A stretch of 61,515 bases of DNA, filler included, from Sphacelaria rigidula (lineage: Eukaryota), in assembly GCA_964200075.2 (NCBI GenBank). It is 8 parts of 8 records of this genome, joined end to end, with 100 filler letters (N's around TTAATTAATTAA, not from the genome) between each part and the next. Parts side by side here need not be neighbours in the genome. Positions count along the whole stretch, not along the records: positions 38,512 to 46,113 come from CAXNAA020014148.1; 7 more parts are not named here. One strand, given 5' to 3'. How positions within the stretch are numbered: the first letter of the stretch is position 1; every line of letters begins with the position of its first letter. Below are positions 1 to 61,515 of this stretch, one piece after another. Under the pieces are notes generated by a model that was not told the origin of the DNA, did not search any database, and worked only from the letters and a program-made list of their open reading frames with translations. The position numbers were made by a program, and so were the translations under genes.

Positions 1-27
1 TCTTCGTTCGGCATTTTCCGTGTTGGG

Positions 28-78
<51 letters not shown>

Positions 79-898
79 ATGAAGTTTACGAGAGGATGTT
101 CGACACAGGTCCAGGCCGTTGACACACAACCTACGTTCTTGTTGGCTTCAAGAATAGATAACCGCGTGAAAAATGAGCCCGGTGTTGTGTATATTTTACA
201 ACATGGAAGACCAGTTGACAACACTTCATCCTAAACACGAAAAGACGCATACTCATGAGTTCGACGCCTTACCTGTTTGACCATCCAGCATTCCTTCTCG
301 AAAGGGTGAAGGCACGACGAGTGATGCTATGCGTTTACCGTCCCGCTCGAGGACAGGGAAATGTGTTCACGCTCTTGCTACCATTATACCGGCACGGTTG
401 GCTCTCACTTCCTTCCCCGCATATGTTGTTCCGCTGCAAACCACCCCGTATGGAAGCACCACGTTGCCACAGAGGTTCGATCGGCGTTGTCATTGTGTTG
501 CCCCCAGGGAACACCGTCCTTCTCATTTCTCGCTCAAGATTTTTTTCCACACCACCTCCTATCACCATCATGTTATCGCAAAATCTCGGTTGACGTTTCA
601 AGCGATACCGGGAGTGATTGAACATCGTCCCTGGGCAAGCACTTCCATAGATCTGCTGTGTCGATTCCCTCTCCCTTGAGTGAGCTATGCAGATGCACGG
701 TAAAGTTCGAACGGATGGGACCACGCGTTAAACAGCTGGCACGTGAATCTGGCTGTATCATTCGCCAACTGGATGGTGTCAGCGTTGTTCACTTTTCTTC
801 TCCTCCCCCCCCCCGCCCTCATTAACGCTGTCGGTAAACTCCAAGTCGGCAGAAAACGCCTTGCTTGTAATTTTACGCCGACCAATGATGAAAACGTT

Positions 899-1214
899 TG
901 GTGAGACACCTATAAGGCAGCGGCACTTTGAAACCCGTGGCTGTCTCTGGAAGTGGGTATGTCAGAAAATGAGGCAATTCCTTGAAGGCTATCATTCGTG
1001 TGCATGATGCTTAGTACGCGTTGGGCCGAACAATTTTAGCAGTATGCAGCTCACCCTTCATGGTACTCTCCGAATAACATCACGGCGCTTCGCGCTTGAT
1101 GACTGATTGTGAGCCTGTCCGGCAAAATCCCGACGTGCTTCGTCCCGACTTTGTAGGGATGCGAGGTCAATTGTCATATGACTACGGTATGCGCGATCAT
1201 GAGTACCCCCTCCC
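899..1214 (+). mobile_element. Long (~315 bp) copy of a SINE-like retroposon with a C-rich tail
   Basis: Runs from TGGTGAGACACC via GGCTGTCTCTGGAAGTGG and CACGGCGCTTCGCGCTTG to GGGATGCGAGGTCAAT...CATGAGTACCCCC; homologous blocks at 7330-7377, 7590-7603, 22960-23007(-), 23108-23181, 32181-32280, 38352-38411, 57673-57773 and 58924-59202. Confidence 0.75.
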
Positions 1215-1757
1215 TGCCCTATCGTCAAATGACTCGCTCAACGCTTCCAGAAAAGATTGGGTGTCGGATGTGATACCCCAAAAGCTCAAGCATTGGCTTC
1301 CGAGCGGGTAGTTATGCCGATGAATCTGCTTTTCTCATTGAACCCCATTTTGATGGAAGTGCTCTACTACGTTCCCATCCCCGCCTATCCCTGAGAACCT
1401 CTGCCCACGCCATCAGGATATAGGCGTAACTTAAGAAGCAATAACGGTGATGCTGGGGCCCTTCCCCCAGGAGAGAGGATATACTCCGTGCTCCTTCGAT
1501 GGAGGTGCTATTTTGATTTTCCCCACCCGCATCGTATAAACGACCTGAAATTAATCTAGTCATCCCCTGCCGGGTACGCATGCGCGAATCCATCTGTAGG
1601 ACCAAACACATCCAATGTTTACGCCAACCGAACGCAATTCTGATTCTATCAGGTGTTACTGAACTGAAAGTGATGCTACAACGGTATACCTATACCTTGT
1701 TTACAGTACACTACCCTCTACCCTGCATCAATCGCCCAACGACTTCAATGTTACCAG

Positions 1758-1988
1758 GCGTGTCCTGCGGGCTACGCATGCGCCGACAAGACATCGGAAC
1801 CTGCGGCGTGTTCCCCCGGATCTTACAGCGTGAGCGGCGCGACGGAGTGCACGGAATGTCCCGCGGGATCTTACTGTTCCAGCACCGGAAACAGCCCGGA
1901 ACTTTGCGCAAACGGCTCGTACTCGTTGACCAACTGGGCGTACTGTGTGGTTTGCCCCGCCGGACAGTTTTGCTTTAATACAAATGAG
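1758..1988 (+). CDS. Internal exon 1 of 5 visible, Cys-rich GCC2/GCC3 (ephrin-receptor-like) repeat protein; gene is partial
   Basis: ttaccAG|GCG acceptor and GAG|GTaaat donor; translates to ACPAGYACADKTSEPAACSPGSYSVSGATECTECPAGSYC...CPAGQFCFNTNE; phase 0/0. Confidence 0.85.
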
Positions 1989-2474
1989 GTAAATGTTGCA
2001 CGTACATCGTTCATCGTTTGAGGTTCCGTAGGTTGCTCTCGCTGTCTTGACATATTTTTCATTGCGGTTAAGTGAAGGGTGATATCACTATACTCATTTT
2101 TTTTTATCGTATATCGTTGCAAGTTTAACGATGGCATGGTTGATGTTGCATCTCTGGCTTTTTTTCAACGACAGGTCAACCGAAATGATCCCATAGGAGG
2201 TTCATCATTTTTCTCCCCCGACGTTGTGGGCTACTAGTCTAATAATAGCATCTTGTTCGAGAAAGGCTACATGTTTCGATGATTTTTTCGATCAAGATTA
2301 TAGCCATACGTTAGCCGATTACTCAGACCCCGTGGTCACAGGGCATATGGGCATCCAGGAAACACAACAGTGGTCTGGAGCAAAATGACTGTTCATTAGG
2401 AAGAAGCCCTCAGTGTGGACAGAGTGCTTGTCATTCTTCATCCCTCTTTCTTCCCCAAAACGAAATCGACGCAG

Positions 2475-2816
2475 GCGGGCACCGATTGTCCGGCCGGAAC
2501 AGCGTCTCTGGGCGGCGCTACATTCTGCACCACATGCGAAAGTGGAACCTACGCCGCATCTGACGGTTCAACTACCTGCACTATTTGTCCCGCGGGGAGC
2601 TCCTGCCTAGATGTCGCTACTACACCTGTCCTCTGCGGAAATGGAACCTTTAGCTTTGCTGGGGATGGGTACTGCACGAGCTGTGAGGCGGGGACGTACA
2701 GCATAGAGGGATCTTCGAGTTGCCTCGCGTGTCCTGCGGGAATGGAGTGTTCGGACCCTGAGGCTGGGCCTATGGCCTGTGGGGATGGGTACTATTCTGA
2801 TGGAGGGAGTGCGAGT
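2475..2816 (+). CDS. Exon 2, Cys-rich GCC2/GCC3 repeat protein
   Basis: gcAG|GCG acceptor and AGT|GTaagt donor; AGTDCPAGTASLGGATFCTTCESGTY...CGDGYYSDGGSAS; in frame with exon 1. Confidence 0.85.
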
Positions 2817-3574
2817 GTAAGTTGAATACTGGTCGATGACTTGTCTGCTTGTTGTGTATTTGGTGTGAGCATGCATGACTTACATATATATAAATATATG
2901 CATTGCCGTAGAATCGACTTCACAGGAACACGAATTAGGGTCAGCCAGAGCGTGCTGTTGTTACTCTTTCGATGGCGAGGTATTCCATTCCGTCGAGCCT
3001 GTGCAGCGAAAGCGCGATCTTTACGAGTGAAATACTCTCAATAAAGATTCTTCGTTGCTCATGCATTCCGCAGACGAAGTATTTGTGTGTGATGTGTGTT
3101 CGCTGCCACGAAGAAACGGAATTGAACAGTATAATAGTACAGTAATAAATAATAATAATAATGCGATGGCGATGAAAGGATGAGCTCTGTTACTGTCCCT
3201 GTCACGCGTATTTTTTAAATCTACGCCGAAGAGGTGCTCTCCCCAACCATGTGTTGTTGTCGTCCGTGAACCAATAATTGTTAAACTCCCTGGAGAGTGT
3301 TCATTCGAAACACAGGGAATCCCGTATGTTTCTTTCACGAGACGTTACACTTGAGCATCTAGGGATGCGTCGTAGCGGCCCCTTTCCATTTTTTCACTCG
3401 TAACTTCAGCACTACTCTCTTCCCTTATTTATTTGTGCCTGGAGAAAGAAGCGTCCTCCCGTGCGCCGTGTTCGGTGTCGCTCGCTCCCCCCTCCCCCAC
3501 ACCCAACAACACGTGCTTTCCCGTCTACTTTTTCCTGCCAACATAACATTCGGTTTTACACAAAACACGAGCAG

Positions 3575-3810
3575 GTGCTTGCATGTACCGTCTGCGACCC
3601 TGGTACGTACTCGTCAGAGTCGAACGATCATTGCATAGCATGCTCGGCGGGATACGAGTGTTCCGACCCTACAGTGGGTCAAACGCTTTGCGGCGCTGGC
3701 TCCTACAGCACAGGTGGAGCTACTGCGTGCATGGAATGCCCAGCGGGTTCACATTGCTCATCTCCGTTCACGTCACCGCAGTCGTGCAGTGGCGGAACAT
3801 ACAGCACCAG
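3575..3810 (+). CDS. Exon 3, Cys-rich GCC2/GCC3 repeat protein
   Basis: gcAG|GTG acceptor and AG|GTgtgg donor (phase 2); VLACTVCDPGTYS...CMECPAGSHC...CSGGTYST. Confidence 0.85.
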
Positions 3811-4836
3811 GTGTGGTTTTGATTTTCCTCAATGTCTCATGTCGAAATGGGGATCACGAATGTCACTCTCGACTTGCCTTGCTAGTACAGAAAATAATTA
3901 TGTCTATCCTATCAGCCAAACACTCTAATTTTTTGTGTCCACCGATAGGTTGCCGGGTCCGGTGTCCACGTTTGGCCTCAGCATACGGCACCATGTGTGA
4001 TTCCTTACTGACAGTTCTTGTTGGAGTAATTTGCTCCTCCCTCGAGATCCGGTTTGGTGTTCTTGTCCGCTGGTTGAATTTTTTATGTGAGCGTACAGCC
4101 GCTAGTGATCATCCCATTGACACGTGTAGAGTACGTACCTCTGGGTGGAAAACCCTCCGGTCTTTCTATCGGGAGACTTGATCAACTGCCTGAAAGCATC
4201 GGAGGTGTGATTGCGAAGTGGTCCACCTGCGCTGGATCATCCTCCGATATGAGATTTGGATTCCCGGCTCCGCCTCTTCTTTCGGCATCGTCACGTAGTT
4301 TTCGCGTCACGTACATCAGCTCAGTACCTCCGTTACCTACTTGCGTTGCATCAAACTATATCGCTTCCAAAATAATTTTCGTGCCAGTTAATAAGTCAAT
4401 CATGGTGCCTCTCTCCCGCCAACGCAATGCCCCCACGGTTCCTCTTCCTCGGATATCCCTGTGCGTGCTTTCCATATGCCGCAATTGTATCCTCAAACTC
4501 TGTCTTATTTGTTCCTCGCGCCTGAAACAATGAAGGTAGCACGATACAACCACCACGTCTCATCCCGCACAACATACTTCCGTTTCTTTCCCGCTACGTT
4601 CCTGCGGACCTTTCCTATCTCAGCATGATCAAGATTTCTGAAGCATAATCAGTGGATTATCAAACTGTACAGCTTACCTGCGAGGCACGCCAGCTCAAAA
4701 CCGCTCGGCTAACCGCAACTTAGTTCTACCCCCCGCACTTGCTCTCCCCGCACCCACCCTACGCCGCGCTCCCCATCTCACACAAGAACGTTTTTTTACG
4801 TCCACATCCCTATTCCTGACCTTAACCCGCAACCAG

Positions 4837-5157
4837 TGGATCCGCAAACTGCACTGCATGCCCTGCGGGTTACTCGTGCTCAACACCATCTGCTCTACCG
4901 GTCGCCTGCGCGGAAGGATCTTACTCTGCTGAGGGCGCGGTCACCTGCTCCACGTGCGAGGCCGGGTTTTACTGCCCGGGCCCACCCTACGATGAAGCAT
5001 CCAAAACGGCGTGCGCCGTGGGACACTACTCCCTCGGCGGTGTATCCACCTGCACGTCTTGTCCCAAAGGTTTCTACTGCCCGGACACGGCGCAGGCCCC
5101 TGACGCCTGTCCGGAAGGCTACGTGGCGTATGTCGGCAACGAGACTTCGTGTGCTCG
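4837..5157 (+). CDS. Exon 4, Cys-rich GCC2/GCC3 repeat protein (its reading frame is absent from the ORF track)
   Basis: aaccAG|T acceptor completes AG+T=Ser; manual translation GSANCTACPAGYSCSTPSALPVACAEGSYS...CPKGFYCPDTAQAPDACPEGYVAYVGNETSCA; CG|GTgggt donor (phase 2). Confidence 0.85.
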
Positions 5158-6407
5158 GTGGGTGGGTGCGTGGGTCGAATGAGGGCCGCGGACGGTTTCT
5201 GTGGATAGGGTTTGTAACCCGTCAATAGCAGTAGGATTGTGAATGTACACCGATCACATCGTTCTACCGGGATGACGCGGCTCGTCATATGGTATGGGTA
5301 GCTGACATCGAGATACAGGCCACTTGCCCTTGTCGGGTGTAAAATATGATGGAATGGAAAATGACTGATTTGCGGACACGGTGCTTTATCAACCAAGAGC
5401 AAAATGATTTGTGCCAAACTGCGCTTGATTTCTTGGATCGATACCCCGCTTCCGTTTGTGTTCGTGTGTGTGCCTAGTGTCAAAACTCACGCGCTGACCG
5501 ATTCTCTTTCATTACTGGAATCACCCACATGTAGTATGGTTGTTGAACGTCTACTGTGCAAACATGCCTGGTCTGCTTACCAAGGAAGATAGCAACGAGC
5601 CGTGTATTCCTTCTGTCCTTGGATCAGCAGGGGAGCGATCATTTCGGCTTGCACTACGCACTCTCCTGACTGCTGCGCGACAAACAGCTGGTTTTCGCGA
5701 TGATATCGCTGTATCGTCTGAGTCGTACAGCGTACTATGTACGGCCGATACACGCCCGTAAATGGTGAACATCTTCGCTAACATGAGGTCTTTCGAATGA
5801 CGATGTCGAGCATTTTTTTCGCTTCCTGCTGGCGTTGCGTTCGTCGACGAGGAAGACGTGGTGTGTGGAGCAAGTTTAGGGGGGCAGCGTGCTTCATTAG
5901 TGCTAATGCAGCTTTGAAAAGTAGGTGTCTCTGTTCCCCCGTCGTTGCGTCTGAAGTGAAGGATACTGTCATCAGAGCTATTGTGGCAGGATATATGTTT
6001 TCTTGAGGTTGAGTAAGGATCTATTCCACCGTCGCATGAACGCGCTCACTTTATTTCCGTTACGCTCGACCGCCTTTTTAATCGCAATCTATTCTTACAG
6101 GGTAGTACTATTGATTCTCGGTGAAAAACCGGGCCAGGATAAATTCTAGGTTGTCATAACTATAAATATTGTACGTTGACGGACCCTTTTGGCACGCAGC
6201 ACCTCTGCGTATAAAATTTACCAAATGCAAAAATGAGCGATTGACAGGATTCATCCACGTACCCCGCTGGTGAAATGACCAACAATAATATCTCGCTATC
6301 TCGTTACAGCAACTACTGACATTTAAAAAGCCCGACCGTCACCCCTCACCGACACTACCACTGCCGTCCCCTCAACCGTCCCACCCCGCAACAACTCAAC
6401 ATCACAG

Positions 6408-6930
6408 TTGCTCTGCGGGATATTACTGCCCCTCAGCATCCATGCCAGAGCAGCCTTGCGCCGACGGCTTCTTCAGTGAGGCTGGCCTGTCGGAGTGCAC
6501 GACATGCCCCGCGGGCTATGCTTGCGCCTCCACGGCCTCCAGTTCCGTGCCCTGCGACCCAGGCAGCTACGCAATAGCCGGATCCAGTAACTGCACCACG
6601 TGCCCGCCAGGTTTCTACTGTCCCACAACAACCTCCAACACTGTTTATGAGTGTCCCTCCGGGAGTTACGCAACCGGCGGAGCAGTTTCTTGCCAAGCAT
6701 GTTCAGCGGGAACATATTGTCCGTTCACGGATGTGGCGACCGAGATTGCGTGCCCTGGGGGTTACTATTCCGGCGGGGGTGCAGGCAATTGCACGGCGTG
6801 TCCATCAGGGTTTTCTTGCAGCGTGGACGGGGCCGACATTATTGCATGCGAATCGGGGTATTATTCTACCTCCGGACAGACCGACTGCATCGACTGTCCG
6901 GCGGGATACTTTTGTCCGTTTACGAACCAG
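6408..6930 (+). CDS. Exon 5, Cys-rich GCC2/GCC3 repeat protein
   Basis: cacAG|T acceptor completes CG+T=Arg; CSAGYYCPSASMPEQPCADGFFS...CIDCPAGYFCPFTNQ; CAG|GTgaga donor; matches ORF 6442..7071. Confidence 0.88.
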
Positions 6931-7603
6931 GTGAGAATCGAAGGGGGGGGTGTTGTCGTAGGGACACATGGTCACACATTCGTCGTCTCGGATCACATCG
7001 GGTACGGGTACCCAAACGATGAGGCTTCTGTTTTGATCCAGCCGAACCCGATCTACGCTTCATTTCAATAGGCATCGTTCGGCAATGAGAGAACCTTGAG
7101 AAGAAAAACGAAAAGGTGCGCTGTGTTCAGACGAAATGAGAAGAGGGGACGGGGGAATGAATACAGTATACAGTATATGTCCCCGTACGTGAAGGGCGGG
7201 GTAAAATGGCTACGTCATGTGCACATCGATTGTAAGATAGCAGTTTACAGTTTTTCCGGTATCTCCCTTTTCTCACGCTGTGGGTTTTAAAATAAGGCAT
7301 GCATCCGACATGCGCCACTGCCCCCCTCAGCCTGGTCCGGCGAGAACCCGGCATGCTCCGTCCCGGCTTCGTAGGGGCGGACCCCCGATGGGGTTGGCAT
7401 CGGTTGGCGATGACGCTATAAAACACGCCACTCACTGCATAAGCTAGGCAACCAGGTTACCGGTTTTTTCTGCGCGCTTGCGTTTTTGTTTGCGGTGACC
7501 ATGATGGTAGTCGAGCCAGATCATGTTGTGCGGCTTGGGAGAACCTCAACTCCGCACAACGGGGATGATCGTACTACGTAGTGTTTAAATGGTGAGACAC
7601 CCA

Positions 7604-7703
7604 NNNNNNNNNNNNNNNNNNNNNNNNNNNNNNNNNNNNNNNNNNNNTTAATTAATTAANNNNNNNNNNNNNNNNNNNNNNNNNNNNNNNNNNNNNNNNN
7701 NNN
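7604..7703. other. Artificial contig spacer (also at 15306-15405, 23008-23107, 30710-30809, 38412-38511, 46114-46213, 53815-53914)
   Basis: N44-TTAATTAATTAA-N44, with stops in all six frames; identical at all seven joins. Confidence 0.99.
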
Positions 7704-8943
7704 GGGGGGGGGGGGGGGCGGTGGGGGGGGGGGGGTGGGGGGGGGTGAGGGGGGGGGGGGGGGGGGGGGGGGGGGTGGGGGGCGAGGGAGAAGTTGCACG
7801 CCAGATAACGTAGTGACTGTATGGCTGGCGTGAGCAATTATATTGTTCAGCAAGGGCAGCGGTTGGAGAGGGAGGGGAGGGTAGCGGGGGACGTCCGAAA
7901 CATACCGTGATGGTGATGCCTTTTGATCGGAAGTTGTATGGATACTTGCGTGCGCACGGCGTTGCTGTTGCTGTTGCTGTTGCTTGTGATTCACGGGGGG
8001 TGTCCTTGACTGGCTTCATGAAGACGTTTTTGCGGTTTTTGCTGTAGCACGGTGGGTGTTGTTGTCGAGATGATGATAGCGATCGAAGAACGTCTGTTGT
8101 CCTATAGACGATCTCCTGCCGAAGGTGATTGGACTCTGTGGCTCCGTATGTATCACGTATTTTAGCGTAGTGGTAGCGGTCAACTCTTGTTTTGTTGATC
8201 ATGACGTTGTGTCGGGATCGTGTGCCCGTTACTGTAGACATAAGGGAATTCCGATACTTGGGTAGCCGTGATGTCGAAGGAAATCGTATCCGGGAGCGTT
8301 GTGTCGAGCACGAACAGTCACGAGCAAGGGTAGTTTTATGATGGATGTTGTGTCCATGTAATGCTTAGTTCACTATTTTTATTTATATTTTGGACGGAAA
8401 GTAATGCCCGCGTATGGCGTTGAATCGCAGAGTTGTGTTTTCATCCAATTTTATGTACTTTACACTATGTCGTTATTTATTGTGTGCGTGCTGTCAGCTG
8501 TTTAGCTCCCGCCTGTATCCGCCCTTGAACCTTGCGTGTTTCATGTTGGTCGGTTGGCCTTCCGTGGTGAACTGTAAAGTCGTGTCCATTTTTAGTAGTG
8601 TTTTTTTTCTGACGGGGTTACCACGTACGCTCCTTTCCATGGTGATCGCTGGAGAATTGTTCCCGCGGTGCTGTCGATAGCAAGGTGCTAGGGATATTCT
8701 GCTGTCTCAGTTCGAGTGTTGAGTGCGATATTGTAGTGACCTTAATATGCTGGAATATTTGGAACTATGCGATGTCGGGTTGAAGACATTTCTCACACCT
8801 GATACGGGTGCGTAGAAGCAGCTGGTCATTTTCCAATTAGTCCCCTGATGTGTGCGAATGCTGACGTGGCCGATCTCCCGGAGATTCGTAAATCGAACGG
8901 TTCACTGTTGAATTGGGACTGAGCGTGGTGTGTTAGACATGAA

Positions 8944-9078
8944 CCCTCTGGGACCTAGACCCCCAGGAAGTGCTGAGTTTTTTTCTCGTGGATCGGCATC
9001 ATTTTCAGTAATTTTCGTGTCAAAATTATGCCGATTCCCAAAGATCCACCTAAAATCAGCACTTGAGTTCCCACAGGG
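8944..9078. mobile_element. 135-bp MITE with CCC...GGG ends (piggyBac-like)
   Basis: tgaa|CCCTCTGGGA...TCCCACAGGG|ttga; inner inverted repeats AAGTGCTGA/TCAGCACTT and ATCGGCAT/ATGCCGAT. Confidence 0.55.
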
Positions 9079-9721
9079 TTGATCAGCAAAAATTTCCTAC
9101 TCGGGCCCGCGATCCGCTCTGCATTTCGAGTGAGAGATGGTGCCGTTTAAACGGCACTGTAATGTGACCGCAGTAGCGTGCAGGTAGGGTTTTCATGTTA
9201 CTGAGGAAGCGGGGTGCAGGGTGACGGGAAGCAGGTCACTGGGTGGTGGGGGGAGGTATGTGCGTAAGAGTTATTTGTGGTGTGAAAACGTACTGGGTTT
9301 AGTCCGAGGCAAAGAATGTGTATGAGGGAGTGTTCAGCTAGTGGATCTTGTACACGGTTTTGATCTTTTTCTTTTCATTTCATTGGTGGCCGACTGCTTT
9401 TCATTTTCTCTTCCCTCGCCAATTTGTGCAGCAGTAACGTTTTGTACTGATGGCATGAGGTTTCCATGTCCTTGATATTTTTTTGTCCTTCCCCTCCCCG
9501 ATTATCGATTAAAGACTGAAGATATTTATATTCAGCAGTCGATGCGACGGGCTTTGCCTCGAAAGTACTCACGTATGGGCGGCTGTGGATTGCGCGTCAC
9601 GTCTGCCTGATGCCTTCGCAGAGTTAGCCGAGATTGAATTGGCGCACGCCTGTTCTTGTCTAGGCGTATGGAAGGCTGCAAGAGTAGCGTTTCTATTTTT
9701 GGTCTAATGTTTTATTTTAAC

Positions 9722-10158
9722 CGCTCATGCCGGCAGTTGAGCATTTAATAGGAGAGCGTAGTTGATTCCCACGCAATCTTTCTTGCGTGTTGAGCGTCTG
9801 GTTGGGTTGGTGTGCGTGTGGGGTAGAAATTTTCATTTTTTTTCCCGATAATGTAAACACGTTCGATTCCGGATGGACAGCGTTTCTCGTTCCGAGTGTT
9901 CCGCATTAGGATATTGTCGCATACTCTCGGTGCTCATGAATCGCGCGCATCGCTCATGTCGGTAGTTGAGCGTTTAGTAGGAGAGCGCAGTTGATTCCCA
10001 CGCAGTCTGGTTGGGTTGGTGTGCGTGTAGGGTAATTTTTTTCATTTCTTCTTGCGATAATGTAAACACGTTCGATTCCGGATGGACAACGTTTCTCGTT
10101 TCGAGTGTTCCGAATAAGGATGTTGTCGCATACCCTCGGTGGTCATGAATCGCGCGCG
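9722..10158. repeat. Tandem duplication of a ~230/210-bp unit
   Basis: Units start CGCTCATGCCGGCAGTTGAGC (9722) and CGCTCATGTCGGTAGTTGAGC (9951); they share GATAATGTAAACACGTTCGATTCCGGATGGACA and further blocks. Confidence 0.9.
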
Positions 10159-12171
10159 ATTCGGGTCTGGTGACTGTCGTTCCCATTAAATGAGAGCGGA
10201 GCTGCTTTTTGCGGGATAACGCAGGCGGAAACATACACTCACCCTCCCATTTGCCGGGTTGTAAAACCGTACAAATTCCAATGGTGTGTTTCATCGCGGC
10301 AAAGAGATGGCGATGACCTCGACGCAGCAGTCTCACAAGTTCAATCCAGATCAAAGGGCCCAAGTCACTCAGAAAGCACGACCACAATCGGGTCGGTCGG
10401 TGGTGGGGGAGTTTTTTTTTTTTGGGCGGGTCATCATGACGAGAAGTCGTGGAGGGAGTTGGCCGGATTTTGTCCCCCCTGTGATCGTTTACCTCATACT
10501 TTTTCTTCGCCTAAAAAATCGTACCACGTCTTCTTTTTTGCTTTTGTAATCCAAGTTCATTTTTTTCCTTTTATTTTTTCTTGCTTTCCCCTCTCCCCCC
10601 TGTTGCTGCTACCGCCGCTGAACATCGCACCCCTCCCTCCCTCCCTCTGCCTCAACACTCTTTTGCGTCGGCGCGATTCGTATTCTCCATTCTTGTTGTT
10701 GTTCAATGGCCCAGGGAAAAAACTCTCGTGACACGTTCGATGGGTACTATGATCAGCATGTGGAGGATTCAAGCGAGGACGAAGCAAAGGGCCAGCACTT
10801 GAGATAATTACACGCCAATGAAGAAGAACTTGAGATCCCCTCCCCTCCCCGTCCGTCCGTCCTTTCGTCCCTCCCGCGCTTCATTGAAGAATGTTGCCCA
10901 CCAAAACCGCGGTCTTGTTCCATTGTGTGTGTGCAGCGTTGCTCTTTTATTTCATGTCTTCACACGGAGTAGCTGCCGTCATCTTTTTTTCACGTTTTTG
11001 TAGTTGTTGTTTGTTGTTGTCGCTGCTATTGCTGCAGTTGTAAAAACGCGAACGCGGCCGGCGCTTCTTCTGCTCGACGATTTATTGTGTGTTGTTGCAA
11101 GAAGCGAAAACATGTTGGGGCAATGGAAATGCCCACATATCATGGGGTAGTGATCCCGCTGTTGCCGTGCTCGACGATAGTATGTTTGAATCGTGAAATC
11201 ATGATGTCTTGGATCGGATAAGTTTTAAGTGAATGGTTGAACAAAACGTAGAGCAGCGATCGATGGAAGAAGGGGGGCGTACTCATTTGTTGCTTGCCTT
11301 AGTCATTTGACCATTGAAGAAGAGGGGGGGGGGGGGGGGGGGGGGGGGTTTTGCGGGGGGGGGAAGGTTTATGGGGGGGGAGGGGCGTGTTTGGGGTGTT
11401 TTCGAGNNNNNNNNNNTGTGCGCCGGTCGGTTTTTTTTGCTCGTGGTGTGTCGTGGGTCTGTTGTGGGGGTGGGGGGGGGGGGGGGGGGGGGGGGGGGTC
11501 TGGATTTTGCGCTGAGGATAATGTTTAAGTGGTGGGAAACGTGCTTCTTGTGTGTTCTCCGAAACATGTGGCTGAGTCATCGTGGATAATGCGACGTGCT
11601 TGCTCCACGGGGTTTATGGATGCGTTCCGTACTCCCGTCATTCCATCATGTCCTTCGTCGACTTGAGGGGTTCAACACCCCCACGTTGTTGTCAACTGGT
11701 GGGGTTAATGTGTTCTGTTATTTGTTGTGCCCGGCAATAACAGACACCACCTCGTGTCTGTGTGTGTTCCCCCTATTCGTGTATGTATTTACCGCTACTC
11801 GTGTTTTCTTCTTGTTCTCTCTATTCCATGTCATGCGTCTGAAGTAGATTATAGAGCATGAACGCGTGCGCACGACGACGGGATTCTGCAGACAATCTTC
11901 CGTGACATGTTATCGAATTTTGCCTAGATGAGATGATGAGTACTAGGGCACGCCCATCACCCACTTCGACTCCACTTTTTTTTTGCTTGAAGCGGTCTCT
12001 ACTCCACTTTTTTATCCACATTTACTGTTGTCACACAGTCGACAGTTTCGCGTTTTCGTGGCTTGACAACACTCACTCTAGGCTCGGATATTGTTCTCGT
12101 TCGGAGTGATCGCGCAGCGGACACGGCATGAATGATGATCGTTTTTACTAGAAAGATGGGATAGTTGCAGA

Positions 12172-12581
12172 AACACTGGATCTTACAAATTGGGGATGAG
12201 AAACTCGGAGAATTAAAATCTTCGCATCCACACCAAATCTTCGAAAAATGGTTCCATTTTTCTACTTACGGATAGCTACTGACAACAGCTACACGCCATA
12301 GAAGTTTGGTATTCATTCACCGAAATAATAGGGTCCTAGGTGAAGAACCAATTTTAGGGAATTTCGGATGTCCGAACGGACGCCAAAATGGTTCCGTAAT
12401 TGGTTTTTCACCTAGGACCCCAACATCTCGGTGATTTTGAAATGCAAATTTCTATGGCGTGCAGTTGTTGTCCGATAGCTGTGAGTAGGTGAGGAAAATG
12501 GAGACGTATTTCGAAGACTTCAACTCTCCCGGTTTCTCCTCCCCAATAGAAGATCCATCCCCAATTCGTAAGATGCGTGTT
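12172..12581. mobile_element. Foldback/MITE with long imperfect TIRs (family copy 1)
   Basis: AACACTGGATCTTACAAATTGGGGATG at the left and CATCCCCAATTCGTAAGATGCGTGTT at the right; inner GGGTCCTAGGTGAA/TTCACCTAGGACCC; homologous to 34140-34519. Confidence 0.75.
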
Positions 12582-14709
12582 CAGACAGGATGGCAGATTA
12601 TTGTCGTTGTCTTCACATACCATGCATTATTTTCAATATTTCGTGAGAGGGCTTGATCAATCACGCGGACCTACAGGCAGCAGATCGACCCAGTCCATAC
12701 ACAGCACAACGAAAAAAGCCTGGCTGGGTTAAACGAGTGGGGAAAAGCACGCCTCCTCAGGCTGATCCATCTCGCGGTTCACGTATCCACCTCTTGAAAG
12801 ATGTTTTGGTGGGACTGAAAATAGAGAAAATAAGATCGGGAGTGAGGAGCGGTCAATTCATGAATGAAATACTTCCAGTTCGAAATGCCCCTCCGTGGCT
12901 CACGCATACGATGTCCAGTACTCTTGCCGTAGTAGCTTGCCGCAAAAGCCCTCGATATCCCGGCGTAGGATATCGACGTGTAGCTGTAAGCACACGACAG
13001 TGTTACAGGCAAAGAGCACACACAAGATGAAACGTTGGCCAAGCACTAATAGACCGACAAATAACCAAATTCTCGATCTCACAAAAACATGGTTCTCTCC
13101 ATCAACCGTGGCCAAGAAGAAAGGTTTTGGGATCGTCACCGTGGACGTCCAGTAGTCGCACAAGAACCAACACACGAGATGCAGTGTGACATCCGTGTCG
13201 TAGAGTATCTCGAATGAACCCCGTCGTGCGCGGGTCAAGTTGGCATAGTGAAATAGGGTTACGACAGGATATATAAGTGTCCCTGTCCTTTTTCCCGTCG
13301 CCCTCTCTTGTCGACTCTTCCTCAGTATCATCCCCCCCCCCCCCCCCCCCTTTTCCTTTTTTCCTCTAATACTAGAGGAGTTCCCGGGGGGGGAAGCTGT
13401 GTAATTTTCTCCTCCCCCCCCCCCCCCCATATTTTCGTCTTCTAGTAGAGATAGCAAGGGTCTGCCGGGGGGAAAATTCTGGTCACTTTGCCCTCCCCCG
13501 CCCGTTCCCGTCCGGAAGGCAATCTTTCGAAAATTGTCATGATTTTTGTGCTTCTTTTTGTCAAGTATTCTCATTGAGAAATTGATCAAGAAACCATGAC
13601 AAAAACAGATAGGTCTGGTGGGGCTTTACGATCTCTATGTATTTGCTTCTGCTACTTGCTCGCTCTGACCCGATGGCTTCGAATGCTGGCCACGCTCACA
13701 TACATCTATACTCACGAGCGCACGGTGGCGCCAGCCCGTAGCCAAAGGAGCAACATCATCTCACGGCTTGCCAAGCTTGCCAAGGCTGCTGGTAGGTATA
13801 CTCGAGGCACTCGACACGGAACCTTATCCCATAAATGTAATGATGGTGAGTGATATACGTGGCGAACGTTGGCCCAAATCCGTCTGCCCCGCTTACTCGT
13901 GCGATCTGCGTACGCAGCAGCTGACCGCATCCGCCGACGCCTCGGCTATTAAATTAGGGGATAATAGGCTGCCCCCCCCCTGCCGTCTCTACTACCCCCC
14001 TTCTTCACGTGCTTAACAATTTTTTCACTCGGTTTGGAAACCGTCATGAGAATTTCGGAAACGTCCCTCTTGCCGTGTCAGGTTACAAGTTGGTTACATG
14101 ATTTCTATCCACCTACCCGATCACGGGTACTACCGTATCGGTTGGGGTCGGCCGACCGATCCGGATCCCCGTGGCAAGAGCTCTCTGTCGGTGCAATACG
14201 TGTTGGTTCGGGTCAAAGTGCCGGTTCGGAATACAGAAGGGCGAACACTCATCTTCTCACCGGTTGAGGCCCAACTTTGTCACACTGCGAGAAAATCATG
14301 CTCTGACTCGGGTTGTTGTTTGCATGACTCAGACTTGATAATGACTCAGGAGGATATCGAGCGCCACTTTCCCGTCCTGTTCAAGGATGCTTTCATGAGA
14401 GTTGTGCACGGTTCGGAGATGGGTCATATATATGTATATAAATATATATATATATATTACACACATATATGGGATCTCAAGAATTGCCGTCCGTTCACGA
14501 GGTGGTCGTCTGAGATCTTGCCTCGCGCTTGAAAAACATAGTGATGATAACCGAACGGAAACAAAAAGAGGATTACGACCGAACGACCATTTAGAGCGGA
14601 TGATGAGTATCGGGGCCCAATCGGTGTCGTGTCTTCCGCACGCGAAGCTCAAGGTAAAATGCGCCGCATACAAGAAGTGGCCCAGCTTGAGACCGGATCA
14701 GGGAAAACA

Positions 14710-14749
<40 letters not shown>

Positions 14750-16082
14750 TGATGTTTTGTCACTTGTATTGTGATACAATTCCAAGACGAGTCCGGCGTC
14801 TCCGCTCGACAGCCATGTTGCGCAAGTAGATATGCGGGTTATCGATTTTGCTTGCCGGAGTGGTCAAAAAGAAAAATCAGACGTGTCTCAGATTTGAGAT
14901 TCCCGATATATTTCACAGTAATTTACAATTAAATATCAGGGGCCTCGAGTTTGAGATATCTCTACTGCGAGGAAATGAAAAAAACCCGAACGTCGGGATA
15001 AAAAATGAGTACGCCCGTCGTGGTGCTGTAGAGCCGTCGTGGCATCTAGTTTCCCTTGGAAAAAACAATCACCCAATGGGCAGCTAAGAAACAAGGAGAA
15101 ACACGACTTGAACGTTTTGCCATGAAATGTAGTGAGCGTTTGTCGGTAAGGGGTTTTGACGACCACTACCCTTCTCGCCAGAGAACAAAAAACAGGACGC
15201 AACCCCCCCCCCCCCAAAATGAAAATAGTAAAAAAAAAACGAGCTCAAACACTTTCAAAAAAGAAACAACAAAAAAAACAAAAAACGACACGAAACCCAC
15301 ACACCNNNNNNNNNNNNNNNNNNNNNNNNNNNNNNNNNNNNNNNNNNNNTTAATTAATTAANNNNNNNNNNNNNNNNNNNNNNNNNNNNNNNNNNNNNNN
15401 NNNNNCAAAAAAGATCATAAAACGTGCCCTGTATTAACATGAAGAAGGTGCAGTGAAACGACACATACGTGGTTTACAGTTTCACCTGAACCGTAACAAA
15501 TAACATTCAAGTCGTGCCGCTTATGCTGTACAAGTCACTGTTACAAATACGCTCACATGCGCATGTATTTGCATGTGCATCAGATTTCCGTGAGCTACAA
15601 AAGAAGTGAGCAAACAAAAACAATTATGCGGTAACATTAAACCGCGAAATGTTTCATCATGTGACGATGTAGCAATCAACGATAACTTACAGATGCCAAA
15701 TATGTTTCCCGACTCTCTCTCCCCCCTCAAAAAGCACCCTTCCCAAAGGAAAGAAAAAATGACAAAGTAGGCAAGGACGGAAAGAACATCGCAAACCTAG
15801 AGGTCGTTGCACGCATTGCTCCTACAGCGCGTTTTCTGGACCTTGTATAATAAATGCAGGAGTCTGCACACTGTGGTTTTCGCATGCTCCTCTGGACCTT
15901 GAGACTGCACTCGAATAAAAATAAAAGCAATCAAAACAAATTTACCCAACGCAGGTAATTTTGCCGCGCGTTCTCTATATAATGTACGAGTGTTATAGGC
16001 ATATTACACCTACTTGGGTTCTTTCACTCAATCACATTTCTTAACCGAAATATTGAGCAAAATCAAGTTCCTCAAACTCCGC

Positions 16083-16220
16083 TGACGATGATGATCGAAA
16101 TTTAGGGTTGACGATGATGATCGAAGTTGAGCGTTGACGATGATCAAAGTTGAGCGTTGACGATGATGATCGAAGTTGAACGTTGACGATGATGATCGAG
16201 GTTGAGCGTTGACGATGATG
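16083..16220. repeat. ~26-bp tandem repeat (about 5 copies) in the copia 3' UTR
   Basis: Unit TTGACGATGATGATCGAAGTTGAGCG repeated with minor variation. Confidence 0.9.
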
Positions 16221-16249
16221 CTGGAGAAAAATATCCTGCCAGATTAGTA

Positions 16250-18760
16250 TCCGTTATCTCCCAAATTCGGTTATGGCCTTCAGCAGTCTCTGATGTACAA
16301 TTCTATCACAGCTTTTGGTGAGAAGATCCGCTAATTGTTCCGAAGATCGTACATAGTTTATCCTTAGTTGTCCGGCTCGAATCATATCTTTTAAATTGAG
16401 GAATCGTATCGCCAGGTGTTTCGAGCTGGTGCTGAAGTTAGCGTTTGAAGACAGATGAAGTGCGCCTTGTGAATCCGAGTAGATAGTCGCGGGCTCAATA
16501 GATGACCATCCAAGCTCTCGTATCGGATTGAAGAGATACGTTCCGAATTTGCCGCATTTCTAAAGGGAAATTTACTCGGCTTTTTTCGTTGAAGTGGCTG
16601 TTATACGTTGTAAGCTCGAAGTGAAATGAACTAGCCCGTTAGACAGAAACAACAACGTCCCCGTTGTTGATCGCATTTTCCCCTGAAGTCTGGCATTACT
16701 ATAGCTTTTGGTTCTCCTGTTGTTGGGTCGAACGTCTCGAAGCCAGGCGGTTGCCTCCGGAATACTGTTACCTGTAGCTTGCCGTTCAAGAAAGCAGTTT
16801 GTACGTCGAGGGTAAAATAGACCAACTTTTTGCAGTAGCAATTGCAAGTAACAGTCGCCGACTTTCCAACCGGCAAAATGGAGCGACCTGATCAACTCCG
16901 ACAGTGCCTATGTACTGACATATCATTTCCAGTGTTGATGAAGCATGCTGACCCGCAGAAGACATGACAGCTAGTCGCTTTAGCTCACTGGCTTGCCGTT
17001 TGTTAACGGATCCAGGAGGATGATGATCGGGACCACCGGCTGAACGCAACCTCCTTCGGGCGATAGGCGGCCCTGTAGTCGGTGAATTGTCCTCCGTGGT
17101 GCTGTCCTCTAGCTGAGCTGTACCATCGTAAATATTTATGTTGACGTTGTTGATGTCGTCGTGTTGTTCCTGATCAACTGCAGCTACGTCGGGTTCCTGG
17201 ATATCAAAAGTCGAAAACTCTTCATCACTGCAAGGAGCTCCTGATACTTGTTCGGTGAAAGTGACGTTTCTGGAGCTGGATATTTTTCCCGAGTAGCGGT
17301 TGTAAATGCGGTACGATGGGCTATCGGAATCATGCACTACTAGCACTCCTTCTCAAGCCTTGTCCTCTAACTTACTGTGATGACGCTCCCTGTGCACAAA
17401 CGCCCTCAAGCCGATTGTCCGCAAGGATGATAGCTTCGGTTGCTTGAGAGACATTCGAAAATATCGTGTATCGCCGCCGATGCTCGTGTGCGGTAGGCGA
17501 TTGATTAAAAAGACCGTAGTTGCAGCAATTTCTCCTAAAATAAATTTCGGCAAATTCGATTCGTTCAGGAGACAACGAGAAACGTTCAAGATGCTCCGCC
17601 CGTCTCTTTCACTGATGCCATTCTGCTGAGGAGTATATATACTGGTGAAGTCTTGGCGGATGCCCGTAGTCTTGCAGTACTTCTTATCCCTTCGACCGCG
17701 AGATTAGTCTTTCACGATCATGCATACTTTTGTCCACTTGAAATTGATGCCGATTCAACAGAAGACTAACATCGCGGCCGAAGGGTTCAAATAGTCCGCG
17801 ATGTATTCACCCCCACGGTCTGACCGCAGACGGTGTACACGGAATCCTACAGGAATAGCCAAATCTTGGATGAAGCTGCAGAGCGAAGTTAGGGTCCCAT
17901 CCTTCGTTTTGATGAAGTAGACTACCTTGAAAGGCGAGAAGTGATCCGTAAACTTTGCCATGTAACGGTAGCCGCCCTGCGCCATAGGCGTAATCGACCC
18001 TGTTAGGTCAGTGCTGACCAATTGCAGTCGTTCCGAAATGTTCGTGGAGTCTACGGTCTTTGGGTGATCCTGCTGTACACTTTTATCAAGCTTGCACGTT
18101 ACACAAGGTGACAATGATCTCTCAAAGTTCACACCTGGTTCAGGAATATTCAGTAGACGGCGCATGACCTTCTCCGTGGGATGTCCAAGTCGACTACGCC
18201 AAATGTCTGCTCCTTTCGTGGTAGTCAAAGCTGTCGGTTCTGCTCCCGCTGTGGCAGACATGGCTGCTGAAATTCCCGGCATATCGTGGTGAATGGCTTC
18301 TGCAACAACGGCTGACCCTATGCCCATAGATTCTCCTGATGTAATTGTAGCTGTAAATGCTGAGCTATTATTAATGTTACCTGGTTTCCGGGAAACTCTC
18401 TCGCTGATGACTGTAACGCTCCGTTGCTGTCATTGCTGATATGTCTATATGGGGCTCGTTTGAAAATATAGTCGAAGCGCCCTTCGCAAGAGCTTGCACA
18501 GAAGAGAACAGATGCTTCCCCAAACCTGGGACAATTACGGCTGGGAGCCGTACAGAAGATTGGTACCCCTCCGAGTCAATGACCACAGTGTTCAGAACTC
18601 CTTTTGCTGTATCATGTAGTAGATGGTGTCCCGCTGTTAAATAGTCATCGGTGGATCGAGTTTGACCAGCTCGACCTTTTCACGTTCGATATCGAGTAGC
18701 AACTGATCATCCAAAAAATGTCCAGTGCTGCCGATATCCACTGTCAACTGAAAGAAATTT
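16250..18760 (-). pseudogene. pol: Copia pol pseudogene (protease, pre-integrase, integrase, partial RT, RNase H)
   Basis: VDIGSTGHF (protease); IWRSRLGHP..CVTC; LVSTDLTG, RLRSDRGGEY and TPQQNGISER (integrase); LDVQTAFLNGKLQVTVFRRQPPGF (RT); SKHLAIRF and QLADLLTK (RNase H); multiple stops and frameshifts; RT YVDD core not seen. Confidence 0.9.
17688..17785. mobile_element. 98-bp MITE (piggyBac-like ends) inserted in the copia integrase
   Basis: 24-bp TIRs CCCTTCGACCGCGAGATTAGTCTT and AAGACTAACATCGCGGCCGAAGGG (3 mismatches); flanks TTAT and TTCA resemble a decayed TTAA duplication; splits integrase EYIADY|KKYCK. Confidence 0.8.
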
Positions 18761-19147
18761 AATCGGATGTATTAGTGACATGTGAGCCAGAAAGAAAAGT
18801 AAATCCCATACCGTTTGGTGGTGATGATGTATCTATCACTGTAGCAGCTGTTGATGAAGAAGTTTCCAGGCCGGTGTTGTTCGATGGTGCGGTTGTAGAA
18901 GCTGGATCGGTGACGGCTGTGTTGGCTTGGCGTTGATGTCCCTTGGAGTTGTTGCTGCCGATGTTGCTGTTGTTGTTGCTCCTACTGTTGTTGCTGCTGC
19001 TCTCACGGTTGTTATTTCGATGGCAGGGGTTTCTGCGATGATGATGCTTATTGTTGCTTCCAGCGTTATTGGCTGCATTCCCGCGGTTCTGTTGAGATCT
19101 ACACTCGGTATCGTCATGCTTGTCAGTGTGATGGAAACTGCACCATT

Positions 19148-20188
19148 TTACAGGCCTGCTCCCATTATTTGACTGCATTTGCGAGCGACAGCCTCTGGCC
19201 TGATGTCCTGGTTTCCCGCAAGTGCAGAAATTTCCACGGAATTTTGGGGTTGAGTCAAATATTTCGACAGTGATGTCATCAGCAGTGATGAATCGCGGCC
19301 ATGCAATTTCCCGGAGGTAAATCTCCGCGCCATGTGATTAGCATACATATTTCTCATTGTTATTTCGATGCTCTGAATACTGAGATCTGGATCACGCTCC
19401 GCATTGTACTTGATGAGGTCATACTCACTTGTTAAACCTTCGATCACTATGTCAGTCAGTCTTTCTTCGGAAATGGCCTCGCCAACGTTGTCCACTTCGT
19501 CCCGAAGCTGATACACTTTGCTCAAGAAAGTACCAGGGTCTTGCCCTGGTGACATAGTGACGCTGTTGAGTTTTCTCATCAAGATCCTGATTCTCTGCTT
19601 CGAAGAATTTTGATAATTCGAAATCAAAGCCTCCCATGCACGTTTGTCGTTTGGTATCTCTGAACCCTTTGGCTGGAAACGCAATAAATATCTCGCTGCA
19701 GGACCAGTTGTAGGCAGATACAAGACGTGGAACAATTGTTGATTGCATCGGCCCCAACCTTCTATCTCACGCGTGTTAGAAACTCGCTTCACATGTGACA
19801 CCACGCTTGGAGACAGAGATTCTCGTGAAAAATGATGGTCTTCTTCGATAGGTTCAGTCCCATCCACCGCTGCGATCGTCTCGTCTCCAGCGGTTGCCTC
19901 CACCGATGAGAAGTGCGGTCGAACGGACGACTGCTGGCGGGTGGTTTGAGAACGAGTTCTAGCAGGAGTAGGTCTTGTGGCAGCTGGTTGTGGAAGATCT
20001 ACCTCTGAAAAATCTTCTAATTCCGCGGGGCGTTCGACCCCGTTAAGGGCATCCGCAATCCCCGGATGCGTTGAAGAAATGGTAGCGCGCGTAGAGCGCA
20101 TCCACTCGACAAAGTTTGTACCGTCGAACTTGTTGATGCTCTTGATGAGCTGAGTTACAGATGGCTCTCCCGACATCATCTGCCTCAC
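19148..20188 (-). CDS. gag: Copia Gag (UBN2-like), frameshifted before the Zn knuckle
   Basis: 346-aa ORF with FDGTNFVEW and ISEERLTDIVIEGLTSEYD motifs; the knuckle remnant CTCGKPGHQARGC and KWCSFHHTDKHDDTEC continue in another frame. Confidence 0.8.
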   Translation of the reverse strand: MRQMMSGEPSVTQLIKSINKFDGTNFVEWMRSTRATISSTHPGIADALNGVERPAELEDFSEVDLPQPAATRPTPARTRSQTTRQQSSVRPHFSSVEATAGDETIAAVDGTEPIEEDHHFSRESLSPSVVSHVKRVSNTREIEGWGRCNQQLFHVLYLPTTGPAARYLLRFQPKGSEIPNDKRAWEALISNYQNSSKQRIRILMRKLNSVTMSPGQDPGTFLSKVYQLRDEVDNVGEAISEERLTDIVIEGLTSEYDLIKYNAERDPDLSIQSIEITMRNMYANHMARRFTSGKLHGRDSSLLMTSLSKYLTQPQNSVEISALAGNQDIRPEAVARKCSQIMGAGL

Positions 20189-20375
20189 GTTACTAGTAAT
20201 ACTATTCTCTTCACACCTGCAGATCTTTTGGAAAGATCAGGGTTCTTGGACTCTTGAATATCGCTGCTGTGGCGACCTTGATATGACACCTCCTCGCTCG
20301 TGCTGACCGATGTAGTCTTGACTCAAAGACTGATGACCTGAAGACCTAAGTGGTCGCGAACCGAGGCTGATAGCC

Positions 20376-20811
20376 CGTTGATTTATGTGGTAGCGAATCG
20401 AAGGCTCAAAACCTGTTTTAAATTATTCGCTGGCGCGGCACTGTCTCACTGGACACAAGCAGAGGCTTGCAGCGTAGCGGTAAAGCTACTTGCGAGGAGC
20501 CAGTGTAGTAAAATCAAAATAGTGTAGTTCGGCGCTTCTGGCCTAAAATATCAAACAGACTCTTTTGCAAGAGAGAGCTGTGGAAGCAAAACTGGGTTGC
20601 TGGGGAGAGTGAGAAGCGAGGGGCGAGCGAGCGCGAGCCTCAATACTTTCCACGCCCTGGACAAAAACCAATGCTGTACGTAAACAAAAAAGATCATAAA
20701 ACGTGCCCTGTATTAACATGAAGAAGGTGCAGTGAAACGACACATACGTGGTTTACAGTTTCACCTGAACCGTAACAAATAACATTCAAGTCGTGCCGCT
20801 TATGCTGTACA
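20376..20811 (-). repeat. 5' LTR of the copia element (possibly truncated at its 5' end)
   Basis: Bounded by the PBS-like motif at 20365-20375; its last 127 bp on the plus strand are identical to 15406-15532. Confidence 0.7.
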
Positions 20812-20871
20812 GTATCTTTTAGCGGCGATTTCAATCACACACAGAGAACTTAGACTGTCCTGTCTAAATAC

Positions 20872-21199
20872 CTCAAAAGCCGTGCGCTCCCTGGCGTAAA
20901 TTTATGACAAACGGCTTTCATATGGACCACCACATCCCTTTGGACCTCCCTGAAACTATTTCGGGGAGTTTCTAGCCTTCCGTTCCCCCAGAGGCTATGT
21001 GCGGAAGCACGACTTCGGGGTAAAAACACGTATTTTTCCCACCCCGAAATCGGGGCAAACGTATGCATTCCTACACACCCTTTGGGAACGGAAGGCTAAA
21101 TATCCCCCGGAATAGGTTTGGGGAGGTCGGGAGGAATGGGGTGGTTCGTATGAACGTCATTTGTCATGACTGTAGGTCAGGGAAAGCACGGCTTTTGAG
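20872..21199. mobile_element. ~330-bp foldback/MITE
   Basis: CTCAAAAGCCGTGC/GCACGGCTTTTGAG and TAGCCTTCCGTTCCC/GGGAACGGAAGGCTA; arms of about 130 bp. Confidence 0.75.
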
Positions 21200-21738
21200 T
21201 TGAACCTAACTTGCTTTTCAACCCCATTTTCGAGGATCCACTGTTAATCGAATATTGGTAAGCTATACGCTACGTTGTCAATCGGCTCCGAATTGTTTAC
21301 ACACTCTGTTTTATCTCGCAGCACGTCAGAGATCTGCGCCGTCGAGTACTCTGGCACGATCGTACTTGCACACGCATGACCTAGTTGAGCATGAGGGTGC
21401 ACAGCATGCCATGCATTTAGCTACCGCCACACTCACCAATCGCAATTGGCTCCGACCCCACGAATCACACATCGCCAAAGTCATTTTTCATGGCCTCCGT
21501 TACGCGAAACCTACTGCCAAATCGGCTTCCCATCACATCCTGCCAAAGAAACGCAACAGGTGTCCAACGAAAAGGCTCGAAATGAAAATGACCTGTCATT
21601 TCAAAATTCTGAGGAGCTAGCTTGGAAATCTGCCCAAGGTAGCCGTTGACCTTCCGCGGTAGGTATTTGTACTTCGAAGTATAACCCTAACATGTTCGCA
21701 CGCTTGGACACACGCATACACCACATCATCCCAAGCAG

Positions 21739-22003
21739 GTCGGGAGTGTGTCCGGACGACCAGGCGTCGTGCACCTTGGATGATGCCAACAACGTGGAGC
21801 GGATTGTTGTGGGCTCCAACGACATTACCGCCGGCACCTGGACCGCCACAGTATCGGCCGAGAACGGCCTCGTTGAGGGCGGCCCCCAAGCGTTCGCGCT
21901 GATCATCTCTTTTCCCTTCTCGTTATCGAGCGACGCTCCTACCCCTTCTGCTCCCACCGCTCCTCATCCTCCTGTTATGCTCCCCCCTATACCCGGCGAA
22001 TGA
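21739..22003 (+). CDS. Exon encoding the C-terminal beta-barrel of a subtilisin-like (S8, Kp-43/TagC-type) protease followed by a Pro-rich tail
   Basis: agcAG acceptor; DDANNVERIVV...AGTWTATVSAENGLVEGGPQAFALII resembles the D-x-x-NNVE...GPQ-x-FAL motif; 3' end uncertain. Confidence 0.65.
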
Positions 22004-23341
22004 GTGTGTGGTGCAGGGTCATCTGAGAAATTCGATGCAAACATTTCTGAGACGTAGGCCCGTACTTTGTAGACCCATGTGTGCGGGGCGTGATGTAGCG
22101 AACACGTTGAGGTATCACTGCGCATGTGTTTCTTCTGCTGTACGTGTTTCACTGATAAGTCACAAGTGACTTTGAATTATTTCAGTTTTCAGCTGAGAAA
22201 TTGTTCCATGTAAGTCGAGTTTCAATTTGGGTAATTTGGGGAGTGAGAATCTGCATAACATTGGTATTATTCCCCCGATATTTGCTCGTTTTTTCATGTT
22301 GTGCGAGTGCAAATTCATGTACATGAACGCGTGGAAGTACGACCCGTTTCACCTTGATTGACAGCTAGCAGTGAACTAGCAGCAAAAAAAGAAATACTCT
22401 TGGGTGCAGTGATGATTCATATTTTCTATTCTTGGGATACGTGTTTTTCTCTCGCGGTGATGAGTCGAAAGGGTGGAGTACAGAGTAGGCAGAGGAGTAA
22501 CCTTCGAAAGATCATGATTTTCTTGTTGGCTATTGTTTTTGTGTAAGGTAGTGCAGAGTAGGGAGGGAAGCATCCTCATTTTTCTTGTTTTTTTTTATCG
22601 TTCCGAACGTTACCGGGCGCATTACTCTCCATGACTGGGCGAGGAGCGATGTTCCATTTCAACATTCGAGTGTTACCCGACGGTGAATGCTTTGGACGGT
22701 ATTCAGTGTCATGTGTTCGATTGACATTGAGTGATTTCGTAGAAATTGTCGGAATTATGAAGAGAATTCCTCGCAACATATCGCGACGAGAGGTTTTGTT
22801 CCGTGACTTATCCATGGTGCGGTTTAGTGTGTTTTTCGGGGGCTATCAAACGGCTGTTGTTGTAACCGCCCGAGGGAGGGTGTTGATCTTCCTGTCGGTG
22901 ATAATGTATGATATCTTTCCCGGTTTTTTCAAGTATGAAATCGAAGTCATCCTACGATAGAGGGGGGGGGGGTGTACTCATGATCATGTATGCCATAGTC
23001 ATCAGACNNNNNNNNNNNNNNNNNNNNNNNNNNNNNNNNNNNNNNNNNNNNTTAATTAATTAANNNNNNNNNNNNNNNNNNNNNNNNNNNNNNNNNNNNN
23101 NNNNNNNCCGCGCCGGCTTTGTAGGGATGCGAGGTCAATGGTCTTATGACTATGGCATGCATGATCATGAGTACACCCCCCCTCTGTTTCCGCCGCATCG
23201 TTCTGATGGGGGTGATAGGGTCTCATTTGACATGTTGCTGAACATGCTGGAACCGAGAGACATGAGACTCCCCCCCCTCCCTCCTCGCCCCCCCTCCATT
23301 CCCTCATTACCCTTCACTCTACCCCTGTGCATGTTCCGCAG

Positions 23342-23911
23342 AAAGGCGCTGTCGCAACAATGAAGCGTGCGCTTCTCGCTGCGCCCGGGGCACTCATCCG
23401 TGACGACAATTTTGACCATCGTTCTGCTTGTGTCAAAGTCTGGGCGGCGACGGTGGCATTTACAACTGTTGTGACGGCCACTATAAGTGTCTTCAGAAAC
23501 CACGGTTGGGACCTAATCGTTTTGATATTGTGTGTGGGCTGTGGGCTCATATTTGTATTGTGCTCTGCGCGTATCTGCGGGTCGAATCCCGAGCGCGAGA
23601 GCTTTGCCGCGGTTGGGCGTATGTGCCGAAAGCTCGTCAACGGAGAAATAAAGCTCGACAGTGAAGGGAGGATGCCTGTCGTCCCCGTCGACCTGACGTT
23701 CAGGATGCGAGAGATGCGTGGTGACGTCGGATCGTTGTATATTACGTGGACGGAGCTCGCTACGATTCGGTTGATCCAGCTGCTCAAGTACGCTGATGTA
23801 AAGGCTACTGCTTACCTTACCACAAGCCTTGGACAGGCCTTGGTGGAAAAACTCGGTCCGGCTGAGGCAGCTGCCGGGACAGCTGCCGACGTCCAGGGAG
23901 GAGCTGTGTAG
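23342..23911 (+). CDS. Probable terminal exon of an unknown membrane protein (two hydrophobic helices)
   Basis: Pyrimidine tract plus ccgcAG acceptor; 189-codon open frame to TAG; VWAATVAFTTVVTATISVF and LIVLILCVGCGLIFVLC. Confidence 0.6.
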   Translation, partial: KGAVATMKRALLAAPGALIRDDNFDHRSACVKVWAATVAFTTVVTATISVFRNHGWDLIVLILCVGCGLIFVLCSARICGSNPERESFAAVGRMCRKLVNGEIKLDSEGRMPVVPVDLTFRMREMRGDVGSLYITWTELATIRLIQLLKYADVKATAYLTTSLGQALVEKLGPAEAAAGTAADVQGGAV

Positions 23912-26900
23912 TGTGAACCGATGTCGTTTTGAATCCACACTTTTTCATAGAGTCGTTTTTCCGGTGGTCGTCGTCGTCCTTGTGCTGAGGGGTGGTGCTT
24001 TTTTCGGGTGGCGTCTGATGAGGCTGCCGCGAGTGGAGTTGTTGCTTTTGTTTGTTTTGTTTTCCTGAAAAGTAGAGGGTGGAGTCGAAATAATAAGCTC
24101 GCAGCTAATCGTTGCGACGACAGAGTATGACATCCCGTACATTGCGGGTGTGTAAGTGTTCGACTTCGTACCGTCAAGTGGTGGTGTTTGGAAACGGCGG
24201 GTGTTTTGAGTTGTTTTGTTTTGTCTCCACCGCAGTGTGGTTTTATATGTGACGAAGCAGACGCGCGCGTCTCTCTGCTGTATAGCGGATAGCCGTCTAC
24301 ATGTTGTATCGTGTACAGGGGGTGAAGGCGCGTGCTTGCCTGCTGCCCGAGGATCACATCCCAGGGAAATCGTTTGTGCCTGTGGTGCTGTGTATGAATA
24401 ACTGGCGCGCCGGTCTTTTGGAATGAAACGTTCACCGTTCGTTCGTTGCGTGCCTACGCCTTACTGCCCTCCCTTTCAAGGGCATTGGAAACCCACTACC
24501 GTCTCTCGAATGCAGGAAATGCCCTGCTCCATCACGCGGTTAAATAGGGTGTTGATATTTAAGACACAAACCTCCTTTATGCTATTTTATTACTCTGTGT
24601 GTGCCATCTTAACTTGATCTTGATTGTATTCGTAGCGTAGACTCGTCACGCCCTAGGATTCTTGCGTCCATTTATTGCATGCATATTTATTTTCACTTAC
24701 ACATGGGATGGGCGGAAGCTATCACTAGTTTAGAATAATTTATCTCGTGCGTTGTATGCTCTGCATGTTGATTCCGGACGGTGACTGTTGCCGTATATTC
24801 ATTAAGGGTTTTGATGTCATGAGGTTAAAATAGTAATGGAACTTTCTGTTTTAGGTGACGTGAGCCCTGCACGAGGAGATTGTAAAATAGTTTGCGCGCT
24901 TCGGGTGTAACATAGGGAAAACCTCGGTTGTTTCCATATTTTAAGTGGTTGCCGATGTCGTGGTCTCCTGGCACCCGGATGAAGGAGGTTCCTGCTTGAT
25001 TTTGCGCGGAATCCAGCTCTGTGCTCAAGGGGTTAGACGCGTATACTGTGTCATGGCCCCTCGCTTGTCATCGGTTGCGTCGTTCTCGAATTGACCCACA
25101 CGTTATTGTGATCCGGATCTTGTTGCCATGGATCCATCATTTGGTGTTTTTGGTCGGTTGGAATAATCAACCCCCTAATAATGTGTTGATGGTTGTCGTT
25201 GCGGGAACCGTGTGGCGCGTTTGTCTGTGTCGGCATCGACACTTACGTGTGTGTGTGTGTGTGTGCTTTTGTTTTCATGGCGTAGTTTCGGGCGGCCTTT
25301 TTTTTGTTCAACGAATAAAACAATGAATACATCTAATCATCAGCGGTCTTGCCTGTTTGGCTTTCTAAATCGGCACCCATCGAGTATGATCGAATATAAT
25401 GGTATTTCCGTGGCATGGGAGAACAGAAGGGCGACACACTTCTGAACGGGTTTTCACCAGATTGAGAGTGTAGCGTTGAGTGGGGGGTGAATTTATGATT
25501 TGCTCCACCTTGACCAATATTTTCATGTTGTTTGTTGCGTTTGTTTTCTTTGTCTGTAAAAATGTCATGTACTCACAGCTTCACGACGAGATCCTTCCCG
25601 CAGATCTCAGAGTTTTCAGTAGTAAAAGCTGAAACAGAAAGCCTATACTTTTTAAGACCGCGTGTAAGGCCTGGAGAGGCACTTCGGAACTGAAACTGTT
25701 TCAGAAATTATTAATCGGCCGCTTCTGGAAATCTGGAGTTCTAGATTTCTGTTGATTGACGAGGCCAATGAATGCATGAAAAATATACATCGGATTTTTT
25801 ATCCCACGGCTAGTAGTTTTCATTCGAGCCGCTCCTTGCCTGGCTCGGAGAATTATTCCCCGAAAAACACCAGTCGATGACTGGATTAGGGTTTTGTGTT
25901 CACTGTGGTCTGACTCTTGATATGGCGAAAACCATGTTTTCATTGTTTTGACGTTTGGTGTAACTTGTCTTGATTTTGAATGCTTCTTGAGGGGGTTGCA
26001 GGCCGGGGAAGTGGAGTTCCTCCTCAAACGTGCAATTCTCGTTGAACTAGCGATATTTGGGGTAGGGTTCAACGGGGGGGGGGGCAGCCTCGTTATATTG
26101 AAGGAAGAAATGTCACCCGTGACGGTTGAGGGAAAGGCGGGAAAGGCGGGTGGGTGCCTGGTCAGAGAGGAACCTGTCTTGTTCCCCTAGTTTTGTGCAA
26201 AACCGTCCCAGCTGGCGGTACAACCTACGTCGCCTGACGTTGAGGTGCAGATGGTCGTTCTGTGTGTGGAATGAGAGTGAAATGCTGTGTGGAAATTTTC
26301 TCGAGATGTGTTCGATTGGTGGACACCGGACGAGGGGGACATTCAACTCTCCCGCACTGACGTGTTGTGACTGCGAAGAAATGTCAGTATCGAAATATTG
26401 GTTAATTAATGGAAGATGGGGCACGATAGTCACGAAGGTTTCACGCCGGGACATTCTAGCCTTCACTCTGGCCAGGTTCCATGTGGTTTGATCGATCTTT
26501 AACGGATCTTTCGCGGTGTAGGGTTTTTGTTTCTAGCCTCCCCTTCGTTGGCTTGTTGGTTTGAGTGCCCCATATGCCCTCTGTGGCGACGGGTTCGAGA
26601 TATCGAGCTGATTTGACGGAAAATAGTAGTGAAATCAACGAGTAATCGTGCTTTTTGTTTCATAACCAGATACATCCTCGCGCAGATCCTGCGGTTATAT
26701 TTTTGTATGGATGGCTTCTGTTGCAATCAAGGTGTCTACCTTCGGTTCTTGAGCGAATGAATGTGTCGGATTGTGAATTTTGATTTCGGGACTTTCTTGG
26801 CTGGGTTGGTTATAGCTGTTACTGTTTGGCTTGCCCCGGGTTTCTTCTCGTGCTGTCTTGTTTGGTACTGTGGTTTTCAGAATACTGTAGTGTGATTTTG

Positions 26901-27126
26901 GGTGTGACAGTGAGTAGTATTGTGTTACCCTGCGTTGTTGCCCAACCGTGATGTGACACGTAATCACGTCTTCCCGCACAATCGACGAGTCGTTACGAAC
27001 ACATTGTAGCATGGACGTTCATCAGTTCGCCTTGTCCTGACAAGGAAATGACAACGTCTGCCCACTGGTGGTAAAGACTGTGGCGTATATTCTCGGGCGG
27101 AAATGCTCCTCTGGGAAAACCTTGCG

Positions 27127-27364
27127 CGGTTAGGACGAATCATCACGGGTTCGAATCACCAAATCCACGCTTTGTTCGGCCTGATTGCCCACACGGGAGA
27201 AACAAGAGTATATCCACGCAACTATTGCGCCATTCCACGTGTCAGGCTTCGTGTACCTGGGTTGCAACGCTGAAAACAAAGCCTAGAGATTGATTCGTAC
27301 GATTTGAATCAATTACCCTAGAATCAAGTACTATCCAGACGAATCATTGATTTGTCCGGCCCTT
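27127..27364. mobile_element. ~240-bp MITE family (three copies)
   Basis: Homologous to 29476-29601 (inverted, gapped) and 50706-50960; termini resemble AGGGTCGGAC(G/A)AATCA...TGATTCGTCC. Confidence 0.75.
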
Positions 27365-27856
27365 GAAATCTTGTGTGCATCGCTATGGGCCCATCTCGAT
27401 GTTTACCTTGCGATAAGACCGCTTCTTACGGTCTGAAGACGGATTCTCTGAGAACTGCCGATTATACGCCTTTTATCGCGATATTTTGGTAGAATACAGG
27501 CCTTGGCAGATTTGGCCTCCTCCCGGAAAAATATTACATATTTATTCACGACGATTCTAGCGCCCTTTCCGATGTTTCGTACGCCCAGTTTTGCTCTTGG
27601 CCGCCTTCTGGATTTTTTCAAGGCGACTGAAAAAATGTAGAATCCGGCCAAGAGCGAAACTGGGCGTACGAGATATCGGGAAAGTGGGCTAGAATCCTCG
27701 TGAACAACATGAAACTTTTCCGAGGGGGCCAAATCCACAAAGGCCTTTATTCCGCCAAAAAATTGCGATGAAGGGCTCAAGAAGGGTAGTCCTCAGATAA
27801 TCCGTTTACAGAGCAAGAGATCCGGCTTGAGCCATGATATTTCTTTGCAGATATGA

Positions 27857-28041
27857 GGTCGTGTCTTAGCACATCATTTTTCGATCGAAACGTTCGGTGG
27901 AAAGCAAAAAATCCAATCTGATGGGTCGTGATTTCAATTATCTTGAAAAAAAATACGCTACTCGAAATCACGCCCTAGATCGGAGAATTCCTTTTCCACC
28001 GCACATTTCGATCGAAAAATAATGTGTCACAAGGCATGCCC
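27857..28041. mobile_element. Tourist-like (PIF/Harbinger) MITE; second copy at 35215-35372
   Basis: TIR-like CGTGTCTTAGCACATCATT and AATAATGTG...CCC; inner TTTCGATCGAAA palindromes; flanks TGA/TCA here and CTA/TAA in the second copy. Confidence 0.6.
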
Positions 28042-28209
28042 TCATGGTCGACACCCACGTGAACGAGAAATAATGCTACAATTCATAGGTGTTGCACCAC
28101 GGGATTGTACAAACTGCGGATGGGTTTACCTTTGAGGATGAGCGCAAAGCTATTTAATTTGATCTTTATCAAAAATATTTCATGCTTATCGAGGTTCTCA
28201 CCGTAGTTT

Positions 28210-28744
28210 CATACGTCGGACGAGCACGAGTGACTCGTGGCGCAATCGTTGGCCGTAATAATTAATAGGGCGAGCACTTGAGTCATTGCTCGTTGGGCAA
28301 AAAATCAATAGGGCGAACACTCGAGTCAGTGCTCCTTGGGGGAAAACATAATAGGGCAGCGAGCACTCGAGTCATTGCTCATTGGTGGAGGAAAATAATA
28401 GGGGGAGCACTCGAGTCAGTGCTCGTTGGTGGAGAAAAACAATAGGGGGAGCTCTCGAGTCAGTGCTCGTTGTGGAAAAAAATAAAAGGGCGAGCACTCG
28501 AGTCATCGTTCGTTGTAAAAAAAAGTACGACTCGAGCGCACGAGTCATTACTCATTGTAACAAAGGCATACTCGAGCACACGAGTCAGGGCTCGTTGTAA
28601 AGAAAAGCAGTGGCTCAAGCGCTCGTGTCATCGCTCGTTGTGAAAAAAAAGCAAGGACTCGAGCACACGAGTCATGCTCGTTGTGTTTAAAAAAACATCC
28701 ACGAGTGCACTCGTTTCGACGAGTAATGACTCGTCCGGCGTGTG
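28210..28744. mobile_element. TIR element with an internal ~40-bp tandem array
   Basis: TIRs CATACGTCGGACGAG and CTCGTCCGGCGTGTG; about 11 units of GCGAGCACTCGAGTCA(T/G)TGCTCGTTG plus an A-rich linker; other copies at 46043-46113 and 60466-60686 (reverse). Confidence 0.75.
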
Positions 28745-30819
28745 AATTATCAAGGCCAAACATACTTTGAAAAAACGATCCCCACCAGGGTGGAAATGCG
28801 CTGCGAAGGTTAGATATCATCGTGAAACATCAAAATCGCGCGTCTTGGGCTCGCACATGTCGGCCCGGTAATCCAACCAACATAGTATGAGCTATCGCTT
28901 GAGGGCCATATCGAAACCCCCTCTCGTACTGTAACCATGTGCAGCGCCGCCGCTGTATGCAGCACGGACCAACACCAACACGAGAAAGAGAGAGGATGTT
29001 GAGAGGTATCTTGTTGCCGTTTCCCTCCGGAAACATATTTTCAGAATATCTCCGGAAATACGCGCAGTTATCTCAAAGTCGACCCCTGCCTTGTGCCGAG
29101 ACTTGAGATCTTTGAGATTTGGTCTCCTGCCACCCTGTTGTTGTCTCTCGTGAGCGAATACCCAGAAGGCACATTCTTCACTTGAAAAATGGGTGTGAGA
29201 CCCACCGCATCCATCTCGACGAATAGAGCACGTCATCTGTAGCCCTCGAACAGCCCTCGAAAACCACGAGCCCCGGGAATACGAGGCAATCAATCGTAAT
29301 TTGAGCATCACAAGGGCAGCCAACGCCGGTCTTGAGTCGCATTGTGTGCCATTCCGCCCTCCGGAATGCAACCCTCAGCCCAGGGCCACGACAGCGCGGT
29401 CAAAGCATCAAGACAACAGCACGAAAAACGGATGAATTATGTTCGCTTCGGAATACTTGACTAGTATTGCTCAACATTTCAAGGGTCGGACAAATCAATG
29501 ATTCGTCTGGAGATTACTTGGTCTTAGTGTAATTAATTCAAATCGTACGAATCAACCTCTAGGCTTTGTTTTCAGNNNNNNNNNNAAAGTTGCGTGGATA
29601 CCCCTTGGATCAGGGATCAACTTTCTTCTCCCTTTTGGGAAACCATCAACATTTCCATCTCAACCACGAGACAGAAACGTCACAGCGACTTGTCGGTTCA
29701 AATAGACTCCCATCATGGCCACCAAAATGCGGCAATGACTCGACTGTTCAGAGCAGCGTCGGTGATCGGAAAAGACGAGAGGATAATCGGCAAGTAAATC
29801 GAAAGCAAGCTCTCTTCTTGTCCGCCACCCCATCTGACGCCACACACACACGTCCCTCCCTAGAACGGACGCTCATCCACCTGCTGCACACTCCACACGC
29901 AACCCTTACACACAAGTCCAAACAAGCTTACCCGTACGGTAGTAGGCTCTTACAACTATGGAGCTTCCAGAAATGCATCCGGACAAGATTTCTCGTGAAG
30001 GCAAGTGAGGGATATTCCGTCACCTCGATCCAAGCCAATCCCAATATTTCTCATGTACATAATACAAACCCCTTATTTTTCCCCGTCATATTCTTCATGT
30101 ACGTTCAACGACAATTCCAATCACCAAATAACGTAGTCAGTTGAGGGTAAAAACTGTGTTGTGTGGTCATCTCATCCCTGATGCTCAACACAGAAGGATG
30201 CACAAGACATACAAACCAGGGCACGAGAAAGAGAAAAAAAGAGAGAAAAAACATTCAATATCATTTCTTGGACGCTTGGTATACAGCGCAAAAGTCTTCA
30301 TCGCCGTGCTTGTCTCGTGCACGCTTGAATTGCTCGTTGGCAGCCGCCGCAACGGGAAGGGACAATCCCAAGCAATCTCCTAATGCCTGTAGCATCGCAA
30401 ACACACAACACGCACACAAGAGGAAGCACGCAAAAACAAAATAATGTTGAGTGATTCCGAGATAGCCCTCCCTCGAACCCGCCTCGAAACTGTAACGAAG
30501 AAAAGGCCATAGAGTGCATGATAGCTGGTGTCAGACTGCATGAAGCGTCTCATACGAGCGACATTAGCGAAAACGATCCCAAGCGTGGGAGTTCCCAGCT
30601 GCTTGGTGTGCTCGGTCTTTGTCGTTTTGACTCACAAGTAAATTTTGCCTCCTTGAACCAGCCACTTCTCTAGGGGGAGGGGGGGGGGGGGGGCGGAAAC
30701 ATTTGGTGGNNNNNNNNNNNNNNNNNNNNNNNNNNNNNNNNNNNNNNNNNNNNTTAATTAATTAANNNNNNNNNNNNNNNNNNNNNNNNNNNNNNNNNNN
30801 NNNNNNNNNTTTTTGTTTC

Positions 30820-31029
30820 TCGGATTGGATCATGACTATCAGCACTCCCGCACCGCGTCAACTCACGCCAAACGAACTCAGCTGACTACTTTGTTTATTC
30901 GCGTTCTCACGCTTTCCACGGTGGGAACCAGACATTGCGAAGAAAAAAACCAACGAATCCGGAATCGAACACTCGTTTTCTCCACCCAAATGGCAACAGT
31001 CGGACCATTACACCACCGGGGCGCGGCGG
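30820..31029 (-). mobile_element. tRNA-derived SINE, copy 1
   Basis: Minus-strand A box TGGTGTAATGG (31005-31015) and B box TGTTCGATTCC (30961-30971); body homologous to 49270-49478. Confidence 0.7.
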
Positions 31030-31272
31030 CACCGAAACGAATCAAGGAGAAAGGAAACGGCGATTTTCGACGCCAACCCAGAACTCCGATGGCTGCTGTG
31101 ACATTGAAGTTTACCTGTGACACCGTGGAGCCATTTCCCTCGCCGCTCTCCGACTCCTGACTGGCGCATCGTCTGTTTAGGCCTTCTCCAATACTCCATG
31201 AACGCCACCTGCGATCACGAAAAAAGCACAACAGGGGGACACCAAATCAAATCAATATTTCTCGAAAAAGTG

Positions 31273-31274
<2 letters not shown>

Positions 31275-31308
<34 letters not shown>

Positions 31309-31700
31309 GAACAGAACATTGCAACCACACCACCGACAGCAACAAGAGCAAGAAGCAAAAAGCAAGCCAGAGAAGGACAAAAAAGAGAGACGAGATAATA
31401 AAACTGAAGACACACAGCAAAACAAAACAAAACAAAACAGAAGAGAACAGAACAGAACAGAACAGAACAGAACAGAACAACACAACACAACACAACACAA
31501 AACAACACAAAACAAAACAACACAAAACAAAACAAAACAAAACAAAACAAAACAAAACACAACAAAACACAACAAAACAAAACAAAACAAAACAAAACAA
31601 AACAAAACAAAACAAAACAAAACAAAACAAAACAAAACAAAACAAAACAAAACAAAACAAAACACAACAAAACACAACAAAAAAGAAAGGCAAGGCAAGG
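31275..31700. repeat. Microsatellites: (CA)n then compound (AAAAC/AGAAC/ACAAC)n
   Basis: (CA)n at about 31275-31307; pentanucleotide array at about 31418-31680. Confidence 0.95.
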
Positions 31701-32309
31701 CAAAAAAAAAACGAAGGGAAAACATACTAATAAAAGTAGTGTCATCGGAAACAAGACCTCCTTGGTGGGGTGGGTCTATGCTTGCAAGAAGAAATATATA
31801 GGTAGACTGGATTCCATGTGAATGCATGGGCTGTTGTTATGCCGACGCGTTGCTTCATTACTGGCTGTGTGTCCATACATTGCTATGTGAGCACACCCGA
31901 GGTATTGTGCGTCCATTTTTTTGTAATCACGGCCGGGTTTCGAAGCGGGCGAGTCTAATTAATGTGCCAAGACCAATCAGTCGACGAGTCAAATTCATAC
32001 CACATGCTCGCCGAAAAAATGTGCAAACACCGCGCCGGAAAGGAGATCCTGAGGTTTGCCGGTCACCATTCCAGGCGTCAGAGTTTGGTACCCGAGGCAT
32101 ACCGCCATTCTTATTCGAACTTCATGTTTGGCATGTGTGCTCCTCCATTGAAATCATCCGCGCCTTACCCCCCCTCCCCCCCGGCAAACACCCGGCGTGC
32201 TCCATCCTGGCTTTTGTAGGGATGCGAGGCCAGTGATCATGTGACTATAGCATGCAACATCATGAATACAGCCCCCCCCCATCCCCCCCCCCCGCTCCCT
32301 CCTCCTTGA

Positions 32310-32610
32310 GGGAAGCAAACGAAGGTGGCATGAAACCGTTTGGTACATTCGACATTAGCGAAAAACACATGACCGCTATGCTAGGAGATAGACGGTGGCC
32401 ACAGACGGCGAGACAGGAAGGGGATAAGATGTATATGTAGAAGATTTCTGTGTAATATATTGAAGAAACGTAATGAGCGCCTAAATGTTGGAGGTGTCTC
32501 TACTAGGAGTAGGAACGGTGCTCGGTCTCGAAAGGAATGCGTGGTCAATGGTCAAATGACTAAGGGGCTTGCAACAAATGAGTACACCGTCCCCTTCCCT
32601 CCCCCCCCCT
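32310..32610 (+). mobile_element. 3' fragment of a non-LTR retrotransposon (probable ORF2 C-terminus plus C-rich tail), degenerate
   Basis: Frameshifted translation FGTFDISEKHMTAMLGDRRWPQTARQEGDK / RFLCNILKKRNERLNVGGVSTRSRNGARSRKECVVNGQMTK, then GAGTACACC and C-runs; shorter 3' copies at 11273-11317(-), 49155-49203, 49723-49795(-) and 53715-53790. Confidence 0.65.
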
Positions 32611-34139
32611 CTCGTCTCCTTCCCTGAGCCAATCCGCTTTCGCGGCAAGAATCATGCTGAGCGATTTTTCTTACTGAGGGCAGAGGATATTTACACCGGG
32701 AAACATCTGCAGCATACATTCATGGAAACGCTCTATTTTCGACAATGAGTGATCTGACTCGACGGTACAGTAAGCTCTGCTTCGGGTGATAATTCTATTC
32801 GGGAGTGCGATATGCGGTGACTACAGGTACCGAACGGGAGGAGCGAGGAATGCGCGCAGCATCCCCTCCCGCGCCAACACTTGTTACCTAGGGTCGTTCT
32901 GCAGATAACACGAGACCCTTCAGGGTACATACATTTATTCGTACGACGAGACGAGGTACGCGTGAAAGGATCGGTATTTTCATTCTTTATTATTTTTATT
33001 ATTCATTTTTTATTATTGAATTTTTCATTGTTATTTATTTATTTTTGTCGCACTTTGAACCCGTCCCCTTCCTCGGGACGAGTGAGCCGGGTCGGTGTTG
33101 GTGATGAATAAACAAGAACTTGTTGACTTGAGTTTGTTTGACGAAAGGTGACGCGAGATGAGCTGCCCTCCTATAGCTCAGGCCGGGAAAGCACGTGCGG
33201 TGCTCATCTAGCTCTCATAACTCAACAGTGAGCTAGCTACCCTTGAGAAACAAAAAAGCCAGCTCGAGCTATGGCGAACTGATCTGTTCGGGATGTGTGC
33301 AAGGCACATACTACCTCTGTCACACAAGTAAAGTCGGTTATGGGGTACCGATCATATCTCCCGTACGGATGTGCCTCCGATGCCATTGTTAGGCTTTATT
33401 GAAAAAGTAAAATGATGGAAATGCCCATAGGGAAAAAAACACACACATATAGTCACAGATATTGAGAACTCTAAGAACGGAATTACCCATATTGAGGGAA
33501 GTCTTAAGGATCCTGTTTTGAGAAGTGCTCTAGAAGTGCCCATTCATTTTCCCGAAAATTTTGACGTCTAATCACCCAATACCTACGACCACCACAACCG
33601 CGATGGAGTTTCCCGTGCACATCCCCCCACGTCGCCAACGGGCGCCGAAGTATCACTGGGCCGCCATTCCGTCATGGCGGTGGAGATAGCGCTGGTGACT
33701 CCACCAGGCTACTCCAGGGTGCCCACGGGTATTCCATAATAGGACCTCGAGTACCCGACGATACTACGGATGAACTGCGAAGCTCAGACAGACGACACCG
33801 TGGGACTCGACCTCTCAAACAAACGTCGGAGATGGGCGGCCATCGCTTCTTACTGCAACAAAGGGCGCCGCGGCGCCGCGGACGACCCACAAGCAGAATC
33901 GGTGATTTGCGCTCAAGTACGCGTGTTTCCGATCAGCTGTAAAAGATCGGGACGGAATACGGCTTCGAAGACGGTGAGGCGGTGGCTCGAGAAAGAGGGG
34001 GCGGGAACTAAACTGTAGAGCGCGGTACTTCGGCTACTACTGGGTCAATCAATAGGCGGATTAGAGTTTGATGATGACGGGGGGACATCGGCAACGTCAA
34101 GTACGTTTCGTAAATGAACGCAGCGGACGAAGCGGTGTT

Positions 34140-34519
34140 AACACGGGATTTTTACTAATTGGGGATGGATTTTTTAATTGGGGATGAAAAGCCGGAAAAT
34201 TAAAAAAAAAATCGTATCCACACCAAATCTACAAAGTATGGTTCCATTTCTTCACTTACTGGTGGCTTTTGACAACTGCTATACGCCATACAAATTTGGA
34301 GGATCTATTGCGGACCCCAAGATTGTTTTTTCACCCAGGAACTCGAAATTTCGGTTATCGGAATCCAAATTTGTATGACGTGTAGCAGTTGTCAATAGCG
34401 ACCAGCATGTGAAGATATGGAACCATGTTTCGAATATTTGGTGTGGATTCGAAGATTTAATTCTCCGGGTTTCTCATCCTCAATAAAAAATGCATCCTCA
34501 ATTTGTAAGATCCCGTGTT
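34140..34519. mobile_element. Foldback/MITE (family copy 2)
   Basis: AACACGGGAT at the left and ATCCCGTGTT at the right; ATCCACACCAAAT/ATTTGGTGTGGAT and ATGGTTCCAT/ATGGAACCAT arm matches. Confidence 0.75.
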
Positions 34520-35214
34520 TGTTGTAAAACATAGCGAAGAAAGACGTTCCGCCATCCATGCACAGTGTTGGTGAGTCCGCAGAATGCACTGTTCTACTGC
34601 TCTACACGCGTGGATGGTGACACAACAGCCCGACATGTGCATTAAGCTGTCGTTTCAACATGGTCCCAGCGAACTGACATTTTTTCTTCCGTAAACCGCA
34701 CACGCCGACGCAAGCAAGGAAGACTTACTTCGCAACCACATTAATAAACGATCTTGCACAGCCTTGAAAAAAAAAAAAAAACGCCCGCCGACAGCAAAAG
34801 CAGAGACTACGAGGTACATACAGGACTATACTGTACTGAACTGTGCAGGGTAAAAACAAGTCACGCTACGATAGGGAGGGGGGGGGGGGGTTGGGGTCAT
34901 TTATTTAACACAACTCCACTTCAAATCATATTTGAAAGCAGCAACGATTGTTCGAACGCGATTGTTACCGATAAATAACCCTCATTCATACTGATTGACA
35001 ACATTTTTGCCCCCAAAAAACCGCACCGCCAGCGTGATAGGTCGTCTGAAACACCCATGAGCCTTTTTCATCGTCAAATCAAACACACACACACAGAGAC
35101 ACACACACCTATCGTGGCATGGCTCAAATGTCCAAAGATAATGTAACAAACGATACAGAAAAATACTTTCATCGACCCAACGGAGCTAGCGAAGCTCCGC
35201 ATTTGCCTCCTCTA

Positions 35215-35372
35215 GGGACGTGTCTTAGCACATCATTCCCGATCTGATAGGTGGTGATTTTAACCATCTTCAAAATAAACGACGATGGTTGAAATTACGA
35301 CCTATCAGATCAGAGTTTTCCATTTCCGCCGCATATTTTCGATCGAAAAAAATAATGTGCCAAGACACGCCC
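35215..35372. mobile_element. Tourist-like MITE, copy 2
   Basis: cta|GGGACGTGTCTTAGCACAT...ATGTGCCAAGACACGCCC|taa. Confidence 0.6.
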
Positions 35373-37381
35373 TAAATTCGACCGAAATTCACGGTACCGA
35401 ATACTGTAGGTTTCAGAGTGAAGGTTCCGGGGGAAAACCAAAAACGTCACGGACAACTGCTGTACAGTAGCTACAGTATGTACCCAGTAACCGAGCTCAC
35501 TGCAGCGATGAAACAAAGCACACACAGTGTTGTTCCTTTTCAATATTATGGAGGCAAGTTCACGGAGGATATGATTCATAAACCGCGGCGTCCATTGGAT
35601 ACGGTCGTACAGTCATACGGTCATGCTCCAACACCTAAAGTGTGCTGAGACTTGTGGAGCAGACGCCCTTGGAAGAAGTAGGTGCATATCTACACGAGAA
35701 GGTGGCGTTACAGACAATCGCGCAGGCTGAGGCACCCGGATGGCGAAGGATACATGTCACTGCGGAGGGCGAAAGCTCTTGACACGCGAAACGTAACGCG
35801 GCCCGAAGAAGTTCACACTGTGTGCTTCTAGCCGGCGGTACAACAACGTGTACTGTAGTAGTACTGACTGTGCGATGCAAACCAAGCCTCGGCAGGGCTG
35901 AAATACCCGCGATTCATCCGCGAAAAATGCAACTTTGTAACCTGTACGAGCTGGGCCAGCTGGCAGTGATTTTTTAATGTTTCAGGGCCCGGCTGGGGGT
36001 AATTCGAAAATGTGGGCGCTGAAATTTTGACACAACATTTTTCATCATAATATGCACAACCTCCCGGGGGATGATGCAACGAGAAAAACAAACAAACAGA
36101 AAGTTCGAGGGATTAGAAGTTTCTGCAAAAACTGGAAAAAATGCTAGAACTTCGTGAAAATCAAGAAATACGTTGGCATTCCTCGGGTTGTTGTGCGTAC
36201 TTATGTCCAGGAGCTGTTGTTGCAATTTCGGCCAAAAATACCTCAAATTGGACTCAGCAGGGCACCTTTGATGTGAGACCGCTGCGTCTCTTTAATCCAA
36301 GTGATACAGGAGACTCCAGTTATGGAGGTAATGAGTTCGAATCCCGATGGATTCATTTTTTTCCTTCCGTCGGTAAGGAAATACAATATGCGGTACACTT
36401 TTTTTTTTCAATTTGTTCTTCATTCAACGGCGGTGTCGTGCGTTACCAGGTTGGTCTGCAGGTCACACCGATATACTCAAGTCGGACGGACTGGTTTGGT
36501 AAAACTTGATAAGTTATGGGGTGACATGCAAAGGCGGGATTTACTGCTGGCCCAGCCCGTACTCTGTCCTATTCTGTAACCAAGTGAAATGGTAAAAAAA
36601 AATCTGGATAAGGGCGATCAAGCGCCTGTTCGAGAAAGCTTATTATATCCACGTCGGAGCGTTCGCGCTAAGAATTTTCCGGTCCATTCTTATAGAACAA
36701 TACTAGATCAACCGCCCGTTGTCCTCTTCAGACCGTCGTGGCACCCGGCCCGTCAACTCTGACACCGTGTCAAGAAGGGGACGTATAGTCCCCTGCCGGA
36801 ACAGATTTACAGTGGCCCTCGCCAGAAGACACTGTCCGCTTCAGGTCGGCTGTGTGGCCGCGTCTTGCGCGACACGGCGTATGGAACCGGAGGACGTCTG
36901 CCTCTAAACATATGACGCACGCCGACGGGTGGTTCCTTCTGGTCTTAGTGCCAGCATCGACGGATAAGCGACCAGCCTCAAACACAACGCTGGCAACATC
37001 TGCCACTGCCTCCGCGCAGATTTCATGTCGTTTCCCTCTAGAGAATTGTCATTTGAAAGTGATAAAATGTTCCGAAACACCTCAGTGTAGCGCGAAATCA
37101 TCCTTTCGAGCCACGCAGCGCACAAACCGCCTTAGGCTGCCGAAACTGCGGCGTCAAAACCTACCTGCGGCTTCAAGCCGCACATGCGTGAAGTTCCAGC
37201 ATCATCAGACGCCACTTGTACTGCTGTGTTTGGGCGCGTAATCTCCCAACATACCGCCTCCATATTATTGAAAAAATAACAACACTGCACAACATCAGTA
37301 GAACGGTGTAATCTCCATCCACACTCTGGACAATGGACACAAGAATAGTCCGTTGCCTTAGCAATACACGGGGGAAAACCT

Positions 37382-37413
<32 letters not shown>

Positions 37414-37575
37414 CGTCGAACACGATATATGGTGAAACATATCTATTGATATGTATTGCAACGGACGATAGATGTTGCAATAGTCGATCGATAGCTTATA
37501 TGGCAATTACGAATGTAGATAAATATCACTCGCCATCAATGGAAATCGTGTACCGCAATAGATTCTGGGATGTAT

Positions 37576-37870
37576 ATATCGATAGCCATTGCCGTAATCA
37601 ATAGGTTTGGTGAGCCATCCATCGATAGTCATTGCCGTTATCAATATATTTGGTGAGCCGTCCATCGATAGTCGTCGCCGTCACCAATAGATTAGGTTAG
37701 CCATCTATCAATACGAATCACCGTCATCAATAGATTTGGTGAGCCGTCTATCGGTAGCCTCTGCCGCCAACTATACATTTTTTGGGTATCTATTAATATA
37801 GACATTGCCGTCAACAATCGATTGTTCTCTGGAGAATCTATCGATAGCCAGTGACGTCAACATAGGTTTT
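37576..37870. repeat. Degenerate ~43-bp minisatellite (about 7 units)
   Basis: Consensus approximately TCTATCGATAGCCATTGCCGTCATCAATAGATTTGGTGAGCC. Confidence 0.8.
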
Positions 37871-38067
37871 GAAGATATATTGCTCACTGTATTGGTCTTA
37901 TGACACCAACGGCAACGTCCTTCACACACAGGCACAAAACTATCTGAGGCGATAGCTGGCCATAGCTTCTGTGAAATAAGGTGGAAACATACATCGAAAA
38001 ATGTGCATACATAGCGCTAGTGATCGACGCCATTCAGCTACTTTTGTGGTCAGCATTAGATGTTGAT

Positions 38068-38275
38068 GGCCGCGATTCAGGTTGCATTGCGACCCGCGAT
38101 TTACATCGGTGGCCACGAATCAGATGATATTGTGAACCTCAATAGACATGATCAATAGTGGGCGCAACTTAGATCCTATTGTGACCAACAATATGTATGT
38201 GTGGCCGCCTGGCAGATCCTGTTGTGATTAGCGATATATATTGGTGGTCGCAATTCAGAGCCTATTGCAACAATT
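38068..38275. repeat. Degenerate ~42-bp minisatellite (about 5 units)
   Basis: Consensus approximately GTGGCCGCAATTCAGATCCTATTGTGACC...ATAT. Confidence 0.6.
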
Positions 38276-38559
38276 AAAATGTACCGATAGACAACTTGGC
38301 CCCTCCATTGTGACGACAACGATACACTTTGCCCCCTGTCCCGAATGCCGCTGGTGAGAGACCCATGAGGCAGTGTAGAAGCCGTGGCTGTCTCTGGAAG
38401 TGGCGATACCCNNNNNNNNNNNNNNNNNNNNNNNNNNNNNNNNNNNNNNNNNNNNTTAATTAATTAANNNNNNNNNNNNNNNNNNNNNNNNNNNNNNNNN
38501 NNNNNNNNNNNCGTCGCCATGTGTTCTCTAACTCTTTGGCCTCTCTCTCGACCCCAAGA

Positions 38560-39260
38560 TATCACAAGCCCATGTTCTCCGCCGCAGTGACCCGAATCGA
38601 GTGCGTCAATAACTGCTACACCGTAAACGAACTATTTCCGTGGCTTTCTTGTGCGATAAAAAGCCGCCGTACCACTTGGGTTCTCCTGGAGGTGGTGACC
38701 CTAGTGTTTGATGGGGCAGCCAGCCTCCTTGGGCCCTTGCGCGTCCAACCGTCCGTACATGGTGTGTCTGGTCAGGCGTGTTTCGTTCTGCTGGACAAAG
38801 CCCCCGGCAAACCGAACCTGACGCTTGCGGACAGTCATCTAGATACGTCCGTAGTTAATCATCTCGACTACAGCCCCGTGCGAAAGAGTCTTGTGACTCT
38901 TTCGACTATATATTCCGTATCTCACCACTAGCAGCTAAAGCTTGTGATGGGCAGACTGTTGAAGTCCTCGGAACGTAACGTCCATGTGGCATATCCTGAC
39001 AGCAGCAGTTCCATCACCTCTGCCTCATGCAGCCGGATTGTTAACGATAGGTGGGCGTTGGGTCTGCCGTGGAGTTGGGAGCGACAGTTTCGGTCATGGT
39101 ACTTGTCTTGCGTTCTGGTGTCACGTTCTGGTCTCGCGGGGAAGGTATAGCCTCCTCAGCCCGCGTCTGCCGCCAGCTTCAATCCGCTGAATCTGGTAAT
39201 ATGTCACACGTGTCTCGACTCCTACCCCGTGCCTTCCGTGACGGTACCCCAAGTCCAATG
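38560..39260 (-). pseudogene. RTE-clade LINE ORF2 C-terminal remnant
   Basis: Manual minus-strand translation with stops and frameshifts: SQLHGRPNAHLSLTIRLHEAEVMELLLSGYATWTLRSEDFNSL...TVRKRQVRFAGGFVQQNETRLTRHTMYGRLDAQGPKEAGCP, resembling the RTE LLYGCxTWT and RRLxFAG...GRP region. Confidence 0.7.
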
Positions 39261-40361
39261 AAAGCTCTTCTACCGCGGGGTTCAGTGTGGATCTCGGTAC
39301 AGAGCGAAACTCCGCAGCTGCAGGAATTAAACCTGGAGATCTACACTTGTTACCGTGGAGTTGTGATCTGGTAGTACATTTTCAATACTCGATGGTTACA
39401 AAATACATATTTTTTAGGTCCGCGATAGTCTCGGCACGAACAGGTACCGTTCTGCCCGGAAATGTTATGGCCCGAAAATATAATTCGAAACAAGGCATAC
39501 CACAAGGCTGTCTTCAATTACGGGTTTTGGGAAATGGTGCATGGTAGGGTACTTTTTTTGTCGCGGTTTGCTGATATGTCCAGTGTGCGAATGTGGTGGG
39601 GTGCGATATGGTACGGGGTGGCGATTTATCTCCTTTGGGTTTGCCACTTGTGGCGCGTGAAAGAATGTACAAACATCGATACCTCGACATACAGTATCAA
39701 AGGTTCGAGATAGCCTCGCCGGTGGGTTCGGGAGTATGCATGATCACGCGAAATACACGTGACTACTGTTGGTGAAAATGATCACACATGACCGTGTATG
39801 AACTGGATACAAGTCTCACATCATGGCTATCTTTAGAACGGATGGCAGAAGCAAAGATGTGACGTGACCATCCTTGAAACAGGCCCAAGTCTCACGTGAC
39901 CATTTTCGAGTTGGTTCAGGAACACTGGCACTTGAGCTGACACGGTTGTGAAGGCAGTGTAGCACTAAACACGTTTGCCCAAGCTCAACGGTTACGACTC
40001 GGACTCGTCCGTAATTTTGATATTTCCGTCGTAGGAGTCACCAATCACACGACTCAATAGCCGTCGGACGACTGCACGTTCAAAGGCTGTCTCGGGATGA
40101 TTTTTCACGTGCTCCCGATTCACATCTAAAGTTGTTCAAAGGTGATCATCTGAGACATTTGCCCGCGTCAAAGATGGTTCCGTGAACCTTTCCACTGCTG
40201 CTGGTCTTCCTGGAAGTGGAGATATACAATTTTGTGCTTTTGTTTTCAACCATAGTCGTTGCGACGAAGAATGTGCAGGTCGTGGTGTACCCTTGGAGTC
40301 CATGTGTGAGCATATTCACTCACATGCGTCACACTCCCCAGCACCAGACACAGTATGCCTT

Positions 40362-40451
40362 CAATAGAGGTATCTCAAACTAGAGGTTCCCGATGCGTTA
40401 TGAACTACTGTGATAGATACCGGGAATGCCGAGTTTGAGATACGTCCATTG
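40362..40451. mobile_element. 90-bp MITE; related copy at ~14876-14967
   Basis: TIRs CAATAGAGGTATCTCAAACT and AGTTTGAGATACGTCCATTG; the reverse complement aligns to 14876-14967. Confidence 0.6.
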
Positions 40452-43400
40452 ACGGCTGGAATATATGTCTGACGAAGAAGGATCACTTGGAACGAGCAGC
40501 GAACCAACCAAGACTTGGGTGGCGGTCGATGTGAACAACTCGGGTGTTGGTGTTTCTCGAACTTTCCGACGCCAGTATTAAGGGCTGCTGACCGTCGAAA
40601 GGCAAAGAACTTTACTTTGCAGCGGTCATATCTGAACGAATCCGTCGACGAACACCAATAAGGACTAGATACACGTTTTAATAAGCAGAACGGTGTTCTG
40701 TATCAGCGCGCACAGTACGATAGCGACGAACGCGATGTTCCTCGTGCTTTGGTGCTCCCCCTCGTGATTATAACATTTCCATCTTTTGCGCGCTTTTTCG
40801 GGCTTCGTGTGCTATGATGTTTGCTATTGTTACGCCGACAGCAGGAAAAAACGGATTTGCTCATATACCGAGGGATGGGTAGTTTTTTACACGGCATATT
40901 GTTTCTACATACTGGGCAATATGCAATCAATACATGCAATACAATATGACTTAAGTGTACCGCGTGAGGCATAGCCTACAGCAACTGTTGAACCACCTAT
41001 TGTCTAGGGTGCGGGACATTTATCGTCTTTCTTACGTGCCCATCTTCTTCAAGCGGTTCTACGATGGAAATTTAATACTTGTGCCCTATTCGAAAATGGT
41101 CCCGTAAGATGTTCGCTTTTGCCGTTCCGTTCACCGATGATCATGTGACACTTGTGTCGGGTTGAAAGATGGTTGGGCGAGGGCATGCTGTGCACGTGAA
41201 TACCCTCGCTAGGTTCAATGCTTCTCAAGGTTTTATTTGGCAAACCCGATATTGGATAGGCTCAATGTTCCCAGGGGACTAAGCACGCTCCGGTGCTGAC
41301 TGAAAAGCAGCACGGCACACACGTCAGCCCACGCAGAGAATCGTTGGCGAGCATCTGTGCAGACGACCGTACCTCGATCAAGTAGCCTCACTTGTGCCCA
41401 CCGGCTCGGCTCTTAGAGTTATCCGTAGCACCAACTCCGCTGCGAATCAACACCCTCACCCATCATGTACTTGGTGTGCGGTTGTGCGTTATTTTCGACC
41501 TTAACGGCACACCTCTTGGAACGAATACACACACGAGAGATGAAACCGTGATCGTTGGTGTACTGGCTCACCGTGGATCGAGATTTGTGATCTTCCTTGG
41601 GAGATTCCGACCAATGATGAGCGCCTGCAGCTGCATTGCCCGCTGGTTGCATGCGTACCTTTGCATGTAAAGTGGCGAGAGCACAGTGAAGGTGGTTCAT
41701 AGGCGACGGATTTCACCCCCAACCAAGATAGTGGAGGAGTCACTTTCAATGATATGCCGTGGAATCGGATATCGCAGTTGCGCCACCTCAACTATAGGTC
41801 TTTCGAGCCGTGTAGGCGCAGCGTTCATCCCTTCGCATCGAGCCCTTGTGCTGGCGTTGTAAGACGCTGAGACGCTGCCAGCACAGCACACTACGCGTAA
41901 GGGTTAACAGGAGATCTAGCACATCCTCACTTCAGAACGTATATGTCCGACATACATTAAAAAGCTGTTCGCTCTTGGAGGTATATGTCCAACACGCGTG
42001 GGGTACCTGTTCACTCTAAGAAGGCTTCGTCGAATATGTGCAGGTATTGTTTCAGGTTAGAACAACTTTGCGGAATATCGGCAGCTACGTGCCACTTCAG
42101 AACAAATTACTCCAACTTCGCCAGATATCTTTGAGCTTGAAACAATTTTCTTGAACGCTGTCAAACATCTTCCGGCTTGAAGCAAGTTTCTCGAACGTTT
42201 TCTAGATATTTTTCAGGTCAGAACATGGTTTTCCAGAACACGTCTAGACAGAATGATGTTCACAGCGACGACCATATCATTTCAGGCTATCTCGAATATT
42301 CGTACCTATCGTGTATAGCCATCATGTATTCATCCACCAGCTTTATAATTCAAGTCTTTGCTCCCCTCACCCATCTTGTGTCCCGCTCGACGTCCGGCGC
42401 TTCCCTGATGTGGCACTCCGATACGGCGAAGAGAAGCATGTAGTCGCCATGCACATCGTGTAGACACGATAAAGTTAGAACCCAAATCCCTCGATGAAAC
42501 CGGTGACACAGATGATGGATACTCACTTGCAAGCCAAATGGCAACAAAAAACAGTAAAGTACTGTAGCTTCGGACGATGACGAAATGTTATTAGCTTGTA
42601 CTTCTTGAAACGAATACACACATGCGTACGGCAGAAACGCGCATGCGTACGCAAAAAGAACAAAAATTACGAATACGGGACGCCATGTGCGCGCGTGTGC
42701 ATTGAGATTTGGCAGCTAATTTTTTTCTCTTCGCCTGTGCACATATTAGCTTCAACACGAGATTTGTAATACCTGGTCTTTCGAGGGTCACTTAAGACGC
42801 TGTTGAGGAAACAGGGAACCTCTTTTTTTTTTTTCGGTCGTCACATACAACGGGAGTGAAGTAGATCAGTGGTCTGCGAGGTCGGGATGGTTCTCCCAAA
42901 CGTGTACAGGTGTCTATGAGTATATAATAACTGTCTCCAGTTATGTCAGGTATTGCGAAAATACGAAGCAAAGTCCTCAAGCGTTGGCAGGTGTTGTGCA
43001 AGCCCGGATATATATCTGTGATGGGCCTGTCGCATCCCTCCAGGTTTCATTGTCACAGCCAAGCACGATTTGGCATTGGATTTTCGGCTAGTAGGTTTTT
43101 CTGCAACACATATATTTATATTTGTACTTCACCGGTCCTACAGTTGTTCTCGATGCCTACTGCCGTAGTGTAGAGGATATCGTCATCCGCCGAATCCTGT
43201 TGGGCAGTAGGTTTGTATGGGTCAGCATATAAAGAGGGCCGTGTCAGTGGGCGCACGTGTCTCGTACTCTTCTGGATTATGCAGAGCAGATGCAATGCCA
43301 TTGTTTCATGAAACCAATTGAACTCCTTGCCAGCTGTAGCTCACGACCAGTTTTCCGGCGTTTGTGCGATCGTGCTTCCCGCAAACGTTTGTTCTAGAAG

Positions 43401-43545
43401 GAGGACGACGCGAAGAGGGAGCTGACGGCCGACGTAATAACTTAAGGTTGCATCAACGAGGGCTGCTCCACCATAGAGTTATACAGTTTGAAAGGCTATG
43501 AGGCAAAGTTCTACTCTTAGCACACCAGGGCGGGATTGGTAGAGT

Positions 43546-45858
43546 GTGGTGAAGTCTGGCGACGAGGGCCGCCTACAGCATCCTTCGAATGGTGTACCAG
43601 GAAGCAAGACGGGGGAATTCTCCTCCCAGCACGCCAAGGCGGGGATGGTTAATGTAATGAAACGGTGCGGCGACGAGGGCTGCCTCAAGCAAGCGTTGAA
43701 TGGTGTAGCAGAAACCACGAAGGCGGGGTTCTGCTCCGAGCACGCCAGGGCGAGTGCAGTGAATGTGGTGAGCAAGATATGCGGCTACAAGGGGTGTCTC
43801 AAGCAACTGTCGTATGGTGTAGCAGGAAGCAAGATGGAAGAGTTCTGCTCCGAGCACGCTAGGGCGGGAATGGTAAATGTGATGAACGAAAGGTGCGGCT
43901 ACGAGAGCTGTCTCACGAAACCGTCATATAGTGTAGCAGGAAGCAAGGAGGCGGAGTTCTGCTCCGAGCACGCTAGGGCGGGAATGGTATATGTGGTGAA
44001 CAAGGGATGCGGAGACGAGGGCTGTCTCACGAAACCGTCGTATGGTGTAGCAGGAAGCAAGAAGGCGGAGTTCTGCTCGGAGCACGCTAGGGCAGGAATG
44101 GTCAACGTGGTGAACAAGAGATGCGGCTACGAGGGCTGTCTCAAGCAAGCGTCGTATGGCGTAACAGGAAGCAGAAAGGCGGAGTTCTGCTCTAAGCACG
44201 CCACAGCGGGAATGGTAAATGTGGTGCACAAGAGGTGCGGTAAGGAGGGCTGTTTCAAGCAAGCGTCGTATGGCGTAACAGGAAGCAGGAAGACGGAGTT
44301 CTGCTCTAAGCACGCTAGAGCGGGAATGGTTAATGTGGTGCAGAGGAAGTGCGGTAAGGAGGACTGTCTCAAGCAACCGTCGTATGGTGTAGCAGGAAGC
44401 AGGAAGGCGGAGTTCTGCTCCAAGCACGCCAAAGCGAGAATGGTAAATGTGATGCGAAAGAGGTGCGATAAGGAGGACTGTCTCAAGCATCCGTCGTATG
44501 GTGTAGCAGGAAGCAAGAAGAGGGAGTTCTGCTTCGAGCACGCCAGAGCGGGAATGGTTGATGTGGTGAGCAAGAGATGCGGCTACGAGGGCTGTCTCAA
44601 GCACCGGTTGTATGGTGTAGCAGGAAGCAAGAAGCGGGAGTTCTGCTCCGAGCACGCTAAGGCGGGAATGGTCAACGTGGTGAATAAGAGGTGCGGCTAC
44701 GAAGGCTGTCTCAAGCACCGGTTGTATGGTGTAGCAGGAAGCAAGGAGGCGGAGTTCTGCTTCGAGCACGCTAGGGCAGGAATGGTCGATGTGGTGAGCA
44801 AGAGATGCGGCTACGAGGGGTGTCTCACGCAACCGTCGTATGGTGTAGCAGGAACCAAGAAGGCGGAGTTCTGCTCCGAGCACGCCAGGGCGGGAACGAT
44901 GAATGTGGTGAGCAAGCGATGCGGCGACGAGGGGTGTCTCAAGCAACCGTCGTATGGTGTAGCAGGAAGCAGGAAGGCGGAGTTCTGCTCGGAGCACGCC
45001 AAGGGGGGAATGGTCAACGTGGTGATTAAGAGGTGCGGAGACGAGGGCTGTATCAAGAGATCGTCGTATGGTGTAGCAGGAAGCATGAAGGCGGAGTTCT
45101 GCTTCGAGCACGCCAGGGGGGGAATGGTCAACGTGGTGAGCAAGAGATGCGGCTACGAGGGGTGTCTCAAGCACCCCTCGTACGGTGTAGAAGGGGGCAA
45201 GACGGCGGAGTTCTGCTTTGTGCACGCCAGGGCGGGAATGGTAAATGTGAAGAACAAGGCGCAATTCTTCCGACAGCATGCTACTACACAAAACACAGCA
45301 GCGGTGTGCAACACCGCAGAAGTCTCCGCTCGGGTGGCCATCTCCGGCCTTAGCCCTGCGAAGGATAGTCGAGGAAGCGTTTTTGATGTACGTGGAATAA
45401 AACGCAAACGCCCAGCATGCTCGGGCTCTGGTTCAAGTCCCGTGATCGGTACTTGCCGTGGTGTCTGCCCCAGTCCCAGGCGAGATGACACACCACTACC
45501 CTTACTCTCAGTACAAATAACCTCAGGATACGATGGTGAGGTGTCGTTAGAGACAAAGGCAGGGTCAGGAATAAGGGTAGAGCCGGCAGTCTTCTTTTTA
45601 GCGCACTGTGGCCCTAGGGCCGGAGGGCGTAAGGAACAGGCGTCCAATTCAAGTGCTACAGCCAGCGTAGGTGGTAGTAGCAGCTCCAGTAGCAGTGGTA
45701 GCGGTATGGGTACGAGATGGATCAATCAGTCGTCAGCAGAGGTGTCTGGTTGCCTTGGCATGTTTGATAATATGCCAAATGAAGAGGCAGAGGAAACTTT
45801 GAGCGTGAAGTTGGAGCTAGGAGTGCCTAGTCTCCCTCCTCGGACGTCCGGCAGTTGA
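43546..45858 (+). CDS. EsV-1-7 domain (Cys/His zinc-finger-like repeat) protein, intronless, with 14 intact repeats and 1 degenerate repeat; first ATG at 43645
   Basis: 770-codon open frame; 38-aa (114-bp) unit KRCGYEGCLKQPSYGVAGSKKAEFCSEHARAGMVNVVS with C-X4-C-X16-C-X2-H spacing, the EsV-1-7 motif; Ser/Gly-rich tail with IKRKR. Confidence 0.9.
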   Translation: MVKSGDEGRLQHPSNGVPGSKTGEFSSQHAKAGMVNVMKRCGDEGCLKQALNGVAETTKAGFCSEHARASAVNVVSKICGYKGCLKQLSYGVAGSKMEEFCSEHARAGMVNVMNERCGYESCLTKPSYSVAGSKEAEFCSEHARAGMVYVVNKGCGDEGCLTKPSYGVAGSKKAEFCSEHARAGMVNVVNKRCGYEGCLKQASYGVTGSRKAEFCSKHATAGMVNVVHKRCGKEGCFKQASYGVTGSRKTEFCSKHARAGMVNVVQRKCGKEDCLKQPSYGVAGSRKAEFCSKHAKARMVNVMRKRCDKEDCLKHPSYGVAGSKKREFCFEHARAGMVDVVSKRCGYEGCLKHRLYGVAGSKKREFCSEHAKAGMVNVVNKRCGYEGCLKHRLYGVAGSKEAEFCFEHARAGMVDVVSKRCGYEGCLTQPSYGVAGTKKAEFCSEHARAGTMNVVSKRCGDEGCLKQPSYGVAGSRKAEFCSEHAKGGMVNVVIKRCGDEGCIKRSSYGVAGSMKAEFCFEHARGGMVNVVSKRCGYEGCLKHPSYGVEGGKTAEFCFVHARAGMVNVKNKAQFFRQHATTQNTAAVCNTAEVSARVAISGLSPAKDSRGSVFDVRGIKRKRPACSGSGSSPVIGTCRGVCPSPRRDDTPLPLLSVQITSGYDGEVSLETKAGSGIRVEPAVFFLAHCGPRAGGRKEQASNSSATASVGGSSSSSSSGSGMGTRWINQSSAEVSGCLGMFDNMPNEEAEETLSVKLELGVPSLPPRTSGS

Positions 45859-46497
45859 TGCATCATGTGTCGTTCATGATTTGGACGTGTAGATTGAACG
45901 CAGAGTATGCGAGCGTGTGCTATCGTGCACCGTCGACACTTTTAGACGAGGAGCGGTTGGTAAAGATTATTCTTTTTCGTCAAAGGTGTTAGTGAGGTTG
46001 TCGGGACCTGATGTCCGAAGGCAAAGTTTCATCAAGATCTCCATACGTCGGACGAGCCATAACTCGTCGAGACGAGTGCACTCGTTGATGTTTTTCGAAA
46101 ACACAACGAGCATNNNNNNNNNNNNNNNNNNNNNNNNNNNNNNNNNNNNNNNNNNNNTTAATTAATTAANNNNNNNNNNNNNNNNNNNNNNNNNNNNNNN
46201 NNNNNNNNNNNNNCCACCCCAAACGGTGATGGAAGATCAAAGACCACAGCACAAGAACGCGCGGCATCAACCACTATTGAGTGATCACGCGATAGCCCCC
46301 CCCCCCCCCCCCGAACCAACCTCAAAATGACCATACAGCGCATGAAGCCCCTCATATTGGGGACATTGGCGAAAGCGATCCCAAGCGTGGGACTTCTCAG
46401 CTTCTCGGTGTTCGGTGTTCTCGGTTTCCGTCATTTCGATTAGCATATAGATTTTGCTTCCTCAAACCGGCCACTTTTCTTGGGGGGGGGGGGGCTA

Positions 46498-46860
46498 TCA
46501 TGACATTACTCCATTAACTCCTGCCCCTGGTGCCTCCGCGGGGACGTTCAGGACAGAACGACACCTAGAACAAACAGGCAACATACGAAACAAATCATTG
46601 CTACAGAAGCTACGGCTAGATAACGAGGATTTACTCAAAGTGCCTGTACCTCCGTCGTCGTCATTGCCGTCAGCATCTCCTGTGTCTTTCTCCACCGATG
46701 GTGCCGGCACACACGCCGGCCCGTTTCCCCTGGCATAGACGATTGCCTGCAGGAGCAGTTCTGGCGGCTCGTACCCGATACCTCCGCTGATGGTATAGGA
46801 AACCAGGGTGCGTGGCTCGAAGCCCACCCCTGCCTCGTCTTCATCCAGACGGGGCATGTC
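46498..46860 (-). CDS. Exon C (probably terminal; 3' end uncertain) of the same unknown protein
   Basis: ttcccAG|GAC acceptor in phase 0; DMPRLDEDEAGVGFEPRTLVSYTISGGIGYEPPELLLQAIVYARG; a short extra intron near 46566-46649 is possible. Confidence 0.55.
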   Translation of the reverse strand, partial: DMPRLDEDEAGVGFEPRTLVSYTISGGIGYEPPELLLQAIVYARGNGPACVPAPSVEKDTGDADGNDDDGGTGTLSKSSLSSRSFCSNDLFRMLPVCSRCRSVLNVPAEAPGAGVNGVMS

Positions 46861-47751
46861 CTGGGAACATCCATACGAGGAGCGGAAGAAGGGGGACGTA
46901 TGCTCACGAAAAGTCTGCGCGAAGGGGAAGCGAGTTGGGTGCAAAATTCCTGCCTCACGAAAAAAAAAAGAGAAAAAGCAGCACGTGGACTTCGAGACGC
47001 GCTCGATCGGTCTCTGAAACGCGTGCGGCAACTCTGGAGAACAGTATGTGAACATGTATGTACACGCGCAACTCATCCCAGAAATGATCATTCCGCGAGA
47101 TTTCGTGGCAGCGCACGCCATGGTTGGGTTTGCCTTGCGTAGCGCGCTGGCGAGCGGAGAGATTACGTAGCGTTGTGTGCTTAGCTCCCAATATGAGAGC
47201 AAGCTCATCGACTAGAGTAGCGGGTGCAAGTAAGTCACCAGCCCGTGCCTTCGTGCCCACCAGCCGGTTGGGATTTCTTGCTCGATGGAAGCTGTTGCCC
47301 AAGTGGTGGCGTTGGGCTCCGCTTTATTACGTTGGGTGCTCGTTTTCGTGGCACATGGGTTTGATTTCCAGGTTCAACAGCATGTACCCACAAGCATGAA
47401 CTCGTTTCAGGGGAGCATCAGAACACGTGCCCAGGCAAAAAGTTTTATCAAGAAGCAGGTCACAATCGGTTGGCACCATTCAAGGACCAGGGTTCAACGT
47501 AGGTGTCTGAAAACTCAAGGTCAGGTGAGTAGGAGCCGCCTGCAGGCCATGAAAAACACTTGGTACCGACGTCCTGCTCCCAGTCCCTCGTTCGGAACCT
47601 ACAACAACTATCTTCACTAGGTCGAAATCTAGTCATGAATACGGTTCTTGCATGCCCATCACTGTGACTGATAGTCACACATTATCCCTACTAGCCTTAG
47701 TCCACACTAAAAACTTGAAAAAAAATCAATGAGGACATTGCAGGTGTTATG

Positions 47752-48219
47752 CCAACTCTAATGGGAGCCGTTCAAAATTCCTGTCGAAAACTGCCTTTTG
47801 GGCCCTTCTCTGTCGATTTACGCTCGAAAAGAGGGCTACGCAGATGTTGACGCCTTGGAATGATTTGCTATACTCGTTGAGACCGTTCTAGGGCAACTCT
47901 GCATTTCCCGCTGGCCGCACCTTTGTTTTTGACCAAATCAGCCCAAACACGAATTCTCCGTAAAAAACGGTCAGGTGATCAAAATCTCCCTCCGTATTTT
48001 GATCGCTTGACCGTTTTTTATTGAAAATCCGTGTGCGGCCTAAAATAAAAGTGCGGCCAGCGGGAAATGCAAAGTTGCCCTGGAACGGTCGCAATGAGTA
48101 GAGCATGTCATTCCAAGGCGTCTGTACCCGCCTAGCCCTCGTTTCGGGCGTGAAGCGACGTAAAAGGGTCAAAAAGGCAGTTCGAAGCAGGAATTTTGAA
48201 CAGCTCCCATTAGAGTCGG
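47752..48219. mobile_element. ~470-bp intronic foldback element (near-complete hairpin)
   Basis: Arm matches ACTCTAATGGGAG/CTCCCATTAGAGT, GACGCCTTGGAATGA/TCATTCCAAGGCGTC and TGCATTTCCCGCTGGCCGCAC/GTGCGGCCAGCGGGAAATGCA. Confidence 0.85.
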
Positions 48220-48298
48220 TCTTACAACGGCCAACAGGTGCCCTATGTACACAAACAAAAACACCACCTTCTACACCCACAAAAACGATTGTACCCAC

Positions 48299-49069
48299 AT
48301 CATGCAAGCCTTCCTCATCCGCACCCTCCGCCGTGATAACCTCATCCATCCCCCCTTTCTCCTCCTCTAAATTTGACCGACCCTTCGACCGCTTGCGGTC
48401 TCTGGGATTCTCTCGGGTGTCGCTCCCGTTGCCCTCGCCGGTACAACCGCGTTTCTTCCGTACCTCCCTTCGAACCGTTCCGGAGCATGCTCCATCATGT
48501 TCGTGTTTCTCCGTGTTCCCATTTACCACCGTCTCGTCTGCATCGACATCCATACGGTCTCCGCTTTTTCGTGGAGCCGGTGATTTTAACGGGGCACCGC
48601 CTGCAGCGTTTCTCGCCTCCTCATCGTGGCCACCCGTCACAGCGGAAGCTTGTCGCTCATGGCTATCATGGTCGTCTCCTGACCCCGCTAGGTCAATCAT
48701 GTGCCCTGTTTGACCGCCGCTGCCCCCACCGCCCGCCCGCCGGGCTTTTGTTTTGTCTTTCCCAGCCTTTTCATGGTTTTCGTCACCGCCATCATCGCTG
48801 TCGGAGACACCTCCACAGCATTTTGCTTCGGCTCCATCCCCGCTACAACAACTTTTGCCCTGGTCGAATATGGGTTCCCGGCGAAACCGAAAAACAAGGT
48901 GGACCGGCGCTGATTCGGGTACATTGTGTTGCGAGACGCCCGCCTCCGTCGTCTCGACTGGCAGCGCTTGTTCAATAGAGGGGATGGTTGAGACACCGCC
49001 ATTTTTGCCGTTGCCCGTCATAAACGTAACTTCGGCATCGATGCTTGTGAATCCGCTCACCCCGACCAC
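48299..49069 (-). CDS. Exon B of the same unknown protein
   Basis: ttcgcAG|GTG acceptor (phase 0, compatible with exon A) and GAT|GTgggt donor; lies within ORF 47888..49168. Confidence 0.7.
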
Positions 49070-49269
49070 CTGCGAACAAAAAAAGACGAGGCGAGAAAGG
49101 GGATGGGAGGGAGGCGCAGTTTTTGTTTTTTTGCCCTTTGAACTCCCCCCCTTGGGGTCAATGGTCAAACGACTAAGGCAAGCAACAAATGAGTACGCCC
49201 CCTTCCTCGGGGCGAGTCCGTAGTTGTCAAGGAATCAACTCGTGTCTCCTCCAGCACACGACCGACTAT

Positions 49270-49478
49270 TTCGTATCACGGATTGGGTCAGCACTCCCGC
49301 ACCGCGTTAACTGGCGTCAAACAAACTCAGTCAACTACTTTGTTCACCCACGTTCTCACGCTTTCCACGGTGGAAATCACATACTACGAAGAAAAAACTC
49401 AACCCATCGGGAATCGAACCCTCGTTCTCTCCACCCTAATGGTGACAGTCGGACCATTGCACCACCGGGGCGCGGCGG
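49270..49478 (-). mobile_element. tRNA-derived SINE, copy 2 (intronic)
   Basis: Minus strand GCCCCGGTGGTGCAATGG (A box 49454-49464) and GGTTCGATTCC (B box 49410-49420), followed by a non-tRNA body. Confidence 0.72.
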
Positions 49479-49499
49479 CTCGGGGTTCGAACCGAGTAG

Positions 49500-49833
49500 T
49501 GCCGCGATAGCTCCCCCAGAAAAGTGGCTGGTTTGAGGAGATGAAATCCACGTGTGAATCAAAACGATATGGGCTGAATACCCCGAGCAGCTGGGAATTT
49601 TCCAACACTTGAGATCGATTACACCAATGTCGCCCATATAAGCACTTTATGCAGTCGGAAACCAGCCATCATGCGCCGTATGACAACTTTCATTGTGACA
49701 GGCTTGAGGCTGTTTTTTTCTTGGGGGGGGGGGGGCGTGCTCATTATTGCTTGCCTTGGTCGTTTGACCATTGACCACGCATCCCTTTCGAGACGTTTAT
49801 TTTTTTTTTTTGGGGGGGGGAGCTATCGCGGCA
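49500..49833. mobile_element. MITE with GCGATAGC(T)CCCC TIRs; related copies at 46288-46500 and 30459-30690
   Basis: Perfect inverted repeat TGCCGCGATAGCTCCCC/GGGGAGCTATCGCGGCA; its internal block is related in reverse to the AACGATCCCAAGCGTGGGA region of the other two copies; carries a LINE 3'-end insertion. Confidence 0.65.
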
Positions 49834-50400
49834 TGATTCGGTTATGTACTTTCGTGGTTCGGTTCCTTCATTCGCTGGGACCGAGTGTTTTCTGAGCATC
49901 GTAATCAACGACAACTGCGGAGCAGGCGAGTCAAACCGCGGGGTGCGTTATATCGCTTGTGGCACTACGACTTGCGGTTCTGGTTGAATGATTGATACTC
50001 GTAGATTAATTGATCACCTGGGATAGGAATCATAATCCAGCCGAGGTCGCAAGATAGACGTCCCCGAGGTGAACAAAATGGGAACTCTGGCTGAAGGAAG
50101 ACCGAGAAAAAGGGTGAACAGGAAAGAAAGATAAAAGAAAAGAATCAAGCTGAAGACGAGAAAAAAAGCAAGAACATTAATTTAAGAAATAACAGAAAAG
50201 GGAAGGTAAAGAGAAAAACAAGAAAATATAATAAAACGCCACGCTCAAACTCCAGTTCCAGTCCCGATCGAGCGAAAAAAAGAAGAGAAAAAAAGAAGAG
50301 AGAGAGAAAAAAAAGTTGAAGACAAGGTCGGCCCTCCTGCCGCACGGCTTCAGGTAAGGAGGTCCTGCCTGTTGGAAAACAAAATGTGTACACCACATAC

Positions 50401-50680
50401 CTCGTCATGTTGTGTAACCTTCATGGCACTCAGCATGCGCTTGACATGATCGGGCAGGATAACCTTGCCGGTCACCGGATCCCAATTCACAACCCGCGCT
50501 GTTTCGCCGGCATTTGTCACCTCACCACCTTCCTGACTCTTCCTATTCTTGCCACCATCACCGTTCAACGTCGCCTTCGCGACCGCGGTCCCATTCTCCT
50601 CTTCGCCGGCCTCTTGTCCATCGTCGTCCTCCTCTTTTTCTTCTACGAGCAATCCGAACGGATCTTCCTCGTGTAACGAT
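50401..50680 (-). CDS. Exon A of an unknown acidic/low-complexity protein
   Basis: ggccAG acceptor and GAG|GTatgt donor; LHEEDPFGLL...VNWDPVTGKVILPDHVKRMLSAMKVTQHDE. Confidence 0.7.
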
Positions 50681-50705
50681 CTGGCCACAAGAGGGAAAAC
50701 AAATT

Positions 50706-50960
50706 AAGGGTCGGACGGATTAACGATTCGTCCGGAAATTACTTGATTTTAGTGCGATCGATTCGTACGGTACGAATCAATCCTCACGCTTTGTTTTCAG
50801 CGTTGCAACCCAGGTACGCGAAGCCCAGGCACGTGGAATGGCGCAACAGTTGCGTGGGGACCTGTTTGACCAGCGGCCGACTTTTTTTTTTCTCTTTTGA
50901 TCAATCAGGCCTGAGAAATCGTGGATTTGGTGATTCGAACAGGCGATGATTCGTCCGAGT
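50706..50960. mobile_element. Copy of the ~240-bp MITE family
   Basis: AAGGGTCGGACGGATTA...GCTTTGTTTTCAGCGTTGCAACCCAGGTAC...TGATTCGTCCGA; reverse complement of 27127-27364. Confidence 0.75.
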
Positions 50961-53900
50961 CGTGAAACAATTTCAAGAGAGCAGAAAAGATGAGTTTCAA
51001 GCATGAGATCACCCAGCGCGGTCGTTGTTCATTTCGGCTCTACCCCAACAACCGTCGCATGTTTTTGCCGCTTCCTCGTCGCACGTACGTAACGTAACGC
51101 GAAGCATCCACTGTGTTTGGGCTTCTACTTACTTACTATGCTAGTACGGGGTCTGTGTGCATGTGACCCATCATGAAGATGAAACGATTTCTTCAGGCCC
51201 CGTACGTATTAGCATACTAAGTAGAAGCCTAACTATAGTGCCGATATCTTCTATTCTGAGGCCAACAACGGTGTCAAATGTCCCAAACCTAAAACCTCCG
51301 AGAAAACAACTTCCGATCTCCAAAAAACGTGCTTTTGACCCCGAACGAAAATGATTACCCTGTTATTGTACGAGTCCAGTAAGTGATTCTGCACTCCCCT
51401 CTCCGTTCCCGGCCTAAGTCTTCTTTGTGGAGATGCCAAACACGTGGTTGACTTCGTAAGGTGATCGGTTGATCTGAAAACAGGCACCCACTTCCCCCTC
51501 AAAAACCACCCCTCCGCTCCCTGGAAACCCATGGGTGTCTCCGGAGTGTCAGCTCGCGAAAATGTTCCGAGACGAGGCTCGTAGCCGAAGGGACAACACG
51601 TTGACTCTTCGATCGCCAGGGTGGTCATCTGGGTCTTCCAGGCAGGCGTCCTCCAAGTGAAAATGATGCGGATTCAACGGATGATTCCCCCCCTGACGCC
51701 CAAAAACAATCAAACTACATAATATAGTATACTACATAATACCAGGGGGTTCGACAAAAATACAGGGGGCCCGAGAACAACCTGATCAAACGGGTGGTGC
51801 AGTTTATGCGACTTTGTCGTCAATCACCATGGTTGAATAGGCTTTAGCTACGTATGCGCCCTTTTTCGTTGAAATCAAGCTTTTAACTTCTCTTTATAAG
51901 CGTTGAGATTTTCTTCAAGCCCCACTTCAAGCTTTTTTGGCACAAATCAGGCGCGCTTTATGCGCCGTATTCCCGTCCTCGTTGCGGCAGTATCCCTTCA
52001 CGAGGCACGCCTTCTAGTAATCGCATGAGGACAAGACGGCAAGTTGGACATTCGATTTTTTCACGTCCTTCAAAAAACAAAAAATGTTTTTCTTCAGTTT
52101 TTTTTCAGTCGTTGAGTTCAAAGGCCACAACCTGCACACCTAATACATTCCAATCCACGTACGGAAACAACAAATGCCACAATACTCATGGCACATGATC
52201 CAATAGTAGGGCACTCTAGCCTCTGAACATGGGGCATCGTAGCTTTTGGCCTCTCGCCCGGCAAGCTACAACAAGCTATCATGCTCCCCCCCCTCCCCCC
52301 ATCATTTACCGTCAGTCGACATTGAAAATCTTGTCGAACTACCAGTATCGATTGTACTTGATCAGAACCGCGGATTCGACCCGGCCATCTAACGCCTTCG
52401 ACTGCCGGGAGTTCAAGCACCCCCTCAAAATCGAAGACACTCGCTCCATAGGCGCGACGATGGCTGGATAAGTACAACATCCATCGCCACGAGATACCAA
52501 CCGGGAAGCCTGTTCTTGTTATCCCCAAACGTCAGAAAACCAAACTCTTCGAAAACAAAATAGTGCCATGCATATAGAATATAAACCGGGGCATCCTGCT
52601 GGTCAGACCCGCAAAACAATAGGAACACGAAACACGATAATGCAAATTTGAAGTATTGAAGCCTGAAGCGTTTCGGCCTGTCTGGTGACGGATCGCGCGA
52701 CATGGAGCACTTGTGGGCAGCTGCAGGAGGCGCATGAAAGATGATCGCAATTTCATGCGCGTTTCATGCGCGTTTCAAGCATGTTGAGCTCGTTTTGTGA
52801 ATATCAAGCTAATTACAAGTCTTGCGATGAAAAGGCCTATTTAGGCTCAAAACCTCCACATTAAGCTAAATTTTATGCGCGCATACGGGACTCAAACCTA
52901 TGGTTGAATCATACTTGACATTAGCCTAGGACCAATAGATTTGGATATTTGATGGACGCACAATCCCGAACGCCCCCACCGTGCCGTGCACACATTTTTG
53001 CCCCAAATCTGCGCCATAGGTGCCGATTAGATCTCTGCCCACGCACACTTTGCCTTGGACACCATATGCACACCCCTTGCCTGAGGGTGTTCGGTATGCC
53101 TTGGGTTGGGGATATGGGGGTTAGGGTAAGAGTTACATTAAATCTAGAGTGCGCCGATCATTGTGATTTGACGACAACCTCGTGTAGACCAACCTCCGGA
53201 TGGGACAACAAAAGCGGTTGACCTTGCAAGGTTGCCACGTCGCCGGGTACAGAGCTGTGCGGGAATGGGATCGCGGCACGGAAAATAACTGTGCTAATAC
53301 TACTGTCGGTGTTGTGGGAATGGAGACTGCAGCGGAAATAGAAGTGATTTCGTACTTTGCGAGACCACTGAGTACAAGACTTTTTAAGCGCGGGTGTTGA
53401 CATCTCGAAGGTCGAAACTGTGAACGCGTGTTGCTACCGTACAGGTGTTTCGTTCATCATATTACAGCGTGCTGTTGTAAATTGATGGAATGTATGTGAT
53501 CATCGAGCTGGTACTGAACACCGCGGTGATAGAGTTTAGTCCGTTTTTCGCGACAAACAGCACCCGCCTCTGAATCATGCACTCGATACTCAGTCAGGTC
53601 TTGGGCACGTACCGTGCGTCAGCAACCAAACCGCTGGTATATGTAGAAACGCACACACGTGCCACAACAACAAAAAAATCCTTGTTCGTATTATTGTCTT
53701 CCCCTTGCCCCAACCGCTCCGTCTCGAAAGGGATGCGTGGTCAATGGTCAAACGACCAAGGCAAGCAACAAATGAGTACCCCCCCTCCCCCCCTCTCCCC
53801 TCCCTCCTTCCCCTNNNNNNNNNNNNNNNNNNNNNNNNNNNNNNNNNNNNNNNNNNNNTTAATTAATTAANNNNNNNNNNNNNNNNNNNNNNNNNNNNNN

Positions 53901-54420
53901 NNNNNNNNNNNNNNGCCTAATAGACCGAGTTGGGGGTCTATAGAGACCTCTGCTCCTACTGTTTCATGCGAAGTCACCGACTCTCGCTTGATACGGTATA
54001 ATTTTTACACCAACTACAAGGCCGGACCGTGTTCGCTATTTTTTGCGTTGTGTACTTCGAACCTGAATGCACCCACCGGGTTAACCCTTTCCAGGGCACA
54101 TTCCGCGCTCGACGGAAGAGGTCGGACAATGTCCTGTTCCTTCTGCAGGTTATGAGGGTCGGCTTAAAAAGCACTTGAAAATAAGGATCGACCTCGGAAT
54201 GTGTCAGTGGTGTGAAAGTGCATGTGGCGTGTGGCGTGTGGCGTGTGGCGTCGAAATAGGAAACACGTTACATTAGCGCACGATTTCTCCATGTCAAGGA
54301 TGCAGTCTAAAATCAAGTGTATCCCAAAAAACGAAGGAAAAGGGACGATGGTTAGTAAAACGTCGCCGAACAGCCCGGACACTTTTCGGAGGCTAGCCAT
54401 CCCCCCGCGTTCAGCACCCC

Positions 54421-54780
54421 TACACACGCGGACATTTGGCTACCCCTCAAAATGCCTCCAGAGGGATGCGCGGCCCTCCAGAGGCAAAACCAGCTTCCGG
54501 GGGCCTTCAATCTCTCTGGAGGAAGCCAAAAACTGCCGCCCCGGAGGGCCGCACACCCCTCCGGAGGAATTTGTGGGTAGCAAAATGTCTCCGGAGGGAC
54601 GCGCGGCGCTTCGGGGGCAAGAAGAAGCCTCCAGGGACGTTCAACCCCCTCTGGAGGAAACACAAGAATACTCCTCTGGAGGGCCGCGCACCCCTCCAGA
54701 GGTTTTCAATTCCCTCGGAGGCTCGAAAAGTTGACCGCCCTGGAGGAATTATGGGGGGTAGCCAAATGGCCGCGTGTGTA
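54421..54780. mobile_element. 360-bp TIR element with internal CCTCC(A/G)GAGG repeats
   Basis: TACACACGCGGACATTTGGCTACCCC and GGGGTAGCCAAATGGCCGCGTGTGTA (26 bp, 1 mismatch). Confidence 0.75.
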
Positions 54781-57672
54781 ACGCTCCCCATGTTAGCCGT
54801 GGGGCTGGAAGTCCTTATTTGTTATACTTTGTTCTTATTACATGTGGTTACCGTCATTTTCGCTTCTCGCAATTTTGTTTCAAACCACCACGCGTGCGAG
54901 AACCGCGGCGTTAGTACCTGCGGCGGTGCTGCCACGTGCGTCAGCCGTGGCTTACCACTAGTTACATATTGATAAGAATAATATAAGAATGAGATGCAAA
55001 CTGTGCGACGTTCGGCAAGCTGCGTTTTGGACTGCGTGTTTTTTTCTTGCGGCAAGCAGTGTGTCACCACATTTCACTTTGTGCCGAGCCACCAGTTGCT
55101 GCTTCGTTCTGTACGGCTGTACACAAAGGGCAAATTCGCCTTTCAACAGCGAGTACGCTTCATGTATTGAGTTACAGAGGGCAAGGTCACACATGAATTT
55201 CGGCTGTTGTGTCTGAGGGTTCCAGCAGAGAAGCCAAGGCGCGAAGAGCAATTTTTACTTCAGACTACGCACTATGTATGCCCAGGTCGGCAGAGCCACG
55301 ATGTTTTTAGTGACTGCTGTACGAGTACATACTGCAAAGAACATGTAAATCATGCGATTTGCGCCAACCTGCATCTTTGACCAAATGTTATTTTGTGCCA
55401 CCAATCAATGCCCTAACATTTGCTTCGGTGGCGGTCCGCAATGTGCTGCTCTGTTCTGTGGGGATGCGCACACAGGACAACCTCATCTATGATGAGCGAA
55501 TGCCCCTTCATCTTTTGACTTGTAGAGGATGTGTTCACAGATGAAAAATGGCTGTTTTGTGGCAGACTGTTTCGAGCCAGAACCCAAGGCGTCTAGAGCG
55601 ATATTAATTTTCGATGACGCACTGGCCATGTATGACCGGGTCGGCAGAGCAACGATGCTTCACGTGACTTCATGTACATACTGCATAGAACATGTAAGCT
55701 ATGCAACTTCAGCCAACTTGCTGTTCAAACGGGACACTACACAGGTAGGAAGGAGCGCAGTCGGTGACTAACCAATTCACCTCATTTGAGGAGCGTCGCG
55801 CCCTCCCATATAACCATCCATCCCGTCGCTGCCGGCCTCACACTTGTTTTTTGTCACGTTTGCCCAACTCCGTCCCTTGCAAGATGATGAAGTTAGGGGA
55901 AAATTGACGTCGAGGGTGTTGATCTGGACATAGTATACCAGACCGTGCCCAAACGACTGATGATATGGGATTCCTTCCACTCATGCCATGACCCTGACCC
56001 CACGGGGCCCATGAAAAGTTTACTCTCCAATCCCGCAGTCATAGCTGTGTGTAGGACATGCAGCGCGCAGCCAATCTGCGCAACGTGAACCTCTCGATCG
56101 TCAACATCATCAACATCGTTCTCAGAAGTGTTGACGCGCGCGCCGCTGCTACTCATGGTCTCCAAATTTCCGTACTTTCTCGTTCTAGCACTATGTCAGG
56201 CACGCCTTTCAGTGCAGTTACGTTGGTGTGTGGCGGCCGCAAGTGGTGCTGTTCATGTTCTTGTCGTGTTATCTTCGCAATGGCGGTAGACGTGAGGTGA
56301 CAGCTCGGAGGCGTGTGCTTCCCGAGTGGTACAGACAGAAGCCGGACACAAGCTAGTGCAACAAGAGTTTCCACCTACTGGTCTGGAGCGAGCATCGCTC
56401 CGGAGGAAAAATATCACCTCAACACCGAGCATTCTCAGGATTGAACAAATGTACTAGAAATATAGTTAATTTGACATGAGCCAGATCGTTATTTGTAGGT
56501 GACGCCAGGGTGATGCGTGTATATCCCATTGATGTGATTCGTTGTATTACGGACCACTTCTGATGCATATAGCGTTCAGCTTGCACTTTCCAGGAATAGA
56601 GTACCCCAAATCGGCCCCCATCCCTACCCAAAACAGTGCAGTTGACCATACGCAAATGAATGTTTACCGGCTGCCGCACTGATACTTTGCAGTATAAACG
56701 TCGCTGTATAGTAGTCGGCATTCGGAACAATTTATTTCCATCGAAGGTTTTGTTTTTGTTGTTTTTGGGCCATGAAGGCTCATAACGGTTATTGTTTGGT
56801 CGCGAACCTTGGGAATCGACAGATATGAGTACCTAACAATAAACATGAAAGCCAAATACGAGTATCGTCTGCGGGCAACTTCGAGCGAGTTACGGGAAAG
56901 TGGTCGTTGGGAGTCCTACGAGTTTACAGTCCCAGCTTCTCGCTCTTTGATGTTTCGGTCCGTCGAATCGATCCGCCGTTATCAACAGTTCTTTGGTCCA
57001 TTTTTTCAGCTTTTTACATATTCATCGCGCTGCAGCCAAAAACATATGAGCAATAACGTCCCCTCCATGACCGGGGTTTTACCCCGTGTTTTCCCGACAA
57101 GACGACCTTGGGGCATGTATCCTGGGCACGAGCTTTTTTTCCCAACCCCTACCGATTCTCAAACTTTCAAGTGCAGATCACAAGTCCCTCGAAAAAATCC
57201 CGATGAAATGAATCGAACATTCGAAAGGTGACAACTATATGCTGTATTTCGTCTGTTACAGGTGGTGGTGCGTCGTGTTTGGGCAAAACACACTGGGTTG
57301 TTTGGGCAGACTAGTTAGTAGAGTGCTCTCCGCATGGCGAGTTTGACTTACCTGCACGCCAAATATGGTCCCAACGACCATTGAACACGTGATATAATTC
57401 GTGCAAGAAGAGCCCGAATATATTATTACTCAGGTCGGGTATTGAGTCCTCGTGGATGCAGCGCAAACTTGTCCTCAACACGGGAAATTTCTGGTGGTGC
57501 CAGTCTACAGGCACCTGCGCACAGTTGTAAAGGTAGACACTGACGGGAATCGTATCCGACTAGATATATTCAAAACGACTTACGTCATGGTGACGCTGTA
57601 TTTTCGAGACGTCTCTCTCTCTCTGAAGCACTCTTCCTTCCCTTCCGTACGGTCCCCACCCCGCAGACACTA

Positions 57673-57773
57673 GCTGAACCGGCGAACACCCGGCGTGCTC
57701 CGTCCCGGCTTTTTAGGGATGCAAGGTCAATGGTCTGATGACTATGGCATGCAAGATAATGAGTACACCCCCC
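57673..57773 (+). mobile_element. 5'-truncated copy of the poly(C)-tailed retroposon with a 9-bp target-site duplication
   Basis: Flanked by direct repeat CAGACACTA at 57664-57672 and 57774-57782; ends GAGTACACCCCCC. Confidence 0.8.
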
Positions 57774-58923
57774 CAGACACTATCACGCGGGAGGCTGTTG
57801 TAAACGATAATGTTGTAGACTACTCCTTTTCCTGGACTGGGGCTTCTCTCTGCCGTTTCAACGTGCCTCAGCATTGGGCTCCCTTCAACTGCGATTTTCA
57901 AGTGTAGCAGTTCCTGCGAAGCAACAACGAGAGAGTTCAAATCCAACTGGGGCAAAAAACTCAAGTTCGGAGATGCGCTTCATCGTTCACTGCGCAGCAA
58001 CACAGTAAGCAGAGTGCGAGAGTGCATCACGGATATCATAAGAGTGATGCTGGTGTGCCTTCTTGTGGGAATGCTTAGGCTCTGGCTACTGAGCGCCAGC
58101 TATGTCTCGGAAAAGAGAGTACCAGGCGGCCATGATATGCGAGTTGCGATTTATGTGTTCACCATACAACAACACGGTACAGGCTGTGTTTGTGCGATGT
58201 GTGGTGTACTAACTTGTAGGAATGGAGGGAACAACTGCAGGCCAGCAGCTCTTGTGAAAGTGTATGACTCTGAGCTAGGGTTCGAGCATGATCTCAGTTG
58301 TCCCCGAGAGGTTCGCCTCTTCCGCTTGGTGATCGGTTGAGCTTGTAGCACACCATACACGCGTGGCGAAGACCTCCCAAGTCGGAAGTGAGTCAGCTCG
58401 TAAGGTGCTGACCTTACGGTTAACTGAGTCTCGTTTTCGGAACCAGTCGGTGATTGTGCTTTGTGACAGTTTTTGCGAAATGTCCCACGGACTGACCATC
58501 TCAAGATGGGGTCACGCAGTGCTGGCTGCTAGTATTTAGCAGCGTCGTGCACTTTGTCATGGCTACCATTTGTGCGTGCGGATGATCGGAGTATGAGGTT
58601 GAAGTCGCGATGCCGACTGCACGAAAAAAGCACGTCCATATACGAGCAGAAGATCGGCGTGAAATACGGGTTCACCAAGAATATGGCCAATACAGCAGCG
58701 CGAGCGAATATGGCCACCTATTGGGAGAAGCAGCAAGCGTGACAGTGATTTTTATCCATTTGTTTGGACAACAAATCGTAAATTAAGCGTGATCCGCAGC
58801 AGCGGTAGTCACTACCGTGAACCACCACGAAAAAGGGTTCCACGCAAATCAATCGAATACCGTCGACTATCGCATCCTTCTGTCAACAAGAGCTCGCTCA
58901 GTTTTGAGCCCCCCCAAAGAATG

Positions 58924-59202
58924 ACAGTGTTTACGCCGGGGCTGTCTCTGGAAGTGGCGATACCAGAAAATGAAGCAACTCATTGTAGGCTGTCATCCAA
59001 AGTAGGCTTCGAACCGAACAATCGTAGCAGGATGTAGCTCGCCCTTCATGCGACTCGCCGAGCACACCACGGCGCTTCGCGCTTGGTGGTTTGTGTGCGA
59101 GCCTGGTCCAGCGAAAACTGGATTGCCCCGTCCCGGCTTTGTAGGACTGCGAGGTCAATGGTCTTATTTATGACTATGACATGCACGATCATGAGTACAC
59201 CC
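58924..59202 (+). mobile_element. Second long copy of the same SINE-like retroposon
   Basis: Colinear with 920-1210 (GGCTGTCTCTGGAAGTGGCGATACC, CACGGCGCTTCGCGCTTG, GAGGTCAATGGTC...CATGAGTACACCC). Confidence 0.75.
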
Positions 59203-59730
59203 AAAGATTGAGGGCTCTTTCCGGTTGCTACGATGTGGCAGCTTCAGGTAGACCAATCGCGAACGCCCAGTACGTCCTCAGCAAGTTAGATCGCGTTGTT
59301 GAACATTCGGCATGTGAGGGTGCCATTAGCGCAGCTGCCCCTTCCGAACACCGTTGTTTTCAAAACGCTCTCGTCACCTGATGTCTACATGGGCTATTTC
59401 TCATGCCGTACTCTACAGCGGCCTGAAGACTCCGGGTTATATCCGACGATACTCGCGAGTGTTTTCGTTGCAACGATGAGTCGGCACCGCTACTTGACGT
59501 TTTCCGCACGAGCTTTGCAGCTTCGTTACTCCTTGCTTTCGGTAGACATGAGGCGCAGCGTGTTGGGAATGAAAGATTGCACACGCACGATTCACTCGTG
59601 GCTTCCGTCATTCAAATTCATCCAGGTGGCAAACAAAAATGCCGGCAGTTGTTCATGACTAACTCGGCGTGCGACTCTCTCCCGTTTCCCCCCGTCTTGA
59701 CGATGGTGTAATATGCGCGTGTATCGTCAG

Positions 59731-59865
59731 TCTCAGGAGTGCAGCGATCCGGAAGTCCACATGTCCGGTCGATACATCTTCGACCGAGCCCAGCGACAGA
59801 TATTCGACCTCATGGACACGGAGGCGTTTCCTCTGTTCCTGCGATCGAGCTATGTTGCGATGCAG
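59731..59865 (+). CDS. Exon encoding the C-terminal helices of an RGS (regulator of G-protein signalling) domain
   Basis: IFDRAQRQIFDLMDTEAFPLFLRSSY resembles the RGS consensus FDxAQxxIxxLMxxDSxPRFLxS; CAG|GT donor at 59865/59866; acceptor at 59730 or 59736. Confidence 0.7.
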
Positions 59866-60465
59866 GTGATATGTTGTTGCACGAGTAGTCTTGGTATGTC
59901 ATTTGAGAGGAGCTACGGGCTCATAGCGTTGAAGCGTTGGATGAACACCTCAAGATTCATTACATTTTCATACAAAGTAGATCTTGTCGCAAACGGCAGG
60001 CCTCTTCTCTACAGGTGCGAGTGTCTCGAGAAGGTGAAGGGTGATCACACACTCCTTCAGGCAGTTGGTAGAGGTCATCGCCACTCCTCTTGATTGACAC
60101 ACCCTAGCAGGACTCACTCGTGTGTTGTTGGAGTGTCATGGAGTCTGCCCTTATTGCTGCCATTATGTAAGGCTCGTGTGGTCAATGAATGTCCTCGTAT
60201 GCTGCCGTTTGGACCCCAAACAGCCATCTGTTTGAAACAAAACGAACCAACATGTCGCGTCAAATCACCTCCCATAGGACATCGGATTTGCAATGAAAAG
60301 TTCTATTTTTCGTCAAACGTCGGACCAGCCCTCATAACGATTTCTGAATCTTTGCATCCCGCTCTGTGATAGCCTAATCCTTACAGTTCACGGCTTCCCA
60401 CACGTAGGGAAGTTTGGATTTATCTCTCTCACATATCGTAAGGGTGATGATGGTTGTAAAGCTTT

Positions 60466-60686
60466 CACACGTCGGACGAGTCATTACTCGTCGGAACTAG
60501 TGCACTTGTGGATGGTTTTTGAAACACAACGAGCATGACTCGTGCGCTCGAGTCATTACTTTTTTTTACAACGAGCAATGACTCGAGTGCTCGCCCTATT
60601 GGCTTGTTTCCACAACGAGCAATGACTCGAGTGCTCGCCCCATTAGTTTGTTTCCACAACGAGCAATGACTCGAGTGCTCGCCCCT
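60466..60686. mobile_element. Partial copy of the tandem-array TIR element
   Basis: CACACGTCGGACGAGTCATTACTCGTCG followed by ACAACGAGCAATGACTCGAGTGCTCGCCC repeats. Confidence 0.75.
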
Positions 60687-61310
60687 CCATTAACCCGTTT
60701 GCATGGGACCGACCCCCCACTAACAGGAGGTTGACCATGTCTTCGTGAAATAGTATAAAATAAGTCAGGGAGCGATCTGCCCAATCACGGCGAGGCGAAA
60801 TTTACCGACCAGACCCGAACGACTAGCTCGGGGACCGTTGCCGAGTGTGATCTCCCTGCAAAGATCGTGTGGGGGCCCTATCCCTTGCCCAGATGAGCCT
60901 TCCCAGTTTCCGAAGCCAGGCTGCTCGGAGCATGGCTTGTTGTATTACTTGCATCCAGTATAGCGTTCCCAGGGTTTCCCAGGAGTTTTTTTGGGTCGCC
61001 AGCCTTTACTAAAACTACTCAGGAATTACACTAACACAGGATGGAGTGGGAAAACCGGGAGGGAGCGTACATGTCACAGTGTGGTCATGTTCACGAGGGA
61101 CTGAACCCAGGTGGGCCGTGCAAAGAGAAAATGAGTTACCGTCATGAATTCTGCTCATCCCGCTGCCGATGACTTGCAGAACACAGTGAACATTTATGTA
61201 GCGGGGGGGATGAACAAGCTATACATGGACAGCTGATCTCCGTCGCTGAGAACTGCCCAGAGCCTGCAAGGGAGTATGCAGCGGCAGCTGCTGCTGCAGT
61301 CGGGGAGGCG

Positions 61311-61386
61311 TACTGCACTACACTGTACTGTACTGTACTGTACTGTACTGTACTGTACTGTACTGTACTGTACTGTACTGTACTGT
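61311..61386. repeat. (TACTG)n microsatellite
   Basis: Direct inspection. Confidence 0.95.
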
Positions 61387-61515
61387 ATGTGTGTGCGCCG
61401 CAACGCCCATACCCTTTGAACAGAAGTTATCGCATGCAACAAAGAGGGAAATGGCGGCCCACCCCGACCACAAAGGGCTGTATGGCAAGGTGATGGGGAC
61501 ATTGTTATCATCCAA

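Follow-up and report, generated by a model that had tools for sequence, protein, structure and literature searches.

A young 14-unit EsV-1-7 repeat array in Sphacelaria rigidula and its possible role in nucleic-acid binding

The EsV-1-7 genes form the largest orthogroup across the brown-algal genomes, and the early patterning of the sporophyte is under the control of one member. A total of 2018 EsV-1-7 proteins were reported from 31 genomes, and the domain, of unknown function, was described as possibly representing a novel zinc-finger class (10.1101/2024.02.19.579948). In the same work, orthologues of Ectocarpus IMMEDIATE UPRIGHT (IMM) were recognized by an IMM-specific N-terminal domain that precedes five EsV-1-7 repeats (10.1101/2024.02.19.579948). 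The domain also occurs at the N-terminus of the transposase of TcMar-2_Ec32, a Tc1/mariner element of Ectocarpus (PMC12477816). The first-pass annotation of the locus described here took the function of the family to be unresolved, in agreement with the literature on the family as far as its available text goes, and proposed that the array reads nucleic acids by a TALE-like code.

The locus lies in a window of 61,515 nucleotides, filler included (the whole stretch of DNA that was analysed), assembled from eight parts of the Sphacelaria rigidula genome. A single open frame of 770 codons, annotated at 43546..45858 on the + strand, was borne out and is open throughout, but it has no ATG at 43546, and its first 40 codons are a decayed repeat unit. 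The features of the locus, with the evidence for each, are as follows:

43449..43556, + strand: decayed repeat unit -1 (nhmmer, DNA profile built from the 14 units; 36.1 bits, E=3.3e-10)
43555..43665, + strand: decayed repeat unit 0 (nhmmer, 74.7 bits, E=3.6e-22; translation)
43645..43647, + strand: most likely start codon, ATG, Met34 of the open frame (first ATG in frame)
43666..45261, + strand: 14 intact EsV-1-7 units, C-X4-C-X16-C-X2-H, each of 38 aa (114 nt) (regular expression, TRF, Pfam, nhmmer)
45262..45855, + strand: C-terminal tail of 198 aa (BLASTP, composition, alignment of relatives)
45262..45282, + strand: QFFRQHA, remnant of a degenerate terminal unit, corresponding to its second half (EFC..H) (tail alignment)
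45391..45414, + strand: RGIKRKRP, basic NLS-like motif (consensus VRG.KRKRA in at least 7 of 9 rows)
45571..45582, + strand: IRVE, at the site of the (M/I/V)KVE of relatives (tail alignment)
45805..45816, + strand: VKLE, close to the C-terminus, a motif of the psi-K-x-E type resembling the SUMO consensus (consensus VK..L in at least 7 of 9 rows)
45856..45858, + strand: stop codon TGA (translation)

The 14 intact, evenly spaced repeats that had been annotated were recovered as 14 pattern matches, beginning at residues 41, 79 and so on to 535, in exact steps of 38 aa. TRF returned a period of 114 with 14.9 copies, 84% matches, 0% indels and a score of 2052, and each intact unit scored 100-115 bits with nhmmer. 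All 56 of the 56 zinc-ligand residues are intact, and this invariance suggests that zinc is bound, presumably one ion per unit through Cys1, Cys6, Cys23, and His26. The array is basic, as had been noted (pI 9.17, 87 K/R against 51 D/E), with a net charge of +36. Assignment to the EsV-1-7 family was confirmed with the Pfam profile PF19114 (EsV_1_7_cys), which matched the whole protein in 15 stretches (E=1.4e-220, 713.2 bits, cut-off 25) and each of the 14 units alone (14/14; 41.2-70 bits against the cut-off of 25). Among the 120 closest homologues, 661 matches to C-X4-C-X16-C-X2-H were counted, the 38-aa spacing was the commonest (364 spacings), and the maximum number of canonical (X16) units was 11, compared with 14 here. 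The gene is an intact, unusually long member of an already known family, from which it is set apart by the length of its array and by a subfamily-specific tail.

The closest homologues are other Sphacelaria rigidula proteins, with 48-57% identity and a tail in common. No NCLDV marker was detected among the 93 ORFs of at least 110 aa scanned in the window, and no close relative of the array was found in IMG/VR. Since the best matches are algal and share the tail, and both viral searches were negative, the locus appears to be a host gene rather than a viral insert. An IMMEDIATE UPRIGHT orthologue was considered and set aside by the published criterion, as the protein has 14 units and lacks the N-terminal domain, the array beginning 8 residues after the likely initiator Met. 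Matches in PHROGs and NCBIfam were noise driven by the repeats, the sole PDB sequence match of a four-unit piece (glycerate kinase) was spurious, and a PDB search with a profile of the repeat alignment gave nothing meaningful. A zf-MIZ match in homologue P0062, below the cut-off and inside the array, was not used; neither were the ELO, UCH, EF-hand, and RVT fusions seen in EukProt, which may be chimeric gene models.

The explanation that best fits the locus overall, and to which we would give an even chance, is that of an intact EsV-1-7 host gene with a young array, the product of which acts as a nuclear, zinc-dependent binder of nucleic acids. The missing ATG at the 5′ end of the frame and the decayed units upstream count against this explanation, and the gene may be truncated or dying. 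Unit -1 lies in a different frame from the array and outside the coding sequence, and carries a C-to-Y change at the third ligand, a TAG stop within the S-E-H position, and the loss of one codon. Unit 0 has kept the frame of the array, but all three Cys are replaced (by S, R, and S) and one linker codon is lost; it probably serves as 5′ leader as far as its internal ATG. The Met encoded there corresponds to the one conserved in the GMVNV linker of the repeat unit, and initiation at this codon would give a product of 737 aa with the N-terminus MVNVMKRC (43645..45858). Translation is likely to start at this position, since no ATG precedes it in the frame and the gene models of the closest homologues begin alike: MVNV/MVDV..K.C starts are found in P0002, P0004, P0008, P0010, P0017, P0030, and P0034, and also in P0264, P0265, P0269, P0272, and P0273. 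These models may share one annotation habit.

The pairwise nucleotide identity between units averages 82% (range 72-90), with the most diverged units, 1 and 14, at the edges of the array and neighbouring units grouping together (5/6/7, 9/10). On this comparison, the units are young duplicates; the array would have expanded recently, its 114-nt unit being duplicated by unequal crossover, and two units past its 5′ edge would have decayed into the non-coding leader. A total of 83 residue changes were inferred among the units, none of which falls in the four ligand columns (the chance under an even spread is (34/38)^83 = 9.8e-5), and V14, F22, A27, and V34 are also invariant. Selection would thus preserve the zinc ligands and the hydrophobic core formed by these four residues, with drift at about the neutral rate in the linker between modules and in the loop that follows Cys2. 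Branch counts for the array (N=83, S=35) give an omega of ~0.64, with ~0.47 outside the columns that had been annotated as hot and ~1.4 inside them, and nucleotide changes are nearly equal by codon position (37/46/49). The near-equal codon positions and the omega of 0.64 amount to weak constraint for a working gene, and count against a functional reading.

The alternative suggested by these observations is a non-functional or dying copy, which has lost its true 5′ end, is drifting, and retains an open frame only because its duplications are young. It would account for the frame beginning without an ATG downstream of two decayed units, one of them with a stop and a frame shift, and for the relaxed codon pattern. 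Two defects of the tail fit it as well, namely the Arg of IRVE, where relatives have their first psi-K-x-E site, and the deletion of the first half of the terminal unit. The protein is also absent from a collection of 5.8 billion proteins. Moreover, the antisense strand of the repeat DNA is open over 502 codons, so that the length of the frame by itself is weak proof of coding. A dying copy would, however, hardly be expected to keep every ligand and the four core residues against 83 changes elsewhere (P about 1e-4), to have accumulated zero indels in the 1,596 nt of the array, or to have retained a non-repetitive tail of 198 open codons with its subfamily motifs, and the start at the same in-unit Met in homologue models also speaks against it; we consider it decidedly unlikely. 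Contigs from X1-X3, runs taken for RNA only by guess, align without differences to the unique tail segment 45463-45757 and to parts of the array; these same runs of guessed RNA do not cover 39000-43265, except for one 202-nt X3 contig with 7 differences. In run X5, unlike in X1-X3 (again, RNA by guess), all 30 bins were covered. This coverage speaks neither in favour of expression nor against it. No terminal inverted repeats flanking the gene were found when it was checked as a transposon.

The tail is rich in S, G, P, and T (41%), with a pI of 8.6, and has no Pfam match at E<=1. BLASTP aligned it to P0004 with 51% identity over 196 aa (E=1.2e-47) and to six further homologues at E<1e-8, and only 30 representatives at E<=0.001 were retrieved among 1.84 billion sequences. 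It is confined to a small subfamily, the other members of which were likewise seen in Sphacelaria rigidula. The nine-row consensus of the window protein and eight Sphacelaria homologues keeps VRG.KRKRA, KVE, and VK..L; in these eight, the degenerate terminal unit is fuller, its first half having been deleted in the window protein. The NLS-like IKRKR of the first-pass annotation was found as part of RGIKRKRP, and an R..KRKR-type match occurs in 13 of the 30 tail relatives, a set that includes many fragments. Import into the nucleus may proceed through this motif. IRVE carries an Arg in place of the Lys, and is not a psi-K-x-E site. The annotated SUMO-consensus-like VKLE is present, with MKLE, VKID, VKLK, and VKRE as variants at its site in relatives, and a psi-K-x-[ED] match lies within the last 120 aa in 27 of the 30 tail relatives, making VKLE a candidate site of SUMOylation.

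The first-pass proposal of nucleic-acid binding, taken apart from its TALE-like code, receives circumstantial support from the basic array, the conserved KRKR motif, and the domains to which the repeat is fused elsewhere. In addition to the Tc1/mariner transposase, 57 of the 120 closest homologues carry, after the array, a C-terminal domain with the motif RPD..E.DE..H..NPD, in a layout like that of Vsr-type nucleases. Relatives of one such protein (P0120) are encoded on contigs with NCLDV capsid, Rpb2, TopoII, and PCNA genes. The Vsr-like-looking assignment of this viral domain holds at the motif level only: in Pfam, it has no significant match (DUF2726 at E=0.0012 and ArenaCapSnatch at 0.028 only), its profile gave 0 matches against the PDB, and hhalign against E. 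coli Vsr returned a probability of 0.25% (E=0.24). A tblastn search of phages and plasmids with P0141 returned no match. The window protein (P0001) lacks the RPD..E.DE..H..NPD motif, and contains no nuclease or transposase domain. Because the fused partners in relatives are a transposase and a Vsr-like-looking domain, DNA is the favoured ligand. The protein would accordingly function as a nuclear, zinc-dependent, multivalent binder of nucleic acids, with DNA or chromatin as the more probable target.

Protein binding, too, is a role of zinc-module arrays, LIM and MYM among them, an observation that counts against the nucleic-acid-binder reading. The EsV-1-7 modules might likewise form a rigid rod or solenoid, as in LIM, MYM, B-box, or RING-type proteins, that binds proteins or other ligands without contacting nucleic acid directly. 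The available text of the literature gives no biochemical function for the family, which leaves room for such a scaffold. The linker H-A-x-x-G-M-V-N-V is conserved and hydrophobic across 650 units (M31 88%, V32 68%, V34 66%), as would fit modules packed against each other, and variable surface loops would suit the recognition of partners too. Single units show weak, sub-threshold Pfam matches to zf-FCS/MYM and zf-AN1, and the psi-K-x-E motifs might indicate regulation via SUMO-dependent complexes. The transposase and Vsr-like-looking fusions, some of them on giant-virus contigs, are, in contrast, what would be expected of a DNA-targeting module, and the strong net positive charge of the array is also at odds with a scaffold, which we regard as rather unlikely.

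An array that binds RNA in nuclear RNA processing, with modules reading short single-stranded words in the manner of CCCH or RanBP2-type fingers, would share the basic, multi-module zinc architecture and the three Cys and one His ligands of CCCH fingers, and the data presented here do not tell DNA from RNA. CCCH fingers have the spacing C-X7-8-C-X5-C-X3-H, however, and both the order and the spacing of the ligands differ in the EsV-1-7 unit. The partners fused to the repeat in relatives (transposase, Vsr-like layout) act on DNA, and no RNA-binding family is among the Pfam matches at E<=1. We consider RNA binding of this kind very improbable.

The TALE-like proposal holds that the array is programmable, as in TALE or PPR proteins, each 38-aa unit reading one or a few bases through the residues at +3/+4 after the second Cys (columns 9 and 10), with other positions contributing. 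The residues listed at +3/+4, in the linker, and in the three positions preceding EFC were all confirmed exactly. The variation said to be concentrated at these positions is not significantly clumped in the window array. In a set of 97 other arrays, variability is highest at position +3 and in the linker. In the window, 30 of the 38 columns change; the 83 changes are not over-dispersed over the 34 non-ligand columns (index 1.22, P=0.17), the maximum per column is 7 (P=0.34), and columns 9 and 10 together hold only 13% of the changes. These two columns account for 11 nonsynonymous and 1 synonymous steps, a ratio in the direction of a code but not significant (Fisher P=0.11). Units with identical +3/+4 pairs (5/6, 9/10, 3/4) are neighbours that share other changes too, which indicates that the pairs were inherited by duplication rather than set independently.

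Family-wide, the pattern is more suggestive. Column 9 is the most variable within the 97 other arrays (mean pairwise mismatch 0.82) and ranks in the top three in 35 of them, compared with 8.6 expected (binomial P=1.4e-13, the arrays not being independent), and its residues are mostly R (23%), Q (21%), H (8%), and K (7%). Among 18 arrays whose units are highly alike, variation at columns 36 and 9 is 2.7 and 2.6 times the array mean, and six near-identical units of the giant-virus array L002 differ by residue only at the seven columns 9, 11, 13, 23, 24, 34, and 35. These properties, along with the fusion of the relatives' repeat to DNA-acting domains, are those that a code would predict. Column 10, on the other hand, is conserved (P 64%, A 21%, and S 9% of 650 units) and is among the three most variable columns in 0 of the 97 arrays. 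The window locus helps to show that variability in the family lies at column 9 and in the linker rather than at column 10. Between the giant-virus orthologues compared, the hot columns are among the least conserved (column 9 identical in 7 of 15 repeat pairs, column 36 in 6 of 15), and the identity of individual repeats in eight orthologues is carried by many columns; in these eight, column 14 is identical at 0.78 between orthologues against 0.05 between repeats, and column 9 at 0.47 against 0.10. The Cys/His ligands, moreover, would imply a zinc module rather than a helical TALE/PPR repeat. Low constraint may explain the hot +3 and linker positions as well as a code does. With variation that extends beyond two residues, a conserved Pro/Ala/Ser at +4, and hot positions that are among the least conserved between the viral orthologues compared, the code is unsupported for the window array, and we judge it quite improbable. 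For the zinc-dependent binder preferred here, any sequence preference would be distributed among a number of surface positions in each module.

In a wider reading, which is speculative and unlikely, EsV-1-7 arrays are a natural modular device for DNA recognition in viral, transposon, and algal settings, and the window array is a young, fast-diversifying reader. Giant viruses would aim a Vsr-like nuclease with such arrays, the Ectocarpus Tc1/mariner element would use the domain on its transposase, and brown algae would have domesticated the arrays by the hundreds as nuclear regulators, with the loop after Cys2 (columns 7-11, peak at 9) and the linker (columns 35-36) setting the preference of each unit. 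If the repeat is a DNA-reading module, a major lineage-specific expansion would be explained and linked to giant-virus nucleases and a transposon, and a new programmable scaffold would be on offer. The window locus by itself shows no DNA-reading role; its value is as material for a binding assay, being a long and clean array of young duplicates.

Compared with the known systems, the window protein is closest to other brown-algal EsV-1-7 proteins, including IMMEDIATE UPRIGHT, with which it shares the motif, the spacing, the tandem units, the absence of other Pfam domains, and membership in an expanded family; it differs in its subfamily tail and in units that are unusually alike (82% at the nucleotide level). 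The giant-virus proteins (the P0120 group, loci L001-L008) share the repeat family and the variable loop after Cys2, in arrays of ~7-10 units, but have extra Cys-rich segments and the RPD..E.DE..H..NPD domain, also likened to the 'EDxHD' type, and, at least in the older viral groups compared, their units have diverged from one another, each being conserved between orthologues. TALE and PPR proteins consist of helical repeats without metal ligands, and their specificity resides in two or so fixed residues. The likeness to these proteins (TALEs being known from Xanthomonas) lies in tandem modules of similar length, in the modular mode of reading that was proposed, and, in some EsV-1-7 arrays, in near-identical units with few variable positions; in the window array, variation is spread over most columns, and a conserved Pro occupies one of the two positions put forward as the code. 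The ligand spacing of all 14 units is identical to that found in Zn1, the first finger of the SBP (SQUAMOSA promoter-binding) DNA-binding domain, CX4CX16CX2H (10.1101/2021.08.22.457055). The SBP domain, however, is single rather than tandem and has a second finger, CX2CX3HX11C, whereas each window unit has only four ligands. The Pfam SBP profile (PF03110) matched the protein below threshold (15.7 bits against a cut-off of 27, E=0.018, profile positions 1-34) and 1 of the 14 single units at E<=1, and no SBP chain appeared in the PDB profile search, so that the link looks thin. C2H2 arrays, including those of natural or engineered zinc-finger nucleases, differ in their ligands and unit length (~28 residues, compared with C3H units of 38 aa spaced X4/X16/X2), and no zf-C2H2 match was found with Pfam in the protein or its single units. 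They nevertheless share with the EsV-1-7 arrays one zinc per small module, a conserved linker, nuclease and transposase fusions in relatives, and units that are individually conserved between orthologues, and any sequence preference of the window array would be nearer to that of C2H2 fingers than to a two-residue TALE code.

The repeats of the EsV-1-7 gene were found to be genuine, well past chance. A pattern search of the open frame for C-X4-C-X16-C-X2-H returned 14 matches, the first at residue 41, spaced by 38 residues with zero indels, and Tandem Repeats Finder reported a period of 114 with 14.9 copies, 84% matches and 0% indels (score 2052). The Pfam profile EsV_1_7_cys (PF19114) matched the frame product in 15 stretches (E=1.4e-220), and 14/14 single units exceeded its curated cut-off of 25 bits, with 41-70 bits each. 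The pattern search agrees with the first-pass annotation on 14 uniform 38-residue units in one frame, and its family assignment holds for the whole product as well as unit by unit. Its residue lists for the pair at +3/+4 after the second Cys, the three residues before EFC and the linker proved exact when the units were re-read, and the array is indeed basic (pI 9.17, net charge +36). Frame length in this repeat DNA is no evidence of coding, because a 502-codon frame is likewise open on the antisense strand of the array (43924-45432, minus strand) and draws spurious sub-threshold Pfam matches. The frame and two decayed units at its 5′ end are as follows.

43546..45858, plus strand: open frame of 770 codons
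43555-43665, plus strand: decayed unit within the frame, 74.7 bits against a DNA profile built from the 14 units
43449-43556, plus strand: decayed unit upstream, 36.1 bits against the same profile

The frame opens without an ATG. Its first 40 codons represent a decayed unit that has S, R and S in place of the three Cys and lacks one linker codon, and the second, more decayed unit lies upstream in a different frame, with a C-to-Y change and a TAG stop. When the whole window was scanned with the DNA profile, nothing was detected beyond the array and these two units. The first ATG, at 43645, specifies the Met conserved in the GMVNV linker and precedes the first intact Cys by 8 residues, and at least 12 gene models of the closest homologues start alike (MVNV..K.C). 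The coding sequence is likely to be 43645..45858 (737 aa), a start that we infer, since the homologue models may have one annotation habit in common.

Nucleotide identity between units averages 82% (range 72-90). The most diverged units are the edge units 1 and 14, and neighbours group together as 5/6/7, 9/10 and 4/13/12, a pattern that fits the usual picture of unequal crossing-over within a tandem array, with older copies stranded at the edges. Equal +3/+4 pairs occur in adjacent units (QA/QA in 5 and 6, HR/HR in 9 and 10, KP/KP in 3 and 4); because the same neighbouring units have other changes in common, these pairs were co-inherited and not set singly. The gene is an ordinary, though unusually long and young, member of the known EsV-1-7 family.

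The C-terminal tail (residues 573-770) matches the tails of Sphacelaria proteins. It aligns with the homologue P0004 at 51% over 196 aa (E=1.2e-47) and with six further homologues at E<1e-8, and a nine-row alignment gave VRG.KRKRA, KVE and VK..L as the consensus of at least 7/9 rows. Tail relatives at E<=0.001 amount to only 30 representatives among 1.84 billion proteins; a psi-K-x-E match falls in the last 120 residues of 27/30, and an R..KRKR-type match is found in 13/30. In the window's protein, the first psi-K-x-E site reads IRVE, without the Lys, and the terminal degenerate unit lacks its first half, with QFFRQHA left. The tail is evidently not junk, and its motifs suggest nuclear import and SUMOylation.

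The piece that bears the gene extends from 38512 to 46113, with artificial-looking spacers at both ends, and linkage to the other pieces is not implied. Paired 44-N runs around the 12-mer TTAATTAATTAA recur with an exact 7702-nt period at 7604-7703, 15306-15405, 23008-23107, 30710-30809, 38412-38511, 46114-46213 and 53815-53914. The TTAATTAATTAA element resembles an inserted spacer or mask with stops in all six frames, and contiguity across it is not implied. Two 10-N runs are also present (11407 and 29576). No viral genes were detected among the 93 window ORFs scanned, no second EsV-1-7 copy in the window and no terminal inverted repeats flanking the gene, and the best protein matches are algal, with the same tail. 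The gene is a host gene and not a resident provirus.

Elsewhere in the window, several open stretches at 1674-7068 (plus strand) match the cysteine-rich repeats Ephrin_rec_like, TNFR_ELAPOR1 and NCD3G, and probably serve as exons of a large extracellular protein made up of Cys-rich repeats. At 16575-20236 (minus strand) lies a decayed LTR retrotransposon of the Ty1/copia type, whose pieces (Retrotran_gag_2, gag_pre-integrase, integrase core, SH3_retrovirus) fall in separate frames. Copies of a 43-44-nt satellite that harbours an internal palindrome (GAGCACTCGAG..) were found in opposite orientations at 28263-28685 and 60525-60685, and a (CAAAA)53 microsatellite at 31418-31682. An inverted repeat at 47740-48231 (195-nt arms, 81% complementary, 102-nt spacer) sits within a 448-codon minus-strand open frame that has much charged low-complexity sequence and no Pfam match. 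The open stretch at 59701-60090 (plus strand), possibly an exon, weakly matches the end of an RGS domain (E=2e-4, under the cut-off).

Variation among the 14 units was examined on a unit tree, with columns numbered from the first Cys, so that the +3/+4 pair occupies columns 9 and 10. The tree implied 83 residue changes altering 30/38 columns. Over the 34 non-ligand columns these changes showed no significant over-dispersion (index 1.22, P=0.17), nor was the column maximum of 7 changes exceptional (P=0.34), and columns 9 and 10 together received 13% of all changes. The four ligand columns showed no changes (even-spread probability 9.8e-5), and the ligands are intact in 56/56 positions. Because ligands and tail are under selection, the protein is probably functional. 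Branch counts gave 83 nonsynonymous and 35 synonymous changes (omega ~0.64). In the columns singled out by the first-pass annotation (the +3/+4 pair, the three residues before EFC and the linker) the ratio was 34/4, compared with 49/31 elsewhere (Fisher P=0.002, for columns picked after the data were seen), with omega ~1.4 and ~0.47, respectively; columns 9 and 10 by themselves gave 11/1 (P=0.11). These values fit neutral or mildly diversifying change at some positions and constraint at others.

The family was sampled through the 120 closest homologues, which yielded 650 canonical units and 97 arrays with at least four canonical units each. Column 9 was the most variable within arrays (mismatch 0.82; among the top three in 35/97), followed by columns 36 (0.80) and 35 (0.79), whereas column 10 was less variable than average (0.42; among the top three in 0/97) and is mostly P (64%), A (21%) or S (9%) in the 650 units. 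Among arrays whose units are highly alike (18 of them), column 36 varied 2.7-fold and column 9 2.6-fold relative to the array mean. Within the family, variation therefore peaks in the loop just past the second Cys and in the inter-module linker. The proposed concentration of variation is weakly upheld in this array, where 30/38 columns change; across the family the pattern is clearer, and it stands for column 9 and the linker but fails for column 10.

Fusions of the repeat bear on its ligand. A domain with the pattern RPD..E.DE..H..NPD follows the array in 57/120 closest homologues. Giant-virus proteins (at eight IMG/VR loci, and in the group of P0120 and P0108) combine 7-10 EsV-1-7 units, extra Cys-rich segments and this domain. 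Relatives of P0120 sit on IMG/VR contigs named giant-virus MAGs, beside genes for NCLDV major capsid protein, Rpb2, topoisomerase II, PCNA, TK and ThyX, and the Atlas neighbours of two such fusion proteins are Nucleocytoviricota clusters, one auto-named 'Endonuclease (Fragment)'. The layout of the viral domain parallels that of E. coli Vsr (RPD followed by a strand, a His a few residues later and finally G..hhhhh.W), and the 'EDxHD' homing endonucleases, as described in the accessible text of PMC3239194, provide a comparison group. Pfam returned only DUF2726 (E=0.0012) and ArenaCapSnatch (0.028) for this domain, a PDB profile search gave 0 hits, and hhalign against E. coli Vsr gave a probability of 0.25%; the nuclease reading is suggested at the level of motifs, with no sequence test in its favour. 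DNA is most likely the ligand of the repeat, because two separate fusions join it to DNA-acting enzymes: this putative viral nuclease, and the Ectocarpus transposase TcMar-2_Ec32, whose N-terminal EsV-1-7 domain is described in the accessible part of PMC12477816. From motifs, charge and fusions, the window's protein is probably nuclear and in contact with DNA.

Likenesses to other zinc fingers were also detected. The ligand spacing of EsV-1-7 is that of Zn1 in the plant SBP DNA-binding domain as described in 10.1101/2021.08.22.457055. A two-unit piece aligned with positions 1-34 of the SBP profile (E=0.018, under the cut-off), the alignment recurred in just 1/14 single units, and sequence and profile searches of the PDB returned no SBP chain. 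Zf_WRKY19 (PF24906) scored above its cut-off of 27 bits at the start of an EsV-1-7 unit in the proteins P0020 and P0047 (35.3 and 36.2 bits), which may tie the repeat to a zinc finger that takes its name from a land-plant protein; the EsV-1-7 family is absent from land plants according to the available portion of 10.1101/2024.02.19.579948. Both likenesses are best regarded as leads, not memberships.

The first-pass annotation had proposed a candidate TALE-like modular code. The accessible literature on EsV-1-7 (PF19114/IPR043822) contained no structure, binding assay or per-repeat code. A conserved code would differ between repeats yet persist from one orthologue to the next. Two orthologue pairs from giant viruses supplied 15 repeat pairs; column 9 was identical in 7 of these and column 36 in 6, both among the lowest values. 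In eight orthologues with 7 canonical units, each unit's identity was conserved and carried by many columns, with identities between orthologues and between repeats of 0.78 versus 0.05 for column 14, 0.56 versus 0.05 for column 24 and 0.47 versus 0.10 for column 9, in samples that are small and viral, not algal. With column 10 conserved as P/A/S, variation in 30/38 columns and hot columns poorly kept between orthologues, a TALE-like two-residue code is not supported. Fast-evolving specificity residues, like those of arms-race zinc fingers, would be compatible with this orthologue pattern, and a looser modular reading by EsV-1-7 units is possible. In their orthologue pattern, the viral EsV-1-7 arrays compared are nearer to old C2H2, ankyrin or TPR arrays than to TALEs.
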